A stretch of 53,636 nucleotides of DNA from an uncultured Candidatus Poseidoniales archaeon (GTDB taxonomy: Archaea > Thermoplasmatota > Poseidoniia > Poseidoniales > Thalassarchaeaceae), in NCBI GenBank assembly GCA_964003245.1, contig CAXFIU010000004.1, positions 1 to 53,636 on the forward strand, written 5' to 3'. Below, in pieces: positions 1 to 53,636 of the stretch. Every line of letters starts with the position of its first letter. Position 1 is the stretch's first letter. The position numbers were made by a program, and so were the translations under genes. The notes beneath the pieces were generated by a model. That model had not been told where the DNA came from. It saw only the letters and a list, made by a program, of their open reading frames with translations, and made no database searches.

Positions 1-185
1 GATAAATTATCAAAATTATTCCAGCAATCATCCAAATCCTCGGACCCCCAGAAATACATGTATGGGTCGTCACTGGTAGGATGATTATCCACAGAACTAG
101 ATTGAGCAGTCGCAAAAATAGACAAATAACTGAATGTTACAAGTAATACAACTCCAATTGTTAGACTACGACGTGTGGATTGCAT
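1..185 (-). CDS. Secreted/membrane hypothetical protein, 5' part only (runs off the window)
   Basis: Not in the ORF track. Read by hand from ATG at 185: MQSTRRSLTIGVVLLVTFSYLSIFATAQSSSVDNHPTSDDPYMYFWGSEDLDDCWNNFDN..., open to the window edge with a signal-peptide-like N-terminus. Confidence 0.7.
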   Translation of the reverse strand, partial: MQSTRRSLTIGVVLLVTFSYLSIFATAQSSSVDNHPTSDDPYMYFWGSEDLDDCWNNFDNL

Positions 186-236
186 AAGTTCGGGAATGAT
201 TGGTGACGTTTGAGGCTTCTCCCAATATATTCACTA

Positions 237-1097
237 TCATTTCATGGTTATTCCATTACTATCATAGTCCCATTCTATTAATTGCCAACCTGATTTTGAG
301 ATCTCTTCTCTTACTTTTTTAATAGACAGAGGATGGCATAAAATAGCCGCACAACCACCTGAACCGGCTCCTAGAGCTTTCCATGCCATAACACTGCTAT
401 CTTGTAATAGGGGCTGAATAACAGGTAAGAATGGAGCATTAATTGATTTATCTATGGTGTCAATCGCGTTAGAAACTTCATTAAGAGATTCTACAAATAG
501 TTGCCTCTGATCTCTTTGTAAAGAATCAGCCATTTTTCTAGTGGTAAGACGGATCCTATGAAGTCCTTGAATTACTTCTTTATCTCCTGATTCGTACCTT
601 GACCAAACTTGGTTTTGTATATCTCCAGATTTATGAGAAATTCCAGTGTGAGCTATTAGGAGATGTTTTTTTATCCACTTAACTGCCGAACGAGCAGGTT
701 CAAATGGCATTATTTCAACATTCTCACCATGAAACATAAATCGATTGAAACCACCAAATGTTGCAGCCCATTGATCCTGTCTTCCACACCTATTCCCTGA
801 CTTAATTTCTTCTTGATATGCTGCTTCTGCAATTTGATCTAATGAAGGGTTTTCAGTTTTTTTTAACAGAGCAATACGAGCCACATTTACAGAGCCGCTC
901 GTGCCTAATCCTGAACCTATTGGTATATCAAATTCATAAGCTATTTCTCCAGAATCATCAATTCTAGCTTTAACATATTTATTTATTGTAAAATTGACTA
1001 CTTCCCCACCAAAATCAGTACAGTAAGGATTGACATCAGTCCATCCTCCGGATAGATCTACACGGACAGGAACCATGACATCGAATTGGTCATCCAC
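237..1097 (-). CDS. GHMP-family sugar kinase (HddA heptose-7-P kinase/fucokinase-like)
   Basis: PVRVDLSGGWTD N-terminal motif, ATP-binding PIGSGLGTSGS, GRQDQ, and C-terminal KALGAGSGG. Confidence 0.85.
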   Translation of the reverse strand: MDDQFDVMVPVRVDLSGGWTDVNPYCTDFGGEVVNFTINKYVKARIDDSGEIAYEFDIPIGSGLGTSGSVNVARIALLKKTENPSLDQIAEAAYQEEIKSGNRCGRQDQWAATFGGFNRFMFHGENVEIMPFEPARSAVKWIKKHLLIAHTGISHKSGDIQNQVWSRYESGDKEVIQGLHRIRLTTRKMADSLQRDQRQLFVESLNEVSNAIDTIDKSINAPFLPVIQPLLQDSSVMAWKALGAGSGGCAAILCHPLSIKKVREEISKSGWQLIEWDYDSNGITMK

Positions 1098-1189
1098 AAC
1101 CTCTCCGAGGGTTATCTACATGAGAACCCTCCGCCGAAGAGAAATCATTTAACCGAAAACAACCCCTATCAGAACCTCTTCCGAGATGC

Positions 1190-1903
1190 ATGGCTGACAG
1201 CGTAGAGGATGCAATTAGGGCATTTTCACAAGGTAAACCTGTGATGGTTTTTGACTCTGACTTTAGAGAGAAAGAAACGGACCTGCTTTGGCCTGCAACA
1301 GCCGCAACACCGGCAGTAATGAGGCGTTTGAGAATAGATTGTGGAGGATTATTATTCTTAGCAATAGGCAACGAAATAGGGGAGATGTTCGATTTACCGT
1401 GGCTTCAAGATCTACATACACATGAAAAATTAGTAGAGGACAATCCCGTATTATCGCACTTAATTACTAATGACTTACAATATGATACAAGATCCGCATT
1501 TACTCTTTCTATAAATCATCGAGATACATATACAGGAATTACTGATAGAGATAGATCACTTACTACCAAAAGATTTGGAGAGTTGTCTGGCGAGTTAATG
1601 GAAAAATCAATTAGCGGAGAAGATGCATATAAGGCATTAGGTAATGAATTTCGCACACCAGGCCACATACCTGTATGTAGAGAATCTCCAGGTGGTTTGT
1701 CATCTAGACAAGGGCATACAGAGCTAGCAGTAGCCATCGCGAGACTTGCAGGACAGGTTCCAGCAACAATAGGGGCAGAAATGCTTCAGCCAGATGGGGA
1801 TGGAGCTCTTTCGGTGGAAGATGCAAGGTCCTATGCTTCCAAATATAAAATTCCAATGATAACTGGCGAAGATTTACTCAATGCCTTAAACATAAATAAA
1901 TAA
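1190..1903 (+). CDS. ribB: 3,4-dihydroxy-2-butanone 4-phosphate synthase (archaeal type)
   Basis: FDSDFREKETDL, SAFTLSINHRDTYTGITDRDR, FRTPGH and RQGHTE motifs. First gene of the riboflavin cluster. Confidence 0.93.
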   Translation: MADSVEDAIRAFSQGKPVMVFDSDFREKETDLLWPATAATPAVMRRLRIDCGGLLFLAIGNEIGEMFDLPWLQDLHTHEKLVEDNPVLSHLITNDLQYDTRSAFTLSINHRDTYTGITDRDRSLTTKRFGELSGELMEKSISGEDAYKALGNEFRTPGHIPVCRESPGGLSSRQGHTELAVAIARLAGQVPATIGAEMLQPDGDGALSVEDARSYASKYKIPMITGEDLLNALNINK

Positions 1904-1941
1904 ATTGAAAAGAGTTGCTATTAGTATTGAGTGTGAGGAAT

Positions 1942-2400
1942 ATGGTTCGTGTAATGGCAGTTGGTGTCTTTGACCTACTTCATGCAGGTCATCTACATTA
2001 TGTCGAGCAGGCAAAATCATTGGGCGATGAATTAGTGGTTGTTGTTGCTCATGACGATACTGTACGTAAGCAAAAGCATGAACCTGTGACAAATCAAGAA
2101 TTAAGGAGAAGAATGGTGGAAGGCTTGAAACCAGTTGACAAAGCGATAGTTGGGAATCCTCCAAGTATTCCAATTTTTGAAATATTAGATTCGGTGAAAC
2201 CCGACATTATCGCTTTAGGATATGATCAGAAACACTCTCGTGATGCAATAAAACTTGGATTGGAGAATAATGGTTGGGGTCATGTAGAAGTAATTCGCGT
2301 AGAAGGATTAGCAGATGACTTAGATGGGACTAGAAAAATAATAGCGAAAATACTTAGTTTATGGTCGGGCGAAACTGGTGGCCCCTATGAGGAAGATTGA
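1942..2400 (+). CDS. ribL: Archaeal FAD synthase (FMN adenylyltransferase, cytidylyltransferase family)
   Basis: MVRVMAVGVFDLLHAGH (HxGH) and KPDIIALGYDQ, inside the rib operon. ATG 1942 preferred over TTG 1915. Confidence 0.9.
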   Translation: MVRVMAVGVFDLLHAGHLHYVEQAKSLGDELVVVVAHDDTVRKQKHEPVTNQELRRRMVEGLKPVDKAIVGNPPSIPIFEILDSVKPDIIALGYDQKHSRDAIKLGLENNGWGHVEVIRVEGLADDLDGTRKIIAKILSLWSGETGGPYEED

Positions 2401-2401
2401 G

Positions 2402-3004
2402 ATGTTCACTGGAATCGTAGCTGGGACTGCCCCTATAGTTCAAATTGAGGAAAAAGATATCATTCGCAGCTTAACGGTAAATTTAGAGAAATATACTGAT
2501 AATTTAGAAATTGGAGCCAGTGTAGCTCTTGATGGCGTTTGTATGACTGTGGTTTCTATAGATGATAATCTAGTAAAATTTGATGCTATAGAAGAAACTC
2601 TTGCGCGTACAACCTTAGGAGAATTAAGTATTGACTCTCTGGTAAATGTCGAAAGATCTCTGAAAATGGGAGATGAATTAGGAGGGCATATAATATCAGG
2701 ACATGTCTTAATGACTGCAAAGATAATACATATCACCAATAAAGGTGAAGGGATAGATATTCTAGTTGAAAATCCGCCAAATGCAAGTCATTATATTCTT
2801 GAGAAAGGATATATTTCGATAGATGGGATGTCCCTGACTATAGGGAAAGTTAGTCAAGAAAGTTTCTCATTACATATTATCCCTGAAACATTGAGAGTTA
2901 CTACGATAGGGCAAAAAAAAGTTGGTGATTACGTAAATATAGAAATTGATTCGCGTACTCAAGCCGTTGTAGATACTATCAGAAAAAGTATGGAAGTGAA
3001 ATAA
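2402..3004 (+). CDS. ribE: Riboflavin synthase, bacterial/eukaryotic alpha-chain type
   Basis: N-terminal MFTGIV (ATG 2402), GASVALDGVCMTV, VNVERSL, GGHIISGHV, KGYISIDGMSLT, IIPETL and VNIEID (two lumazine-binding repeats). Confidence 0.93.
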   Translation: MFTGIVAGTAPIVQIEEKDIIRSLTVNLEKYTDNLEIGASVALDGVCMTVVSIDDNLVKFDAIEETLARTTLGELSIDSLVNVERSLKMGDELGGHIISGHVLMTAKIIHITNKGEGIDILVENPPNASHYILEKGYISIDGMSLTIGKVSQESFSLHIIPETLRVTTIGQKKVGDYVNIEIDSRTQAVVDTIRKSMEVK

Positions 3005-3399
3005 TGAATATTGCAGCAGTTTGTGGGAGTTTTCATAAAGAAGAAATTGAAAGAATGCTCGAATATGCGCAAGATGAAGCAAGTATCAAGGGTGTGAAGA
3101 TATCAGAAATCTTGTGGGTTCCAGGCTCAATGGAAGCTCCATTGGCTTTAGAACGTATATTGAAAAATGAAGGAGTTGATGCTGCAATTACTCTTGGAAT
3201 TATTGAACGTGGCGAAACTCAGCATGGTCTCGTTATGGGTCAAGCAGTTACTAAGGCAATTATCGAATTACAAATTAAGTATAACAAACCAATTGGGTTA
3301 GGAATTATTGGCCCAGGTGCTGAGAAACACCATATTGAGCCAAGATTAGAGCCACATGCAAGATCTGCAGTTAATGCTGTAATTATGATGTCAAAATGA
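3004..3399 (+). CDS. ribH: 6,7-dimethyl-8-ribityllumazine synthase
   Basis: VPGSMEAP, DAAITLGIIERGETQH and KPIGLGIIGPG. Start overlaps the riboflavin synthase stop. Confidence 0.92.
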   Translation: MNIAAVCGSFHKEEIERMLEYAQDEASIKGVKISEILWVPGSMEAPLALERILKNEGVDAAITLGIIERGETQHGLVMGQAVTKAIIELQIKYNKPIGLGIIGPGAEKHHIEPRLEPHARSAVNAVIMMSK

Positions 3400-3479
3400 A
3401 TATCATTAACCTAACTAGAAGTAATGAATAGTGCTTTCTTCGAGTTAATGTTCAAAGCACTCCTATCATTCCGAGACTC

Positions 3480-4409
3480 ATGACTGATGAAGTGCGGAAT
3501 GTGATAATCATAGGTTCTGGTCCTGCAGGATATACTGCGGGCCTATACTCGGCAAGAGCATTGTTGGAACCATTGATGTTTGCCGGATATATGTCAGGTG
3601 GGCAATTAATGCTAACATCGGACATAGAGAATTTTCCTGGATATCCCGAAGGAATTGGAGGGCCAGAGATGATGATTCAGTTGAGAGAACAAGCAGAGAA
3701 ATTTGGATTAGAGGTTCAAGATAAAAATGTAGAGAGAGTTGATTTTTCTGAACAGCCATTCAAAATATGGGTTGAGGGGGAAGAGTTTCGTTCAAAATCA
3801 GTAATTATTTGCACTGGAGCGGAATCAATCTGGCTAGGAGCAGAGGGAGAAGAAGAGCAAAAGGGTAGAGGAATAAGCACTTGTGCAACTTGTGATGGTG
3901 CATTCTTCCGTGAGCAAGAGGTACTGGTTATTGGAGGTGGAGACTCAGCTATGGAAGAAGCCACATTCTTAACCAGATTTGCTAGTAAAGTGACATTATT
4001 ACATAGGAGAGATGTTTTCAAAGCATCAAAGGTAATGTACGAAAGAGCCCTAAATAATCCAAAAATTGAGATAAAGACATTTAGAACTGTCAAACGCTGG
4101 CTTTCAGACGAAACAGGATTAAGTGGTGCAATTCTAGAAGATCCGAGAGATGGTAGTATCGAAGAAATATCTTGTACAGGGGCATTCATTGCGATTGGAC
4201 ATAAACCAATTACTAATTTCTTGGAAGAACAAGTAGAAACTGACGATTCGGGATATATTCTTGCAAAAACACACACTATGACAAGTGTAGAAGGTATATT
4301 TGCTGCAGGAGATGTTGTTGATACTAGATATCGCCAAGCGATAACAGCAGCAGGAATGGGATGTCAAGCAGCAATCGATGCTGAAAAATGGCTTGAAGAA
4401 CAACATTGA
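3480..4409 (+). CDS. trxB: Thioredoxin reductase
   Basis: GSGPAG FAD motif, CATCDG redox centre, GGGDSA NADPH motif, HRRD, AAGDV and YRQAITAAG. Confidence 0.95.
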   Translation: MTDEVRNVIIIGSGPAGYTAGLYSARALLEPLMFAGYMSGGQLMLTSDIENFPGYPEGIGGPEMMIQLREQAEKFGLEVQDKNVERVDFSEQPFKIWVEGEEFRSKSVIICTGAESIWLGAEGEEEQKGRGISTCATCDGAFFREQEVLVIGGGDSAMEEATFLTRFASKVTLLHRRDVFKASKVMYERALNNPKIEIKTFRTVKRWLSDETGLSGAILEDPRDGSIEEISCTGAFIAIGHKPITNFLEEQVETDDSGYILAKTHTMTSVEGIFAAGDVVDTRYRQAITAAGMGCQAAIDAEKWLEEQH

Positions 4410-4417
4410 GGATTAAG

Positions 4418-5578
4418 ATGTCTGAAATTGACTTGACCAATGATGAGAAAGCGAGGTATGCTAGGCATCTAATATTGCCACAAGTAGGTGAGATGGGGCA
4501 AAAAAAAATCAAATCTGCTTCAGTACTAGTTGTTGGAGCCGGAGGCCTAGGTTCACCAGTATTGATGTATTTAGCAGCTGCGGGAATAGGTAAAATTGGA
4601 ATTATAGATGATGATAAAATAGAGCTGACTAATTTGCAAAGACAAATTATTCATTCTACGTCATCAATTGGAGAATTAAAGACGGAATCAGCTAAAAAAA
4701 GAATTAATCAAATTAATCCAGAAATAATTGTCGAGATATTTGATACAAGATTAACAATTGAAAATGCCAAAGAAATAATTAACAGATATGATGTTATTGT
4801 AGATGGAACAGATAACTTTGCTACACGATATACAATTAGTGATTGTTGTGAAATCTTAGGTAAACCATGGGTTTTTGGTAGTATTCACCGATTTGAAGGT
4901 CAGGTTTCTGTATTCAACCTAAATGGAAGTCCTAATTATAGAGACCTATTTCCTAAAGCACCACCTCCCGAATTAGCACCAAATTGTGCTGAAGCCGGAG
5001 TTTTAGGTGTATTACCAGGGATTATAGGATCATTCCAGGCTAATGAGGTTCTGAAAATTATTCTAGAGATGGATGGAATATTAGATAGTGAATTATTGTT
5101 AATTGATACTCAAACAATGAATATTAGAAAACTTAGATATAATGCAAATAAAGAAAGAGAAAGAGTTACTGAACTTTCTGAAGAAGCTATATCTTGTGCA
5201 CTGGGTTTAGATGAGGAACAATCATTAGATGTCTCTGATACAAAAGAGAATATGAAGGAGATTAGTCCAATAGAATATGTGGATAAAGTGAAAAATGGTT
5301 GGGAGCCTTTCTTCTTGGATGTAAGAAGAGAAGATGAAGAAAAAATTGTCACATTACCTAATACAAATCTAAGAATTAGTCATACGGAAATTCCATCAAG
5401 ACTTGAAGAAATACCCAGTGACCAAGATATTGTCATATACTGTAGAAGTGGTGCTAGATCAGCTATGGTGGCAAATTTTCTTAAAATGTCAGGTAATTAT
5501 CCTATGGAGATATACAATCTATCTGGCGGTATACATTTATGGGCATCTACAGTTGATTCAAGTATTCCAAGGTATTAA
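4418..5578 (+). CDS. moeB: Molybdopterin-synthase adenylyltransferase MoeB/ThiF fused to C-terminal rhodanese (MoeZ/MoeBR type)
   Basis: RYARHL, GAGGLGSP, NLQRQ, DGTDNF, PNYRDLFP and NCAEAGVLG. Rhodanese LDVR...YCRSGARS. Confidence 0.9.
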   Translation: MSEIDLTNDEKARYARHLILPQVGEMGQKKIKSASVLVVGAGGLGSPVLMYLAAAGIGKIGIIDDDKIELTNLQRQIIHSTSSIGELKTESAKKRINQINPEIIVEIFDTRLTIENAKEIINRYDVIVDGTDNFATRYTISDCCEILGKPWVFGSIHRFEGQVSVFNLNGSPNYRDLFPKAPPPELAPNCAEAGVLGVLPGIIGSFQANEVLKIILEMDGILDSELLLIDTQTMNIRKLRYNANKERERVTELSEEAISCALGLDEEQSLDVSDTKENMKEISPIEYVDKVKNGWEPFFLDVRREDEEKIVTLPNTNLRISHTEIPSRLEEIPSDQDIVIYCRSGARSAMVANFLKMSGNYPMEIYNLSGGIHLWASTVDSSIPRY

Positions 5579-5591
5579 TTGTTCTTATTAC

Positions 5592-5787
5592 GGTATTTAA
5601 ATCTGCAGTGTAACTTTTAATTATGGTATTTTAAGCCTAAAAACACAATTCTATCAAATATTACAACATATTCTAAATAAATGTGGTATTAATCTATTTA
5701 GTCTAACGTTTTTAAATGGTATTTTAACTAGAAAAGGTGATTTCTATTTAGAGAAGATACCGCAATTAAGAAATAAATACCACATTT
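5592..5787. repeat. Cluster of short GGTATT(T)TAA-like repeats with a 12-bp inverted pair in an AT-rich intergenic region
   Basis: Direct copies near 5592, 5625, 5685 and 5718. AAATGTGGTATT (5679-5690) is the exact reverse complement of 5776-5787. Confidence 0.55.
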
Positions 5788-5836
5788 GATACTCAAGAAG
5801 CGATTAGTTGTAGTACTTGTTAATTTTCGGAGAGTT

Positions 5837-8707
5837 ATGAGCATAGCCCGACAAGGAATTTGGTTATGCCCAGAATGTGGAAACTATGAACCATGGAAAA
5901 CTAGAGATCCAGATACAAACCACATAGATCGGAAATGCAGTAATTGCAATAAAAGGGCTAGATTTACACTTAATCGCTCTAATTCAGGAAAAGGCAGGAA
6001 ACGGAATTACCACATATGGGAGAGAGATTCATCAATAGATTTCAAACAGATAATTGAAGAAGCAAGTAGGAGAAATGAAAAAATCCTAGAAGTTGGCGAA
6101 AGTGAGGAGATATTTTCAGAAAAGGCTACTCAAGAACAACTGCCACCAATTTGGGGTTTGGATTGGAGTCCAAGAGATGCTTTGAAATTTACAAGGAAGT
6201 TGCCAGAAGTAGATGTGAGGAGTGAATTGCTTCGTTTTGTAGCAGAGAGGCATGACGGGTACTTGGAGTTCATTGCAGAAGAATGGAGAGATATGCAACC
6301 TCCAAGTCAATTTGATGGAGAAAAATATCATCAATTCACTGGACAATTTTGCATCAAAGTTTCAAAATCTTTAGATGAAAGGATATGGAAACCTGAATTA
6401 TTGATTATTGGAGAAGAAGAGATAATTCCTAGAAGAAATACTGAATTATATCTCAAAAGAAGAAAACAGAGATTCATGAGAGACATCAAACTATGCCTCA
6501 GAAGAGTAGCTTATGCATCAAGTGTCGATTTAGAAACACATTTGGAATGGCAAAGATGGATGACTAGGACAAGAGCGATTGATGAACATTTGAAAGATTT
6601 ATTCAGTAATGGCATCAGTACCCCAGATGGAGGGAAATTTGGAGGGAAAGGGTTCCGATCTACTTGGCAGGAAGGAGTTGTTGGTTGTGCTACTTCTCTC
6701 AATAGGGCAATTGATTTGTCTCCTGAGAATAGACATCTAGCAGATGTTATTGCGCCAATGATTAGAGACGTTGGCTTAGCACTTGCATTCGGACAAACTC
6801 CATTAGAGATTTTTGCTGCTCAAATGGGGAAGTCAGGATCATATATGGATGGAGGGAACCCAGATTCAGGTGGGCGCGATTTACACATAGGGAACTGGGA
6901 AAAAGGAGTTCTACCCCCTACTGCACCACTTCCAATTGCCAGTGCTACAGCCACAGGGGTTGCTCTTGCTGCAAAATTATTGAATATTGATAGATTCCAC
7001 TTGGCACCTGTAGGAGAAGGATGTAGTAGCAATGGAGAGTTTTGGGAAGCAATGAATTTAGCAGGAGCTAGAGGTTTACCAATTGCATTTATGATACAAA
7101 ATAATCAAATTGCGCTAGATACATTCACAGTGGGCCAATCAGGAGCAGAAACATTTGGCGACAAAGGTCACGCAATGGGAATACCATCATGGACAATTGA
7201 TGGATCAGACCCGCTACAATTTCATGCGTCGACAGCAACTAGTAGAGAATACGCATTAAACGGAGGAGGGCCCACTTTGATTCATGTTGAGACGATGAGA
7301 GGATGCGGCCACGCTCATCATCACGATGACTTATACTTAGGTTCAGTGACAGGAAACCCCCCTGGATATGTAGGTAGAGAATTATTGACATATTGGGCTG
7401 AAAAAGACCCGCTGCCGAATCATAGAGAGTATTGCATATCTCTTGGAGCAAGTGAAAAACAATTGAGGACTATGGAGGAGGAAGAACAATATATCGTAGA
7501 TTTAGCTAGGAAGGAGATGGAAAATATGCCATGGCCTGAAGGCAACACAGTGACAAAAGGAGTTACTTCAATACACAATGCAGAGTCACACTCTGAACAA
7601 TTCGACAGATTAGAGAAAGGAGGTGTAGAAAATTTACCAGGGCCACTCGAAGACGGTGAATTAGCAATTGAATTTTCTAATTCTCCTAGCTCATCTACTT
7701 ACAGTCGTGCAATACAAAATGCCATGGTGACATTGGCTGAAAATTATGGCGACGATATCGTATTCATGGGAGAAGATATGGAAGTCGCAGGAGCATTTGG
7801 CATGAATATTCCTCTCAAAGCAAAAGGTCATTCTAGTAAACTTCTAGATATGCCGCTTTCTGAATCTATTATCATAAATTCAGCTACAGGAGCCGCATTA
7901 GGAGGAATGAGACCTGTAGCGGAAATACAATTCGGAGGATTCGCAGCATTGGCTATGAATGCTCTTGTGAATAATGCTGCACAACTAAGATGGAGATGGG
8001 GGGCTGATGTACCGTTAACAGTCAGAATACCACTAGGTGCTAAAACAAGAAGTGGCCCCTTTCATGCAAATATGATTGAGTCGTGGTTCATGAATGATCC
8101 AGGTTTGACAATTGTATTCCCCAGCAACCCACAAGATGCTTATGATCTTTTAATTGAGTCTCATGAATTAAATGACCCTGTCGTATTCCTTGAACATCTT
8201 GGATTATATGGATTAGGAGGAGGTAAAACAGGTTGGGGCGACTCGATAAATCAGATTATAGATACAGAATCTGTGAAAAAGAGGTTGGAAAATAATGAAT
8301 CATCAATTGGCAAGGCTAAAGTCATTAGAGGTGGAAAAGATTTGACTATAATCACTTGGGGTGCAATGGTTCATGTTGCGCTAAAGGCTGCTGAATTAAT
8401 GTCAAGTGAAGGAATAGAAATAGAAATTATTGACTTGAGAACTATCTTGCCTTTCGATTCAAAAACTTGTATACAATCAGTCATGAAGACTAAAAAAATG
8501 ATTGTTCTACAAGAGTCTCAGTATACTGGAGGTTTAGGGCATACAATTAGTAGTAGAGTCATGGAAGAAAGTTTTTGGGATATGGAATCTCCACCAGTAG
8601 TAATAGGCGCTCTAGATACACCAGTTCCATTCTCACCCACATTGGAAGATTACACAATCCCTACTGTGGAACTTGTATTAAGGCACGTAAATAGAATATG
8701 TAAATGA
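5837..8707 (+). CDS. 2-oxoacid dehydrogenase E1 alpha+beta fusion (ThDP-dependent) with N-terminal Zn-ribbon extension
   Basis: ThDP motif GEG...QNNQ and RGCGH loop. Beta-domain MGEDM, DMPLSE, GMRPVAEIQF, GPFH, IDLRTILPFD and DTPVPFSPTLE. N-terminal CPEC...CSNC. ATG at 5837. Confidence 0.88.
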   Translation: MSIARQGIWLCPECGNYEPWKTRDPDTNHIDRKCSNCNKRARFTLNRSNSGKGRKRNYHIWERDSSIDFKQIIEEASRRNEKILEVGESEEIFSEKATQEQLPPIWGLDWSPRDALKFTRKLPEVDVRSELLRFVAERHDGYLEFIAEEWRDMQPPSQFDGEKYHQFTGQFCIKVSKSLDERIWKPELLIIGEEEIIPRRNTELYLKRRKQRFMRDIKLCLRRVAYASSVDLETHLEWQRWMTRTRAIDEHLKDLFSNGISTPDGGKFGGKGFRSTWQEGVVGCATSLNRAIDLSPENRHLADVIAPMIRDVGLALAFGQTPLEIFAAQMGKSGSYMDGGNPDSGGRDLHIGNWEKGVLPPTAPLPIASATATGVALAAKLLNIDRFHLAPVGEGCSSNGEFWEAMNLAGARGLPIAFMIQNNQIALDTFTVGQSGAETFGDKGHAMGIPSWTIDGSDPLQFHASTATSREYALNGGGPTLIHVETMRGCGHAHHHDDLYLGSVTGNPPGYVGRELLTYWAEKDPLPNHREYCISLGASEKQLRTMEEEEQYIVDLARKEMENMPWPEGNTVTKGVTSIHNAESHSEQFDRLEKGGVENLPGPLEDGELAIEFSNSPSSSTYSRAIQNAMVTLAENYGDDIVFMGEDMEVAGAFGMNIPLKAKGHSSKLLDMPLSESIIINSATGAALGGMRPVAEIQFGGFAALAMNALVNNAAQLRWRWGADVPLTVRIPLGAKTRSGPFHANMIESWFMNDPGLTIVFPSNPQDAYDLLIESHELNDPVVFLEHLGLYGLGGGKTGWGDSINQIIDTESVKKRLENNESSIGKAKVIRGGKDLTIITWGAMVHVALKAAELMSSEGIEIEIIDLRTILPFDSKTCIQSVMKTKKMIVLQESQYTGGLGHTISSRVMEESFWDMESPPVVIGALDTPVPFSPTLEDYTIPTVELVLRHVNRICK

Positions 8708-8719
8708 GAGTGATTTTGA

Positions 8720-9685
8720 ATGATGAATTTTTTGTTATCCCTACCCGATTTAGTTTTAGTAATACTTGGTTTTATTTTTTTGATATTTGGAGGAGAAAGT
8801 GTTGTTCAAGGCGCAATTACCATAGCTAGAAAGATGAATGTTTCACCTCTACTAATTGGTTTTACCATAGTGGCTGTCGGAACATCCCTCCCAGAATTAG
8901 CAGTTACAATAAATGCGGTTAGTAGTAACAGTCAGGAACTTGTTGATTTAGCAGTGGGCGGAGTCCTAGGTTCGAATGTTGCTAACGTAATGTTAGTTCT
9001 AGGAACTGCTGCTATGCTTGGAGCCTGCGATAAACCAGGTGTTGAAATTAAAAAAGATGCAATAGCAGTAATTATGGCATCTATAATTTTACTTGTGACC
9101 GTAGTTAGAGGAGAAATAACTCAAATAGTTGGTATTTTAATGATTATTGCTCTAATTAGCTATTATGTTTATTCTTATAATTATTCAAAGAAATTAGGAT
9201 TAGATGAGGAATTAGAAGAAACTTGGATGGGAGAAAATTTGCTATTAGCAATGATGATTACTATTTTGGGCGGAGCAATGATTGTTTTAGGGGCAGAATT
9301 ACTAATTGAAGGATCTGTTGGAATAGCTGACTCATTTGGAATATCAGAATCAATTGTTGGTCTAAGCGTAATTGCATTGGGCACATCCCTACCTGAATTA
9401 GCGGTAACAATGATTGCGGCATTGAGGGGGCACAAGGGAGTAGCAATAGGGAATGTCTTAGGTTCAAATGTCATAAATATCCTTGGAATTCTAGGAATTT
9501 CCTCTGCTTATGCCGGAGGGATTCTAGTTTCTGAAGAGTTTGCTGGGAGAGATATATGGGTAGTCTTAGTAACTTCGGGGCTGGTTGCAGCAATGCTGTT
9601 AAATGAACGTAAAATAACTAAAACGCTAGGAGTGGTTATGGTTATTGGTTACTTATCATACATGACATTACTCTACACAATATGA
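8720..9685 (+). CDS. Calcium/sodium antiporter (YrbG/CaCA family)
   Basis: Two alpha-repeats GTSLPELAV...GSNV and about 10 TM segments. Confidence 0.92.
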   Translation: MMNFLLSLPDLVLVILGFIFLIFGGESVVQGAITIARKMNVSPLLIGFTIVAVGTSLPELAVTINAVSSNSQELVDLAVGGVLGSNVANVMLVLGTAAMLGACDKPGVEIKKDAIAVIMASIILLVTVVRGEITQIVGILMIIALISYYVYSYNYSKKLGLDEELEETWMGENLLLAMMITILGGAMIVLGAELLIEGSVGIADSFGISESIVGLSVIALGTSLPELAVTMIAALRGHKGVAIGNVLGSNVINILGILGISSAYAGGILVSEEFAGRDIWVVLVTSGLVAAMLLNERKITKTLGVVMVIGYLSYMTLLYTI

Positions 9686-9714
9686 ATAATATCTAGCAGA
9701 ACGGCTAAGTCTTA

Positions 9715-10875
9715 ATGCCGCTTGCGAGCATCATGGTTAACTTCGTATTGACTGATGAACAACAAATGTTGCGAGAATTAGCACGTGATTTCGCCAATGA
9801 AGAAATTAAACCAAATGCAGCCCATTGGGATAAAGAAAGCACATATCCGATAGAAGCCATTGCCAAGGCAAATGAGCTCGGATTATTAACTCTAAAAATT
9901 CCTCAGAAATATGGTGGAGGAGGAATGGGCTCATTTGAAGAAGTGTTAGTCTTAGAAGAGCTCGGATTTGGAGATCCTGGATTCGCCACCGCTGCTGGGA
10001 GTTCAATGTTAGCGTCATATCCGCTGATCACAGGCGGAACTGAAGCTCAAAAAGAGAAATATCTTAGAATGGTCACCGAAGGAAAAATTGCAGCCTACTG
10101 TGTAACTGAACCAGGAGCTGGAAGTGATGTACAATCTATTCAAACAGAGGCCGTTAAGGATGGAGATGAATATATTATTAATGGACAGAAAATGTGGATT
10201 ACAGGGGCTGGTTATGCAGACTGGTTTTTCGTTCTCGCGTATACCAATAAAGAATTAGGTTACAGAGGGATGAGTGGATTTATTGTCGATTCTAATCTTG
10301 AAGGAGTGGAGTTGGGTAAGAAAGAGGAAAACATGGGTCAGCGTTGTTCCGATACAAGATCTGTGACATTCAATAATGTCCGAGTCCCAATTGAAAATTT
10401 AGTTGGTGGGAAAGAAAATGATGGGTGGATGAATGCAATGGAAGCATTTGATCTTTCAAGGCCGAGTATCTCATCTCATGCAGTTGGTAATGCAAGAGGA
10501 GCAATGGAAGAAGCTATGAATTATGCTGGTGAAAGAAATGCATTCAATAAACCTATAATCAGGCATCAAGCAATCTCCTTCATGTTGGCAGATATGGCTA
10601 CAAAAATTGAAGCCGCTAGAATGTTAGTTTGGAAGGCCGCTTTGAAAGCAGATTCTGGAGAAAGAAATACTTTAGAGGCAGCGCATGCAAAAAGATTTGC
10701 TGCAGACATGGCGATGGAAGTTACCACTGATGCAGTACAGATTTTCGGCGGTTATGGATACTCTGAAGAATATCCAGTTGCAAGAAGAATGAGAGGGGCA
10801 AAAGTTGTACAAATTTTTGAAGGATCAAGCCAAATTCAACGATTAATAATTAGTAGAGAAATGCTTCGAGATTAG
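9715..10875 (+). CDS. Acyl-CoA dehydrogenase
   Basis: YCVTEPGAGSDV, NGQKMWIT, QIFGGYGY and QIFEGSSQIQR. The start may be ATG 9733. Confidence 0.95.
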   Translation: MPLASIMVNFVLTDEQQMLRELARDFANEEIKPNAAHWDKESTYPIEAIAKANELGLLTLKIPQKYGGGGMGSFEEVLVLEELGFGDPGFATAAGSSMLASYPLITGGTEAQKEKYLRMVTEGKIAAYCVTEPGAGSDVQSIQTEAVKDGDEYIINGQKMWITGAGYADWFFVLAYTNKELGYRGMSGFIVDSNLEGVELGKKEENMGQRCSDTRSVTFNNVRVPIENLVGGKENDGWMNAMEAFDLSRPSISSHAVGNARGAMEEAMNYAGERNAFNKPIIRHQAISFMLADMATKIEAARMLVWKAALKADSGERNTLEAAHAKRFAADMAMEVTTDAVQIFGGYGYSEEYPVARRMRGAKVVQIFEGSSQIQRLIISREMLRD

Positions 10876-10940
10876 ATTGAAAATAAGAACAGATGACCGT
10901 TTCATTCAATACTTATGGAATAATCCGGACATTTGTTAAT

Positions 10941-12929
10941 ATGAGCGGAAGAGTGAATTTAGTCAGAAGAATGACCGCAGTAATGATTCTAGGATTATTA
11001 GTAGTCCCTTTGATAGCATCTTCATCCCCGTTAGAAGTGGATGACTGGAATGACTATTCTGATGAAATTAAATGGTGGGAAAATACAAACATGGATGAAA
11101 ATAAAGATAGAATTCATGATGCCATTTGGATAGCAGCAGAAAATAGGCACTATCAATATCTCGATGAAGAGGGACGGATTTCAGTCATTGTAGACTTCGA
11201 CCACACCCCTACTGAAATTGATCAATGGCTATTGGAAAACAAAGTTGGATTTGTTACACAATTCCGATATTGGCTGATTGATTCTATTGCTGGGACTGTT
11301 GAATTGAATAGAATACACGAATTACTCGAAATACCAGGAGTTGTGTTCATTGAGTTAGATGGAAGATTAGGAATTCAGATGGAAGAGGTAGTCCCGGCGC
11401 ATGGCGTAGACCTAGTATGGCAAGACACAGGCTACACAGGTTCCGGAGTGACAATGGCAATCATTGACACCGGAATCGACGGTAATCATACTGCTCTAGA
11501 CGATTTAGATGATGACAACACCACAAATGACCCTAAAATAGTCGCATTCTATGATGCGATTAACAACCCTGGAGCAACGAATGGAACAGAGATATTCCCC
11601 TATGATGACAATGGCCATGGCACTCACTGTGCAGGCATCACAGCCGGGACAGGCGCCCCTAACTACCAGCATGTTGGTGTGGCGCCCCATGCAAATTTAG
11701 TGGGAGTCAAGGTACTAGACGGAGGTGGAAGCGGATCTTTCGCCGCAGTTATGGCTGGAATGGAATGGACAGTCGAGAAGAGACACGAATTCAATATCAG
11801 AGCGGCCAGTATGAGTCTCGGAGCTCTAACTGGAGCAATTGAATGGACCTCATCAGAAGAGGAGTCTGTCAACAGAATGGCCAATGAAATGATGAGATCT
11901 GGGGTGACTCTTTTTATTGCAGCTGGAAATAGCGGGGGAACTGCAACAATAGGAACTCCGGGGAGTGCGGAGGATGTCATCACTGTAGGGTCTCTAGACA
12001 AGAATACTGCAATTGCGATTTACTCCAGCCAAGGACCCACAGAGGAGGGTAGAGTCAAACCAAACATAGCATTCGTTGGAAGTAGTGTTAATGCCCCTGA
12101 TGCAAACACCGGAGATGGTTATGTAGCACTCTCAGGAACAAGTATGGCAACCCCGGGAGCGGCCGGAGTAGCTGTTCTAATGTATCAGGCCAATCCCGAT
12201 TTAAGTCCTTTTGATGTTAGAAATATAATGCAAGAAACTTCTACTTACAGGCAATGCCATTACATGTTGGCTAACGAGCCTTGTGCTGAGGACTTAATCC
12301 CCAAGAATAGACAAAATAACGTATACGGTCATGGCCACGTTAACGCCCAGCCTGCAGTTGAAGAAGCGGCGAATTACTTCTACGAACTAAGTATGTCTCT
12401 GAACGTAACACTAGACAGCAATTACGGGCAAGATAATCGTGTTCATATTGGACAAGGAGAATCGATTGTATTCAACCTCGAAGGAGGAGTTCAAAAAGTA
12501 CAGTGGAGAACTTGGGACATGAGAGATAATTGGATGGATTTAGCTGAATTTGACATAGGTAATGAGCAGTTTGAGGTAACTCATGGACTTCTTGTAGATC
12601 GGCTTCGATTCCTCCCCAACAACACAGTTGAAGGTGAACAGGTTATTCTGGTACGAGCACTTTCTGGAGATCAAGCCTCAACAAACCTTGCAGTAGGTAT
12701 TAACATCATGGGTGAAGAAAAAATTGAAACAAGTAGTAGCGAATCTAATAACCTGACATTAATTATAGGTTTACTATCTGTTTTAGTAATAATTTTATTT
12801 GTAGCATTAACTGTTGCAACTATCAAATTGAAAGAATCCGGGTTATTTTCTGATGAAATTATTGATGAGGATATGGAAGAATGGATTGAAGATATAGAAT
12901 CTCAATTAGATGATGAAAATAGTGGTTAG
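10941..12929 (+). CDS. Membrane-anchored S8 subtilisin-like serine protease
   Basis: Triad IIDTGID / GHGTHCAG / GTSMATP, oxyanion AAGNSG, signal peptide, propeptide and C-terminal TM helix with acidic tail. Confidence 0.93.
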   Translation: MSGRVNLVRRMTAVMILGLLVVPLIASSSPLEVDDWNDYSDEIKWWENTNMDENKDRIHDAIWIAAENRHYQYLDEEGRISVIVDFDHTPTEIDQWLLENKVGFVTQFRYWLIDSIAGTVELNRIHELLEIPGVVFIELDGRLGIQMEEVVPAHGVDLVWQDTGYTGSGVTMAIIDTGIDGNHTALDDLDDDNTTNDPKIVAFYDAINNPGATNGTEIFPYDDNGHGTHCAGITAGTGAPNYQHVGVAPHANLVGVKVLDGGGSGSFAAVMAGMEWTVEKRHEFNIRAASMSLGALTGAIEWTSSEEESVNRMANEMMRSGVTLFIAAGNSGGTATIGTPGSAEDVITVGSLDKNTAIAIYSSQGPTEEGRVKPNIAFVGSSVNAPDANTGDGYVALSGTSMATPGAAGVAVLMYQANPDLSPFDVRNIMQETSTYRQCHYMLANEPCAEDLIPKNRQNNVYGHGHVNAQPAVEEAANYFYELSMSLNVTLDSNYGQDNRVHIGQGESIVFNLEGGVQKVQWRTWDMRDNWMDLAEFDIGNEQFEVTHGLLVDRLRFLPNNTVEGEQVILVRALSGDQASTNLAVGINIMGEEKIETSSSESNNLTLIIGLLSVLVIILFVALTVATIKLKESGLFSDEIIDEDMEEWIEDIESQLDDENSG

Positions 12930-12930
12930 T

Positions 12931-13488
12931 TTGAAGCCGATTGATGCAATTATACTTGCTGCAGGAGCCAGTGAAAGACTGGGGGAGCCTAAAGCATTGG
13001 TTGATATTCATGGCAAGTCGTTGATCCATATCCTAATTGAGAAGTTAAGAAAATATAATTTAAGAATAATTATCGTAACTCGGAGTGAGTTAGTTTTTGA
13101 AATGAATAAACTAGGCGAGAAAGTAGTAGTTAATACTAAACCTGAGAATGGTAGAACTGGAAGCATACAGTGTGGAATTAAGGAACTAAGAAGTGAAAGA
13201 TGCTTGATAGTACCAGTAGACAGGCCCGGTTTTTCAAATGAAACTATTGAGAGATTAATTAATTGCGATAAAACATCTTGTCCAAGTAAAAATGGCAAAG
13301 GTGGACATCCTGTAATATTATCTAGAAATGATTGTGAAGAAATCCTCTCAAGAAATCCTTCTACTCCCCTTAGAGATATAATTAAACCAATTAAAATTGA
13401 GGTAAATGATGAATATTTACATCTAAACATAGATTATCCCGAAGATTTAGAAAAACTTAGAGAAATTACCATAGAACATAATTTGTGA
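12931..13488 (+). CDS. mocA: Molybdenum cofactor cytidylyltransferase (MocA-like NTP transferase)
   Basis: IILAAGASERLGEPKAL, VPVDRP, GGHPV and NIDYPEDL. Adjacent to xdhC and the Mo-hydroxylase genes. The ORF track extends it to 12910. Confidence 0.78.
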   Translation: MKPIDAIILAAGASERLGEPKALVDIHGKSLIHILIEKLRKYNLRIIIVTRSELVFEMNKLGEKVVVNTKPENGRTGSIQCGIKELRSERCLIVPVDRPGFSNETIERLINCDKTSCPSKNGKGGHPVILSRNDCEEILSRNPSTPLRDIIKPIKIEVNDEYLHLNIDYPEDLEKLREITIEHNL

Positions 13489-13544
13489 TTACCTCCTGAT
13501 AAGAATATGCAAAATCAAAAAGTATAGAACCCTCTCAGAGGTAC

Positions 13545-14390
13545 GTGTCTGTTCATGTTTTATCTTGGGCATTAAGTGAAGTGGAACAAGGACGTAGAGT
13601 TGCTATAGCAACAATAATATCTGCGAAAGGGAGTGTCCCCGGTAAGCCGGGTGCGAAGCTTGCAATTAATTCAAGAATGCAAAATTTCGGAACTGTGGGC
13701 GGAGCAGGCCTAGAACTAAAAATTGAGAAAAAAATGAAAGAATTATTGAATGAAGATGTAAAACTGAATCGGAAAAAGGGAGGGATTATTGAAACATTTT
13801 ATCTTTACAAGGATGCGAAGGGAAAAGAAGGGATAGCTCTTGACAGCCTATGTGGGGGGCAAGTGGAAGTGAGTATCGAAATAATTGAACCCGTACCCCA
13901 CATTTTGATTGCAGGGGGAGGACATGTAGGTAGGTGCGTTGCATTAGTTGCTGATTCATTGGGATGGGATTACTCCATATTTGATGTAAGAAAAGAATAT
14001 TCTAATTCTGAGAAATATCCATTTTCTAATGAAAATATCTCAACGGATGTAGATGATTTTCTTAAATCAGAAGATTCTGAATCTTTAGAGCGTTTTTCAG
14101 ATATTCTACTGTTAGGCCATGACTGGTCAGTTGATCAAGAATTATTATTAGGATTACTAAAATTACGAGAGGAGAAAATAAGACCTAGAATTGGAGCTAT
14201 AGGTTCAACTTCAAAATGGAGCTCATTCAAGAAGGCTGCAATTGAGGATGGCATTAAAGAAAAATGGTTTGAGAATGCTAGATGCCCTATTGGAATAGAT
14301 ATTGGTGCTGAAACACCTGAAGAAATTGGTTTAGCAGTCTGTGCTGAAATTCTAGCATTGGATAGAAAAATCACTCACACGGAGAACTGA
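13545..14390 (+). CDS. xdhC: XdhC/CoxI family molybdoenzyme maturation factor
   Basis: GSVPGKPGAK, GTVGGAGLE, CGG, IAGGGHVG and CPIGIDIGAETPEEIG. Confidence 0.92.
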   Translation: MSVHVLSWALSEVEQGRRVAIATIISAKGSVPGKPGAKLAINSRMQNFGTVGGAGLELKIEKKMKELLNEDVKLNRKKGGIIETFYLYKDAKGKEGIALDSLCGGQVEVSIEIIEPVPHILIAGGGHVGRCVALVADSLGWDYSIFDVRKEYSNSEKYPFSNENISTDVDDFLKSEDSESLERFSDILLLGHDWSVDQELLLGLLKLREEKIRPRIGAIGSTSKWSSFKKAAIEDGIKEKWFENARCPIGIDIGAETPEEIGLAVCAEILALDRKITHTEN

Positions 14391-14416
14391 AAAAGAGATT
14401 ATGTCTCGGTTAATTA

Positions 14417-15631
14417 ATGAAACAACTAGCTGTATCATTAGTATTAGTAATGATTACTGCATCTCTTAGCGGATGTATGTCTGACGATTCAGCTCAAGAA
14501 ACTTTGATTGAAGACGAAGAAATATTCAGAAATTATTCAATTGTTGCCCCTATAGATACTGGAATCAATGTATATCATGATCATTTTAGAACTAATGAAA
14601 CTTATCCCGATTGGTTGCTAGAAGGATTGGGTGTAACAATGACATGTGAACTAACATTTTCTGGAACTTGGCAGGAAAGATATGATGCAGATAAGGAAAG
14701 TTGTTGGGATAAGATTAATTCTACAGACATAGTATATTTCCCAGGTACGAAGATAATAGGAACTACTCCGGACGATAATACTGACATACCAATCCTTGAC
14801 GACCCCTCGGACGGACATGGGACCGCAGTAACTGGGGCAGTACTAGATGCTAATCCTGATGCGATTATTTTCTTTGTTGAGGGGTTTAGTGACGCTGCTG
14901 TTTTGGCAGCCGCTAATCAACCATTAGTAGACATAATTAGTACTAGTTTTGGACCCATAGGTTCGATTCCAGTCCCAGGTATAGAAGATGCAACTGAAGT
15001 AGCGGTAGTCCAAGAAAAGAAGATTCATACAGGGGCTGCTGATAATTCCCCATCACCAGCTGTTCAAGACTCAACAGCCGGACCACCTTGGAGCATAGGG
15101 ATCTCTGGATATGCTGAAGAGGGTGATGACCAGAAAGAAACTATGAGTGGATCATATCCTGACATTGCTGCAGATTGGACTCAAATTTTACCAAATCATG
15201 ATGATATTGATGGTTATCATGAAACCAGCGGAACTTCATTTGCAACGCCTAGGACTGCAGGACTTTTGTCGAAAGTAATTCAACATCTAAGAACTGAATC
15301 AGGAGATTTTTCATCAGGAGCAGATCCTGATCTAAGAAGCGGTTATTTGGTCAATGGAAATAATATGAACATTTCTCAAGCAAATATAAGAGATGCACTG
15401 AATCTTTCAGCATGGTATCCATCATTCAATACCTGGGACCCGCTCTCAGGAACTACTCCTGTTTCCCCAGTTGCTCCATGTACACAAATTGGTTGGGGAG
15501 TAGTGAATGAGTCAAATGTAGAACCAATTATCAACCATCTTAATGGAAACTCAATACAACCAGATAGACCTTCAGATGTCACATTGTGTATGGAGACAAA
15601 TCAAGAAATTCGAGAGATGTACTGGAATTAA
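14417..15631 (+). CDS. S8 serine peptidase lipoprotein
   Basis: Lipobox ASLSGC. Triad PIDTGIN / DGHGTAV / SGTSFATP. Confidence 0.82.
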   Translation: MKQLAVSLVLVMITASLSGCMSDDSAQETLIEDEEIFRNYSIVAPIDTGINVYHDHFRTNETYPDWLLEGLGVTMTCELTFSGTWQERYDADKESCWDKINSTDIVYFPGTKIIGTTPDDNTDIPILDDPSDGHGTAVTGAVLDANPDAIIFFVEGFSDAAVLAAANQPLVDIISTSFGPIGSIPVPGIEDATEVAVVQEKKIHTGAADNSPSPAVQDSTAGPPWSIGISGYAEEGDDQKETMSGSYPDIAADWTQILPNHDDIDGYHETSGTSFATPRTAGLLSKVIQHLRTESGDFSSGADPDLRSGYLVNGNNMNISQANIRDALNLSAWYPSFNTWDPLSGTTPVSPVAPCTQIGWGVVNESNVEPIINHLNGNSIQPDRPSDVTLCMETNQEIREMYWN

Positions 15632-15674
15632 AAATTACCGAGAGGTTCAATAGTAAAAGTACATTCCATCTATT

Positions 15675-16325
15675 ATGCGCAAGGTTGTATTAAGATGGAA
15701 GACCACGTCTTTACAAGGCGCTCAAGAAATTTCGGAGATTCTTGGAATATGTGAAAGAATGGAAATTTTAGGACACTTGGCAATTAATGAAAAAAGTGTC
15801 ACTCAGTTGGCGGAAATAAAACTAAAAGAGGGTCAAGAAATTGAGAAATTTTCTAATTTACAAAATTTCAAGCTAATAGAAGTACATGAGGAAAATGATG
15901 ATGGAGTATTAGTAAGTTTGTTATGCACTCATCCATTAGCAATTTCGGCAATTGAATTATCAAACATACACATACACCCACCCTATGGAATCTCTGAGGA
16001 AAAGGGCATGGAATTAAGAATCTCGGGTCTATCGAATTCTGTAAGTAGATTCATCAAACTAATTAGAATGGTTCTACCACCTGATAATATCTCAGTTCAA
16101 ACATTTCAAAAAGAAGATAATGGGAGTGTTTGGGAATCAATTTTAACGGATAGACAAATAGAAGTTTTGCAGCACGCGATGAGAAAAGGATTCTACAGTA
16201 TTGATAGAAATGTGACTCTGAAACAACTAGCTGATGAGATGAATATGGCAAGAAGTACTTATGGTGAGCACATAAGAAGAGCTGAAGTTGAAATTATGAA
16301 TAAAGTAATGAAGGATTTAGAATAA
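15675..16325 (+). CDS. HTH_10 (bacterio-opsin-activator-like) transcriptional regulator
   Basis: C-terminal LTDRQIEVLQHAMRKGFY...VTLKQLADEMNMARSTYGEHIRRAE. Confidence 0.88.
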   Translation: MRKVVLRWKTTSLQGAQEISEILGICERMEILGHLAINEKSVTQLAEIKLKEGQEIEKFSNLQNFKLIEVHEENDDGVLVSLLCTHPLAISAIELSNIHIHPPYGISEEKGMELRISGLSNSVSRFIKLIRMVLPPDNISVQTFQKEDNGSVWESILTDRQIEVLQHAMRKGFYSIDRNVTLKQLADEMNMARSTYGEHIRRAEVEIMNKVMKDLE

Positions 16326-16382
16326 GAAGAGAGTGTCAATCCGAATGCTCAAATGGAGAGCCCGTGTGGTGAGGATGTTAGC

Positions 16383-16949
16383 ATGAGTGTCATACGCCTA
16401 CCAATGCTTCCCGGTCCTGAAAAAATACCATGGAAAGCGGAAGTAAATGGTAAAGAAATTTCTAAGCATGTTGAGAGCAATGCAATACTTCTAGATGTCT
16501 TAAGAGATCAAGTAGGGACTTTGGGGGTTAAGAGAGGTTGTGACATGGGTACATGTGGATGTTGTTCAGTATTAGTTGATGGAAAACCGAAACTATCCTG
16601 TCTAGTTTTAGCTCAAGAAGTTAAAGATTGTAAGATTACCACAGTAGAAGGTTTGGCAGATGGCCACCATTTGCATCCTATTCAAGAAATGTTTAGTGAA
16701 TATGGAGGAAGTCAGTGTGGTTTTTGTACACCCGGTTTCTTAGTAGTAATTTCATCATTATTAGAAGAAAATTCAACACCAAATGATTCAGAAATTAAAA
16801 CTGCAATAGAAGGAAATTTATGTAGATGTACGGGATACCAGCAAATCATAGAATCAGTTAAAGCAGCCAGTGAATTATTAGTCGCAGGAAAAAATATTGA
16901 CAATACAACTGATCCTAAAAGTAACCCTAATCCTGGATTTGAAAATTGA
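16383..16949 (+). CDS. Mo-hydroxylase small [2Fe-2S] subunit (HcrC/CoxS-like)
   Basis: GCDMGTCGCCSV, SCL, QCGFCTPG and GNLCRCTGY. An alternative start is 16353. Confidence 0.92.
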   Translation: MSVIRLPMLPGPEKIPWKAEVNGKEISKHVESNAILLDVLRDQVGTLGVKRGCDMGTCGCCSVLVDGKPKLSCLVLAQEVKDCKITTVEGLADGHHLHPIQEMFSEYGGSQCGFCTPGFLVVISSLLEENSTPNDSEIKTAIEGNLCRCTGYQQIIESVKAASELLVAGKNIDNTTDPKSNPNPGFEN

Positions 16950-16958
16950 GGTATCTAA

Positions 16959-19736
16959 ATGTCTGAAGATGAAAAGAAGGAAATGGTTGGTTATCGACAA
17001 CAACCAGGAAAAATTTCTTTCTCCAGACCAGGTTCGGGAGGTAAGAATTCATTTAGTGAACCTAGAGATGAAAAAATGATTCCTGAAAGTCAAGGAGGTG
17101 AAAAAAAGCAACCCTGGGGAGATCATAGACATGATGAACTGATTACTGGGAGAATTGTAGGGAAACCTACATCTCTAGTTGATAGTAATTGGAAGGTGAC
17201 AGGAAGAGCAAAATATGGCGATGATATAAGATTGCCAAATGAGCTGATTGGCAAAATTGTTCGATCACCACATCATTATGCACGAATATTATCTATCGAT
17301 TTATCAGAGTCATTAAAATTGCCCGGAGTTGTTTCAATTGCTACTGGAGACGATGCAAAAAATAAATTTGGAGTTTTGCCTGTCACCAAAGATGAACATG
17401 CAATGGCTGTCGATAGAGTTAGACATATTGGAGATCTAATTGCTTGTGTAGCAGCGGAGGATGAAGCCACAGCATTAGAAGCAGTCAGATTGATGAAAAT
17501 TGAATATGAAATTCTAGATTCTATTCACGACATGAAAGATGGATTGAAAGACTCTAAAGATCCAATTCACGACAGAGGCGAATATCACATTGGAGAAGCA
17601 AATATACAGAAAAGGGTGTTTCAGGAATTTGGAAACATTAAATCCATGGAGAAGAATTCTATTGCCAGCCATAAAAAAAATTGGTTTTTCAATGGAGTAA
17701 ATCACGCTGCTACCGAACCCCATGCTGTTGTTGCTGATTGGGACCCTTCTGGAAGATTGACACTTTACACTCCGCAACAAGTACCACATTATGTCCACAG
17801 AGCATTGGCAGATGTGTTAGAAATTCCTATGCATCAAATAAATGTCCATCGGACTTTCGTAGGAGGGGGGTTTGGAGGAAAATCGGATCCATTCCCACAT
17901 GAAATGTGCGCATCGATATTGGCTCGGAAATCAGGGAGACCTGTTAGAATAACATTTGACAGAGAAGAAGTTTATTGGATAAATAGAGGTAGGCATCCAT
18001 CGCATATAGAGATGAATCTACATGCCGATAGCGAAGGAAGATTGTGTGGGATTGAAACAGATGCACTAATTGATGGGGGGGCTTTTGCATCTTTTGGTCA
18101 CGTCACCACATATTACAATGGAGTTCTACATACTGCTCCTTACGAAATTGGGGCATTTCACTACACTGGAGCAAGAGTTTGGACAAACAAACCTGCTAGT
18201 GGTGCCATGAGAGGGCATGGCGCAGTTAATTCTCGATGTGCTGTAGAAGTAGGTATAGATGATATCTCTGAACAATTACAAGTTGATCCAATATCTTTCA
18301 GGTTAGCCAATTTATTGCCACCTCATTCTGCAACAATTACTGGATTCAGAGTAACCAGTATAGGAATGAGAGAATGTTTAGAAAGAGTGATGGAAGAATC
18401 GGGATGGAAAGATAAATTCAGAAAAATGCCTCTAGGCCATGGAATTGGAATAGGTTGTGGATTCTTCATTTCTGGTAGTGGACTTCCGATACATTGGGAC
18501 CCGAACAAGTTTCCGCATGCAACCGTTCATCTGAAAATCGATATGGATGGCGGAGTAACAGTACACACAGGAGCTGCTGATATTGGCCAAGGTTCAGATA
18601 CTGTTGTAGCTCAGTCAGTAGCTGAGGTTCTAGGATTACCATTGGATATGATTAGAGTGAAATCTAGAGAAACAGACACTTCTCCAGTTGATTTAGGTTC
18701 TTATTCATCAAGAGTTACATTCATGAATGCAAATGCCGCAATTTCTGCTGCTATGGAAATCAGGCAAGATTTACTGCAGGCAACTTCCGACATTACCAAA
18801 GCACCAATTGGAAAATTAGTAATTGGGGATCGTAGAATTTTTAGAAAAGACGACCCTGCGATCGGAGTTTCTTATCTAGAAGCTTTACATAAGGCACAGG
18901 AAGAAAGAGGAGCCTTAGTTGCCTCAGGAGCCTATAGGACTCCGCCAATGGGTAGAGCGCACAAAGGTGCAGCCGCTGGTTTAGCACCTGCATATTCATT
19001 TTCAGCTTATGTAGCAGAAGTAAAAGTTGATGTTGAAACAGGTCAAACAAAAGTAGAGAAAGTTTGGGCAGCTCATGATTGTGGCAAGGCACTTAATCCA
19101 CTTGCAGTCAAAGGGCAGATAATAGGTTCATGCCACATGGGAATGGGGCAAGTCCTCTCTGAAGAAATGAGATATGGTAGAACTGGAAATCTAATGAATA
19201 CAGATTTACTAGACTATAAGATACCTAGTGTACATGAAATGCCACACGTCACACCTATCATTGTGGAATCAAATGACCCAGAAGGACCATTTGGTGCTAA
19301 AGAAGCCGGAGAAGGTCCATTATTACCTATTTTGCCGGCAGTATGTAATGCAGTTTATGACGCAATTGGAGTGAGAACGAATGAATTACCAATCACTCCA
19401 GATAGGTTATACAAAAATATAGAGAGAAAATGTAGAAAATTAAAGATTGATGATCCTTGTGATTTACCTGTACCTACTTTAAAACATTCAAAATTACAAG
19501 AAGTACTTGACAAAAGAGCAAAAGAACACACAATAAGAGATAAGGAAAGGAGATTGTCATCTAAAATTGAGCCATATCATAATGGTGCATTATTTGGTAT
19601 GGATCCTACAATCCCTCCAGATGAAGTTGATGAAAGTTGGGAAGTAACAGTTATCCCTTCTGAAGAATACTTAGAAAATCCAAGATTGGCAGGAAGTGCG
19701 TGGATTCATACTGAAAGAAGAAAAAGGGAGGCATGA
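16959..19736 (+). CDS. Xanthine-dehydrogenase-family Mo subunit, 4-hydroxybenzoyl-CoA reductase alpha (HcrA)-like
   Basis: KVTGRAKY, FGVLPV, QVPHYVH, GGGFGG, GAMRGHG, PHATVHLKIDMDGG, TGAADIGQGS, GSYSSRVTFM, GKALNPLAV and GPFGAKEAGEG. These match the Thauera HcrA motifs as I recall them. Confidence 0.85.
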   Translation: MSEDEKKEMVGYRQQPGKISFSRPGSGGKNSFSEPRDEKMIPESQGGEKKQPWGDHRHDELITGRIVGKPTSLVDSNWKVTGRAKYGDDIRLPNELIGKIVRSPHHYARILSIDLSESLKLPGVVSIATGDDAKNKFGVLPVTKDEHAMAVDRVRHIGDLIACVAAEDEATALEAVRLMKIEYEILDSIHDMKDGLKDSKDPIHDRGEYHIGEANIQKRVFQEFGNIKSMEKNSIASHKKNWFFNGVNHAATEPHAVVADWDPSGRLTLYTPQQVPHYVHRALADVLEIPMHQINVHRTFVGGGFGGKSDPFPHEMCASILARKSGRPVRITFDREEVYWINRGRHPSHIEMNLHADSEGRLCGIETDALIDGGAFASFGHVTTYYNGVLHTAPYEIGAFHYTGARVWTNKPASGAMRGHGAVNSRCAVEVGIDDISEQLQVDPISFRLANLLPPHSATITGFRVTSIGMRECLERVMEESGWKDKFRKMPLGHGIGIGCGFFISGSGLPIHWDPNKFPHATVHLKIDMDGGVTVHTGAADIGQGSDTVVAQSVAEVLGLPLDMIRVKSRETDTSPVDLGSYSSRVTFMNANAAISAAMEIRQDLLQATSDITKAPIGKLVIGDRRIFRKDDPAIGVSYLEALHKAQEERGALVASGAYRTPPMGRAHKGAAAGLAPAYSFSAYVAEVKVDVETGQTKVEKVWAAHDCGKALNPLAVKGQIIGSCHMGMGQVLSEEMRYGRTGNLMNTDLLDYKIPSVHEMPHVTPIIVESNDPEGPFGAKEAGEGPLLPILPAVCNAVYDAIGVRTNELPITPDRLYKNIERKCRKLKIDDPCDLPVPTLKHSKLQEVLDKRAKEHTIRDKERRLSSKIEPYHNGALFGMDPTIPPDEVDESWEVTVIPSEEYLENPRLAGSAWIHTERRKREA

Positions 19737-20719
19737 AAATGAAAATGCCTCCATTCAAACTTCATTCTCCGACCACTGTTGATGAAGCAATAGAAATTGC
19801 TCAGAGCATACAATCAAAACAAGAAGATTTTGATTGGATTTCAGGCGGGACTGATTTAATTCCAAATTATAAGTGGCATCTTAATCCGAAAAAGAATGTT
19901 ATTTCTTTGGCAAACATCTCACAATTAACTGAACTTACAGAAACCAGTATTGGCGCGATGGTTAGACTACAAGATTTGGTAGATTCAGAGTTTACTCATC
20001 CGGTACTAGCAAAATCTGCTAGTTCTATAGCTAGCATAATGATTAGAAGATCGGGAACAGTTGGAGGAAACATTTGTCTTGATACAAGGTGCTACTGGTA
20101 TAACCAAACTGAAGAGTGGAGAGAAACAATAGATTGGTGTCATAAATGTGATTGCGGCACAGGTGCGGACTGCAGAGTAATACCAAATCAGAATACATTA
20201 TGTGTAGCTACATATCAAGCAGATTTAGCACCCGTTCTGATGTGTATGGAGGCTAAAGTGCACCTTATTTCAACTTCCGGAAAAAGAGAAATGGAACTAA
20301 GTGATTTTTTTGAACTAGATGGAATGAAAAAAAATAAACTATTACCTGGTGAATTATTGACTCATATTACTATACCTAAAGATATTTCAGATTGGTCAGG
20401 AGACTACCAGAAATTACGTCAAAGAGAATCGTGGGACTTTCCAGAAGCTGGTGTTGCCGTGCTCTGGAAAAAGAAAAAGGGGAAATTAGAAAAATTAAGA
20501 ATTGCCACTACTGGCCTAGAATCTATCCCAGGATATCATGAAGACCTGGCTATGGAATTAGTAGAAAACTGGGATGGTGAAAGAAGTATCAAACTTCTTT
20601 CGGAAAAAATTAGAAAGGCAGTTAAACCAGTTCCAAATACATGGTATACACCATCATATAGAAGAAAAATGGTGAAGGTATTAACAAAGAGAGCCTGTAA
20701 GGAGTTAATGAGTGAGTAA
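19733..20719 (+). CDS. FAD-binding medium subunit with [4Fe-4S] insertion (HcrB-like)
   Basis: SGGTDLIPN and GTVGGNIC. Cys-rich insert DTRCYWYNQTEEWR...CHKCDCGTGADC...CVATYQADLAP, and KLRQRESWDFP. Confidence 0.87.
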   Translation: MKMKMPPFKLHSPTTVDEAIEIAQSIQSKQEDFDWISGGTDLIPNYKWHLNPKKNVISLANISQLTELTETSIGAMVRLQDLVDSEFTHPVLAKSASSIASIMIRRSGTVGGNICLDTRCYWYNQTEEWRETIDWCHKCDCGTGADCRVIPNQNTLCVATYQADLAPVLMCMEAKVHLISTSGKREMELSDFFELDGMKKNKLLPGELLTHITIPKDISDWSGDYQKLRQRESWDFPEAGVAVLWKKKKGKLEKLRIATTGLESIPGYHEDLAMELVENWDGERSIKLLSEKIRKAVKPVPNTWYTPSYRRKMVKVLTKRACKELMSE

Positions 20720-20720
20720 T

Positions 20721-21674
20721 ATGAACAAACTTATCTGTATCGTCGTCAGTTTGTTTGTAATGACAAATTTCGTCATAATTAGTTCTGCACAAGAACAACC
20801 AGAATTAGGAAATTGGGAATTGGGAATAAAATATATTGGAGATGATGATAGCAACCCATTTCTAATCAATGAAGATGGAGAAAGAGTAATTGAGTTCTAT
20901 GTTCATAACACTCAAATGTTTGAGATTGAAGTTAGTTTCACATATGAAGTGCCTTTTGACGGAGTAGAAGATGGACCTGAATCTGAAAAAATACAAGCAG
21001 GAGAAAATGAAACCTTTTCTCTAGTTATAGAAGATATTGATGTTTATAATTTTGCAGCTAATTCAGAAGAGGAAATGAAAATTACTGCGAGTTTGGTTAC
21101 AAGAGCAGGAGTTCAAGTCCTAATACCTGAGAATCAAGAAGCAATGGCAGACTTGAAAATACCAACTATATACTCAATTTCCGTAGATATAGATGACCCA
21201 GTTGGACCTATGAATGCTGGCACAGACATGATATTGAGAGTTACTGTAACAAACAATGGTAATATTAAAGATAAAGTTGGTGAAATTGATTTATCTGATA
21301 ATTGCCCTCTTATGACTTTGGATAATGGGTTAGACAAATTACTAATTACCGATCTAGAAAAAGATAATTCTGCTAATGCAGATCTGAAAATTACTGCATC
21401 ACAGAGTCATCCTAGAAAGAATTGTAAATTAGAAATTACTGTTCATTCAAATGGTGCAATGAATGCTGGCTCCTCGAAGATTTCAGAAGATGAGACATCA
21501 GTAACTGTTGAACCACCTCTCTCGAAGCCGGCAGATAACGAGGAAAATTCGGATGAAGAAGAAAGCATAACCGAAGTAGTTGATACAAACCTTCCATCGT
21601 CAGGATTAATGGCAATTATGCTTTCAACCTGTTTAGCACTATTTTACATTAATAATAATCATAGAAGATGTTAA
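20721..21674 (+). CDS. Secreted/cell-surface Ig-like (CARDB-like) protein with C-terminal membrane anchor
   Basis: Signal peptide, beta-rich VTVTNNGN motif, acidic linker, then LPSSG, hydrophobic helix and basic tail HRR. Confidence 0.65.
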   Translation: MNKLICIVVSLFVMTNFVIISSAQEQPELGNWELGIKYIGDDDSNPFLINEDGERVIEFYVHNTQMFEIEVSFTYEVPFDGVEDGPESEKIQAGENETFSLVIEDIDVYNFAANSEEEMKITASLVTRAGVQVLIPENQEAMADLKIPTIYSISVDIDDPVGPMNAGTDMILRVTVTNNGNIKDKVGEIDLSDNCPLMTLDNGLDKLLITDLEKDNSANADLKITASQSHPRKNCKLEITVHSNGAMNAGSSKISEDETSVTVEPPLSKPADNEENSDEEESITEVVDTNLPSSGLMAIMLSTCLALFYINNNHRRC

Positions 21675-21828
21675 TTTATCTAAAAAAAAAGGTTACTGAG
21701 AGGGTGTTAAAAAAACACCTATTGACCGAATTAAATCTAATCTACCTGAACTAATAGCAGCAACATATAACTGCGATTCATCGCTGGCTTGAACAGTTGT
21801 AAGCCTTGGCTATGTTCTATATCAAAAA

Positions 21829-23469
21829 ATGGATTTGATTATTTTGACTGAAGAAGGAGATAATAGGTTTGATTTTGATTTCAATACCATAGTTATTGGT
21901 TCAATAGCGATAACAGTAGTTTTGCTTCTACTCGCACCCATGTTGATGGTTATAGGAAAAGATACCTCATACTCAGCATATGAAAAAGACAGTTTGGCAC
22001 AACTCAGTGAAATGAGATGTGACCTTGGAGATAATCTAGAGGGATGTACCGACGATAGCAACGACTTGGGTTATTTTACTGCTAATACTATGTCTACTCC
22101 GATGTTAGTAAATGATTGGAAAGATCCACACAGAACTATGTTAGTAATTGTGTCTCCAGAAAAACCAATTGATGAAACCGCCGCTGATGCAATTTATGAC
22201 TTTGTTACTGAAAAAGGTGGGAAAGTAATAGTGGCTGCAGATAATACAAATGCAAATAGACTAGCAGCAAAATTTGGCATATCATATTTCGATAAGCCTC
22301 TTTTGGATCAGAATCAACATTGGTTAGAATATAATGAGGATGATACAGTAAAAGACCCTGTGTGGCAGAATGTTTGGAGCGTTGCATCTGTTGTGGATGA
22401 TGTTAACGAAATGGCAGCAGGTGCAGCCAGAAAGGGTTGCTCAGATTTCCAGATTTCTAATAATGATGTCTCTCAATCATGTAGGATTCCAGTCATGTTT
22501 AGATCACCTACTGGAATAAGATTTGAACCTACAGCAGAAGATCTCCCTCAAAGTAATTCAGACAAACAAAGAGATGTTAATATCTTAGCTACTGCTTCGT
22601 CCTCTGCTTTTATCGATATTATTGGTAACGGTGATTCCAGCGATGCAAGAAACCCTGCACCGGGAGACTTGGCTCTAATGGTTAGAATTGACTATCCAGG
22701 AATTTCAGTCTATGACAAAGTAAGAGGTAGTGGAGGGTTCGGAGGTTTAGAAGAAATTGAGGCCACTGGGAGTATTGTATTTGTTTCAGATGATGAAGCC
22801 TTCTCAAATAAATTGTGGGATTTTGATACTGCAGCACTTGAAGGCATGAGAAGTTCTTGTGAAGGAATAGTAGAGTCGAAATGTTGGATGAATGAAATTA
22901 ATGACAATAATGACTGGAATGGCAATAGTGTTTACTTCCAAATGTTAGTTCACTCAATGATGGAGTTTGATAATACTCAACTATCTAGTCAAATAAGACA
23001 AGATAATTCTAATTTCCGCATAGTGTTTGATGAAAGTAGACACGTGACAGGAACTATCTCTGCCCCATTCGTAGCTGGAATGTCAACAGTGGTGTTACTT
23101 ACCTCGAATACTTTCTTGAAATGGCTAGTTGTTCTAAACGTAGGTTTACTACTACTTGTTTCAATGATGGTAATACCTGAAAAAGAAAACTGGAGACATA
23201 TTTTCGACTTAACTAGATTTAATCAAAGGCCTAAAAAATTAGATCCAAGTACCTACAGGCTTAGAGTTAAACAGTCACTATTTACTAAAGTTAGAGTACA
23301 TCATGACCTGACTAGAGACCAAATGGCTTCAAAACCCCCAGCAGAGGTTCAAGCAATGATAGGCGACCCTCGGCTGGTAGAACTGGCTTACAGCCAATCA
23401 CGTACATACTCACCCCAAGAACTAAGGCAACTTATGGTAGCAATAAGGAAATGGGGTAAGACAAATTAG
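21829..23469 (+). CDS. Membrane protein with DUF4350-like extracellular domain
   Basis: N-terminal TM, GGKVIVAAD, GSIVFVSDDEAFSN, IVFDESRH and a second TM. First gene of the MoxR operon. Confidence 0.65.
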   Translation: MDLIILTEEGDNRFDFDFNTIVIGSIAITVVLLLLAPMLMVIGKDTSYSAYEKDSLAQLSEMRCDLGDNLEGCTDDSNDLGYFTANTMSTPMLVNDWKDPHRTMLVIVSPEKPIDETAADAIYDFVTEKGGKVIVAADNTNANRLAAKFGISYFDKPLLDQNQHWLEYNEDDTVKDPVWQNVWSVASVVDDVNEMAAGAARKGCSDFQISNNDVSQSCRIPVMFRSPTGIRFEPTAEDLPQSNSDKQRDVNILATASSSAFIDIIGNGDSSDARNPAPGDLALMVRIDYPGISVYDKVRGSGGFGGLEEIEATGSIVFVSDDEAFSNKLWDFDTAALEGMRSSCEGIVESKCWMNEINDNNDWNGNSVYFQMLVHSMMEFDNTQLSSQIRQDNSNFRIVFDESRHVTGTISAPFVAGMSTVVLLTSNTFLKWLVVLNVGLLLLVSMMVIPEKENWRHIFDLTRFNQRPKKLDPSTYRLRVKQSLFTKVRVHHDLTRDQMASKPPAEVQAMIGDPRLVELAYSQSRTYSPQELRQLMVAIRKWGKTN

Positions 23470-23488
23470 AAAATTGGAGAGAAATAAA

Positions 23489-24544
23489 ATGAATGCAACA
23501 CCACCAGCAGAAAAACCAGCAGAACCGCAAGCAGACGCGGTCAATCAGGGTTATGCAAAGAAAGCCGAAAGCGTTCGTGGTTCTAAGAAGATGAGTGAAA
23601 AACTCGAAGCTGTAGGAGCTATTGCAGAAGCAATTAGCCTAGAGGTTCAGAAAGTAATTATCGGAAAAAGCCACGTAATTGACAATGTTATGGTTAATAT
23701 CTTGTCAAATGGGAATCTTCTGTTCGAAGATTATCCAGGACTTGCAAAAACACTGATGACCAACACTTTCGCTGATGCGCTTGGATGTGACTTCAAGCGT
23801 GTTCAGTTTACACCTGATTTGCTACCAGCAGATATTACAGGAACGAATATCTATGATGCAAAGAAAGGAGAGTTTAGTTTCAAACCAGGACCTATCTTCT
23901 GTAACCTTCTGCTATCAGATGAGATTAACAGAGCACCTCCAAAAACACAAGCAGCTTTGCTAGAAGCTATGCAGGAAAAGCAGGTAACCATAGGTGTAAT
24001 TACACATAAATTACCTTCACCTTTCCTTACAATGGCAACGCAAAATCCAGTTGAGCAAGAAGGTACATATCCACTTCCTGAAGCTCAATTAGACCGTTTC
24101 ATGTTTAAGATGTCAGTAGGTTATCCAGATAGAGCAGATGAGGACGAGATCCTTAGAAGACGTATTGAGAGAAAGAAAGATGCTGTAGAAGTTGATGTAA
24201 TTACAGATCCAGCAAGAGTTGTTGCTATGCAGCAAGCTATTGAAGAAGTGTATGTAGATCCAGCAGTAAGGATGTACATGGTAGAAATTGTATCAAGAAC
24301 AAGAGAAGACCCACGTGTACTAGTTGGTTCTTCACCTAGAGGTTCACAAGCATTACTGAAAACAAGTCGTGCTGCTGCTGCTATGAGAGGCCGTGACTTC
24401 GTCACTCCTGATGATGTGAAAGCAGTTGCTACTTTGGCTGTATCACATAGACTAATTTTGAAACCTGAACACCAAATTAAAGGATTAGAAACAGACCAAG
24501 TAATTTCAGACATTCTTAGACAAGTACCAGTTCCAACTGTTTGA
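23489..24544 (+). CDS. moxR: MoxR family AAA+ ATPase
   Basis: EDYPGLAKT (Walker A), RVQFTPDLLPADITG, DEINRAPPKTQAALLEAMQE and TQNPVEQEGTYPLPEAQLDRF. Confidence 0.95.
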   Translation: MNATPPAEKPAEPQADAVNQGYAKKAESVRGSKKMSEKLEAVGAIAEAISLEVQKVIIGKSHVIDNVMVNILSNGNLLFEDYPGLAKTLMTNTFADALGCDFKRVQFTPDLLPADITGTNIYDAKKGEFSFKPGPIFCNLLLSDEINRAPPKTQAALLEAMQEKQVTIGVITHKLPSPFLTMATQNPVEQEGTYPLPEAQLDRFMFKMSVGYPDRADEDEILRRRIERKKDAVEVDVITDPARVVAMQQAIEEVYVDPAVRMYMVEIVSRTREDPRVLVGSSPRGSQALLKTSRAAAAMRGRDFVTPDDVKAVATLAVSHRLILKPEHQIKGLETDQVISDILRQVPVPTV

Positions 24545-24576
24545 TTTTTTCTGACTAACTAATAGGAGGTTTGCTT

Positions 24577-25896
24577 ATGGCATGGAGTAGAAAATCAGCG
24601 ATGTTTGCTTCGCTAGCGATTGCTCTATACCTTCTAGGACTAGTTTTGAGAAATCAACAATTAGTAACAGTAGCTGTAGTTCTTTTATCATTCCTTACAT
24701 GGGCTGCTTTCAGAACTACCAACGCAGATGTTTCGTCATCAGGAAGAAGATTAGATGATGACAATGCTACAGGTGGAATAGCTTTACAAAATCTTGTTGC
24801 CCTAAGAAAACTATCTTCTGCTCGTGTTTTTGAAGATGGTGAAATAGATGTTTCTATAAGAATCCAGAACAAATCAAATCTCTCCAAAGTTCTGGAAGTT
24901 AGAGACCGAGTACCTGAAGTAATGAGAATAAAGAAAGGAGCAAATTATGTCCTAATGGAATTAGGACCACAAAGAGAAACCGAGATTGCATATACTATTG
25001 AAGCGCCTCTGAGGGGTTTCTATACAATAGGACCTGTATGTATAAGAATTCAAGATACATTTGGCCTATTCCATAATGAAAGAGAGATTCATCTGTACGA
25101 TGATTTCTTAGTATTTCCAAAAATGGAAGATATCAAAGATGCATTAATTAAAAGTAGAGTCCCTAAGATTTTCACTGGAGCTGTAAATATTAGAAATCCT
25201 GGCGAAGGTTCAAATTTCTATAACCTCAGAGAATATGTCCCAGGCGATGCAATGAAGAAAGTTAATTGGAAAGCTACGGCAAGATCCGGTGGGAAATTAA
25301 TGGTTAATGAGTATGAAAGAGATGCTGTTAGTGACATAATTTTGTTAGTAGATAGCAGATCTGTATCCGAAACAGGACCTGTTAGTAGGAACTCTCTCGT
25401 TTACAGCACTAGAGCTGCTGCGAGCCTGTCTCAATACTTCCTATCAAGAAGAGATTCGGTAGGTGTAGTAGTTTATGGAGATGAGATTGTTTCCGTGGAC
25501 AGAGATACTGGCAAAAAACAACTATATGTCATCTTAACTAAATTGGCTGGAGCAATGGCAAAAGGAAACACTCCATTGAAAGTAGTTACAAATAGAATTT
25601 TACCTCACATTAATAGAGGAAGTCCGATTATCATATTGAGTCCATTGGAAGATGACCCTACTATAATTGATGCAGTTAGAGATTTGAGGTCTAGAAACTT
25701 CGATGTGACTATACTTTCTCCAAGTAGTTTGGAATTTGAGTTTGATGCAAGAAGACTAGATAGAACTGGATATGAATTACTAAAAACAGAAAGAGACATT
25801 CTAATGAGTGAATTAAGAGGATTAGGAGCTAATGTAATGGATTGGGAACCAGATATGCTACTGAATACTGCTCTTTCAGGCGCAAGAGGGTTCTGA
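24577..25896 (+). CDS. DUF58 family protein (MoxR partner)
   Basis: LREYVPGDAMKKVNWKATAR...LMVNEYE and N-terminal TMs. SD-like AGGAGGT lies just upstream of ATG 24577. Confidence 0.9.
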   Translation: MAWSRKSAMFASLAIALYLLGLVLRNQQLVTVAVVLLSFLTWAAFRTTNADVSSSGRRLDDDNATGGIALQNLVALRKLSSARVFEDGEIDVSIRIQNKSNLSKVLEVRDRVPEVMRIKKGANYVLMELGPQRETEIAYTIEAPLRGFYTIGPVCIRIQDTFGLFHNEREIHLYDDFLVFPKMEDIKDALIKSRVPKIFTGAVNIRNPGEGSNFYNLREYVPGDAMKKVNWKATARSGGKLMVNEYERDAVSDIILLVDSRSVSETGPVSRNSLVYSTRAAASLSQYFLSRRDSVGVVVYGDEIVSVDRDTGKKQLYVILTKLAGAMAKGNTPLKVVTNRILPHINRGSPIIILSPLEDDPTIIDAVRDLRSRNFDVTILSPSSLEFEFDARRLDRTGYELLKTERDILMSELRGLGANVMDWEPDMLLNTALSGARGF

Positions 25897-25905
25897 GGTG
25901 ATTTA

Positions 25906-26829
25906 ATGGTAGAGAAAAAATCAGATACTGCTCACCTATACGATGGAAAAACAATAAGATCTTCCGCTCCTAGTCGTAAGAAAGCTGCTGGAAGAATGAA
26001 AGGCAGTACTGAGATTCCTAAGGATGCCATTCCTGAAGTTCATGTGCCATCGGTAATTGAATCATTCTTTGGCGGTCCAATAGTAACGAAAACTAAATTC
26101 CTACCACCAGATAGAGTTGTTCAGACTTTGCAGATGTCTGCAGCTATCACACTAACTTTACTTTCCATTGTTACATTCACAGTAACTCCAGTATCTGGAA
26201 CTGCTTGGTTTTGGATAAGTAATACTATTGACATGCCATCAATTGGTGCATTAATACATCTAAGTTTGATTGCAATAGGTTTCATTGCGGGTATGTATGG
26301 AATATTCCAAAGGGAACAACGTGCTATTTTAATATCATATGTTATTCTAATTTTAGTCACAATAAGATTTGCTGGTAGTAAGGTAGAATTTGGAATAGAT
26401 TTGTTACCTGATGGCGAAATATCACAAAAATTGTTGTTAATAGCATATGCTCTTTTCCTTGTAATGTACATTGAACTCACAAGTGGAATAATTAGATTCT
26501 CAATGCTTGATAAGTCAATTAGGACTGGAGAAGTTTATGTTATGAATGTAAAGAAAATAACAAGGCAATATTATAGATCCCTAATGATTACACCATTAAT
26601 TGCAGGATTTGTAGCTTTAATTACTCTAATGATTAATCTAATTATTCCATCAATAGTTGGACTCTTAGGAAGTGATGCTGCTGCTGCAAGATTAGCAGAA
26701 AGTGTTGAACTGACTTCCGTCTATGGTGTTGCACTTGGTACTGCTGTTGTGTTCATGGTTGTAGCATCTGCGTTTGCAGTTAATTTACCAGTTAGACTTG
26801 CACAAATGAGAGAGAACAGTAGTAAATAA
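25906..26829 (+). CDS. Polytopic membrane protein, last gene of the MoxR operon
   Basis: About 6 hydrophobic segments. GAGGTGA SD-like sequence lies upstream. Confidence 0.75.
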   Translation: MVEKKSDTAHLYDGKTIRSSAPSRKKAAGRMKGSTEIPKDAIPEVHVPSVIESFFGGPIVTKTKFLPPDRVVQTLQMSAAITLTLLSIVTFTVTPVSGTAWFWISNTIDMPSIGALIHLSLIAIGFIAGMYGIFQREQRAILISYVILILVTIRFAGSKVEFGIDLLPDGEISQKLLLIAYALFLVMYIELTSGIIRFSMLDKSIRTGEVYVMNVKKITRQYYRSLMITPLIAGFVALITLMINLIIPSIVGLLGSDAAAARLAESVELTSVYGVALGTAVVFMVVASAFAVNLPVRLAQMRENSSK

Positions 26830-27927
26830 TTACTCAAGGTATCCTCCAATAAGTCCTAAGTCAGAGATTACTAATATAGCTACGGCTTCAACTACAGGTA
26901 CAGCTCGAGGACCTAGTACTGGGTCATGCCTTCCGTGAACCTTGAGTGGCTTTTTCTCACCACTAGGGAGGTGTAAAGTTGATTGTTCTCTAGCTAAGCT
27001 ACTAGGTGGCTTGAAATGGACTACGACCCTGATAGCAGCACTTGTTGAACGACCCCCCAATGCACCATCTGCATCGCCTGATTCTGAGCCATCAAGGATT
27101 GGATTGCCATTTTCTAAAGACCATGCGTCATTATTCTCTGAACCTCGCATTTTTGACGTAGCAAATCCATGTGAAAACTCAACCGCTCTAGCACCGGGAA
27201 TAGCCATTAGACCTCGTGCTAATGCCGGTTCGATACCGTCAAACCATGGCTCACCAACTCCAATTGGAAGTCCTTCTACCAATAATTCAACAGTTGATCC
27301 GATTGAGTCAAGATCTTTTCTTACAGAGTCAAGTAAGTCAGACATTGCAGAAACAGATTCTGGATCCCTGCAATTCAATCTTGACATATCAGTTCCTTGT
27401 TTTAATGGAGATTTTCTATCTAATTCAAATAATGGTTTAGATGAAATATCTCCAACACTGGATAAATGAGCAGTACAAGACCAACCTGCAGAATCAAGTA
27501 AACTTCTGGCTTGACTTCCTGCTGCTACCAGTCCAAAGGTAAGTCTTGCAGATTGTGAACCACCACCACGTAAATCACTGGCACCATCTGATCGAATATG
27601 TTCAACCATATCTGCATGTCCAGGACGAGGGTGATCCGGTAAAAATGAGTAATCTTTTGAGCGGACATCTGAATTATAAGTTATCAAAAGTATAGGCCAT
27701 CCAGTCGCTAATCCATCATGTACTCCTGACATAATCTCACAATTATCAATCTCTGCTCTTGTAGAGAGGCCTTTACGCCCAGGTTTTCTCCTATTTATGA
27801 AATCTAAAAGAGCATCGTTGTCGATTTTAGTACCAGCAGGTAGACCTTCTAATAATGCACCTACACACCTACCATGACTTTCGCCAAAAAGAGTCACGCG
27901 TAGGCGCTCCCCAATCCTCATGCTCAT
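26830..27927 (-). CDS. aroC: Chorismate synthase
   Basis: FGESHG, RPGHAD, RGGGSQSARLT, GALGG, FKPPSS and GRHDP. Confidence 0.95.
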   Translation of the reverse strand: MSMRIGERLRVTLFGESHGRCVGALLEGLPAGTKIDNDALLDFINRRKPGRKGLSTRAEIDNCEIMSGVHDGLATGWPILLITYNSDVRSKDYSFLPDHPRPGHADMVEHIRSDGASDLRGGGSQSARLTFGLVAAGSQARSLLDSAGWSCTAHLSSVGDISSKPLFELDRKSPLKQGTDMSRLNCRDPESVSAMSDLLDSVRKDLDSIGSTVELLVEGLPIGVGEPWFDGIEPALARGLMAIPGARAVEFSHGFATSKMRGSENNDAWSLENGNPILDGSESGDADGALGGRSTSAAIRVVVHFKPPSSLAREQSTLHLPSGEKKPLKVHGRHDPVLGPRAVPVVEAVAILVISDLGLIGGYLE

Positions 27928-28778
27928 CAAATCAACTCCGGAAAATTATTATCAATAAAATTTGTTTCAATAATCTCATAACCCGAATTATAGAGAACTT
28001 TACGAATTGTTTCTGAGTCTTGAATGAAACTTACAACAGAAATTGAAGGCCCCGACCCACTAATACCTGCCGCAATAGCTCCTTTAGCAATCAATTTATT
28101 GCAAATTCTAACTGCCTCGTCATCTTCTGTTGCAGCAGCCACTGCCATACCATTAGTCGAAATTGCTTGAAAAATAGAGTCTTTGAAAATTGAATCTAAT
28201 GCACGTTCAAAAATTCTCGATTGTTCTTTAAAGCTACTAACTTTTACAATATTTGATCTACTTCCTCTTAGAATTAAAAATATAATCATTTCATCTTCAA
28301 TTTTCCCTTCTAAAATTACCGATTCAGAAGCAGACTTTTTTGGATCAACTAATTTCCATCCACTTGATATCGAAGCCCAAGTGTCGTCCATACTACCAGT
28401 AATTGTACAGCCACATTTTCGTTGTGAAGAGACTGCAATATCAACTATTTCAGATTCATTAAGACCAGCCCAAGTGGCCTCATTCAATGCTTTAATTGCT
28501 GCACAAGAAATTGCTGAACTTGATTTTAAACCTTGACCAATTGGAATTTCTGAAGAAACTTGCCAACCATATTTATCTGGTAAGGGAAAACCATGTTCTT
28601 TCCAAACCATTTCTATTGATTGGAATAATTGATGAAAATCATCTTTTATTTCTTGTGGCTCTGAAACTAATTTTACTTTTGCCTTAAGATTAATCCCTAT
28701 AGAACAACCTTTGTCTAGACCTAAAGCGTGCAATATTGAAATTGCTGCATTGGATTCCGCTTCGGCTAGAATATTCAT
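27927..28778 (-). CDS. aroK: Archaeal GHMP-type shikimate kinase
   Basis: SEIPIGQGLKSSSA, TITGSMDD and GISGSGPS. Sits between aroB' and aroC. Confidence 0.9.
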   Translation of the reverse strand: MNILAEAESNAAISILHALGLDKGCSIGINLKAKVKLVSEPQEIKDDFHQLFQSIEMVWKEHGFPLPDKYGWQVSSEIPIGQGLKSSSAISCAAIKALNEATWAGLNESEIVDIAVSSQRKCGCTITGSMDDTWASISSGWKLVDPKKSASESVILEGKIEDEMIIFLILRGSRSNIVKVSSFKEQSRIFERALDSIFKDSIFQAISTNGMAVAAATEDDEAVRICNKLIAKGAIAAGISGSGPSISVVSFIQDSETIRKVLYNSGYEIIETNFIDNNFPELI

Positions 28779-29728
28779 TTTTCAGTCATCTCCCCCTCAA
28801 TTGCTTTCCCAATATGCCTCATTTGATTCTGATGTCGAATTATTATTTCATCATTAATTTCCAAATCAGTAACTGATAATGCATTTCCGAATTTATCTAT
28901 TAATCTAACCGTTTCTGCCTGTTGTAATATTATTTGACCAACTTCCTCATTTTTTGCTTTGAATCTGATAATTAGGAATGGTCTTCTTTCAATCTTTAAT
29001 CTTCCAATAATACAATTTCTTATATGGCCGGAGGAAGAAATAACTGCTACCTCATCTCCCGCTTTTAACTCAGAAAGGTACCGAGTTGAATTGTCCGACA
29101 TTAATACGTAAGAATGGACTGAGCCTGCATTAACCCTGAAGGGTCTTGAAGGAACAAATTGAGATTCTATTGTTTCCCCATGCACCAAAGCTAGTAAAGA
29201 AGCGTTAGAACCAATAACCATACCTTCACCAATTTCTAATCTTTCAATTAGATCAACACATACTCTTTCACCTACTCCACTAGAATCAATTGAGAATATT
29301 TGAGCAGTGGCCATCTCAACAACAGATGATGGTTTTTCATTATTTGAGATTTTTTTCGAAGCTATAACTGCAGCAGCATCCCATAATTCATTGTTACTCG
29401 CAGGCATCATTATTGCATCTACACCATGTTCAAGAGCAAATGCTGCTCCATTTAAATCAACAATTTTATCAATTGCGACAGATATTCTTGTTCCACTTCC
29501 TTGAGATATTGAGACTAGATTTTCTAAGGGTATCATTGTCCAATCAGAACATCTAACAAGTATCCAAGGTATCATACCAATCAAAGAAATCGCTTCTTCT
29601 TGAGAATTAGCATCATCAAGATAGATTTCTGCAACGTCAGAATCATTACCAGTCCATATTCTAGAACATAATTCATGAGGAGATTCCGAGTAAGAATCTT
29701 GCCAAAGTTCCACAATATCAACTCTCAA
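28775..29728 (-). CDS. aroB': 3-dehydroquinate synthase II (AroB')
   Basis: DWTMIPLENL, GERVCVD, RPFRVNAGSVHSY, YLSELKAGD, GRLKIERRP and LQQAETVRL. Confidence 0.93.
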   Translation of the reverse strand: MRVDIVELWQDSYSESPHELCSRIWTGNDSDVAEIYLDDANSQEEAISLIGMIPWILVRCSDWTMIPLENLVSISQGSGTRISVAIDKIVDLNGAAFALEHGVDAIMMPASNNELWDAAAVIASKKISNNEKPSSVVEMATAQIFSIDSSGVGERVCVDLIERLEIGEGMVIGSNASLLALVHGETIESQFVPSRPFRVNAGSVHSYVLMSDNSTRYLSELKAGDEVAVISSSGHIRNCIIGRLKIERRPFLIIRFKAKNEEVGQIILQQAETVRLIDKFGNALSVTDLEINDEIIIRHQNQMRHIGKAIEGEMTEK

Positions 29729-30515
29729 GTAATTTTGAAGCCTCGGAAGAAGTTGAATTTTCGTGAACGACCGCTCTCAGTGCTTCGACACAGGATCTCG
29801 GATTATTGGAGCCGAAAACTTGCCTCCCAATACATACTCCTGAACCACCTGCAGAAATTGCTAATTCCACAATTTCAAGTAGTTCAGTAAATGATATACC
29901 TCTGGGGCCACCAGAGATTAGAACTGGAATAGGTACTGCTTGACAAACTAATTTGAATGACTCGACATCTCCAGTCCACGGAACTTTGACAACATCACAT
30001 CCCAATTCCCAAGCCACTCTAGCGGCGTGTGCTACTCCGTTGGTTATATCTCCTGGTGCAATTTTTAGTAACGGACCTCGAGGATAAATCATTCCAAGAG
30101 TAGGAATTCCTAACGGTAATGCTTCACCAGTTAAATCTCCCATTTCTTTAATCATCTCAGATTCAAAAGGATCTCCAAGATTAATTTGTGCTGAAACAGC
30201 AGTAGCTCCGCGAATAAGGCACTCATCAGCAGTAGCTACCCTAACTTTGTATTGATCTTTTTCTCCAGCATTAACTGTAGAGACGGAAACATGGCAAACG
30301 AAATTACTCCATCCGATATTTTCTACAAAGTGACTCAAAACACCTTTCTGAAGAATAATTGCGTCTGCGCCACCAGAAATACAGGAAGAAACTAAATCAT
30401 CCATATTCTCAAGGCCTTTTTCAGGATATGCCGAAATCCCATGATCCATGGGTATCCAAACTCCTCTGCCATTAGGTAAAATCCTAGCAAGACGATCTAC
30501 AAGTCCTTCCACCAT
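29718..30515 (-). CDS. aroA': 2-amino-3,7-dideoxy-D-threo-hept-6-ulosonate synthase (AroA', DhnA-type aldolase)
   Basis: PMDHG, MIYPRG, HAARVAWELGCDVVKV (Schiff-base Lys), SGGP and IGRQVF. Directly upstream of aroB'. Confidence 0.85.
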   Translation of the reverse strand: MVEGLVDRLARILPNGRGVWIPMDHGISAYPEKGLENMDDLVSSCISGGADAIILQKGVLSHFVENIGWSNFVCHVSVSTVNAGEKDQYKVRVATADECLIRGATAVSAQINLGDPFESEMIKEMGDLTGEALPLGIPTLGMIYPRGPLLKIAPGDITNGVAHAARVAWELGCDVVKVPWTGDVESFKLVCQAVPIPVLISGGPRGISFTELLEIVELAISAGGSGVCIGRQVFGSNNPRSCVEALRAVVHENSTSSEASKLLES

Positions 30516-30588
30516 GATTCCTCGCCCGCTGTCTTACTCTTGAAATGTATCGTATTAAAAAAAAGAACAAAAATCTGAAAAATAGCAA

Positions 30589-31374
30589 TTAAATATCTAA
30601 ATCAATTATCAAAGGTGCATGATCAGAGACAGTAAGTCCTCCTTCTCTCAATATCCTTGCAGATTGGAAAATCTCCAATGCAGCATCATTAGCAAGAGCA
30701 TAATCTATTCTCCATCCCCTGTTTAGAGCTCTCGCTTGGCCTCTATTAGACCACCAAGAATATGGTCCCTTAACATCACCCGAATCAATCCTCAAAAGAT
30801 CATGCCAGCCAATTGAAAGAAATCTGGTGAACCATTCTCGTTCATGAATTAAGAAACCAGAAGTATTTCTATTACCTGATGGATTCCAAATATCATTTTC
30901 TGTATGTGCAATATTTAGATCTCCACAGAGCAAAACTGGTTCATCTAAGCCTACAAATTTCTTAGACCAAATAAGTAAGTCTTCTAACCATTGATCTTTA
31001 AATTTTTGTCTTTCAATATTAGCTCCACCATTGGGAAGATAAATATTGATACAATGAAGACCTCCATGTTTTGTATGAAGTACTCGCCCTTCAGAGTCAT
31101 CGACATCAATATTAGTAGATATTCCACGACCTTCTTCGGAAATTCCTATTCTTGACCAAGTTGAGACTCCAGAATATCCTTTTTTCTGAGCGGGGTGCCA
31201 AATAATTTCATGCCCACCTACTGGTTGCCAATCTTTAGGCATCTGTTCTGGCAAAGCTCTTACTTCTTGGAATAACCAAATATCGCTATCAATTTCATCG
31301 ATGAAATTATCAAGACCCTTTCGATTAGCAGCTCTAATTCCATTAAGGTTCCAAGTAACAATACGCATATTCAC
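30589..31374 (-). CDS. xth: Exodeoxyribonuclease III / AP endonuclease
   Basis: TWNLNGIRA, FQEV, GYSGV, EGR, YLPNG, GDLNIAH, YSWWS, GWRIDY and SDHAP. Confidence 0.95.
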   Translation of the reverse strand: MNMRIVTWNLNGIRAANRKGLDNFIDEIDSDIWLFQEVRALPEQMPKDWQPVGGHEIIWHPAQKKGYSGVSTWSRIGISEEGRGISTNIDVDDSEGRVLHTKHGGLHCINIYLPNGGANIERQKFKDQWLEDLLIWSKKFVGLDEPVLLCGDLNIAHTENDIWNPSGNRNTSGFLIHEREWFTRFLSIGWHDLLRIDSGDVKGPYSWWSNRGQARALNRGWRIDYALANDAALEIFQSARILREGGLTVSDHAPLIIDLDI

Positions 31375-31378
31375 ACCA

Positions 31379-33841
31379 TTAAGATAGATCTTTTACTTTC
31401 TCTATTAAATCCATATTTCTAAGTCTCCAAATACCAATTGGAACCATGGCAACTGCAATTACTAACACTATGGCCATAAGTTGGTATGCAACACTAGGTA
31501 TGAGAACAACAGGGAAGTAGAATTGCCAAGTGGAAAATGATGCAGCTAAACCTACTGCTCCACCAAAGGCAAAAAGAATCCCGAAAAGACCACCGATTAG
31601 TCCAATTAGTAAACTTTCGAATAATAGCATGATTGTCAAACTCTTTGTTGACGCACCTAAAACTCTGAGTGTGGCAAGTTCAAAATCTCTCTCGGCAATA
31701 TTCATTACCATCGTGTTGAACATTACTGCAAGTGTGAATAAAACTCCTAAGCCCATAATTGCTGTGAAAATTTGAGTCTGTTGCTCTAAAAGAACTTCAA
31801 TACCTCTTATCATCGTATTTCTTTCTTGCACTCCACTAGATATTTCACCTAATTCTTCATCGACTGCAATACCTTCGGGTAAATCAAGATAAACAGCAGT
31901 GGCATTTATGCCCATAATCTCAGCTAAGTCAGTTTGAAAAAAGAACATTGTACGAGCAAATTCACCCCTTACAGAACCAACAATTTCAACTTCTACATCA
32001 TTTCCAGAAATTGAGATAGTTCGCTTTTCACCAACATCCCAGCCACTCATTTCCAGCGAACCTTCATCCATTAATACTTGAACTAAAGACAATCCAGGAA
32101 TTGGATTTAAACCTTCAATTAAGTTTGTTTCCCTCATAGATTCACCGTCTTTAAATCCACCTAAACCAACCAAAATAAAATTCCTTTGTAAATCAGAGGA
32201 ATCTATCAAAGTTCCTGTAGGTGCCTCTATGATTATCTCATATGAAGCACCATTTTCTTCGGCCCATTCAATTACTGAACCTTCACTATCTGGTTGTACG
32301 TAGACTTGTGCATCCCAAGTTTGGCCCTCTTTTAGGCCATCCACTATCGTATCAGTAAGGCCAACTGACATCATTTGAATGGAACCAGCAAGCATTAGTG
32401 ATATCCCTATAGCTAGAAATGTCATCAAAAGTCTATGTGGTTTTCTAAGACTTGAACGTAAAGAAAGACCCATTAGAGTTGGCATCCAACTTGTTATATT
32501 ACGTAATAATTCTGAACCCATTCTAATTTCTGAGTTGCCACTTAGAACTTCTAATGGCTCTATTGTTGTAGCCTTGAAGGCAGGATATACTCCTGAAATG
32601 AATACAATTAACATAGTTATTCCAATTGTCGATAAATATACATCATTTGGAATGTCTCTATCAATAATTGGTAAACCGACTATTCCTTCATAGAAATCCA
32701 ACATTGCATTCATCCCAATCGGACCTGAAAGCACACCTAATACACACCCATAGGATCCAATTACAAGAGGAGCAATAAGATATCCAGACATTATTGATTT
32801 ACGAGGCACCCCCAAAGTTCTGAGAATGGCTATTTCACGTGTCTGACTTTGAACAAGTCTCTGAAGACTCAAAGCAATTGTTATAGCGGCAATAAATTGG
32901 ATTAATACAGTAAATGGTGCAGCCATCTTTTTTGCACCTTCCAAATCCTGTCTCATTAATTCAACAGACTCTACTTGTCCACGATCACGTATACGGCCAT
33001 CTAATCCAGTTTCTTCTAAAGAAGTAATTACAGATTCTTTGAAAACATCCATATCGTCTCCTTCATATTCTTCAGTATCAGAAAGATCGAAAGAAGGTGT
33101 TCCTTCGATATCAAGCATTACATTATTAGCCGAACCAAGAGGTAAACCAGTGAGCCTTTGCATACCAATTTCAGACAAATAACCAACAACAAATTTACCT
33201 GATTCAGGAGGGAAAAGTGAACCCTCAGGAGCCATATAAATATGCATTGGATGATAAGCAAAACCAACTATTGTGAAATTCATACTTCCTTCACCTATTC
33301 CTATACTGACCACGTCTTGTAATTCCAAAGAAAGAGCTTCTTTAACATGGGCATCGATTACTATATCCGTTTCAGAAAAGGACGAAGTGCCCTCAGAGTA
33401 TCCTTCGGGAAACCAAATTTTATTTATTTCGGAATCCGGTGGAATTCCATGCCAAACAGAATTAATCACATGGTTTCCTGTTTTATTGTTATGAAACATT
33501 GCTCCACTAAGAACTAGTCTACCTTCGCAACCATCTAATTCTTCTGAATTACTAGGCCAAGAAGAGTTAATCTCAGAACATAAAGATTCTACTTCATCTG
33601 ATGACCAAATTGTACTGCTATTATCAATCCACAAATCAGCCAAATTAGTACCCGATTCACTATCTTCGTAAATTGAATCATACATTGGACCGAGATTCGC
33701 AGCATATCCGCCAAATGTGATACCAGCAAAAACACCGACAAATATCATTCCTGTAACGGCAGTTAATCTTATCCTAGTACCCCATAAACTCCTAGCAAGT
33801 CGTTTATTCAACAGATTAGTTTTATTTTCTAATGAAAACAT
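31379..33841 (-). CDS. FtsX/MacB-like ABC transporter permease (two repeats)
   Basis: Duplicated REIAILRTLG / RDFELATLRVLG motifs and two large extracellular domains. Confidence 0.88.
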   Translation of the reverse strand: MFSLENKTNLLNKRLARSLWGTRIRLTAVTGMIFVGVFAGITFGGYAANLGPMYDSIYEDSESGTNLADLWIDNSSTIWSSDEVESLCSEINSSWPSNSEELDGCEGRLVLSGAMFHNNKTGNHVINSVWHGIPPDSEINKIWFPEGYSEGTSSFSETDIVIDAHVKEALSLELQDVVSIGIGEGSMNFTIVGFAYHPMHIYMAPEGSLFPPESGKFVVGYLSEIGMQRLTGLPLGSANNVMLDIEGTPSFDLSDTEEYEGDDMDVFKESVITSLEETGLDGRIRDRGQVESVELMRQDLEGAKKMAAPFTVLIQFIAAITIALSLQRLVQSQTREIAILRTLGVPRKSIMSGYLIAPLVIGSYGCVLGVLSGPIGMNAMLDFYEGIVGLPIIDRDIPNDVYLSTIGITMLIVFISGVYPAFKATTIEPLEVLSGNSEIRMGSELLRNITSWMPTLMGLSLRSSLRKPHRLLMTFLAIGISLMLAGSIQMMSVGLTDTIVDGLKEGQTWDAQVYVQPDSEGSVIEWAEENGASYEIIIEAPTGTLIDSSDLQRNFILVGLGGFKDGESMRETNLIEGLNPIPGLSLVQVLMDEGSLEMSGWDVGEKRTISISGNDVEVEIVGSVRGEFARTMFFFQTDLAEIMGINATAVYLDLPEGIAVDEELGEISSGVQERNTMIRGIEVLLEQQTQIFTAIMGLGVLFTLAVMFNTMVMNIAERDFELATLRVLGASTKSLTIMLLFESLLIGLIGGLFGILFAFGGAVGLAASFSTWQFYFPVVLIPSVAYQLMAIVLVIAVAMVPIGIWRLRNMDLIEKVKDLS

Positions 33842-33857
33842 AATCTCATCTCACGAT

Positions 33858-34550
33858 TTATTCCGACCATGGTAAAACTTTTTCATCAGACTGTATTTTT
33901 CCACTATCAATTCTAATCACTCTAGTCCCATATCTAATTAATGATTCATCATGCGTAACTAGTACAGCAGTAATATTCTCTTTTTCACAAACTTCTACTA
34001 AAACTTGCATTACTTTCGAGGAAGTTTCAGTATCAAGATTTCCAGTAAGTTCATCACCCAATAAGAGAGTAGGTTTCTTTGCTATACTACGAGCTATTGC
34101 GACCCTTTGTTGTTGACCACCACTAATTTCTCCAGGGAATCTATCTTTCTCACTCTCTAAACCTACCATTTTCAATAAATCGATAGCTCTAGATTGATCC
34201 TTATTACCGGCGAGTTCCTGAATAAGAGAAATATTCTCAAGTACGGTCAAATCTTGTAGTAAATTGAAGAATTGGAAAACATATCCTATATTCTCGCGAC
34301 GAAAGGAAGTCATGTCTTCTGATCGATTTCTAGGAACTTCAGAACCCTGGAACACATATGAACCACCTGTGGGACTATCTAATGCAGATAGACAATTCAA
34401 AAGAGTTGTCTTTCCTGAACCGGAGGGCCCTAAGAGTATGACTCTCTCTCCTTCGGAAATCTCAATATTGATACCATCAAGAGCCTTTACTACACCGGCA
34501 GGAGTAGAATAAAAACGCTGTATATTTTTCATTTCTAATAATTTATCCAT
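33858..34550 (-). CDS. ABC ATP-binding protein (LolD/MacB-type)
   Basis: GPSGSGKT, GYVFQFFNL, ISGGQQQRVAIAR, DELTGNLD and VTHD. Confidence 0.93.
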   Translation of the reverse strand: MDKLLEMKNIQRFYSTPAGVVKALDGINIEISEGERVILLGPSGSGKTTLLNCLSALDSPTGGSYVFQGSEVPRNRSEDMTSFRRENIGYVFQFFNLLQDLTVLENISLIQELAGNKDQSRAIDLLKMVGLESEKDRFPGEISGGQQQRVAIARSIAKKPTLLLGDELTGNLDTETSSKVMQVLVEVCEKENITAVLVTHDESLIRYGTRVIRIDSGKIQSDEKVLPWSE

Positions 34551-34576
34551 ATTTTCACCTTTTTATTTTATTATTG

Positions 34577-36625
34577 TTAATTAGATGTTGCAAAAAATGC
34601 CATTGACTCTCTGAAAAGTTCTTCTCTTCTCCTTCTTTTATTTCTTCTAAGATGTAGGAAAGTAAAGACAAAAGCTAGTAAAATTACGAATGGTATGAAA
34701 GTTTGTGCATGGTATTTTTCCATGAATTCTATTATACCTCTTGCAGTATAGGCCCAAGTAATAGATGCCGCTGAACCTCCTATTAGACAAGCAAGTAAAA
34801 CCCGCCTGAAACGCATTCTAGCTACAAGGCCTAACATAGCACCTACCAATACACCACTAGCCATGAACGGTATCCATACAAATACAATTAAACCCCAAAA
34901 TCCATATTTATCTATTCTAGATCTATTGGAATGGGCTACATATTCTACCGAAGATAAAATATCGCCCATAAATGGGTTTTGTAATAATACTCCTGTGATG
35001 CCTGCTTGTTTTGCAACCATTGCCTCACCAACTAAATCATCTTGATTGGCGCCAAGTTCAACTCTTCCTGCTACTGCTCTGTCTGAGAGAGTTGCCTTTT
35101 CGTTTCGAGCACTAACGATTAATTCCCTATTACCTAATGAATCATCTAAATTCTCTATAATAAAATCATTTAGATCATCTTGCATATCAATAAATGACTT
35201 TCGGTAAAGGAAATAAGAAAACTTCATCATAGGAGTATAAATAACTCTGATTAGAACTGAATCTTCATCAACAATTATGGCACTCCCATAGTCAAGAAGA
35301 TTATGTTTCTTGAACCATTTATCTAGGATATGAATAATTTCTTCTTCCAATTTACCATTGGCACCAAGACCTGAGAAAAACATACTATAATCTTCGGACA
35401 AAGGACTTCGCTCAGAAAGAACTAGTGAAAGATCGCTTGAAAGAATGAATTCATTATTATGAGTATTTTTGCCATCTAAGCATATTGATTTAATTTGGAG
35501 TGGCCTCATCTCACCAAAAATAGAGAATTCTTCAAGTAAATCTTTAGTCAATCTAGCACGAATATCTGTGGCCTCTCCAATTGTCTTTTTTGTAGTCTTA
35601 TATGGAATAATAATATCAATCGAAATTGCTCGTTCTTGCATCTTCAATTCATCAAAATCTATCCTTATTCGGAGATTTCCTTCCGATTTGATGAGAGTTC
35701 TTTCAATAAGACGGAAGAGTTGTTTTTTAGTCAATATGTCATCAGTATCACGATGATACATACGGTGCATTAGCGGATATTGAACACATAAGAAGAAGAT
35801 TGACATCCCTAAGGAGATTGAAGCCATCCACCAAGCTGGAACGCCTGCACTACCGCCTGTTAGCATCGCGGTTTCTCTACCGCCTGCCCATTCAGCAGCC
35901 ATTAAAGCCCAGCCCCAATAACCAAATTCTGTCATTGTGAAGCAAACCCTAGGTTCTGGATCAGATATCTCTAATGAATGACCCGACACCTCTAAATCTA
36001 CAATTTTCTCTTCACCATTTGCTTGGAGTAGCGATGAAACTTCATCGAAAGAAGATTTGTTTGTAACAATTAATTCATCGTCATCAGAACTTTGAAAAAT
36101 TTGAGCAGACAATAAATAATGACCGTCATTAATATCAGATTCTAGTTCGAACGATAAATCCACATTCCCCAATTCACTTTTGTAATACTCATAATATGGT
36201 TCTGATTCACTATAATTAGTAATTTTAACAACTAAAACCGAAAATTTATCCAATAAAACATTCTTTGACCTTATTCTCAAATCATCATGATTTTCAACAA
36301 ATATGCTGAAGGAGACCGCTCCCTGATTATCTACACATTCACCGCCTGTATCAAGAGGTGTTTTTGAAAGAGTTTCGTCTAAAATTATTGAGTCACCTGC
36401 AAACATACCCGAGGATAGAAGTGTAACTCCTCCGAAAAATACTATGCCAGCGATTAGCCCAAAAATTAATACAGCATCATCAAACGTTTTAGGGAATTTC
36501 TTATTTTTATCTGTTCGACGGAATCGAATCCTATCAAGTTCTTTGTCAATACTATTATTCTCAGGAGATATCTTAATCTCAGAAGAGGATTCTAATTCAG
36601 AAGACACGTTATCCTCTCCGTTCAC
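34577..36625 (-). CDS. Large membrane protein with small multi-drug export-like C-terminal domain
   Basis: C-terminal YGFWGLIVFVWIPFMASGVLVG motif resembles the small multi-drug export family. Also an N-terminal TM and an extracellular region. Confidence 0.6.
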   Translation of the reverse strand: MNGEDNVSSELESSSEIKISPENNSIDKELDRIRFRRTDKNKKFPKTFDDAVLIFGLIAGIVFFGGVTLLSSGMFAGDSIILDETLSKTPLDTGGECVDNQGAVSFSIFVENHDDLRIRSKNVLLDKFSVLVVKITNYSESEPYYEYYKSELGNVDLSFELESDINDGHYLLSAQIFQSSDDDELIVTNKSSFDEVSSLLQANGEEKIVDLEVSGHSLEISDPEPRVCFTMTEFGYWGWALMAAEWAGGRETAMLTGGSAGVPAWWMASISLGMSIFFLCVQYPLMHRMYHRDTDDILTKKQLFRLIERTLIKSEGNLRIRIDFDELKMQERAISIDIIIPYKTTKKTIGEATDIRARLTKDLLEEFSIFGEMRPLQIKSICLDGKNTHNNEFILSSDLSLVLSERSPLSEDYSMFFSGLGANGKLEEEIIHILDKWFKKHNLLDYGSAIIVDEDSVLIRVIYTPMMKFSYFLYRKSFIDMQDDLNDFIIENLDDSLGNRELIVSARNEKATLSDRAVAGRVELGANQDDLVGEAMVAKQAGITGVLLQNPFMGDILSSVEYVAHSNRSRIDKYGFWGLIVFVWIPFMASGVLVGAMLGLVARMRFRRVLLACLIGGSAASITWAYTARGIIEFMEKYHAQTFIPFVILLAFVFTFLHLRRNKRRRREELFRESMAFFATSN

Positions 36626-36713
36626 ATCACATGGAGAAAGACGAAGAACATTAAGTCAACGGTATAGCAATATATGGATGATTCATTAAAATCATCTCAA
36701 TGAAAGTAAAAAG

Positions 36714-36798
36714 TGGTGCAGGGGACAGGATTTGAACCTGCGAAGCACTACGCACTGGGACCTAAACCCAGCCCCTTTGACCACTCGGGTACCCCTGC
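36714..36798 (-). tRNA. tRNA-Leu (anticodon TAG), intronless, CCA encoded
   Basis: Minus strand GCAGGGGTACCCGAGTGGTCAAAGGGGCTGGGTTTAGGTCCCAGTGCGTAGTGCTTCGCAGGTTCAAATCCTGTCCCCTGCACCA. Acceptor GCAGGGG/CCCCTGC, anticodon arm CTGGG-TTTAGGT-CCCAG, long variable arm and GTTCAAATC T-loop. Confidence 0.96.
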
Positions 36799-36902
36799 TT
36801 GTATTCGCCGGAGAGCATTTGAGTCAAGAATGCAACGGATGAGCCCTTCTCAGACCCAAGGGTCTTAACCGGAAGTTAAAGCGAGCGAATTTGAGGGAGA
36901 CT

Positions 36903-37913
36903 ATGGCTCGCATAGGTATTATCGGTTTGGGCAATTGGGGAACTGCACTTGCTAAAGTATGGTGTGATGATGGACACAATGTAATGGGATGGACAATTGA
37001 ACAAGAAGTATATGATTCTATAATGATGGAAAACATTAACAAAAAATATTTACCACATACAAAAATCCCAGATTTACAAGCTACAATGCAAATCGAAGAC
37101 ATTACTACTGACTGTGAGATTATCGTTTTGGCAGTCCCTAGTGGCATCATTCTAAGTGTTGTTGACCAAATTATCCCACATCTTCGACCATCTCATTTGT
37201 TAATTGATTTAGCAAAAGGTTTAGCTCCAGAAGAAGAAGGAGGGTCAGGAATCATATCTAAGGCTATTACAAAAAGATTGAAAGAAGCGAAAAAATCAAA
37301 TTCACTAGTTGTAATGACAGGCCCCACAATAGCTCCAGAAGTTGCTAGAGGTGTTATGACGACCGCCTTAGTTGCCTGTCATGATAGATTGGTGGCCGAG
37401 AAAATTGCTGGAAGGTTGTCGACCAATACATTGGTTCTAACACCTGCTGACGATCCTGAAGGTGCAGAATTGTGGGGGGCATTCAAGAATACTGTTGCAC
37501 TGGCCTGTGGATTAGTTGATGGGCTCAGAAATAGTATTGGAGGAGACAATCTGAAAGCAGCATTAGTTTTAGCTGGATTTAGTGAAGGAATTAGATTATT
37601 GAATGCTATGGGAGCAGAACCTACAACTGCATTCGGACCCGCAGGATTGGGAGATTTATATGTCACAGCCACTAGTCCAAGAAGTAGAAATAGAACTCTG
37701 GGGGAAATGCTAGGTTATGGTAAATCATTAGAGGAAGCACTAGATGAAATGCATATGGTAGCAGAAGGTGTTAGAGCAACGAGAATGTTTGTAAAAATAG
37801 CTCCTAAATTAAATGTCGAGATACCTTTCTTATCCGCATTAAGTCAACTATTAGATGGTGAAATACCAGTTGAAGATGCAGTTCGTTCGATGGTTGCTTC
37901 ATATCAAAATTAA
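36903..37913 (+). CDS. gpsA: NAD(P)H-dependent glycerol-3-phosphate dehydrogenase
   Basis: GLGNWGTALA, LAVPS, LAKG, GPTIAPEV, GAFKN, GLGDLYVT, SRNRTLG and VAEGV. Confidence 0.93.
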   Translation: MARIGIIGLGNWGTALAKVWCDDGHNVMGWTIEQEVYDSIMMENINKKYLPHTKIPDLQATMQIEDITTDCEIIVLAVPSGIILSVVDQIIPHLRPSHLLIDLAKGLAPEEEGGSGIISKAITKRLKEAKKSNSLVVMTGPTIAPEVARGVMTTALVACHDRLVAEKIAGRLSTNTLVLTPADDPEGAELWGAFKNTVALACGLVDGLRNSIGGDNLKAALVLAGFSEGIRLLNAMGAEPTTAFGPAGLGDLYVTATSPRSRNRTLGEMLGYGKSLEEALDEMHMVAEGVRATRMFVKIAPKLNVEIPFLSALSQLLDGEIPVEDAVRSMVASYQN

Positions 37914-37945
37914 CTTAAATCTAACAAATAGTATGAGGAAAAAAA

Positions 37946-38521
37946 ATGAAAAACTCAGGCCATAGATTAGGGGCTTCTGGGACAGATTTAGAGAATACTG
38001 TAGAAGGATTAAGAAAATCAATTAATAATCCAGATAAAAATAAATTCAAATATTGGGAGTTTGATATTAGAGAATCAATTGATGGAATAGTTTTCGTATT
38101 CCATGATGATTTAATCGAATTAAATGGAGAGTTAGTTGAGGTGTCGAAAATGACTTTTGAAGAGATAAAAGAGGCTGGTGAAGCGTTAAAAATATCTATA
38201 CCAACTTTTGAAGAAATAGTTGTTGAATTGAAAGATCGTAAAGAAAGAGTTATGGTAGAAGTAAAAGAAATCTTTTCGGATGAAGCCAGATATGAAATAA
38301 TAAATACAGTATCTCAATTTAAAGATTGGAAAATTATGGCAACACCTGAACGTTTTGAGAAATCTTTTCCAAAAGAATCTAGACCTTATTGGGACAAAGA
38401 GTTTCAAAACTCAGAGATTCAAGTAGTTAGAGTTGGAAGACATAAAATTAATCTCTTTCGGGCATCAAAATCACGTTTAAAATGGTTGATTGCAAAACCG
38501 AAATGGCTGTTCGGTTTCTGA
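37946..38521 (+). CDS. Glycerophosphodiester phosphodiesterase-family protein (short)
   Basis: GHRLG...ENT, EFDIRES, VFHDD, IPTFEE and VEVK. Confidence 0.75.
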   Translation: MKNSGHRLGASGTDLENTVEGLRKSINNPDKNKFKYWEFDIRESIDGIVFVFHDDLIELNGELVEVSKMTFEEIKEAGEALKISIPTFEEIVVELKDRKERVMVEVKEIFSDEARYEIINTVSQFKDWKIMATPERFEKSFPKESRPYWDKEFQNSEIQVVRVGRHKINLFRASKSRLKWLIAKPKWLFGF

Positions 38522-38561
38522 AAAATTAATAATTCTTTTAGAAAAACTCCCAGATAAAGAG

Positions 38562-38579
38562 ATTTAGGTCACCCTAAAT
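38562..38579. promoter_or_regulatory. Palindromic DtxR/IdeR-like operator, copy 1, adjoining the TATA box of the transferrin-like operon
   Basis: ATTTAGG-TCAC-CCTAAAT, followed by ATTATTATAC about 25 bp before ATG 38610. Confidence 0.75.
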
Positions 38580-38609
38580 ATTATTATACGAGTTATTATT
38601 CGAAGTAAT

Positions 38610-39656
38610 ATGGATGATGTGACTTTTGCCAACTGGGCAATAAAAAATAAAGCGTTTTTAATGATCGGACTTGTGGTTTCAGCTGCAGCTCTTTACATGG
38701 TTTTTGATGTAAACTATGAAAAATGTGATGATGAAGAAAACTGTCTTGTTGTTGCTTTTGAATTACAAGATAATTATCTATTCTGGGAGAAAAACCCACA
38801 ACATCTGGCAGATAAACTAAGCACACTAACAGGTATGGATGTAGAAATATATGAAGTTTCAAACTCCGCAGCTGCTATCGAGGCTGTAGACAAAGGTCAC
38901 GCTGACCTTGCATTCTTGGATGGGGCAGCAGCATGGTTGGCATGGGAGGTCTATGGGCTAGATGTTTTAGCTGCAGAAACTAAAGCAGATGGACGTATGT
39001 ACTATAATGCAACAGCATGGGTAAAAGCAGATTCTGATATGGCAGAAGCTTACCTTGATGATGATGATTCCACAGATCCATTCGAACTTATGAGAGGAAA
39101 AACATCATGCCATACTGGTTGGCTAAAAAGTGCTGGAATGCTAATACCGATGGGATACTTGATTGATAATGGATATGCAGAAGTTATTGGAGACCCCAAT
39201 GATATTGAATCTCTTAGAGATACTGTCACAACTTTCTTCTCAGATGATTCAAGCATACCGGAAGGAGGTATTTATTCATCTTACAAAGGAGCATTGAGGT
39301 GTTTATCTGATGGAACAGGAGATGTTGCTCTCGTTAAAGACACAGTTATCGATTCATATTGTACTGGAGAAAATCGATATGATTGGTGTTTAGATGTTGA
39401 AGAATACGTAATGCTACCTGCATTTGCACAAGCACCAAGCCACCCAGCAGTTTATAATCCCGAAACAATGGATGAAGAAACCGTAATTATTGTTCAGGAA
39501 GGGTTAGCGAAACTTAGTGATGATTCAGAAGGAAGAGAGATCCTAAAGGAATTACTGAATACTGATAAAATGGTAGTAACTAATGCACAAGATCACTTAG
39601 GAACTTATGGTGCAGCAGTTTCTAGCGTCCCAGGAATACAGGCATATTTTGAATGA
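38610..39656 (+). CDS. Single-lobe transferrin-like ABC substrate-binding protein (PhnD-fold), probable Fe(III) binder
   Basis: ADLAFLDG, YYNATAWVK, RGKTSCHTGWLKSAGMLIP, YSSYKGALRCL, GDVALVK and QAPSH align in order with transferrin lobe motifs. N-terminal TM anchor. Confidence 0.85.
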   Translation: MDDVTFANWAIKNKAFLMIGLVVSAAALYMVFDVNYEKCDDEENCLVVAFELQDNYLFWEKNPQHLADKLSTLTGMDVEIYEVSNSAAAIEAVDKGHADLAFLDGAAAWLAWEVYGLDVLAAETKADGRMYYNATAWVKADSDMAEAYLDDDDSTDPFELMRGKTSCHTGWLKSAGMLIPMGYLIDNGYAEVIGDPNDIESLRDTVTTFFSDDSSIPEGGIYSSYKGALRCLSDGTGDVALVKDTVIDSYCTGENRYDWCLDVEEYVMLPAFAQAPSHPAVYNPETMDEETVIIVQEGLAKLSDDSEGREILKELLNTDKMVVTNAQDHLGTYGAAVSSVPGIQAYFE

Positions 39657-40120
39657 GGAATAATATGTCAGCATCTGGTGAAATTTTAATTTTGTTTGGT
39701 TCGGAAACTGGTAATGCTGAAGAATTGGCTTTTGAGGCTGGTTCCATGGCAAGTAATTATGAATTACAAGCAACTGTAAAAGGAATGGACGAATTAGAAA
39801 TAGATGAAGTTATTTCTTCGAAACGTGTACTTATATTTTGTAGTACTTGGGGAGATGGTGAACAACCCTATAATGCTCAAGATTTATTTGATGGTGTGTC
39901 TGAATTGGATGACGATAGTTTGAGCGGATTACACTTTGCCGTACTAGCTTTAGGAGATACTGCTTTTGACTTATTTTGTGAATCCGGAAAAGAATGGGAC
40001 AATGTTCTCGAAGAAAAAGGAGGAACTAGGGTCAATGATAGGATAGATTGCGACACTGATTATGAAGACGAGGCAGAAGTCTGGATTCCTGCTACACTCG
40101 AAATAATGAAGAATATTTAA
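39653..40120 (+). CDS. Flavodoxin (short-chain, MioC/CysJ-FMN-domain-like)
   Basis: LFGSETGNAE, CSTWGDGE and LGDTAFDLFC. ATGA overlap with the upstream stop (alternative start 39665). Confidence 0.9.
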   Translation: MRNNMSASGEILILFGSETGNAEELAFEAGSMASNYELQATVKGMDELEIDEVISSKRVLIFCSTWGDGEQPYNAQDLFDGVSELDDDSLSGLHFAVLALGDTAFDLFCESGKEWDNVLEEKGGTRVNDRIDCDTDYEDEAEVWIPATLEIMKNI

Positions 40121-40146
40121 AACAAAACTGTCCTGTCATTACAATT

Positions 40147-40977
40147 ATGGAGGAAGAAAAAATCTCAAGAGAATCGAGACATGGTAGTGCGAATAATTCA
40201 AGAGATAGAGAACAAGATTTGCTTTATGATCCCAATGTTGCAACGTCTTCACATGCAGAACAAGCAATAACTCTTGCATCGTCAATGAGTTCGGGAACTC
40301 TTAGTACAATTTCTGTTAAATCTTCAGGGCATCCTTATGGCTCCTTTGTAACATATATAATTCATAGAAATAATCCGATTTTTCTTATTAGTGATTTAGC
40401 AGAACATACTAAAAATTTAGAATCAAATTCGAAAGCGTCGTTGATGATTAGCGAGATTGGAGAGGGAAATCCATTAGCTCTAGGTAGGCTTACAATTGTT
40501 GGAGAGTGTAAAAAAATGCCTCGGGAAAGTTTTGATTTGATGAAGGAGAAATTTGTTGAAAAACATCCAAGTTCTTCATATTATGTAGATTATACTGATT
40601 TCTCTTTCTTTGAATTAAAGGTAGCATCTATAAGATATATTGGAGGCTTTGGAAGGATGTCATGGATTGATGAAGGAGAATGGATAGATGTCAAGCCGGA
40701 CCCATTGATTAGTTCCGCGCAAGATATTATTACACACATGAATGATGATCACTCAGACGCACTTTTATTGTATTGTCAAAATATGAGCAAAGCTGTTGAT
40801 GCTACCGAAGCAGTGATGACAGCTATCGATAGATATGGTTTCGAAATGTCTGCAACTACAGGTCTTGGTCAAAGACCTATTAGACTAGCATTTACAAATG
40901 AGGTTTCTTCACCTGATGAGGCACGTAAAGAATTAGTTACAATGGTCAAAAAAGCTAGGGAACTTTCTAAAAAATAG
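40147..40977 (+). CDS. HugZ/HutZ-like heme-utilization protein (split-barrel PNPOx-like + DUF2470)
   Basis: GHPYGSFV, ISDLAEHTKNL, RLT, DFSFF, RYIGGFGRMSW, then IITHMNDDH and IDRYGF (DUF2470-like). Confidence 0.85.
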   Translation: MEEEKISRESRHGSANNSRDREQDLLYDPNVATSSHAEQAITLASSMSSGTLSTISVKSSGHPYGSFVTYIIHRNNPIFLISDLAEHTKNLESNSKASLMISEIGEGNPLALGRLTIVGECKKMPRESFDLMKEKFVEKHPSSSYYVDYTDFSFFELKVASIRYIGGFGRMSWIDEGEWIDVKPDPLISSAQDIITHMNDDHSDALLLYCQNMSKAVDATEAVMTAIDRYGFEMSATTGLGQRPIRLAFTNEVSSPDEARKELVTMVKKARELSKK

Positions 40978-41038
40978 TAATTATATTAATAACATAAATT
41001 TAATGTTGTTTTAAAATCCGTCAATACCATATAAGAGA

Positions 41039-41052
41039 TTAGGGTCACCTAA
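41039..41052. promoter_or_regulatory. DtxR-like operator, copy 2, upstream of the ABC ATPase/permease pair
   Basis: TTAGG-GTCA-CCTAA within AAGAGATTAGGGTCACCTAAAATAATTATATAC, closely matching the copy 1 context. Confidence 0.72.
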
Positions 41053-41080
41053 AATAATTATATACTCGGGAGGGGACCTG

Positions 41081-41818
41081 TTGGAAAAAGATTTACAACA
41101 AAATGAACCGATTATCCTTCTCAAAGATATGGTAATTGGCTACAGCAAAGAGAAACCTCTGGTTCAAATTCCAAATTTAAAAATTTACCCTGGTGAGATT
41201 GTAGCAATAGTTGGACCCTCTGGAGTTGGTAAATCAACATTAATGAAGACAATTGCGGGATTAGTAGAACCAATTTCTGGATATGCCCAAGTATGCGGCA
41301 AGATAATTCCCGAATCTCCATTAAGAGGGAAATTAGGGTATATTCCACAAGATCTAGGATTAGTTAAACATGCTAGTGTAATTCATAATGTGATGCTGGG
41401 GGCTAATGCAGGGCATAATAAACCGATAATGCCATTTATTCCAATAATTTTACCCTCATTAAAAGTTAAAGAAGAAGCGACTAAATCGATTATTTCCATG
41501 GGCCTCATAGAAAAGATGTATGAGCCGATAAAAAGACTTTCAGGAGGGCAACAAAGAAGAGTTGCAACAGCGAGAACTTTAGCACAGTCACCGGAATTAA
41601 TTATGGCCGATGAATTCCTCAGTGAATTAGATGAAGAGACAATTGCAATGGTAATAGGTCAAGTGATAGAATATATCAAAATCAGTAATGCGGCTCTTCT
41701 TGTTGTTGAACATGATATAGCGCGTGCCAGAATAATGGCAGATAGATTACTAGTTATTGACGACGGTCGCATTAATCCATTCATAACTGAAATAACAGCA
41801 ATGGAGGTAGAAGTTTGA
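41081..41818 (+). CDS. ABC ATPase, PhnC-like
   Basis: GPSGVGKS, GYIPQDLGLV, LSGGQQRRVATAR, DEFLSELD and VEHD. Confidence 0.88.
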   Translation: MEKDLQQNEPIILLKDMVIGYSKEKPLVQIPNLKIYPGEIVAIVGPSGVGKSTLMKTIAGLVEPISGYAQVCGKIIPESPLRGKLGYIPQDLGLVKHASVIHNVMLGANAGHNKPIMPFIPIILPSLKVKEEATKSIISMGLIEKMYEPIKRLSGGQQRRVATARTLAQSPELIMADEFLSELDEETIAMVIGQVIEYIKISNAALLVVEHDIARARIMADRLLVIDDGRINPFITEITAMEVEV

Positions 41819-42729
41819 AAAAAGATGATGTTGTAGAAGTTTCATTATTTGATAGAAGATATTTCTATCCAGTACTTTTCATTTTTATTTTTCTGTTTAC
41901 CATTATTATTTTCAATGGAATGATTAACGACTGGGGGAGACTATCCAATGGGATAGGAGTTTTCAGGACATTCTTATCAGAGGATGTTTTACCTCCAGAT
42001 TGGACTGTATTAGAACCTATGACATATCCTGTATGTACTGTTGAACCAAAAATACTAGATTTTACTTGTTCAAGGGCATGGATAGGAATGATTGAGACTT
42101 TGAAAATTGCATTTGTTGCTACTGTATTCGGGACGATTTTATCACTTCCTATTTCTCTGTTGGCTGCACGCAACTTGAATACAACAGGGGTTTCATATAT
42201 CGCGAGATGTGTACTGGCATCATTCAGAAGTTTTCCTAGCCTTATTTGGGGTATATTCTTTGTTATATTAGTAGGAATAGGCCCTACTGCTGGAGTTTTG
42301 GCAATGACAGTATATACCGTAGGATATCTAGGTAAATTACAATATGAAGCTATAGAAGGAATGAGTAAATCACCTTTGGAAGCATCTGAAGTAATGGGAC
42401 TTACTAAATTAGAAACTGCATTTCAAGTAGTTCTTCCTGAGTCTGCAAATGACCTAATCTCTCAGATAATTTTCATGTTTGAATATAACTTTAGACATGG
42501 TACAGTAATTGGTCTAGTTGGCGCAGGAGGGATTGGATTATATATCGATACTGCCATTAAATATCTACAATATGATAGAGTTATTGCTTACTTAATTATT
42601 ATATTCATAGTAGTTTTGATAATGGATTTTATTTCAATAAAAATTAGAGCTTTGTTTACAGAAGAAGTAGGATACTCACGGCCTAAATGGCTAGAGGTAT
42701 TTTTTCCTGCTTGGATGATTAAAAGATGA
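41815..42729 (+). CDS. ABC permease, PhnE/PtxC-like
   Basis: ETLKIA, RSFPSLIW, GYLGKLQYEAIE and FEYNFRHGTVIGLVGAGGIG. Confidence 0.88.
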   Translation: MKKDDVVEVSLFDRRYFYPVLFIFIFLFTIIIFNGMINDWGRLSNGIGVFRTFLSEDVLPPDWTVLEPMTYPVCTVEPKILDFTCSRAWIGMIETLKIAFVATVFGTILSLPISLLAARNLNTTGVSYIARCVLASFRSFPSLIWGIFFVILVGIGPTAGVLAMTVYTVGYLGKLQYEAIEGMSKSPLEASEVMGLTKLETAFQVVLPESANDLISQIIFMFEYNFRHGTVIGLVGAGGIGLYIDTAIKYLQYDRVIAYLIIIFIVVLIMDFISIKIRALFTEEVGYSRPKWLEVFFPAWMIKR

Positions 42730-42733
42730 AATG

Positions 42734-43924
42734 TCACCGAATAATCCCTATATTTCCGGTCCAGTAAAATACCAATAATTCATCTGCTAACCCCTGTCCG
42801 AATCCAACAATCATTCCACCGCTAGTGCCTACGAAATGATTGACCCATTCGCCATTGATTTCTTTCAATAACCAAATAGAACCGCTACAAAAATCACCAT
42901 AAAGATATCCATTTTGTAATTTTTCTGGCCCCCAATCCATCCAGAATCCTCCGGTAATGGAACAATTGCCATTTCCATGGCCATAAGTAACAACTGGGTA
43001 AGTCAGATCATCATCACTATGGGCATCGTGGTCATCTTCTTCATAACAATCTCCATCCTCGTCAAAATATTGAAAACCTTCTTTTAATGACCAACCAAGA
43101 TTCATCCTTTCAGAAATAGGTACTAGGTTTATCTCTTCCCAACAATTTTGACCGACATCAGCTATCCAGAGTAGATCATTTTCACCCAAAGAAAATCTCC
43201 AAGGATTTCTCAAACCATAATGAAGAATGAATGGATCACCATTAGAATCTTCAAAAACAGGAGATATCGTATTATTTTGATATGTAAAAAGATTAATTGA
43301 ACCAAGTGAATTAGTTATATTCTGACTATTATTTTGTGGATCATTTGCACCTCCACCATCTCCGATACCCCAAAGATATTGATTATCTCCAATATTTAGA
43401 AGATGCCCGCCATTATGATTTCTGTATGGCTGTTGAATTTCTCTCAGAACTGTAATTGTTGAACTATCCATGATTCCATCATCTCCAATAAGTACAGATG
43501 CAAGAATTAGATCAGATGTTGTTGTACCATCACAATCTTCAGACTCAGTAAATGATAACAAAACCGTTTTAGAATTGTTGTAATTCTCATCAAAAGCTAA
43601 TCCTAATAATCCCTGTTCAATATGGCATGTAGATACAAATGATGTTAAATTGGCCACATCATTCATTGAAGACCCGTCCCATGATTTAACATTCCCGTTT
43701 AGATAGATAATCCATAAATTACCATTTTCAGGATTAATAACTGAGTGATGAGGCGTTTCAGAACCTTCCAAAAATATGCCACATTCAAGATTATATTCTG
43801 GCGAAAGGTCACAATTAAAGTCAGTAGGTTCCGGCCATTCGAAACCTCCCTCAGAGTCATTAAAAATACAGCCAGTAAATGCTGTACAGAGCAATAAAGT
43901 CATCAAAATTGATAAAAATCTCAT
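42734..43924 (-). CDS. PQQ-dependent glucose/sorbosone dehydrogenase-family lipoprotein
   Basis: Lipobox AFTGC, EQGLLGLAF, QPYRNHNGG, GDGG, YGLRNPWRFS, DVGQNCWEEIN, SITGG and YLYGDFCSG. Confidence 0.85.
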   Translation of the reverse strand: MRFLSILMTLLLCTAFTGCIFNDSEGGFEWPEPTDFNCDLSPEYNLECGIFLEGSETPHHSVINPENGNLWIIYLNGNVKSWDGSSMNDVANLTSFVSTCHIEQGLLGLAFDENYNNSKTVLLSFTESEDCDGTTTSDLILASVLIGDDGIMDSSTITVLREIQQPYRNHNGGHLLNIGDNQYLWGIGDGGGANDPQNNSQNITNSLGSINLFTYQNNTISPVFEDSNGDPFILHYGLRNPWRFSLGENDLLWIADVGQNCWEEINLVPISERMNLGWSLKEGFQYFDEDGDCYEEDDHDAHSDDDLTYPVVTYGHGNGNCSITGGFWMDWGPEKLQNGYLYGDFCSGSIWLLKEINGEWVNHFVGTSGGMIVGFGQGLADELLVFYWTGNIGIIR

Positions 43925-43945
43925 AATACCGTTCCTAAATAATTT

Positions 43946-44755
43946 TTACTTACTAGTAATTTCATCTTTGACAATAACTCGTAAAGAATCAGATCCTCCG
44001 GGCCAGAAAACAGCATTATCCATTATTTCCGCGTCCACTGAAAATACCTCAGCAATATTATCTTTAGTTAATACCTCTCTAGGAGTTCCTGATGCAAATA
44101 TTTTACCATTATGAAGAAGTAAAATCCTATCTGCGAAACGAGCTGCTATGTTAATATCATGTATGGCAATTAAAGCAGATTTTTCAGCATCTTTATTGGA
44201 TATAATTTTTCTTAAACTTTTCATTATTTCTAATTGATTTTTAAGATCCAAGTCACTTGTTGGTTCGTCCATTAGTAAAAGTGATGAGTCTTGAGCAATC
44301 GCTTTGGCAATAATTACTCTTTGTCTTTCACCACCAGATAGTTGATCAAATTTTCTGAATGAAAAATCTTCTAGACCAAGTGATCTTAATGTTGAACTAA
44401 CTTTGTCACGATCTTCTTCACTAATTCTCCAGCTAATATGAGGGCGTCTTCCTAGAAGTACAACGTCAAAAACATCCATAGAGAAACTTGTTCTTACTGA
44501 CTGAGGAACATATGAAACTTTTTTAGACAAATCAATTAAAGATAGCCCATTAACATCTTCTTCTAATAGATTAATACTACCTGAGTCTGATTTAAGTATG
44601 CGATTAATGCATTTTAACAATGTAGATTTTCCAGCCCCATTAACTCCTAAAACGGCTACTAATTCATTAGGAGAAATATTTACATTGATATCTCTTAGAA
44701 CATGGTTATTTCCCCAACTGAAATTTAAATCTTTAATCTCAAGGATTTTACTCAA
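43946..44755 (-). CDS. Iron-chelate/cobalamin ABC ATPase (FecE/BtuD-like)
   Basis: GVNGAGKS, YVPQ, LSGGERQRV, DEPTSDLD and HDINIAARFAD. Confidence 0.9.
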   Translation of the reverse strand: MSKILEIKDLNFSWGNNHVLRDINVNISPNELVAVLGVNGAGKSTLLKCINRILKSDSGSINLLEEDVNGLSLIDLSKKVSYVPQSVRTSFSMDVFDVVLLGRRPHISWRISEEDRDKVSSTLRSLGLEDFSFRKFDQLSGGERQRVIIAKAIAQDSSLLLMDEPTSDLDLKNQLEIMKSLRKIISNKDAEKSALIAIHDINIAARFADRILLLHNGKIFASGTPREVLTKDNIAEVFSVDAEIMDNAVFWPGGSDSLRVIVKDEITSK

Positions 44756-45795
44756 CTATTCACCCCCCTATTTTTCAATAACAGATACATGAAAAATGGA
44801 CCTCCGATAATTGAAAGCATTATTCCTACAGGAATAATTATTGGAGCAAACAACGTTCGACCAAGTGTGTCTGCAAAAAGTGTCAATAATGAGCCAAAGA
44901 CTGCTGAACAAGGAATTAATTTACGATAATCATTACCTACAATTAAACGGCTCATGTGAGGTGCGGCCAAACCAACAAATCCGATTAAACCTGTAAATGC
45001 TATAACAATAGATGTCAGAAATGCTGAAAGAATTAATATTCTCTTCCTAGTAGTGCTAGGATCAACCCCCGTAGAAATTGCAAAGTCATCACCTCCTAAA
45101 GACAAGGCATTAAGATCCCATGACCATTTCATAGCAGATGGCATTAAACCTATCAAAGCAACAGATATCCAGAGGGTTTGAATTAAAGTAGGTCTAGATA
45201 AACTACCAAAAGACCAATGTGCTAATTGAGATAATTGTGCATCAGTAGCAAAATATTGCATTGTAGAAACTATTGCACCAGCTATGAAAGTAATAGCAAT
45301 TCCAACTAGAATGTAAGATTCAGCAGAAATAGAACGCATATTGCCTAATTGAATGATTATTCCTACTACAATTAAGGAAAATAGAAATGCATTTGCAACA
45401 ATTGCAATCTCGGAATTCGAAACAATAGAGAAACCGAGTACAATTGCAAATGCTGCTCCAAGAGCAGCACCTGAAGCAACTCCAAGAGTTAAGGGGGAAA
45501 CTAATGGATTTCCTAGGCAACCTTGCATTAAAGCGCCCGCAGTAGCCAATGCTGCGCCGCCAACTATTGCCATCAAGATTCTAGGAAAACGAAGTTCCCA
45601 AATAATAGCGGACTGTAAATCGTTAGAGTTTTCTAATCCGAGAATTATCTTCAATGTAGTTAACATATCTAAATTTGATGATGAACCTGATCCCATTGCA
45701 AAGATTGCTAATAAAAATGTAAGACTAACTAGAAGTAGAATTAATATAATCTGAAACTTTGAGTTTTCAATGTGCTTCTCAGAAATAGAATCCAT
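44752..45795 (-). CDS. FecCD/BtuC-family ABC permease
   Basis: RFPRILMA, GNPLVSPLTLGVASGA, GLIGFVGLAAPH, ADTLGR, PVG and GGPFF. Confidence 0.92.
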   Translation of the reverse strand: MDSISEKHIENSKFQIILILLLVSLTFLLAIFAMGSGSSSNLDMLTTLKIILGLENSNDLQSAIIWELRFPRILMAIVGGAALATAGALMQGCLGNPLVSPLTLGVASGAALGAAFAIVLGFSIVSNSEIAIVANAFLFSLIVVGIIIQLGNMRSISAESYILVGIAITFIAGAIVSTMQYFATDAQLSQLAHWSFGSLSRPTLIQTLWISVALIGLMPSAMKWSWDLNALSLGGDDFAISTGVDPSTTRKRILILSAFLTSIVIAFTGLIGFVGLAAPHMSRLIVGNDYRKLIPCSAVFGSLLTLFADTLGRTLFAPIIIPVGIMLSIIGGPFFMYLLLKNRGVNS

Positions 45796-45799
45796 TAAA

Positions 45800-46897
45800 T
45801 CAACTGCCTAGTGACTTACATACAAACTTTCCTTGCATCTCAACATCATGATATTTTACAAAATAATCAGAAATAATTGATTCTGCATCTAAATCCTCAA
45901 ATAAGTCTGGATGTAATATCTTAGCTAATGTTGGAAGCCCATGAATCATCATTGGTCCAGCAAATTCACCTGACATGATAATCATACGGTTATCTATTAC
46001 AGCGTTAAGACTATCGAAACCCGGCCTAGTTTCAATAAAACTCATATGAGTCCCACACTGATCATCAATATCGTAGGAATTGAAACCGATATCGAATGTA
46101 ATACCATCAAACATAATTACATCAGGATTAGCATCTAAAATTGCTTCCATATCAACATGTGTTGTATGTCCAGGTAAGTCTTTGAAAATGTTATTTCCTC
46201 CTGCTCTTTCTATAATATCCGTCCATTGAGATGTCCCCGTTAGAACAACCGGATCCCTAGTCAAGGAAGCATGATGTTCCATAACAATTTGTGGCCGATG
46301 AGATTCATTAAGTCCGGAAATACGATCTGAAACCTCAGATTCAATATAATCAAATTCTTCGAAAAGAATATCTGCCTCATTTTGTTTTCCAAAAAGTTCG
46401 GCAATAACTGATATCTCATATCTTAGATAGTCATATTTGTAGAAATCTAAGGCAAGTACTTTGATTCCAACTGGTTCTAATTTTTCTCTTATAGCATTGG
46501 TGTCAACCATTCCATTTGTGGCAAAAACAATGTAAACCTCAGGACGGCAATCAAGTAGAGCCTCAAAATCAATTTCCGAGTGGGCTGATTGCTGGATGAT
46601 TGGCGTATCGGCATATTCAGGCCAAATAATTTCGTCATAGAAGTCCCCAGATACACCAGCTACGACTGAAGAGTTTACATCCAACATTCGCATTACAGTA
46701 GCGGCATAAGTATTGGTCATAGCGACACGTTCAGGTGAAGAATCAAAATTATGAATTACTCCATTTGAATCAACCACTTGTATGTTTGAATCAGAAGGTG
46801 TAACAGAATCATCTTGTAGAGAATACTGCCAAACTCCTATTGAACAAAAACATACTAATAATACTTGAAAAATAGCAATATTACGATTATTAAACAT
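45800..46897 (-). CDS. Helical-backbone substrate-binding protein (BtuF/FhuD/HemV-like)
   Basis: VVDSNG, PERV, DFEALLDCRPEV, AGGNNIF, VDMEAILDANPDVI, AVIDNR and LAKILHPDLF. ATG 46897 preferred over TTG 46939. Confidence 0.85.
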   Translation of the reverse strand: MFNNRNIAIFQVLLVCFCSIGVWQYSLQDDSVTPSDSNIQVVDSNGVIHNFDSSPERVAMTNTYAATVMRMLDVNSSVVAGVSGDFYDEIIWPEYADTPIIQQSAHSEIDFEALLDCRPEVYIVFATNGMVDTNAIREKLEPVGIKVLALDFYKYDYLRYEISVIAELFGKQNEADILFEEFDYIESEVSDRISGLNESHRPQIVMEHHASLTRDPVVLTGTSQWTDIIERAGGNNIFKDLPGHTTHVDMEAILDANPDVIMFDGITFDIGFNSYDIDDQCGTHMSFIETRPGFDSLNAVIDNRMIIMSGEFAGPMMIHGLPTLAKILHPDLFEDLDAESIISDYFVKYHDVEMQGKFVCKSLGS

Positions 46898-46901
46898 AAA
46901 A

Positions 46902-49241
46902 TCAATCCTCTCGATTCCTATAAGAATAAATTGTAACAAGTGATAATAACGAAACCATGAATATCAAAATATTACTCATTGTAAAATAATCTGATTCTGA
47001 TTCTTCAATTATATTAACGAAAATGGAATCTGAGAAATCTGAAACCTTTCCATTAGATAGTCCGACCTGTATTCTAATTCGATTTTGACCAATGTTTAAT
47101 TCATCTAAAGAAGTGAAATTTTCAGAACCATTATACATCTCAATAACTACTCCATCAGAATCTTCAACTATTAGTGAGTACCATGCTGCATCCATAGTAG
47201 AACTCCATGATACGAAAACATCTGTCCCTTCATTCTGTTGAGAGGTGAACAAATTAAAGACTAATGGCGGTTCAACAATATGAAATACATCTAAACTAAT
47301 AATTTCGCCGACGACCGTATGCCCTGAAGGCATAATTGCATTGATTTGATATTGATAGGTATTATCAATCTGATTTTGAATTAAATAAGAATTCTCATCC
47401 CCTTGATAAATAAGTACATCGTTTTCAAATAATTGGTATGAATCTGCCCCCTGGAAATTTGCCCAATCAATAAAATATTCATTTGAAGATATATCTACTT
47501 CTTCAGTCAAGAATTGGGGAGTCATTGGAACCTCAAAAGACTGTAATTCATAAATAACTTTTTCAGAATGAGAACCGGGTAACTGATCGATGATTTTTAC
47601 CCAATTACGCACTGATTCATTGTACCATAATTCCCAAGAAACAATACCATCTATCATATCTGTAATTACTATATGTTTTGTTAAGAAAGTTCCAGCCGCT
47701 GTAGTAATTAGTACATCTTGATTAATTTCAACTGTATTTGTAGTATCATCATATCCATTTGGATGGCCTGGAACTCCAATGATATTTGTTCTATTAAAAT
47801 GTAAATTAATATCATCATCTGATTCTAACAAACTTACCGATTGACCAGAATTATCTGTAAAATTCCATCCCAAAATTCCTTCTTGAAAATAAGATGAGGA
47901 TGATGGGGAATCAACCCAATAAGTATGAACGGTTAAGAGATTTTCACTATCAATCCATCGATATGATTGTTCGCCCTCTTCATGATATTCATTATTATAT
48001 CTAGTCAGAAATGTGGTTCTTTCACGACCAAATGAGTCAATACTAATTTCTGAACCTATGGCAGTAAAAGTAACATTGTGCATCCCATATGATGACTCTG
48101 GAGTATAAAAGACGCCATAATCCCATGACATACCTGCTGACCAAAGAGAATCTACATTATTATCAGGAATGACTATTATCATCAAAGATGCAGGATTAAG
48201 ATTGGTACCATTATTATTAGTAGCTTCAATGGTAAATTCAAAGGTTCCAACTTCAGAAGGAGTGAAGTCAAAAGTGGTTGAACTACCTCTGTAAACTAAC
48301 TCACCGTTAGAATATAGTGAATAAAAATCAGTATAATTTCCACCCTCCCAATCAATACTTAGAGAGGATATGGGAATAACTTGTAGTTGTGTTACAAAAG
48401 AAACATTCTCGGGAAATTCTAGATTTACAGTTGATGAAAGGTTCATCCATCCTTCTCCACCAGAAATTACAGATGTAATCGGATCTAGGATACTAATACC
48501 TTCTAACGTTGCAATAAAATTCTGCGTAGAACCAATAGGTAGATTTTGAAGCAAATAGAAACCATCTGAGTTAGTTACGGCATTTTTTTCTCCGTTACTA
48601 ACTACAACTCCTTTCATTGGTAGTCCTTCTTCATCTACAATAAATCCATACTTACTATTCATACCTTTATTCAAGTCAAAATCATTCGGAGAAGATGCTG
48701 AAAGTTTGAAATGCACATATTGTGTTGAAGAAATATCATCTTCATGAATTCCTCGGATTGTAAAATACTGCCCTATATCTAGAGTTCCGAATTCTGCCCT
48801 GCCGTCTTGAATATCTTGGATTTCGTTTAATTCAACTAGTTCAACATGAGATGATGAAATATCAGGAATATGAACTCCCTGTTCATCGAACATCTCTACA
48901 GTAATCCAATTCTCACCCACATGCCAATCTAATTGCATATCTGAATTAAATACCATTTTTCTGTAAGCCACAGTATGACCGTTATTCATGAAATAAGCTC
49001 TGACTGTATGTTCACCAGGAGTTATTCCTGAAAAAACATAAGAACCATTTTCAGACCAAGTAGATGTCATTGAATCTACCTTAATAGAAGTAGAGTTAGC
49101 GAAATTTCCATCTTCAGCAAATACATTCCCCGATAGTGTGAAAAGTTCCTGATCTGATGAATCATCTGCAGAAACTGCTATTGAAGAAAATATAGAAGAT
49201 ACAAACACTAGTGTTAGTATCAAAGCATTGAGTCTCTTCAT
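46902..49241 (-). CDS. Large membrane-anchored surface protein with beta-sandwich (carboxypeptidase-regulatory-like/FN3-like) domains
   Basis: Signal peptide, NGSYVFSGITPGEH, TNSDGFYLLQNL, FN3-like W...Y...Y repeats and C-terminal TM. Ends 4 bp before the binding-protein gene. Confidence 0.7.
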   Translation of the reverse strand: MKRLNALILTLVFVSSIFSSIAVSADDSSDQELFTLSGNVFAEDGNFANSTSIKVDSMTSTWSENGSYVFSGITPGEHTVRAYFMNNGHTVAYRKMVFNSDMQLDWHVGENWITVEMFDEQGVHIPDISSSHVELVELNEIQDIQDGRAEFGTLDIGQYFTIRGIHEDDISSTQYVHFKLSASSPNDFDLNKGMNSKYGFIVDEEGLPMKGVVVSNGEKNAVTNSDGFYLLQNLPIGSTQNFIATLEGISILDPITSVISGGEGWMNLSSTVNLEFPENVSFVTQLQVIPISSLSIDWEGGNYTDFYSLYSNGELVYRGSSTTFDFTPSEVGTFEFTIEATNNNGTNLNPASLMIIVIPDNNVDSLWSAGMSWDYGVFYTPESSYGMHNVTFTAIGSEISIDSFGRERTTFLTRYNNEYHEEGEQSYRWIDSENLLTVHTYWVDSPSSSSYFQEGILGWNFTDNSGQSVSLLESDDDINLHFNRTNIIGVPGHPNGYDDTTNTVEINQDVLITTAAGTFLTKHIVITDMIDGIVSWELWYNESVRNWVKIIDQLPGSHSEKVIYELQSFEVPMTPQFLTEEVDISSNEYFIDWANFQGADSYQLFENDVLIYQGDENSYLIQNQIDNTYQYQINAIMPSGHTVVGEIISLDVFHIVEPPLVFNLFTSQQNEGTDVFVSWSSTMDAAWYSLIVEDSDGVVIEMYNGSENFTSLDELNIGQNRIRIQVGLSNGKVSDFSDSIFVNIIEESESDYFTMSNILIFMVSLLSLVTIYSYRNRED

Positions 49242-49289
49242 AAACTTTCGAACCCTCTCTCCCTAATTATATTTCGTTTATGAGTGGGT

Positions 49290-49389
49290 TAACGAGAAGC
49301 GCTTAAATTGAATGTGAGTTCTATTTATAACTATGATGAAGCCTTTGATTTTTCTGTTGTGAGCCAGATTAATCCAGCGCTTCTCGTTA
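49290..49389. repeat. 14-bp perfect inverted repeat enclosing 72 bp
   Basis: TAACGAGAAGCGCT (49290-49303) and AGCGCTTCTCGTTA (49376-49389). Confidence 0.8.
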
Positions 49390-49404
49390 CCGTTCGAGTG
49401 GTCA

Positions 49405-49434
49405 TTCTATGTGGGCATTTCTGCCCACATAGAA
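49405..49434 (-). terminator. 13-bp stem with GAAA tetraloop just downstream of the FEA1-like gene (terminator or mRNA-stabilising hairpin)
   Basis: Minus strand TTCTATGTGGGCA-GAAA-TGCCCACATAGAA, 12 nt after the stop at 49447. Confidence 0.65.
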
Positions 49435-49446
49435 ATCGTCAATTAT

Positions 49447-51096
49447 TTATTGGAGTGTTCCAATATCTTCAGCTGTAATTCCTAGCATATCCCAAGCAGG
49501 TTGGAGATGTGCACGAACAGCAGCCTGGTAGTCAGTTCCTGCTACTGGTACGTTATTGAAATCATAGATTCCATTAATTCCAGTTGTTCCGAAACCATCG
49601 AAGTGGGTAAATGCACCACACTCTGCTTCAGCCATATCTGCATCAGTTGCATGAGATACCATATTGTAGCATCCTGTAAACATTGTAGCACCATAATTCT
49701 CATACCAACCATAAGATTCGCATGTAGTCTGATCTACTGCTGTATCCCATGAGTGAGATACACTGTTGTAGCAACCATCTGCGCCAGGTGTTGTAACATA
49801 ATCTTCTATCCACATGTAAGATGTACATGTTGCATTATCATCGCTAGATGTTTCATGAGATTGCATGTTGTAGCATCCTGTGAAAGTAGTTGAACCCCAT
49901 GATGCATTATCATAGTAATCCCAGGACTCACAGATTGATTGATTCCATGAAGCATTCATACCATGAGACACAGAATTGTAGCAACCTGTGTAAGTTTGCT
50001 CTCCGTAATTCTCCAAGAACATGTATGCTTCACACGATGCTTGATCAGAATCTGAGGAAGTTGCATGTATATTCATATTGTAGCAAATATCTGAACCGTC
50101 GCCCATATCATAATCTGTCATGTACATGTACCCTGCACATTCATCAGCTGCTGCTGCACTAACAGTCATTGTAACGCTGTTGTAACAATCATCACCAGGT
50201 GATGGGTTTGCTTCAGCAATATATTTCTCGATTACTCTCCAGAAAGAATATCCCTCTGCTTGATGTGTTTGAGCTTTTTCTACAGTATCGTCAGTATTCA
50301 TCTTGTGAGCATAACGAATTGTTGCTTGTGAGTAAATTATTACTAATTGCTTTACTACCTCATCTCTTGCAGCTGTTGCTCCAACGAGATCTTCTGCTTG
50401 TAGTGCAGCTAGACCATCATTCATTGCTTGGAGGATCGCTGCATTCGCTATAGCAGTACCATCTGCATTTGCAGTAGCATAGTTACCTGCTCTCTTATCT
50501 CCAGTAGCGTATGGAGAGCATGATGCATACTCATCGAGACCGTGGTAAAATGCCCATCCTTCATCCCATGCGTGCTGTGCATCATCAGTACCAAAGTTTC
50601 CGGCTTCAGCCTTGACAATTGCAGCGTTTAATTCATGGATTGCATATGCAACCATTATTTGATTTTGAACTCCTTTCTCAACTGCTTGCTCACGAACACT
50701 ATCTGAAGCACCCTCAAACATTCCAGTGCCATCTAATGCGGACATCAAGTAGTCATCTAGAGGGGATTCGGTACCATAGAATGTATCTAATCCGTGTTTC
50801 TTACCTGTTGCATCAGCAAATCCTTGTAATGTTCTGAATGATCCATCACTCTTTTCTGCATGCTTACCATCCATGTAAATTTCTTTTACACCATCCCAAT
50901 CATGAGCCTCTGCAAGATCTTTGATATCGCAAACGTCTTCTACTAGCATTCTGTGATTATCCACATTTGAAGCATATTCATATCCGCCATCTGCTTCGTC
51001 AAAGTTACTCTCATCGTCGTCCGATAAACAACCTGCAAAAGCCGCAGCTAACATACTCAGCGTCATCATTATAGCAATTATTTTCTTATTTTTCAT
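49447..51096 (-). CDS. FEA1/IrpA-like (low-iron-inducible) lipoprotein with inserted Cys-rich repeats
   Basis: Lipobox AFAGC, YEYASNVDNH, IYMDGKH, RTLQGF, YAIHEL, HAWDEGWAFYHG, KRAGNYAT, YSQATIRYA and QAEGYSFWRVI. Confidence 0.75.
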   Translation of the reverse strand: MKNKKIIAIMMTLSMLAAAFAGCLSDDDESNFDEADGGYEYASNVDNHRMLVEDVCDIKDLAEAHDWDGVKEIYMDGKHAEKSDGSFRTLQGFADATGKKHGLDTFYGTESPLDDYLMSALDGTGMFEGASDSVREQAVEKGVQNQIMVAYAIHELNAAIVKAEAGNFGTDDAQHAWDEGWAFYHGLDEYASCSPYATGDKRAGNYATANADGTAIANAAILQAMNDGLAALQAEDLVGATAARDEVVKQLVIIYSQATIRYAHKMNTDDTVEKAQTHQAEGYSFWRVIEKYIAEANPSPGDDCYNSVTMTVSAAAADECAGYMYMTDYDMGDGSDICYNMNIHATSSDSDQASCEAYMFLENYGEQTYTGCYNSVSHGMNASWNQSICESWDYYDNASWGSTTFTGCYNMQSHETSSDDNATCTSYMWIEDYVTTPGADGCYNSVSHSWDTAVDQTTCESYGWYENYGATMFTGCYNMVSHATDADMAEAECGAFTHFDGFGTTGINGIYDFNNVPVAGTDYQAAVRAHLQPAWDMLGITAEDIGTLQ

Positions 51097-51113
51097 ATAT
51101 CCATCTCCGTATT

Positions 51114-51129
51114 TTTAGGTCTCCCTAAA
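51114..51129. promoter_or_regulatory. DtxR-like operator, copy 3, upstream of the FEA1-like gene (degenerate copy 4 at 51159-51172)
   Basis: TTTAGG-TCTC-CCTAAA lies 17 bp from the ATG. TTAGG-TTAT-TCAAA at 51159-51172 reads on the minus strand ...CCTAATATTGATATAC, like copies 1 and 2. Confidence 0.72.
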
Positions 51130-51243
51130 CTTTCCGACTAATGTTCAGTATATCAATATTAGGTTATTCAAAATACTAAAAAAAAGTGCGATTAAGAGAT
51201 ATATCAGCGATATACTGATGAGATTGGACTCGTTCGGAATATC

Positions 51244-53250
51244 GTGAGTTATTTTAGTCGAAGCAAGATTCTGGCATCAATCTGTGTAATCCTTATGTTT
51301 TCAATGATTGTTCCTTTGGAAAATAAAGAAACAATGCTTAATGAAAAAATGGTAGAAAGATATCAATTAGGAGGTGGTGGTAGTCTTGAGCAAAGATGTA
51401 GTTCAATCACTTTCGAAGCCATTCTACCCTATACTCATGCGCATTTCGATATTGTAGTTAATGAAGATTGGAATTCGGCTGAAGTTGAGGCTAGAGCATG
51501 GATAAATGGGACAAGTGTCGATTTATTAAGGGAAAAACTTGATTCTTATTTAGAAGAATTATACCCTAGTGGAGGAGATGGTTGGATCTCAACAGATGAA
51601 AAATCAGCAGTTGAAGCGGTAGCTTCTGAATGTGTTGAATATGCTATGACTAGGATTGGTCTGAGAGAATCAACCCCTCATAGAGGAGGAGTTGGACTTG
51701 ATTGGAAAAACGCCACCTGGCAGAATGATGGCGTTATAATTGAAGAATGGAATCTAGTTCCATCCAACCATGCCGATATAAGAGACTGTACCGCAATTGG
51801 TTCTAGCAATGATTGTGTAGAAGTGCCCGTATTCCCTAACTCTGAGAGAGATTGCAATACCCTTATTGAAACTTCAGAGAATGTCGACGAGTGTAGGCTA
51901 GAACTATGGATGAATGCCACAATGGTAATTCCTAGTATTGATGAGGGAGAAGAATTTACTTTAGCATTTAATGCTTCGAATATGACTAATGCGGTTTTGG
52001 ATTTTACATTACCGAGTAACCCTGATCTAAGAGTAGACATGTGGGAAGAATGTGAAGGAAGAGATGTTGAATTTGAACCATCAACTCACGAAGATGCCCC
52101 ACTGAGAGGTGCTTGTATCGGAGATGGATCATCAACCTATATTTTCGAAAACATTGAAGATGAAAGTGTCAAATTCACTCTAATTCCACATAGAAGTATA
52201 GATTTTTGGCCTAGTGGTGAAGATATTTTTGTAGATTTCACCACGGCACCTATCCCAATCAACAACCCTCCTTCGTGGACAGAAAATGCTCCATTGAATG
52301 AAAGTTGGTTGCCTTCATTGGAGAGTGGAGAAAATATTTGGGCTGATTGGAATAGTATTTCATCATGGTTTGATGATGAGAAGCCCATCTCACAATTAGA
52401 AATAAATTGCAATTCAGAACCTTCGGCAAATATCTATCAGTTATCTGATAAGTCTTTTTCTGGAATAATTAATTATGGTCAGGACATACAAGTAGAATGT
52501 GAGGCCGTTGATGACTTGGGGCAAAGTTCAGGAATTAGGATTTGGAACTTAGGAGTTCCTATTTTTCTAACGACATCATCAGAATCTTTAGTCAGTCCAC
52601 ATCCAGTAGATATACAATTTAGTGAAAATTGGCCTGAACTAACATTAGAATATGCATTCACTCAATCTCAAAATATTAATTCTGCAAATATTGAATCTAT
52701 GACTATTTCTTCTAATCAAACAATATTAATTAATTCCAATGGGATGATTCCAGGGTTAGTGGATTTATGGATAGGAATAAATGGTAACAATTACATATAT
52801 CCTACAGAAAGAATTTTTCAACTAGGTATAACTAAAGAAAGTTCGCCACCTATGATTAGCGTTACAGAATATGGCTGGGAAATAGATATCTGGCAAGCTC
52901 AAGGACAATTTAGTGACCCAGATGGAGAAGATGTTGACTTTTCTCTATCTATAGATGGATTATCTGCAGGTAGTATTTCAGTATCTGGAAATTCATGGAG
53001 TACACCAATGATAAATTTTGGATTATGGGACGAAGGTGAACATGAAGTAAAAATTATTGGTTGCGATATATCGGCCAAATGTAATGAAGTAATTATTATG
53101 GTAAATAATAGTCATTTATTTGAAGACGCAACATCTCTTCCTTTAATTCCAGATGATGATTCAGGAACTGGATTATTACCGGGTTTCAGTATGTTCTTGA
53201 CTATCTTCGCATTAACTATCGGTCTCATATACTCAACCCGTCGCGATTAG
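51244..53250 (+). CDS. Secreted Cys/Trp-rich surface protein with PGF-CTERM-like archaeosortase signal
   Basis: Signal peptide, NNPPSW and SDPDGEDV cadherin/Ig-like motifs, C-terminus LLPGF + TM + RRD. Confidence 0.72.
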   Translation: MSYFSRSKILASICVILMFSMIVPLENKETMLNEKMVERYQLGGGGSLEQRCSSITFEAILPYTHAHFDIVVNEDWNSAEVEARAWINGTSVDLLREKLDSYLEELYPSGGDGWISTDEKSAVEAVASECVEYAMTRIGLRESTPHRGGVGLDWKNATWQNDGVIIEEWNLVPSNHADIRDCTAIGSSNDCVEVPVFPNSERDCNTLIETSENVDECRLELWMNATMVIPSIDEGEEFTLAFNASNMTNAVLDFTLPSNPDLRVDMWEECEGRDVEFEPSTHEDAPLRGACIGDGSSTYIFENIEDESVKFTLIPHRSIDFWPSGEDIFVDFTTAPIPINNPPSWTENAPLNESWLPSLESGENIWADWNSISSWFDDEKPISQLEINCNSEPSANIYQLSDKSFSGIINYGQDIQVECEAVDDLGQSSGIRIWNLGVPIFLTTSSESLVSPHPVDIQFSENWPELTLEYAFTQSQNINSANIESMTISSNQTILINSNGMIPGLVDLWIGINGNNYIYPTERIFQLGITKESSPPMISVTEYGWEIDIWQAQGQFSDPDGEDVDFSLSIDGLSAGSISVSGNSWSTPMINFGLWDEGEHEVKIIGCDISAKCNEVIIMVNNSHLFEDATSLPLIPDDDSGTGLLPGFSMFLTIFALTIGLIYSTRRD

Positions 53251-53253
53251 TAC

Positions 53254-53636
53254 ATGAGTTTCTCCGGGAGTGTCATTCGAAAATCCCACGAAGGTGGGTT
53301 ACTAGTGACCTTTGAAGGTAGAGCTCCAGGCCTATATACAGGGATTAGAGTAGTTGGTGGAAAGTTCCTAGGAAGAGTCGATTCAGTAATTGGACCAGTA
53401 AATGATGCATATATTCATATCAAACCTTTAGCTGAAGATTTGATAATAGAAAATACAATTGGTTCCCCCGTAGAAATTGCCCCAAGAGATCGTAGACCTC
53501 GAAATGACAGAGGAAGAAATAAATCAGATAGAAATCCTAACTTGAAATCGGGCGACTGGATATGTCCAAAGTGTAAAAATCATAACTATGCAAATAAACA
53601 ATTTTGTAATCGTTCAAATTGTAATGAGAAAAAACC
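53254..53636 (+). CDS. gar1: Gar1/Naf1-like H/ACA RNP protein fused to a RanBP2-type zinc finger (truncated by the window end)
   Basis: Not in the ORF track. Translated by hand: MSFSGSVIRKSHEGGLLV...KFLGRVDSVIGPVNDAYIHIKP...RDRRPRNDRGR...GDWICPKCKNHNYANKQFCNRSNC. Confidence 0.7.
   Translation, partial: MSFSGSVIRKSHEGGLLVTFEGRAPGLYTGIRVVGGKFLGRVDSVIGPVNDAYIHIKPLAEDLIIENTIGSPVEIAPRDRRPRNDRGRNKSDRNPNLKSGDWICPKCKNHNYANKQFCNRSNCNEKK

Follow-up and report, generated by a model that had tools for sequence, protein, structure and literature searches.

The closest described counterparts of the element analysed here are binding sites of the DtxR/IdeR family. In Saccharopolyspora erythraea, the 14-bp sequence TTAGGNNNNCCTAA has been proposed as the consensus of an IdeR/DtxR site occupied by a single dimer (excerpt of PMC8464063). 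In Haloferax volcanii, ChIP-seq of TroR yielded the motif TTTAGGC-NNN-CCTAAA with tandem sites ~30 bp apart; according to the excerpted report, TroR represses uptake genes at replete iron, with either tandem site sufficing, and activates dpsA (PMC10783522).

We analysed a window of 53,636 nt from an uncultured Candidatus Poseidoniales archaeon (contig CAXFIU010000004.1), in which a sequence-only reading had proposed that a repeated TTAGG-N4-CCTAA palindrome of DtxR/IdeR type defines an iron regulon. In full, the element reads TTTAGG-N4-CCTAAA, a palindrome of 16 bp, and its core bears out the proposed family likeness, being equal to TTAGGNNNNCCTAA (PMC8464063) and to the TroR ChIP-seq motif (PMC10783522), as far as the excerpts of both reports go. 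Copies 1–3 (Table 1) match the one-dimer site exactly, with the same arms and the same 4-bp spacing, and the two systems would also share the reading of one CCTAA per monomer, the location in iron-gene promoters and a Met/Cys/Glu/His primary metal site (excerpt of PMC8464063). With the TroR operator, the archaeal sites have in common the 16-bp palindrome, tandem copies and a DtxR-family protein as regulator or, here, candidate regulator. They differ in position, 17–32 nt upstream of start codons against ~100 nt for TroR, and in regulon content, which in the TroR excerpt comprises siderophore synthesis and dpsA and here a transferrin-like substrate-binding protein (SBP), Fea1, flavodoxin, FTR1, ferredoxin and suf genes (PMC10783522). 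Whereas Actinobacteria usually carry a 19-bp box for two overlapping dimers, the archaeon has the one-dimer form only, with one more T/A at either end, and in its putative two-dimer promoters separate sites 34–44 bp apart flank the archaeal TATA-like box. The classical 19-bp DtxR/IdeR box (TTAGGTTAGSCTAACCTAA) shares the outer pentamers TTAGG and CCTAA, but spaces them by 9 instead of 4 and contains inner repeats that the window sites lack; TTAGG-N9-CCTAA occurs just twice in the genome, and the elements do not class as classical boxes. We consider it likely, at a probability of roughly 0.75, that the palindrome serves as operator in an iron regulon and that a single dimer of a DtxR/IdeR-family repressor sensing Fe(II) binds each 16-bp copy. 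A description of this regulon in Marine Group II (MGII) was not found in the literature searched; archaeal DtxR regulon work, reportedly including that of Leyn and Rodionov in 2015, may cover related lineages.

Table 1. Features of the window and, in the last two rows, DtxR-family genes of the same genome. TATA-like boxes and operator roles are predicted.
Feature	Coordinates	Strand	Remarks
Operator copy 1 (TTTAGGTCACCCTAAA)	38563..38578	none	Sole operator of the SBP-flavodoxin-HugZ-like operon; just upstream of TATA-like box (putative BRE position)
TATA-like box TATTATTATAC	38579..38590	+	Directly after copy 1
Transferrin-like SBP	38610..39656	+	Pfam Transferrin and Phosphonate-bd; Asp104, Tyr132, Tyr225, His278, Thr169, Lys173
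Flavodoxin	39653..40120	+	SBP operon member
CREG/DUF2470 protein, HugZ/HutZ-like	40147..40977	+	SBP operon member; under NCBIfam cut-off
Operator copy 2 (ATTAGGGTCACCTAAA)	41038..41053	none	Before ABC ATPase-permease pair; one mismatch to 16-mer, 14-mer exact
TATA-like box ATAATTATATAC	41054..41066	+	Directly after copy 2
ABC ATPase, PhnC-like	41081..41818	+	Profile match, under cut-off
ABC permease	41815..42729	+	Passes NCBIfam PhnE model
Five same-strand genes downstream of Fea1	42734..49241	-	779-aa CarboxypepD_reg protein, Peripla_BP_2, FecCD, ABC ATPase, GSDH
FEA1-related lipoprotein	49447..51096	-	Pfam Fea1; NCBIfam NF038033, 395.6 bits vs cut-off 250
Operator copy 3 (TTTAGGTCTCCCTAAA)	51114..51129	none	Putative downstream operator (O2) of Fea1 promoter; 17 nt before ATG, over expected transcription start
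TATA-like box GATATAC (minus-strand reading)	51148..51154	-	Between copy 4 and copy 3
Degenerate operator copy 4	51158..51173	none	Putative decayed upstream operator (O1) of Fea1 promoter
Divergent 668-aa protein	51244..53250	+	Thermoplasmatota-only hypothetical family; Atlas record begins at ATG 51295
P0001, DtxR-family, 215 aa	G000:C2:48520-49167		Pfam PF01325 and PF02742
P0002	C12:35415-36065		Second DtxR paralog

The sequences that had been cited, ATTTAGGTCACCCTAAAT (38562-38579), TTAGGGTCACCTAA (41039-41052), TTTAGGTCTCCCTAAA (51114-51129) and TTAGGTTATTCAAA (51159-51172), were verified at these coordinates, and all four are intergenic, as claimed, lying outside every ORF of at least 80 aa. 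Within the window, TTAGGN4CCTAA occurs three times exactly and five times at up to one mismatch, the latter number being reached in 0 of 100 shuffles; a first-order Markov model predicts 0.057 exact copies (P about 3e-5). Under the same model, six exact 14-mers in the genome compare with 1.6 expected, and five exact copies of TTTAGGN4CCTAAA in 1.53 Mb with 0.17 expected (P about 1e-6). When spacers from N0 to N12 were scanned, every spacing except N4 gave just 0–2 copies. A chance origin of the set is excluded. Copy 1 has the highest PWM score in the genome (27.3), and the context that it shares with copy 2, put at about 35 bp in the sequence-only reading, forms an ungapped block of ~33 columns with 26 identities (hand count on the alignment). 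Copy 4 by itself carries no significance, with 71 genome sites lying within two mismatches of the 16-mer; we accept it as a putative decayed operator because its position, 44 bp from copy 3, matches that of a second perfect copy found 43–44 bp from the first in 10 same-genus genomes. Pairs 33–34 bp apart occur in seven genomes of family f3.

Four of the five exact 16-mers in this genome stand before metal genes, namely the SBP operon, Fea1, a 4Fe-4S ferredoxin (C2:44514) and an M28-ZIP fusion (C81:2460), and a weak site precedes sufC-sufB-sufD. The fifth (C52:4267) falls within a predicted ORF of 131 aa, with a 2OG-Fe(II) oxygenase gene 284 bp downstream of the site, and its score on a PWM built from relatives is low (17.4 vs 23–27). 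Sites with two mismatches before gyrB, a dehydroquinase gene and the gene for ribosomal protein S17 look like chance matches. Across 40 related Poseidoniales genomes, about 75 16-mer sites compare with 20 for a reversed control (hand sum); at least one exact copy occurs in 33 of these genomes and none in the other seven. We inspected 52 loci in the relatives, covering 70 of the ~75 sites. All have the site in intergenic DNA, in front of a gene from one of seven iron-related classes: transferrin-like SBP (29 loci), Fea1 (9), ferredoxin (4), M28(-ZIP) (3), sufC-like ABC ATPase (3), FTR1 (2) and ferrochelatase (2). The motif is therefore not scattered independently of metal genes, given these 52 loci and the five of six sites within one mismatch of the 16-mer that precede iron/metal genes here. 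Its arms are fixed across three families, with a variable centre. The canonical site is scarce in relatives G018, G019 and G020 (0, 1 and 0 copies, the reversed control having 6, 4 and 9), and FTR1 and Fea1 were not found in G018 and G020 with the queries used. The SBP promoter of G018 carries TTCAGG-N4-CCTGAA and a near-copy, and the remaining TCAGG-N4-CCTGA matches sit within long ORFs; a shifted specificity through operator-regulator co-variation was dropped, as it rests on this one promoter.

Copies 1 and 2 are each followed by a ...TATAC box and copy 4, on the minus strand, by TATTGATATAC, in agreement with the original description. The SBP start codon lies 31 nt past the end of copy 1, consistent with a leaderless mRNA of the SBP operon, and in 12 of 13 single-operator promoters this distance is 29–32 nt. 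Three families share, in their SBP and Fea1 promoters, a recurrent arrangement of O1, an immediately following ...ATATA... box and, 18–27 nt later, O2. The operators either adjoin the predicted TATA-like box or overlap the expected start of transcription, which would fit repression. A survey of 410 upstream regions based on crude ORF calls gave no sharp TATA position genome-wide, just an SD-like peak at -12/-11, and the BRE/TATA reading is therefore drawn solely from the regulated promoters. In the mechanism that we propose, the candidate repressor, P0001, would occupy O1 on the upstream side of the TATA-like box, at the BRE contacted by TFB, and in many promoters also O2, 34–44 bp beyond O1 over the expected transcription start, so that the iron-bound protein would block TBP/TFB or RNA polymerase. 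Under iron scarcity, the repressor would leave, and the SBP-flavodoxin-HugZ-like operon, the ABC ATPase-permease pair and the FEA1-related gene would be transcribed more, the FecCD cluster behind Fea1 perhaps being raised together with them. We infer the binding protein, its metal dependence, the direction of regulation and the positions of TATA boxes and start sites from sequence.

Simple repression does not explain the operator before iron-consuming genes, that is, ferredoxin, sufCBD and ferrochelatase. Tentatively, the site might instead be an activator or dual-purpose site, through which an iron-loaded regulator switches on ferredoxin, suf and hemH and switches off uptake genes; we regard this as possible, at less than even odds. 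It would accommodate the ferredoxin promoters (four loci in relatives and one in this genome), the sufC-like (three) and ferrochelatase (two) promoters, the lack of an ...ATATA... box after the operator in ferredoxin promoters, and the activation of dpsA by Haloferax TroR (excerpt of PMC10783522), but fixing the operator position relative to the promoter would take the start sites of these genes. A dual-purpose site supplements the repressor-operator explanation and does not replace it.

The DtxR homolog presupposed by the sequence-only reading exists, the genome encoding two DtxR-family genes, one with an Fe-type ligand set. In an alignment to DtxR 3glx, the residues of P0001 that correspond to Met10, Cys102, Glu105 and His106, the metal ligands of DtxR, are again Met, Cys, Glu and His. 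All 41 genomes have an ortholog of P0001. Among 30 orthologs, Cys, Glu and His are conserved throughout and Met in 25, the five aligned orthologs from family f3 having Glu at the Met position. At the ancillary metal site, P0001 has Glu, Lys and Asp in place of His79, Glu83 and His98, and no NCBIfam model reached its cut-off for P0001, the best being an MntR model (75.9 bits vs 350). The C-terminal region of P0001 can be aligned with domain 3 of a 226-aa relative; among the three Haloferax paralogs, the excerpted report describes an SH3-like extension for SirR only (PMC10783522). None of the 14 genomes of family f3 has a DtxR-family gene above the Pfam cut-off other than the P0001 ortholog; the exact operator is present in 12 of these genomes.

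A transcription factor from outside the DtxR family, binding an iron-related operator whose likeness to DtxR sites is convergent, is an unlikely alternative. The putative assignment of P0001 to the operator rests on sequence, through elimination within one family and motif likeness; its DNA-reading helix has Ala and Glu where DtxR has Pro39 and Gln43, and its gene is not beside any operator-bearing promoter, the nearest being the ferredoxin site ~4 kb away. Against this, the core sequence and spacing are identical to two independently determined DtxR-family sites, an Fe-type DtxR-family protein is universal in the order, and Fur (PF01475) had no match in the 92.5%-complete genome, whereas control genomes matched.

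It is highly improbable that P0002 binds the motif in place of P0001. P0002 matches DtxR-family models better than P0001 and has a clear FeoA/SH3-like domain, but its residues at the Met10 and Cys102 positions are Asp and Glu, which is the Mn type, its gene lies within a ZnuA/ABC-3/ABC ATPase operon, and variant sites of its own, of the TTAGC-N4-GCTAA type, stand in front of it. Furthermore, a second DtxR gene above the cut-off was absent from the 14 f3 genomes, despite the exact operator in most of them, and is missing from many same-genus genomes. Just as hard to credit is an RNA or DNA hairpin or a special core-promoter element in place of a protein operator: the arms can pair (6 bp with a 4-nt loop), O2 would be transcribed and both arms changed together in G018 (TTAGG/CCTAA to TCAGG/CCTGA), but O1, upstream of the TATA-like box, would stay untranscribed, the arm letters are fixed around a variable centre, decayed partner sites bear uncompensated arm changes (...CCGAAA, TTTCGG..., TTTATG...), and the element is confined to iron genes.

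The proposed operator of an Fe(II)-sensing DtxR/IdeR-family repressor also bears on the transporter labelled 'phn', which the sequence-only reading had assigned to iron. The best solved relatives of the SBP are transferrins. Asp104, Tyr132, Tyr225 and Thr169 align residue by residue to ovotransferrin, His278 was placed through alignment ranges and its ...PSH... context, and Lys173 occupies the Arg position of the transferrin anion site. The iron ligands of transferrin are Asp, Tyr, Tyr and His, with Thr and Arg for the synergistic anion; all six positions (four iron-ligand positions, Thr169 and Lys173) show no variation among the 21 operator-linked homologs. The SBP thus has transferrin-type residues at the ligand positions, and iron binding is predicted. 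With PhnCDE, the system shares an SBP matching Pfam Phosphonate-bd, an ATPase whose best model is PhnC and a permease that alone passes its equivalog cut-off (PhnE 229 vs 216.7; PhnC 135.6 vs 266.1; PhnD 35 vs 261). It differs in the transferrin-like SBP and in the SBP operon, which includes flavodoxin and stands behind an iron-type operator; moreover, PhnJ and PhnI (C-P lyase) were not found in the 92.5%-complete genome. The transferrin relatives, the invariant ligand positions and the missing PhnJ/PhnI support a role in iron, and the permease speaks against it. Phosphonate transport is listed as a core trait in published MGII surveys (excerpt of PMC6336850). On balance, we lean towards the view that the MGII 'phosphonate ABC transporter' takes up ferric iron as a system of transferrin type, and that a single IdeR-like repressor, acting at one-dimer sites around the TATA box, controls it together with an FEA1/phytotransferrin-like lipoprotein, FTR1, ferredoxin and flavodoxin.

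The FEA1-related gene is covered by assembled RNA contigs, and the five genes behind it are possibly co-transcribed from its promoter; contigs from three runs (two studies) bridge 49135-49608, which does not by itself prove a single transcript. One assembled RNA contig ends at 51126, inside copy 3, and is given no evidential weight. The gene for the 668-aa protein is a conserved neighbour of the operator pair and a possible member of the regulon.

The regulator family and its site being already known, the gain lies in annotation and ecology and not in a new principle. The conserved operator offers a sequence-only marker of iron-responsive genes in metagenomes and metatranscriptomes, as well as grounds to re-label a transporter counted as phosphonate uptake in genome surveys. 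The proposed occupation of the BRE/TATA and of the start site by one dimer each would represent a compact DtxR-type mechanism on an archaeal promoter. If the transporter is indeed a co-regulated, transferrin-type iron uptake system, these very abundant surface-ocean archaea would be wired for iron scarcity, and a complete transferrin iron site would already be carried by single-lobe prokaryotic proteins.

All four palindromes listed by the sequence-only reading (copies 1 to 4) were confirmed at their positions, none (0/4) lying within an ORF of at least 80 aa. Within the window, TTAGG-N4-CCTAA occurs three times exactly and five times with at most one mismatch, a count reached in 0/100 dinucleotide shuffles. 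Across the assembly (1.53 Mb, 114 contigs, 38% G+C, 92.5% complete), six exact copies were found where a first-order Markov model predicts 1.6; three of the six fall inside 12.6 kb of the window, for which the whole-window expectation is 0.057 (P ~3e-5). Other spacings between 0 and 12 yielded 0-2 genomic matches each. The true element is 16 bp long, TTTAGG-N4-CCTAAA, with five exact genomic copies versus 0.17 expected (P ~1e-6), and its reversed control has none in the genome. Copies 1 and 2 align without gaps over ~33 columns, 26 of them identical by manual count, and each is directly followed by a ...TATAC box.

Comparison with 40 relatives from three families of the order Poseidoniales revealed at least one exact 16-mer in 33 genomes, with 75 exact copies in total versus 20 for the reversed pattern (table summed by hand). 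In all 52 loci examined, containing 70 of the 75 sites, the site is intergenic and faces one of seven gene classes: transferrin-like substrate-binding protein (SBP; 29 loci), Fea1 (9), 4Fe-4S ferredoxin (4), Peptidase_M28(-ZIP) (3), sufC-like ABC ATPase (3), FTR1 iron permease (2) and ferrochelatase (2). The motif is therefore clearly not scattered independently of metal genes, the alternative that the sequence-only reading had set against its proposal of an Fe(II)-repressed DtxR/IdeR regulon.

Operators, neighbouring genes and DtxR-family loci (window coordinates unless a contig is named)
Feature	Position	Strand	Context
Copy 1	38562-38579		Upstream of three-gene operon (SBP, flavodoxin, CREG/DUF2470)
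Transferrin/Phosphonate-bd binding protein (SBP)	38610-39656		First gene behind copy 1
Flavodoxin	39653-40120		Copy 1 operon
CREG/DUF2470 protein, HugZ/HutZ-like	40147-40977		Copy 1 operon
Copy 2	41039-41052		Ahead of ABC ATPase and permease
ABC ATPase and permease	41081-42729		Behind copy 2
Perfect 11-bp stem, 4-nt loop	49407-49432	minus	15 nt past Fea1 stop codon
FEA1-related lipoprotein gene	49447-51096	minus	NCBIfam NF038033, 395.6 bits (cut-off 250)
779-aa protein, then Peripla_BP_2/FecCD/ABC ATPase set, then GSDH-family gene		minus	Behind Fea1
Copy 3	51114-51129		Between FEA1-related gene and divergent 668-aa gene
TCGGAAG-like heptamer	51130-51137	minus	Immediately 5' of copy 3
Copy 4	51159-51172		Between FEA1-related gene and divergent 668-aa gene
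668-aa gene	51244-53250	plus	Divergent from FEA1-related gene
Exact 16-mer	C2:44514		53 nt upstream of 4Fe-4S ferredoxin gene
P0001, DtxR family, 215 aa	C2:48520-49167
P0002, DtxR family	C12:35415-36065		ZnuA/ABC-3/ABC ATPase operon
Two variant palindromes	C12:36071-36111		Directly upstream of P0002
ZnuA-like gene, repeat	C12:38560-38794		Contig end
Exact 16-mer	C52:4267-4282		Inside predicted 131-aa ORF
Exact 16-mer	C81:2460		30 nt upstream of Peptidase_M28-ZIP transporter fusion

A weight matrix derived solely from the sites of relatives scored the four intergenic exact sites of this genome at 23-27 bits; the site on contig C52 scored 17.4 and copy 2 scored 16.3. The best of the remaining intergenic matches (12.9) lies upstream of a sufC-sufB-sufD operon, and two relatives (L031, L038) carry an exact operator at the same suf gene pair. 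The C52 site, the sole exact 16-mer without a clear intergenic location, could be a chance site or reflect a mis-called ORF; it sits in a series of small ORFs that all point the same way, and a 2OG-Fe(II) oxygenase gene lies 284 bp further downstream.

Promoters aligned on the start codon displayed a recurring layout, in which an upstream operator (O1) is directly followed by a TATA-like ...ATATA... box and, in many cases, by a downstream operator (O2) 18-27 nt further on, a short GGAG-bearing leader and the ATG. The spacing of the operator pair is 43-44 bp in 10 same-genus genomes, 33-34 bp in seven genomes of family f3 and 53 bp in one other. By this arrangement, copy 3 of the window Fea1 promoter is identified as O2 and copy 4, at a distance of 44 bp and with TATTGATATAC behind it on the coding strand, as a decayed O1. 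Dozens of chance sites in the genome match at least as well as copy 4 does by itself, and it is accepted because of its comparative placement. Among single-operator promoters, the start codon follows the operator by 29-32 nt in 12 of 13, the exception being copy 2 (27 nt); such spacing would be expected from a TATA box adjoining the operator and a leaderless transcript. A crude genome-wide promoter survey gave no sharp TATA position. Assembled RNA contigs from four seawater metatranscriptomes (two studies), which cannot show transcript starts, were found over Fea1 and over the SBP, flavodoxin and HugZ-like genes, and also span the stretch that separates Fea1 from the gene behind it.

Several further features accompany these promoters. 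Within the genus, the TCGGAAG-like heptamer is conserved immediately 5' of O2 at Fea1 as well as SBP promoters, and a similar one precedes the ferredoxin operator. The stem behind Fea1 lacks a following T-run and is crossed by RNA contigs; it could govern mRNA stability or processing at the boundary of Fea1 with the genes behind it. The 668-aa protein, for which Pfam and NCBIfam gave no match, is a member of a hypothetical family confined to Thermoplasmatota, and its divergent position next to the operator pair is conserved in the genus (homologs in L024, L027, L033, L161, L168 and L171); its Atlas record begins at residue 18 (ATG at 51295). The protein may represent an unrecognised iron-acquisition component.

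The element corresponds to a known kind of operator. According to Marcos-Torres et al. (PMC8464063), each IdeR monomer reads one CCTAA and a half-site is bound by one dimer; they propose that the 14-bp TTAGGNNNNCCTAA replace the 19-bp TTAGGTTAGSCTAACCTAA as the IdeR/DtxR consensus. Likewise, Martinez Pastor et al. (PMC10783522) give TTTAGGC-NNN-CCTAAA as the ChIP-seq motif of the DtxR-family protein TroR of Haloferax volcanii, with tandem copies ~30 bp apart, either of which is enough for repression; under iron-replete conditions, iron uptake is repressed and dpsA activated. The Poseidoniales element is the same site as printed in both papers and therefore an operator of the one-dimer form, whereas the classical 19-bp DtxR/IdeR form is absent here. 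This identity of motif with two published cases suggests that the binder is a DtxR-family protein.

A regulator of this family, as anticipated, is present: the genome encodes two DtxR-family proteins, P0001 and P0002, and no Fur was found in it (92.5% complete). Aligned to DtxR chain 3glx, P0001 matches positions 10, 102, 105 and 106 with Met, Cys, Glu and His, and has Glu, Lys and Asp at the ancillary-site positions. Orthologs occur in 41/41 genomes; across 30 aligned, Cys, Glu and His are invariant, Met is retained in 25 and replaced by Glu in the five from f3, and the recognition-helix region is almost constant. Because the P0001 ortholog is the one DtxR-family gene that passes the Pfam cut-off in each of the 14 f3 genomes, 12 of which contain an exact operator, P0001 is, by elimination, the only candidate binder within the DtxR family. 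In one relative (G018), the SBP promoter (L174) bears two operators of the form TTCAGG-N4-CCTGAA, 59 bp apart, the second with one arm mismatch; the change is symmetric, affecting both half-sites, and is seen in one promoter only. Among the DtxR orthologs, that of G018 diverges most in its recognition helix (VSDQSASEMLARL).

P0002 has a FeoA-type third domain; in place of DtxR Met10 and Cys102 it carries Asp and Glu, the manganese-type ligand pattern. The palindromes upstream of it (TTAGC-N4-GCTAA, including one perfect TTTAGCCGAGGCTAAA) lie on either side of a TATA-like CTTTATA and are the only two such 14-mers in the genome; a one-base arm difference (G to C) may separate the operators of P0001 and P0002. 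The ZnuA-like gene contains a long His/Asp-rich repeat (GATGAC/CATGGT periodicity), of a kind typical of metal-binding loops, within which the contig breaks.

The transporter behind copies 1 and 2 bears a 'phn' label because its permease passes the NCBI PhnE model (229 bits versus 216.7). The SBP reaches 35 bits against PhnD (cut-off 261) and the ATPase 135.6 against PhnC (cut-off 266.1). The closest solved relatives of the SBP are all transferrins (ovotransferrin, E = 1.7e-25). Asp104, Tyr132 and Tyr225 align residue by residue with transferrin iron ligands, as do Thr169 and Lys173 with the anion-site Thr and Arg, and His278 (...AQAPSH...) is placed on the ligand His by the ranges of serotransferrin alignments; all six residues are invariant in 21/21 operator-linked homologs, 42-97% identical to the window SBP. 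PhnJ and PhnI were not found in the genome (92.5% complete). Phosphonate transport is listed among core traits of Marine Group II archaea in Tully 2019 (PMC6336850). The transferrin-type ligand residues, the sub-threshold PhnD and PhnC scores and the negative searches for PhnJ and PhnI support the earlier suggestion that these genes probably serve iron, and on these sequence grounds we argue that the transporter should be re-labelled. Some operator-linked SBPs exceed 480 aa and contain two separate Phosphonate-bd/Transferrin stretches (L011, L018, L024, L027, L032, L034, L152 and L155, whose ORFs extend beyond the fetched loci); these may be two-lobed, as animal transferrins are.

From known DtxR-family behaviour and the operator positions, we infer that an Fe(II)-bound P0001 dimer would occupy O1, with a second dimer on O2 where present, so that TFB/TBP would be kept from the BRE/TATA and polymerase from the start site; low iron would release the dimers. 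Ferredoxin and flavodoxin genes under one regulator constitute a classic iron-sparing switch. The operator also lies upstream of the iron-consuming ferredoxin, suf and ferrochelatase genes, and ferredoxin promoters lack an ...ATATA... box after it; these genes may therefore be activated by the regulator, as dpsA is by TroR (PMC10783522). Collectively, these results support an IdeR/TroR-type iron regulon in Poseidoniales, built on an operator of a kind already known; its dependence on metal and the sign of its regulation are inferred. No description of this regulon was found in the literature searched, Leyn and Rodionov 2015 lying outside it. The regulatory principle itself is textbook; the regulon corrects a common annotation, that of the 'phn' transporter, and offers a handle on the iron physiology of an abundant uncultured group.

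Follow-up and report, generated by a model that had tools for sequence, protein, structure and literature searches.

We looked at a five-gene locus of an uncultured Candidatus Poseidoniales archaeon, in a 53,636-nucleotide stretch of DNA (the window, meaning the whole stretch analysed), and found that it probably encodes an Fe(III) ABC importer that is repressed by iron and has been mislabelled 'phosphonate transport' throughout the Marine Group II (MGII) archaea. Its binding protein is related to one lobe of the transferrins and its promoters carry iron-repressor boxes; therefore ferric iron, not phosphonate, is most likely imported. An earlier note had proposed this pairing of a transferrin lobe with a PhnC/PhnE-type ABC transporter for iron, and a likely misannotation of MGII 'phosphonate uptake'. 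The core of the idea held in the computational tests that were run and is supported by ligand conservation, the lack of a canonical PhnD or C-P lyase, an iron box of a published type, and co-occurrence and synteny in the order and beyond it, while four of its sub-claims did not stand as worded or stay tentative. We found no paper describing an archaeal transferrin-like ABC importer. If the iron reading is true, the MGII 'phosphonate transport' annotations are misannotations, and the label would have been carried over from the permease family.

The ORF listing between 38610 and 42729 gave five co-directional ORFs on the + strand, and an exact palindromic TTAGG-N4-CCTAA box is present in each of two promoters, as the earlier note had described. 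The features are as follows.

38564-38577, no strand: iron box 1, TTAGGTCACCCTAA, 33 nt 5' of the binding-protein ATG, followed by an A/T-rich TATA-like stretch
38610-39656, +: binding protein, single-lobe transferrin homologue, 348 aa (PF12974 2.4e-21; PF00405 Transferrin 4.1e-19)
39653-40120, +: short-chain flavodoxin, 155 aa (PF00258 1.6e-28)
40147-40977, +: HOZ/HugZ-like haem-binding protein, 276 aa, CREG/PNPOx split barrel, then DUF2470
41039-41052, no strand: iron box 2, TTAGGGTCACCTAA, 29 nt 5' of the ATPase TTG, followed by an A/T-rich TATA-like stretch
41081-41818, +: ABC ATPase, distant PhnC-like, 245 aa, TTG start (best NCBIfam model PhnC TIGR02315)
41815-42729, +: PhnE-family permease, 304 aa (TIGR01097)
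42734-43924, -: GSDH-like beta-propeller lipoprotein (PF07995 5.4e-18)
43946-46939, -: FecCD-type ABC importer (siderophore, haem or B12-type substrates), three genes: ATPase 43946-44755, permease 44752-45795, Peripla_BP_2 binding protein 45800-46939
49447-51096, -: Fea1-family lipoprotein (PF07692 5.8e-25), Cys-rich repeat region at the C-terminus
51115-51128, no strand: iron box 3, TTAGGTCTCCCTAA, between the divergent genes for the Fea1-like lipoprotein and the 668-aa surface protein
51244-53250, +: 668-aa Cys-rich surface protein (Unk668), PGF-CTERM-like tail, no Pfam family

The flavodoxin start overlaps the binding-protein stop, and one RNA-library contig (38943-39717) crosses this junction. 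Contigs of at least 95% identity from three studies were found on the binding-protein, flavodoxin and HOZ-like genes, DNA carry-over being possible, and contigs from three studies also lie on the Fea1-family gene; such contigs alone say nothing on transcript levels or iron response. The best solved relative of the HOZ/HugZ-like protein is the haem-binding MSMEG_6519 (5bnc, 1.7e-43), followed by plant and PtHOZ1 entries. The GSDH-like gene is the last of a minus-strand iron cluster, and the 668-aa surface-protein gene is a conserved neighbour of the cluster by synteny. The Fea1 family is that of the low-iron-inducible ISIP2a/phytotransferrin. The five genes, grouped together in the earlier note, are not the conserved unit: only 1 of 80 related loci (L068) has the flavodoxin and HugZ-like genes placed between those for the binding protein and the ATPase; the conserved core is the box with the binding protein, and the box with the ATPase and permease.

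Transferrin kinship of the binding protein

When the binding protein was searched against the PDB, the best match was ovotransferrin (E 1.7e-25), and all 60 matches listed, the best 60 of 94 at E <= 0.01, belonged to the transferrin family. A profile built from 63 family members matched ovotransferrin at E 4.2e-53. Judged by its sequence, the binding protein is a single-lobe member of the transferrin lineage, anchored in the membrane by an N-terminal segment (about residues 15-32), and 335 of 1.84 billion representative proteins match it at E <= 0.001. In the profile alignment, D104, Y132, Y225 and H278 pair with ovotransferrin D60, Y92, Y191 and H250, which we take to be its Fe ligands, and T169 and K173 pair with T117 and R121, presumably its anion site. 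The first four are the predicted Fe ligands of the archaeal protein and the last two its predicted anion site, solely from which carbonate is suggested as the synergistic anion. Conservation was read from 89 aligned sequences (the window protein and 88 of 120 listed homologues, those 300-400 aa long): D104, T169, Y225 and H278 were present in 89/89, Y132 in 88/89 and K173 in 84/89, and Cys167 and Cys231 (SCHTG...RCL) were invariant in the family. The ligand assignment comes from alignment alone, which counts against the iron reading, as does the replacement of ovotransferrin's anion-site Arg by Lys173; a Lys is also found there in some classical transferrin-type representatives.

This Arg-to-Lys change also favours a reading that we consider unlikely, in which the protein binds a metal but its cargo is not inorganic Fe(III), or it does not feed the ABC transporter. 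It could then bind another hard cation or an iron chelate, store or concentrate metal at the surface, or act as a sensor with the Fea1-like and GSDH-like proteins. The profile matches include saxiphilin and the inhibitor of carbonic anhydrase, both solved non-iron binders, and in most Thalassarchaeaceae-type loci the GSDH-like gene comes after the one-lobe gene, with the ABC genes behind a two-lobe paralogue. In such close relatives, the one-lobe orthologue stands apart from the ABC genes and the paralogue adjoining them has partly lost its ligands, a separation that counts against the iron reading. On the other hand, the Asp-Tyr-Tyr-His set with its anion site is the Fe(III) signature of transferrins, and the binding-protein gene heads the cluster and encodes the sole PF12974-type protein of the genome. 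Moreover, in Poseidoniaceae-type loci, and in 6/6 full loci of other high-GC Thermoplasmatota families, the gene immediately 5' of those for the ATPase and permease encodes a one-lobe protein with a complete ligand set, and the binding protein and PhnE are both present in 127 and both missing in 18 of the 151 genomes of the order (131 and 129 genomes having the one and the other, respectively).

Transferrins are otherwise known from eukaryotes and MGII archaea live among eukaryotic plankton, so a recent transfer of a eukaryotic lobe, parked beside an unrelated transporter, has to be weighed; we find it highly improbable. A quick tree of 74 lobes, with E. coli PhnD as the root, placed the MGII sequences in a clade to themselves (SH-aLRT 98) and the classical transferrin-type representatives in another (SH-aLRT 99), and both lobes of the MGII two-lobe proteins nested within the first; the search was short, the representatives carried no taxon labels, and PhnD was a single long-branch outgroup. 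Members of the family, again with this operon and box, are also present in high-GC Thermoplasmatota families, and the anchors of the proteins are of archaeal type (N-terminal helix or lipobox-like Cys).

ATPase, permease and genome context

The permease passes the PhnE model TIGR01097 (229 bits, cut-off 216.7) and shares about 40% identity with E. coli PhnE in residues 92-281; it is a genuine PhnE-family member. It does have the extra extracellular loop with a Cys pair that had been reported, PVCTVEPKILDFTC, an insertion of about 19 residues after PPDW relative to E. coli PhnE, and the Cys pair is retained in 45 of 46 distinct permeases. The ATPase is 28% identical to E. coli PhnC and scores 135.6 bits against TIGR02315, under the cut-off of 266.1. 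Its motifs are Walker A GPSGVGKST, signature LSGGQQ, Walker B ADEFLSELD and an H-loop His. The DEFLSELD noted before as atypical is real but is a family signature and not a functional oddity: the Walker B Asp and catalytic Glu are intact, and every one of the group's 52 distinct ATPases has ADE[F/C]L[S/G]ELD where E. coli PhnC has ADEPIASLD.

The PhnE match and PhnC being the best ATPase model count against the iron reading and favour a PhnCDE-type importer whose PhnD has diverged and whose substrate is phosphonate, phosphite or phosphate, a reading to which we give a slim chance. Homologues are publicly named 'phosphonate ABC transporter', and the excerpt of Tully 2019 used here (PMC6336850) counts phosphonate transport among MGII core traits. 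A GDPD-domain gene (phosphodiester metabolism) lies directly 5' of the binding-protein gene, which also counts against iron, and a search of the source genome (92.5% complete) turned up no PstS-type binding protein; therefore, without the locus transporter, there would be no ABC route for a phosphorus compound. The genome has a PiT/PHO4 phosphate carrier, though, and as a PhnD the binding protein was rejected (35 bits on TIGR03431 against a cut-off of 261.1, 47 on a second model against 112, and BLASTP E 0.11 with E. coli PhnD). Its PF12974 match is uninformative because classical transferrin-type representatives match PF12974 too (1e-15 to 1e-24). The full, near-invariant transferrin ligand set and the DtxR/TroR-type iron box, common to the locus promoters and that of the Fea1-family gene, also speak against phosphonate.

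The same holds for catabolism. As the earlier note had said of the window, none of 46 scanned ORFs had a phosphonate-catabolism Pfam domain. By gene, the search covered PhnJ and PhnX: the source genome gave no PhnJ and no PhnX above cut-off, and the 151 genomes of the order gave 0/151 for PhnJ and 0/151 for PhnX-type matches, the latter search having no positive control. The expectation that no canonical PhnD elsewhere in the genome pairs with the permease was borne out by profile searches, as the one PF12974 match is the binding-protein gene and the one PhnE over cut-off is the locus permease. Of 20 loci fetched from the order, 17 have the genes for binding protein, ATPase and permease side by side.

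Iron boxes and the proposed mechanism

With up to one mismatch, TTAGG-N4-CCTAA was matched 5 times in the window, where 1.58 matches were expected; none of 100 shuffles gave as many. Genome-wide, 6 exact boxes stand beside 4 for a reversed-pattern control (no clear excess), and one-mismatch sites are not enriched (48 versus 106), both of which count against the iron reading. Since the control count is similar, the box evidence lies in position and conservation and not in raw count: an exact box is found within 300 nt 5' of the binding-protein orthologue in 77 of 78 related loci, and 5' of the gene in 3 of 6 high-GC Thermoplasmatota loci. In many related loci, boxes also lie 5' of the ATPase-permease genes and adjoin the Fea1 and Unk668 genes. 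Box 3 of the window precedes the Fea1-family gene, and another box is 5' of a ferredoxin gene elsewhere in the genome. Two DtxR-family proteins are encoded in the genome, with a DtxR-family gene having both Pfam domains. The redefined IdeR/DtxR 14-bp consensus, TTAGGNNNNCCTAA, is the same as the iron box in the excerpt of PMC8464063, and the ChIP-defined Haloferax TroR motif of iron-uptake genes, TTTAGGC-NNN-CCTAAA, matches it in that of PMC10783522.

We propose the following mechanism. In iron-rich cells, an Fe(II)-loaded DtxR/TroR-type repressor would sit on the 14-bp boxes by the TATA elements and shut both promoters, by analogy with Haloferax TroR and IdeR; at low iron the locus genes would be transcribed. 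At the cell exterior, the binding protein would close its two half-domains on Fe(III), held by Asp104, Tyr132, Tyr225 and His278, with the synergistic anion, probably carbonate and less surely phosphate, held by Thr169, Lys173 and the N-terminus of the following helix. From gene linkage and the general type I ABC importer mechanism, the loaded protein would dock on the PhnE-type permease, a single gene product acting as a homodimer, with the conserved Cys-pair loop as a candidate docking or hand-over element, and an ATPase dimer would drive release and translocation. The flavodoxin may replace ferredoxin at low iron and could serve as a reductant, and the HOZ-type protein would free iron from haem, perhaps that of the neighbouring FecCD-type importer; both are inserted in the operon in the present species only.

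Comparison with known systems

As in PhnCDE of E. coli and others, binding protein, ATPase and permease are each encoded by a single gene, and the permease is over the TIGR01097 cut-off. The locus differs in that its binding protein is not PhnD, its ATPase is far below the PhnC cut-off and its permease has the extra loop, and in having no phn catabolic genes found and an iron box rather than Pho-type control.

With the TroR (Haloferax volcanii) and IdeR/DtxR regulons it shares operator sequence and spacing (TTTAGG-N4-CCTAAA), DtxR-family regulators and iron-uptake targets, a likeness by sequence from which Fe-dependent binding is predicted. The Haloferax motif lies about 100 nt 5' of start codons, while here it is mostly at 45-56 nt, directly before a TATA-like stretch.

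Diatom ISIP2a (Fea1 family) is likewise a marine, low-iron-induced means of capturing unchelated Fe(III) at the surface, and a Fea1-family gene stands behind the same box in the window. According to the excerpt of PMC7972479, ISIP2a partners a CREG-fold protein, and the third locus gene also matches the CREG beta-barrel model; this may be coincidence, as the gene encodes a HOZ/HugZ-type haem-binding protein so positioned in the present species only. The diatom protein is endocytosed, whereas an ABC transporter is the predicted route here.

FbpABC, FutABC and HitABC resemble the locus in its predicted working, namely a two-domain binding protein that would capture unchelated Fe(III) together with a synergistic anion and pass it to an ABC importer of type I under iron-dependent repression. 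The binding-protein family is different, with no SBP_bac_6 (PF13343) found in the genome, and FbpA uses Tyr-Tyr-His-Glu where the set here is transferrin-like. That these systems use a different permease class was overstated: FbpB and FutB are also type I BPD_transp_1 (PF00528) permeases, and the difference is at subfamily level, FbpB being a fused double and the permease here a single PhnE-subfamily gene.

Finally, the eukaryotic transferrins (ovotransferrin, serum transferrin, lactoferrin, melanotransferrin; PF00405) share homology over the whole lobe (1.7e-25 by single sequence and 4e-53 by profile), the Asp/Tyr/Tyr/His positions, the anion-site Thr, the following SAG helix start, and the SCHTG and RCL cysteines. 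Unlike their two lobes of about 680 aa, the binding protein is a single 348-aa lobe anchored in the membrane of an archaeal cell, and has Lys for ovotransferrin's anion-binding Arg. The MGII proteins form their own clade in the quick tree, and their gene comes with an ABC ATPase and permease, whereas eukaryotic transferrins deliver iron by receptor and endocytosis.

The five-gene cluster and its binding protein

This cluster had been proposed in an earlier note to encode an Fe(III) importer built on a phosphonate-type ABC chassis. The five co-directional open reading frames that it described are present at 38610-42729, in an A/T-rich window (GC 0.34-0.42):

38610-39656, + strand: binding protein, 348 aa
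39653-40120, + strand: flavodoxin of the short type (Pfam/NCBIfam)
40147-40977, + strand: HOZ/HugZ-like protein, split barrel plus DUF2470 (Pfam/NCBIfam)
41081-41818, + strand: ATPase
41815-42729, + strand: permease

The binding protein scored 69.4 bits against the Transferrin model PF00405, above the gathering cut-off of 20.3 (E 4.1e-19), and it also matched PF12974 "Phosphonate-bd" in Pfam (2.4e-21). We rejected the idea that the latter match points to phosphonate binding, since PF12974 is also matched (1e-15 to 1e-24) by classical transferrin-type representatives, among them one that scores 642 bits with PF00405. Against the two PhnD models, the binding protein remained below the cut-off (TIGR03431, 35 bits for a cut-off of 261.1; TIGR01098, 47 bits for a cut-off of 112.05), and the comparison with E. 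coli PhnD by BLASTP reached E 0.11. Matches at E <= 0.001 numbered 335 among 1.84 billion representative proteins, so few that the huge canonical PhnD family must be mostly out of reach of this query. When solved structures were searched with the binding protein, the best 60 of 94 matches were all transferrin-family proteins, with ovotransferrin on top (1.7e-25). With a profile of 63 family members, E improved to 4.2e-53 for ovotransferrin, and the best 60 matches were transferrins, saxiphilin and carbonic-anhydrase inhibitor.

In the alignment to the ovotransferrin N-lobe, Asp104, Tyr132, Tyr225 and His278 are placed opposite Asp60, Tyr92, Tyr191 and His250, which we take to be the iron ligands, and Thr169 and Lys173 opposite Thr117 and Arg121, presumably the carbonate ligands. 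Conservation was scored on 89 sequences, namely the window protein and 88 of the 120 listed homologues, those of 300-400 aa in length. D104, T169, Y225 and H278 were kept in all 89 sequences and Y132 in 88 of them, while the Arg position of the anion site was Lys173 in 84 and Gly in five. Lys is also found at this position in some classical transferrin-type representatives. Moreover, GKTSCHTGWLKSAG, YKGALRCL and APSHP are almost identical to motifs of transferrins, no variation was seen at Cys167 or Cys231, and the predicted ligand set is intact in every one-lobe protein adjoining ABC genes in the 20 fetched loci. The binding protein consists of a single lobe of 348 aa, without the two homologous lobes that transferrins have in one chain. 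Judged from its sequence, it is a transferrin lobe and not PhnD.

The third gene had been called "HugZ-like", which is a fair label; its closest solved relatives are haem-binding MSMEG_6519 (1.7e-43), PA4388 and plant or PtHOZ1-type HOZ proteins. However, its product does not reach the HugZ equivalog (TIGR04109, 82.8 bits for a cut-off of 240), and its domain order is opposite to that of HugZ. Flavodoxin and HOZ-like genes separate the binding-protein gene from the ATPase gene in this cluster and otherwise in a single 97%-identical relative (1/80 loci); their products may have roles in the system. RNA-library contigs from three studies (at least 95% identity) fall on the genes for the binding protein, the flavodoxin, the HOZ-like and the Fea1-like protein, and one spans the binding-protein/flavodoxin junction; these contigs speak for presence and for that single bridge, uncovered stretches and depth figures carrying no evidence. 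Directly upstream of the cluster, at 36891-38521 (+), are genes for a bacterial-type NAD-dependent glycerol-3-phosphate dehydrogenase and for a short GDPD-domain protein (191 aa), a pair that is kept in relatives and lies outside the box-controlled unit.

The ABC transporter and its candidate cargo

The permease scored 229 bits against the PhnE model TIGR01097, above the equivalog cut-off of 216.7, and is about 40% identical to E. coli PhnE over residues 92-281. The extra loop with a Cys pair that had been noticed in the permease is real. It corresponds to an insertion of about 19 residues after PPDW relative to E. coli PhnE, and its Cys pair is retained in 45 of 46 distinct permeases; such a loop may have a role. 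For the ATPase, the best model was PhnC TIGR02315 at 135.6 bits, far below the cut-off of 266.1, and identity to E. coli PhnC was 28%. The ATPase motif DEFLSELD, pointed out as atypical, is present, but we rejected the reading of it as a defect. It contains the Walker B Asp as well as the catalytic Glu, the catalytic residues are intact, and the motif, as ADE[F/C]L[S/G]ELD in 52 of 52 distinct ATPases of the group, is a family signature.

The binding protein was detected in 131 of the 151 genomes sampled from the order and PhnE in 129. Both occurred in 127 genomes, neither in 18 and just one in six, counts that are descriptive since relatives are not independent. The binding-protein, ATPase and permease genes were adjacent in 17 of the 20 fetched loci. 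Beyond the order, the family is present in a few other Thermoplasmatota families (46/251 genomes of the phylum), and in genomes of 62-70% GC outside the order the three genes form the same operon in all six full loci. In other Thalassarchaeaceae-type loci, the one-lobe orthologue is followed by a GSDH-like gene, and the ABC genes come after a two-lobe paralogue of about 700 aa, often together downstream of a Fea1-like gene. The own genome gave no two-lobe gene in the PF12974 search, and the one-lobe gene now heads the cluster. It is at this point that a metal-binding protein with another cargo, or one that does not feed the transporter of the window, has to be weighed; with the linkage described here, we hold it to be unlikely. 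The binding protein would rather dock on a permease homodimer.

Public records label homologous genes PhnD/PhnE or "PhnD/SsuA/transferrin family", and Tully 2019 gives phosphonate transport as an MGII (Marine Group II) core trait (PMC6336850). A genuine importer of phosphorus compounds would agree with these labels. The window had been described as lacking C-P lyase, phnX/W/A and ptxD genes, and a domain of phosphonate catabolism was indeed found in none of the 46 ORFs scanned with Pfam. C-P lyase is lacking more widely: PhnJ was found neither in the own genome nor in any of the 151 genomes of the order, the E. coli positive control being detected. For PhnX, nothing above the cut-off was found in the own genome or in the order, the order search being weak as it had no positive control. 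A canonical PhnD elsewhere in the genome, which the earlier note had named as refuting its proposal, was not found. In this genome (92.5% complete), the only PF12974 match is the binding protein of the window and the only PhnE above the cut-off is its permease. The genome also encodes a PiT-type phosphate carrier. A PstS-type protein was not found in it, which is the one point leaving room for a phosphorus role. On balance, we consider a phosphorus-compound importer quite unlikely. As regards iron, a FutA/FbpA-type (SBP_bac_6, PF13343) protein was not found anywhere in the own genome, and the FeoB_N matches lie in open frames of 369-475 aa that look like generic GTPases. The cargo of the transporter would be Fe(III), and the synergistic anion would be carbonate rather than phosphate.

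Iron boxes and the surrounding genes

Three exact TTAGG-N4-CCTAA boxes are present in the window, one before the binding-protein gene (38564-38577), one before the ATPase gene (41039-41052) and one between the Fea1-family gene and a surface-protein gene (51115-51128). These boxes match the DtxR/IdeR/TroR 14-bp consensus TTAGGNNNNCCTAA. The same word was proposed as a redefined IdeR/DtxR consensus in a structural study of IdeR (PMC8464063). In Haloferax volcanii, a ChIP-seq study gives the TroR motif as TTTAGGC-NNN-CCTAAAANAN and presents TroR as a member of the DtxR family that represses iron-uptake genes when cells are iron-replete (PMC10783522). Two DtxR-family proteins are encoded in the genome, PF01325 and PF02742 being confirmed for one of them.

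Genome-wide, we counted six exact boxes, three of them in the window, versus four for the reversed-pattern control, which is no excess. Outside the window, exact boxes are located about 55 nt before a 90-aa 2x[4Fe-4S] ferredoxin gene (G000:C2:44515-44528 of the own genome, locus L012), 32 nt before an M28-family peptidase gene (G000:C81:2461-2474, locus L017) and inside a small ORF. One-mismatch boxes showed no genome-wide enrichment (48 versus 106 for the reversed pattern), and where they lie close to a gene start, the gene is an unrelated one (gyrB, dehydroquinase, HAD hydrolase, amidohydrolase). The number of boxes proves nothing by itself, and it is conservation that carries the case. An exact box was found at most 300 nt upstream of the binding-protein start, and mostly 45-56 nt before it, in 77 of 78 related loci, these being the ones among 80 with at least 80 nt of upstream flank. 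In full, the conserved box reads T-TTAGG-N4-CCTAA-A, with a T-rich, TATA-like stretch after it; it recurs upstream of ATPase-permease and Fea1 genes in related loci. It also precedes the binding-protein gene in three of the six loci of high GC content, in which a word so rich in A/T is improbable by chance. On the strength of these conserved promoter words, the operators are iron boxes, and iron-dependent repression is predicted. An iron-dependent switch between ferredoxin and flavodoxin is hinted at by the box of the ferredoxin gene and the presence of a flavodoxin gene in the operon.

Other genes of the window are as follows:

49447-51096, - strand: Fea1-family (ISIP2a/phytotransferrin family) lipoprotein with C-terminal Cys-rich repeats (GCYN..SH...C), behind the iron box 51115-51128
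51244-53250, + strand: 668-aa Cys-rich protein with an N-terminal hydrophobic segment and a PGF-CTERM-like tail, no Pfam family
42734-43924, - strand: GSDH-like (PQQ-type beta-propeller) lipoprotein, inverted here and last of the FecCD-type operon
1190-3399, + strand: riboflavin-synthesis cluster (DHBP synthase, riboflavin synthase, lumazine synthase)
16353-20719, + strand: xanthine/CO dehydrogenase-type molybdopterin dehydrogenase of three subunits, close to XdhC and MobA-like genes

From the third box, a minus-strand run with short gaps and some overlaps leads through the Fea1-like gene, a gene for a 779-aa surface protein, a FecCD-type importer (Peripla_BP_2, FecCD, ATPase) and the GSDH-like lipoprotein gene. 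Given this run, the window from 38.5 to 53.3 kb reads as one iron-acquisition island. The Fea1-like gene matches PF07692 at 5.8e-25. Fea1 is a family of low-iron-inducible algal proteins and diatom ISIP2a. In the order, the family was detected in 30 of 151 genomes, often directly upstream of two-lobe transferrin-like and ABC genes. Across the order, the 668-aa protein is conserved (24-72% identity) next to transferrin-like and Fea1-like genes, and most Thalassarchaeaceae-type loci have the GSDH-like gene directly 3' of their one-lobe transferrin-like gene.

Relatives, two-lobe forms and comparison with known systems

The best 80 loci were MGII-like throughout, and three of them bear bacterial MAG titles. 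These three, L073 (Rhodobacteraceae), L111 (Pedosphaera) and L147 (Salinimicrobium), have the MGII gene order and binding proteins of 53-79% identity; their titles are probably due to binning contamination. Two-lobe proteins were found at several related loci:

L064:8102-10168, L065:8184-10253, L066:7834-9918, L048:175-2265 and others: two-lobe "archaeal transferrins", about 700 aa

In the Thalassarchaeaceae-type two-lobe proteins, the C-lobe ligands are lost and the N-lobe often has Tyr225 changed to Phe and His278 to Asp or Asn. The Poseidoniaceae-type ones retain all ligands in both lobes. A quick IQ-TREE run (LG+G4, SH-aLRT only) was made on 74 chosen lobes, with the representatives bearing no taxon labels and the root placed on the long branch of E. 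coli PhnD. It set the SCHTG-type proteins apart from the remainder (support 100) and, within them, recovered an MGII clade of 29 rows (support 98). Another clade (support 99) united the classical transferrin-type representatives (16 rows, support 100) with unlabelled multi-lobe proteins. N- and C-lobes of the archaeal two-lobe proteins nested within the MGII clade, which tentatively suggests that lobe duplication took place in archaea independently of the eukaryotic one. A recently transferred eukaryotic lobe would share the transferrin matches of the binding protein; with the MGII clade recovered here, we regard such a transfer as highly improbable. In the Atlas, the clusters of PF00405 plus PF12974 nearest the query are 100% Archaea.

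Further afield, giant many-lobe transferrin-like proteins were encountered among the homologues (P0124, 1894 aa; P0136; P0145, 2619 aa; P0154, 2661 aa), P0124 keeping the full ligand set in four lobes. Four deeper-branching PhnD-like one-lobe proteins (P0228, P0235, P0249 and P0213) do not have the SCHTG cysteine. Their ligand columns read Asp, Tyr, Thr, Tyr and His, Gly occupies the Lys/Arg position, and from these residues further "PhnD-like" binding proteins may be metal binders.

What the sequences show directly is the homology, the conserved ligands, the gene content and its linkage, the boxes and the absence of C-P lyase. Beyond these observations, it is in our judgement probable that the cluster encodes an Fe(III) ABC importer that is repressed by iron and has a binding protein of the transferrin type. 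A wider reading, which we put forward tentatively and rate somewhat short of an even chance, is that MGII and a few other Thermoplasmatota hold a prokaryotic sister lineage of eukaryotic transferrins that keeps the ancestral ABC binding-protein job. Unchelated Fe(III) would be caught with carbonate at the cell surface, two-lobe forms would have arisen independently, and a Fea1/ISIP2a-family protein would belong to the same TroR-type regulon.

If the cargo is iron, "phosphonate uptake" in MGII metabolic reconstructions and meta-omic read-outs is wrong, and MGII iron acquisition, hardly described so far, gains a concrete candidate system with a testable regulon. The exact 14-bp box would offer a simple handle for iron-regulon prediction in uncultured Thermoplasmatota. 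If the wider reading is true, the "phosphonate transport" core trait is iron uptake in an archaeal group that ranks among the most abundant of the surface ocean, and this uptake would be tied to seawater carbonate chemistry and pH, as for diatom phytotransferrin. Should the anion be carbonate, heterotrophic archaea would take up iron with the same sensitivity to carbonate that has been reported for that protein. A one-lobe protein with the full predicted transferrin ligand set beside ABC genes is the kind of intermediate expected between PhnD-type proteins and eukaryotic transferrins, and the two-lobe archaeal forms would be an independent replay of the lobe duplication.

In the literature searched, most subscription journals lying outside its coverage, we found no prior description of the MGII system as an iron importer or of archaeal transferrin homologues. 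The phylogeny of McQuaid et al. 2018 may already contain prokaryotic transferrin-like sequences. SBP-dependent ferric ABC importers are themselves a known type. In the FbpA/FutA systems, however, the binding protein is of an SBP_bac_6-type family, whereas the one described here comes from another family. What is new in the present system is the lineage of the binding protein together with the borrowed permease family.
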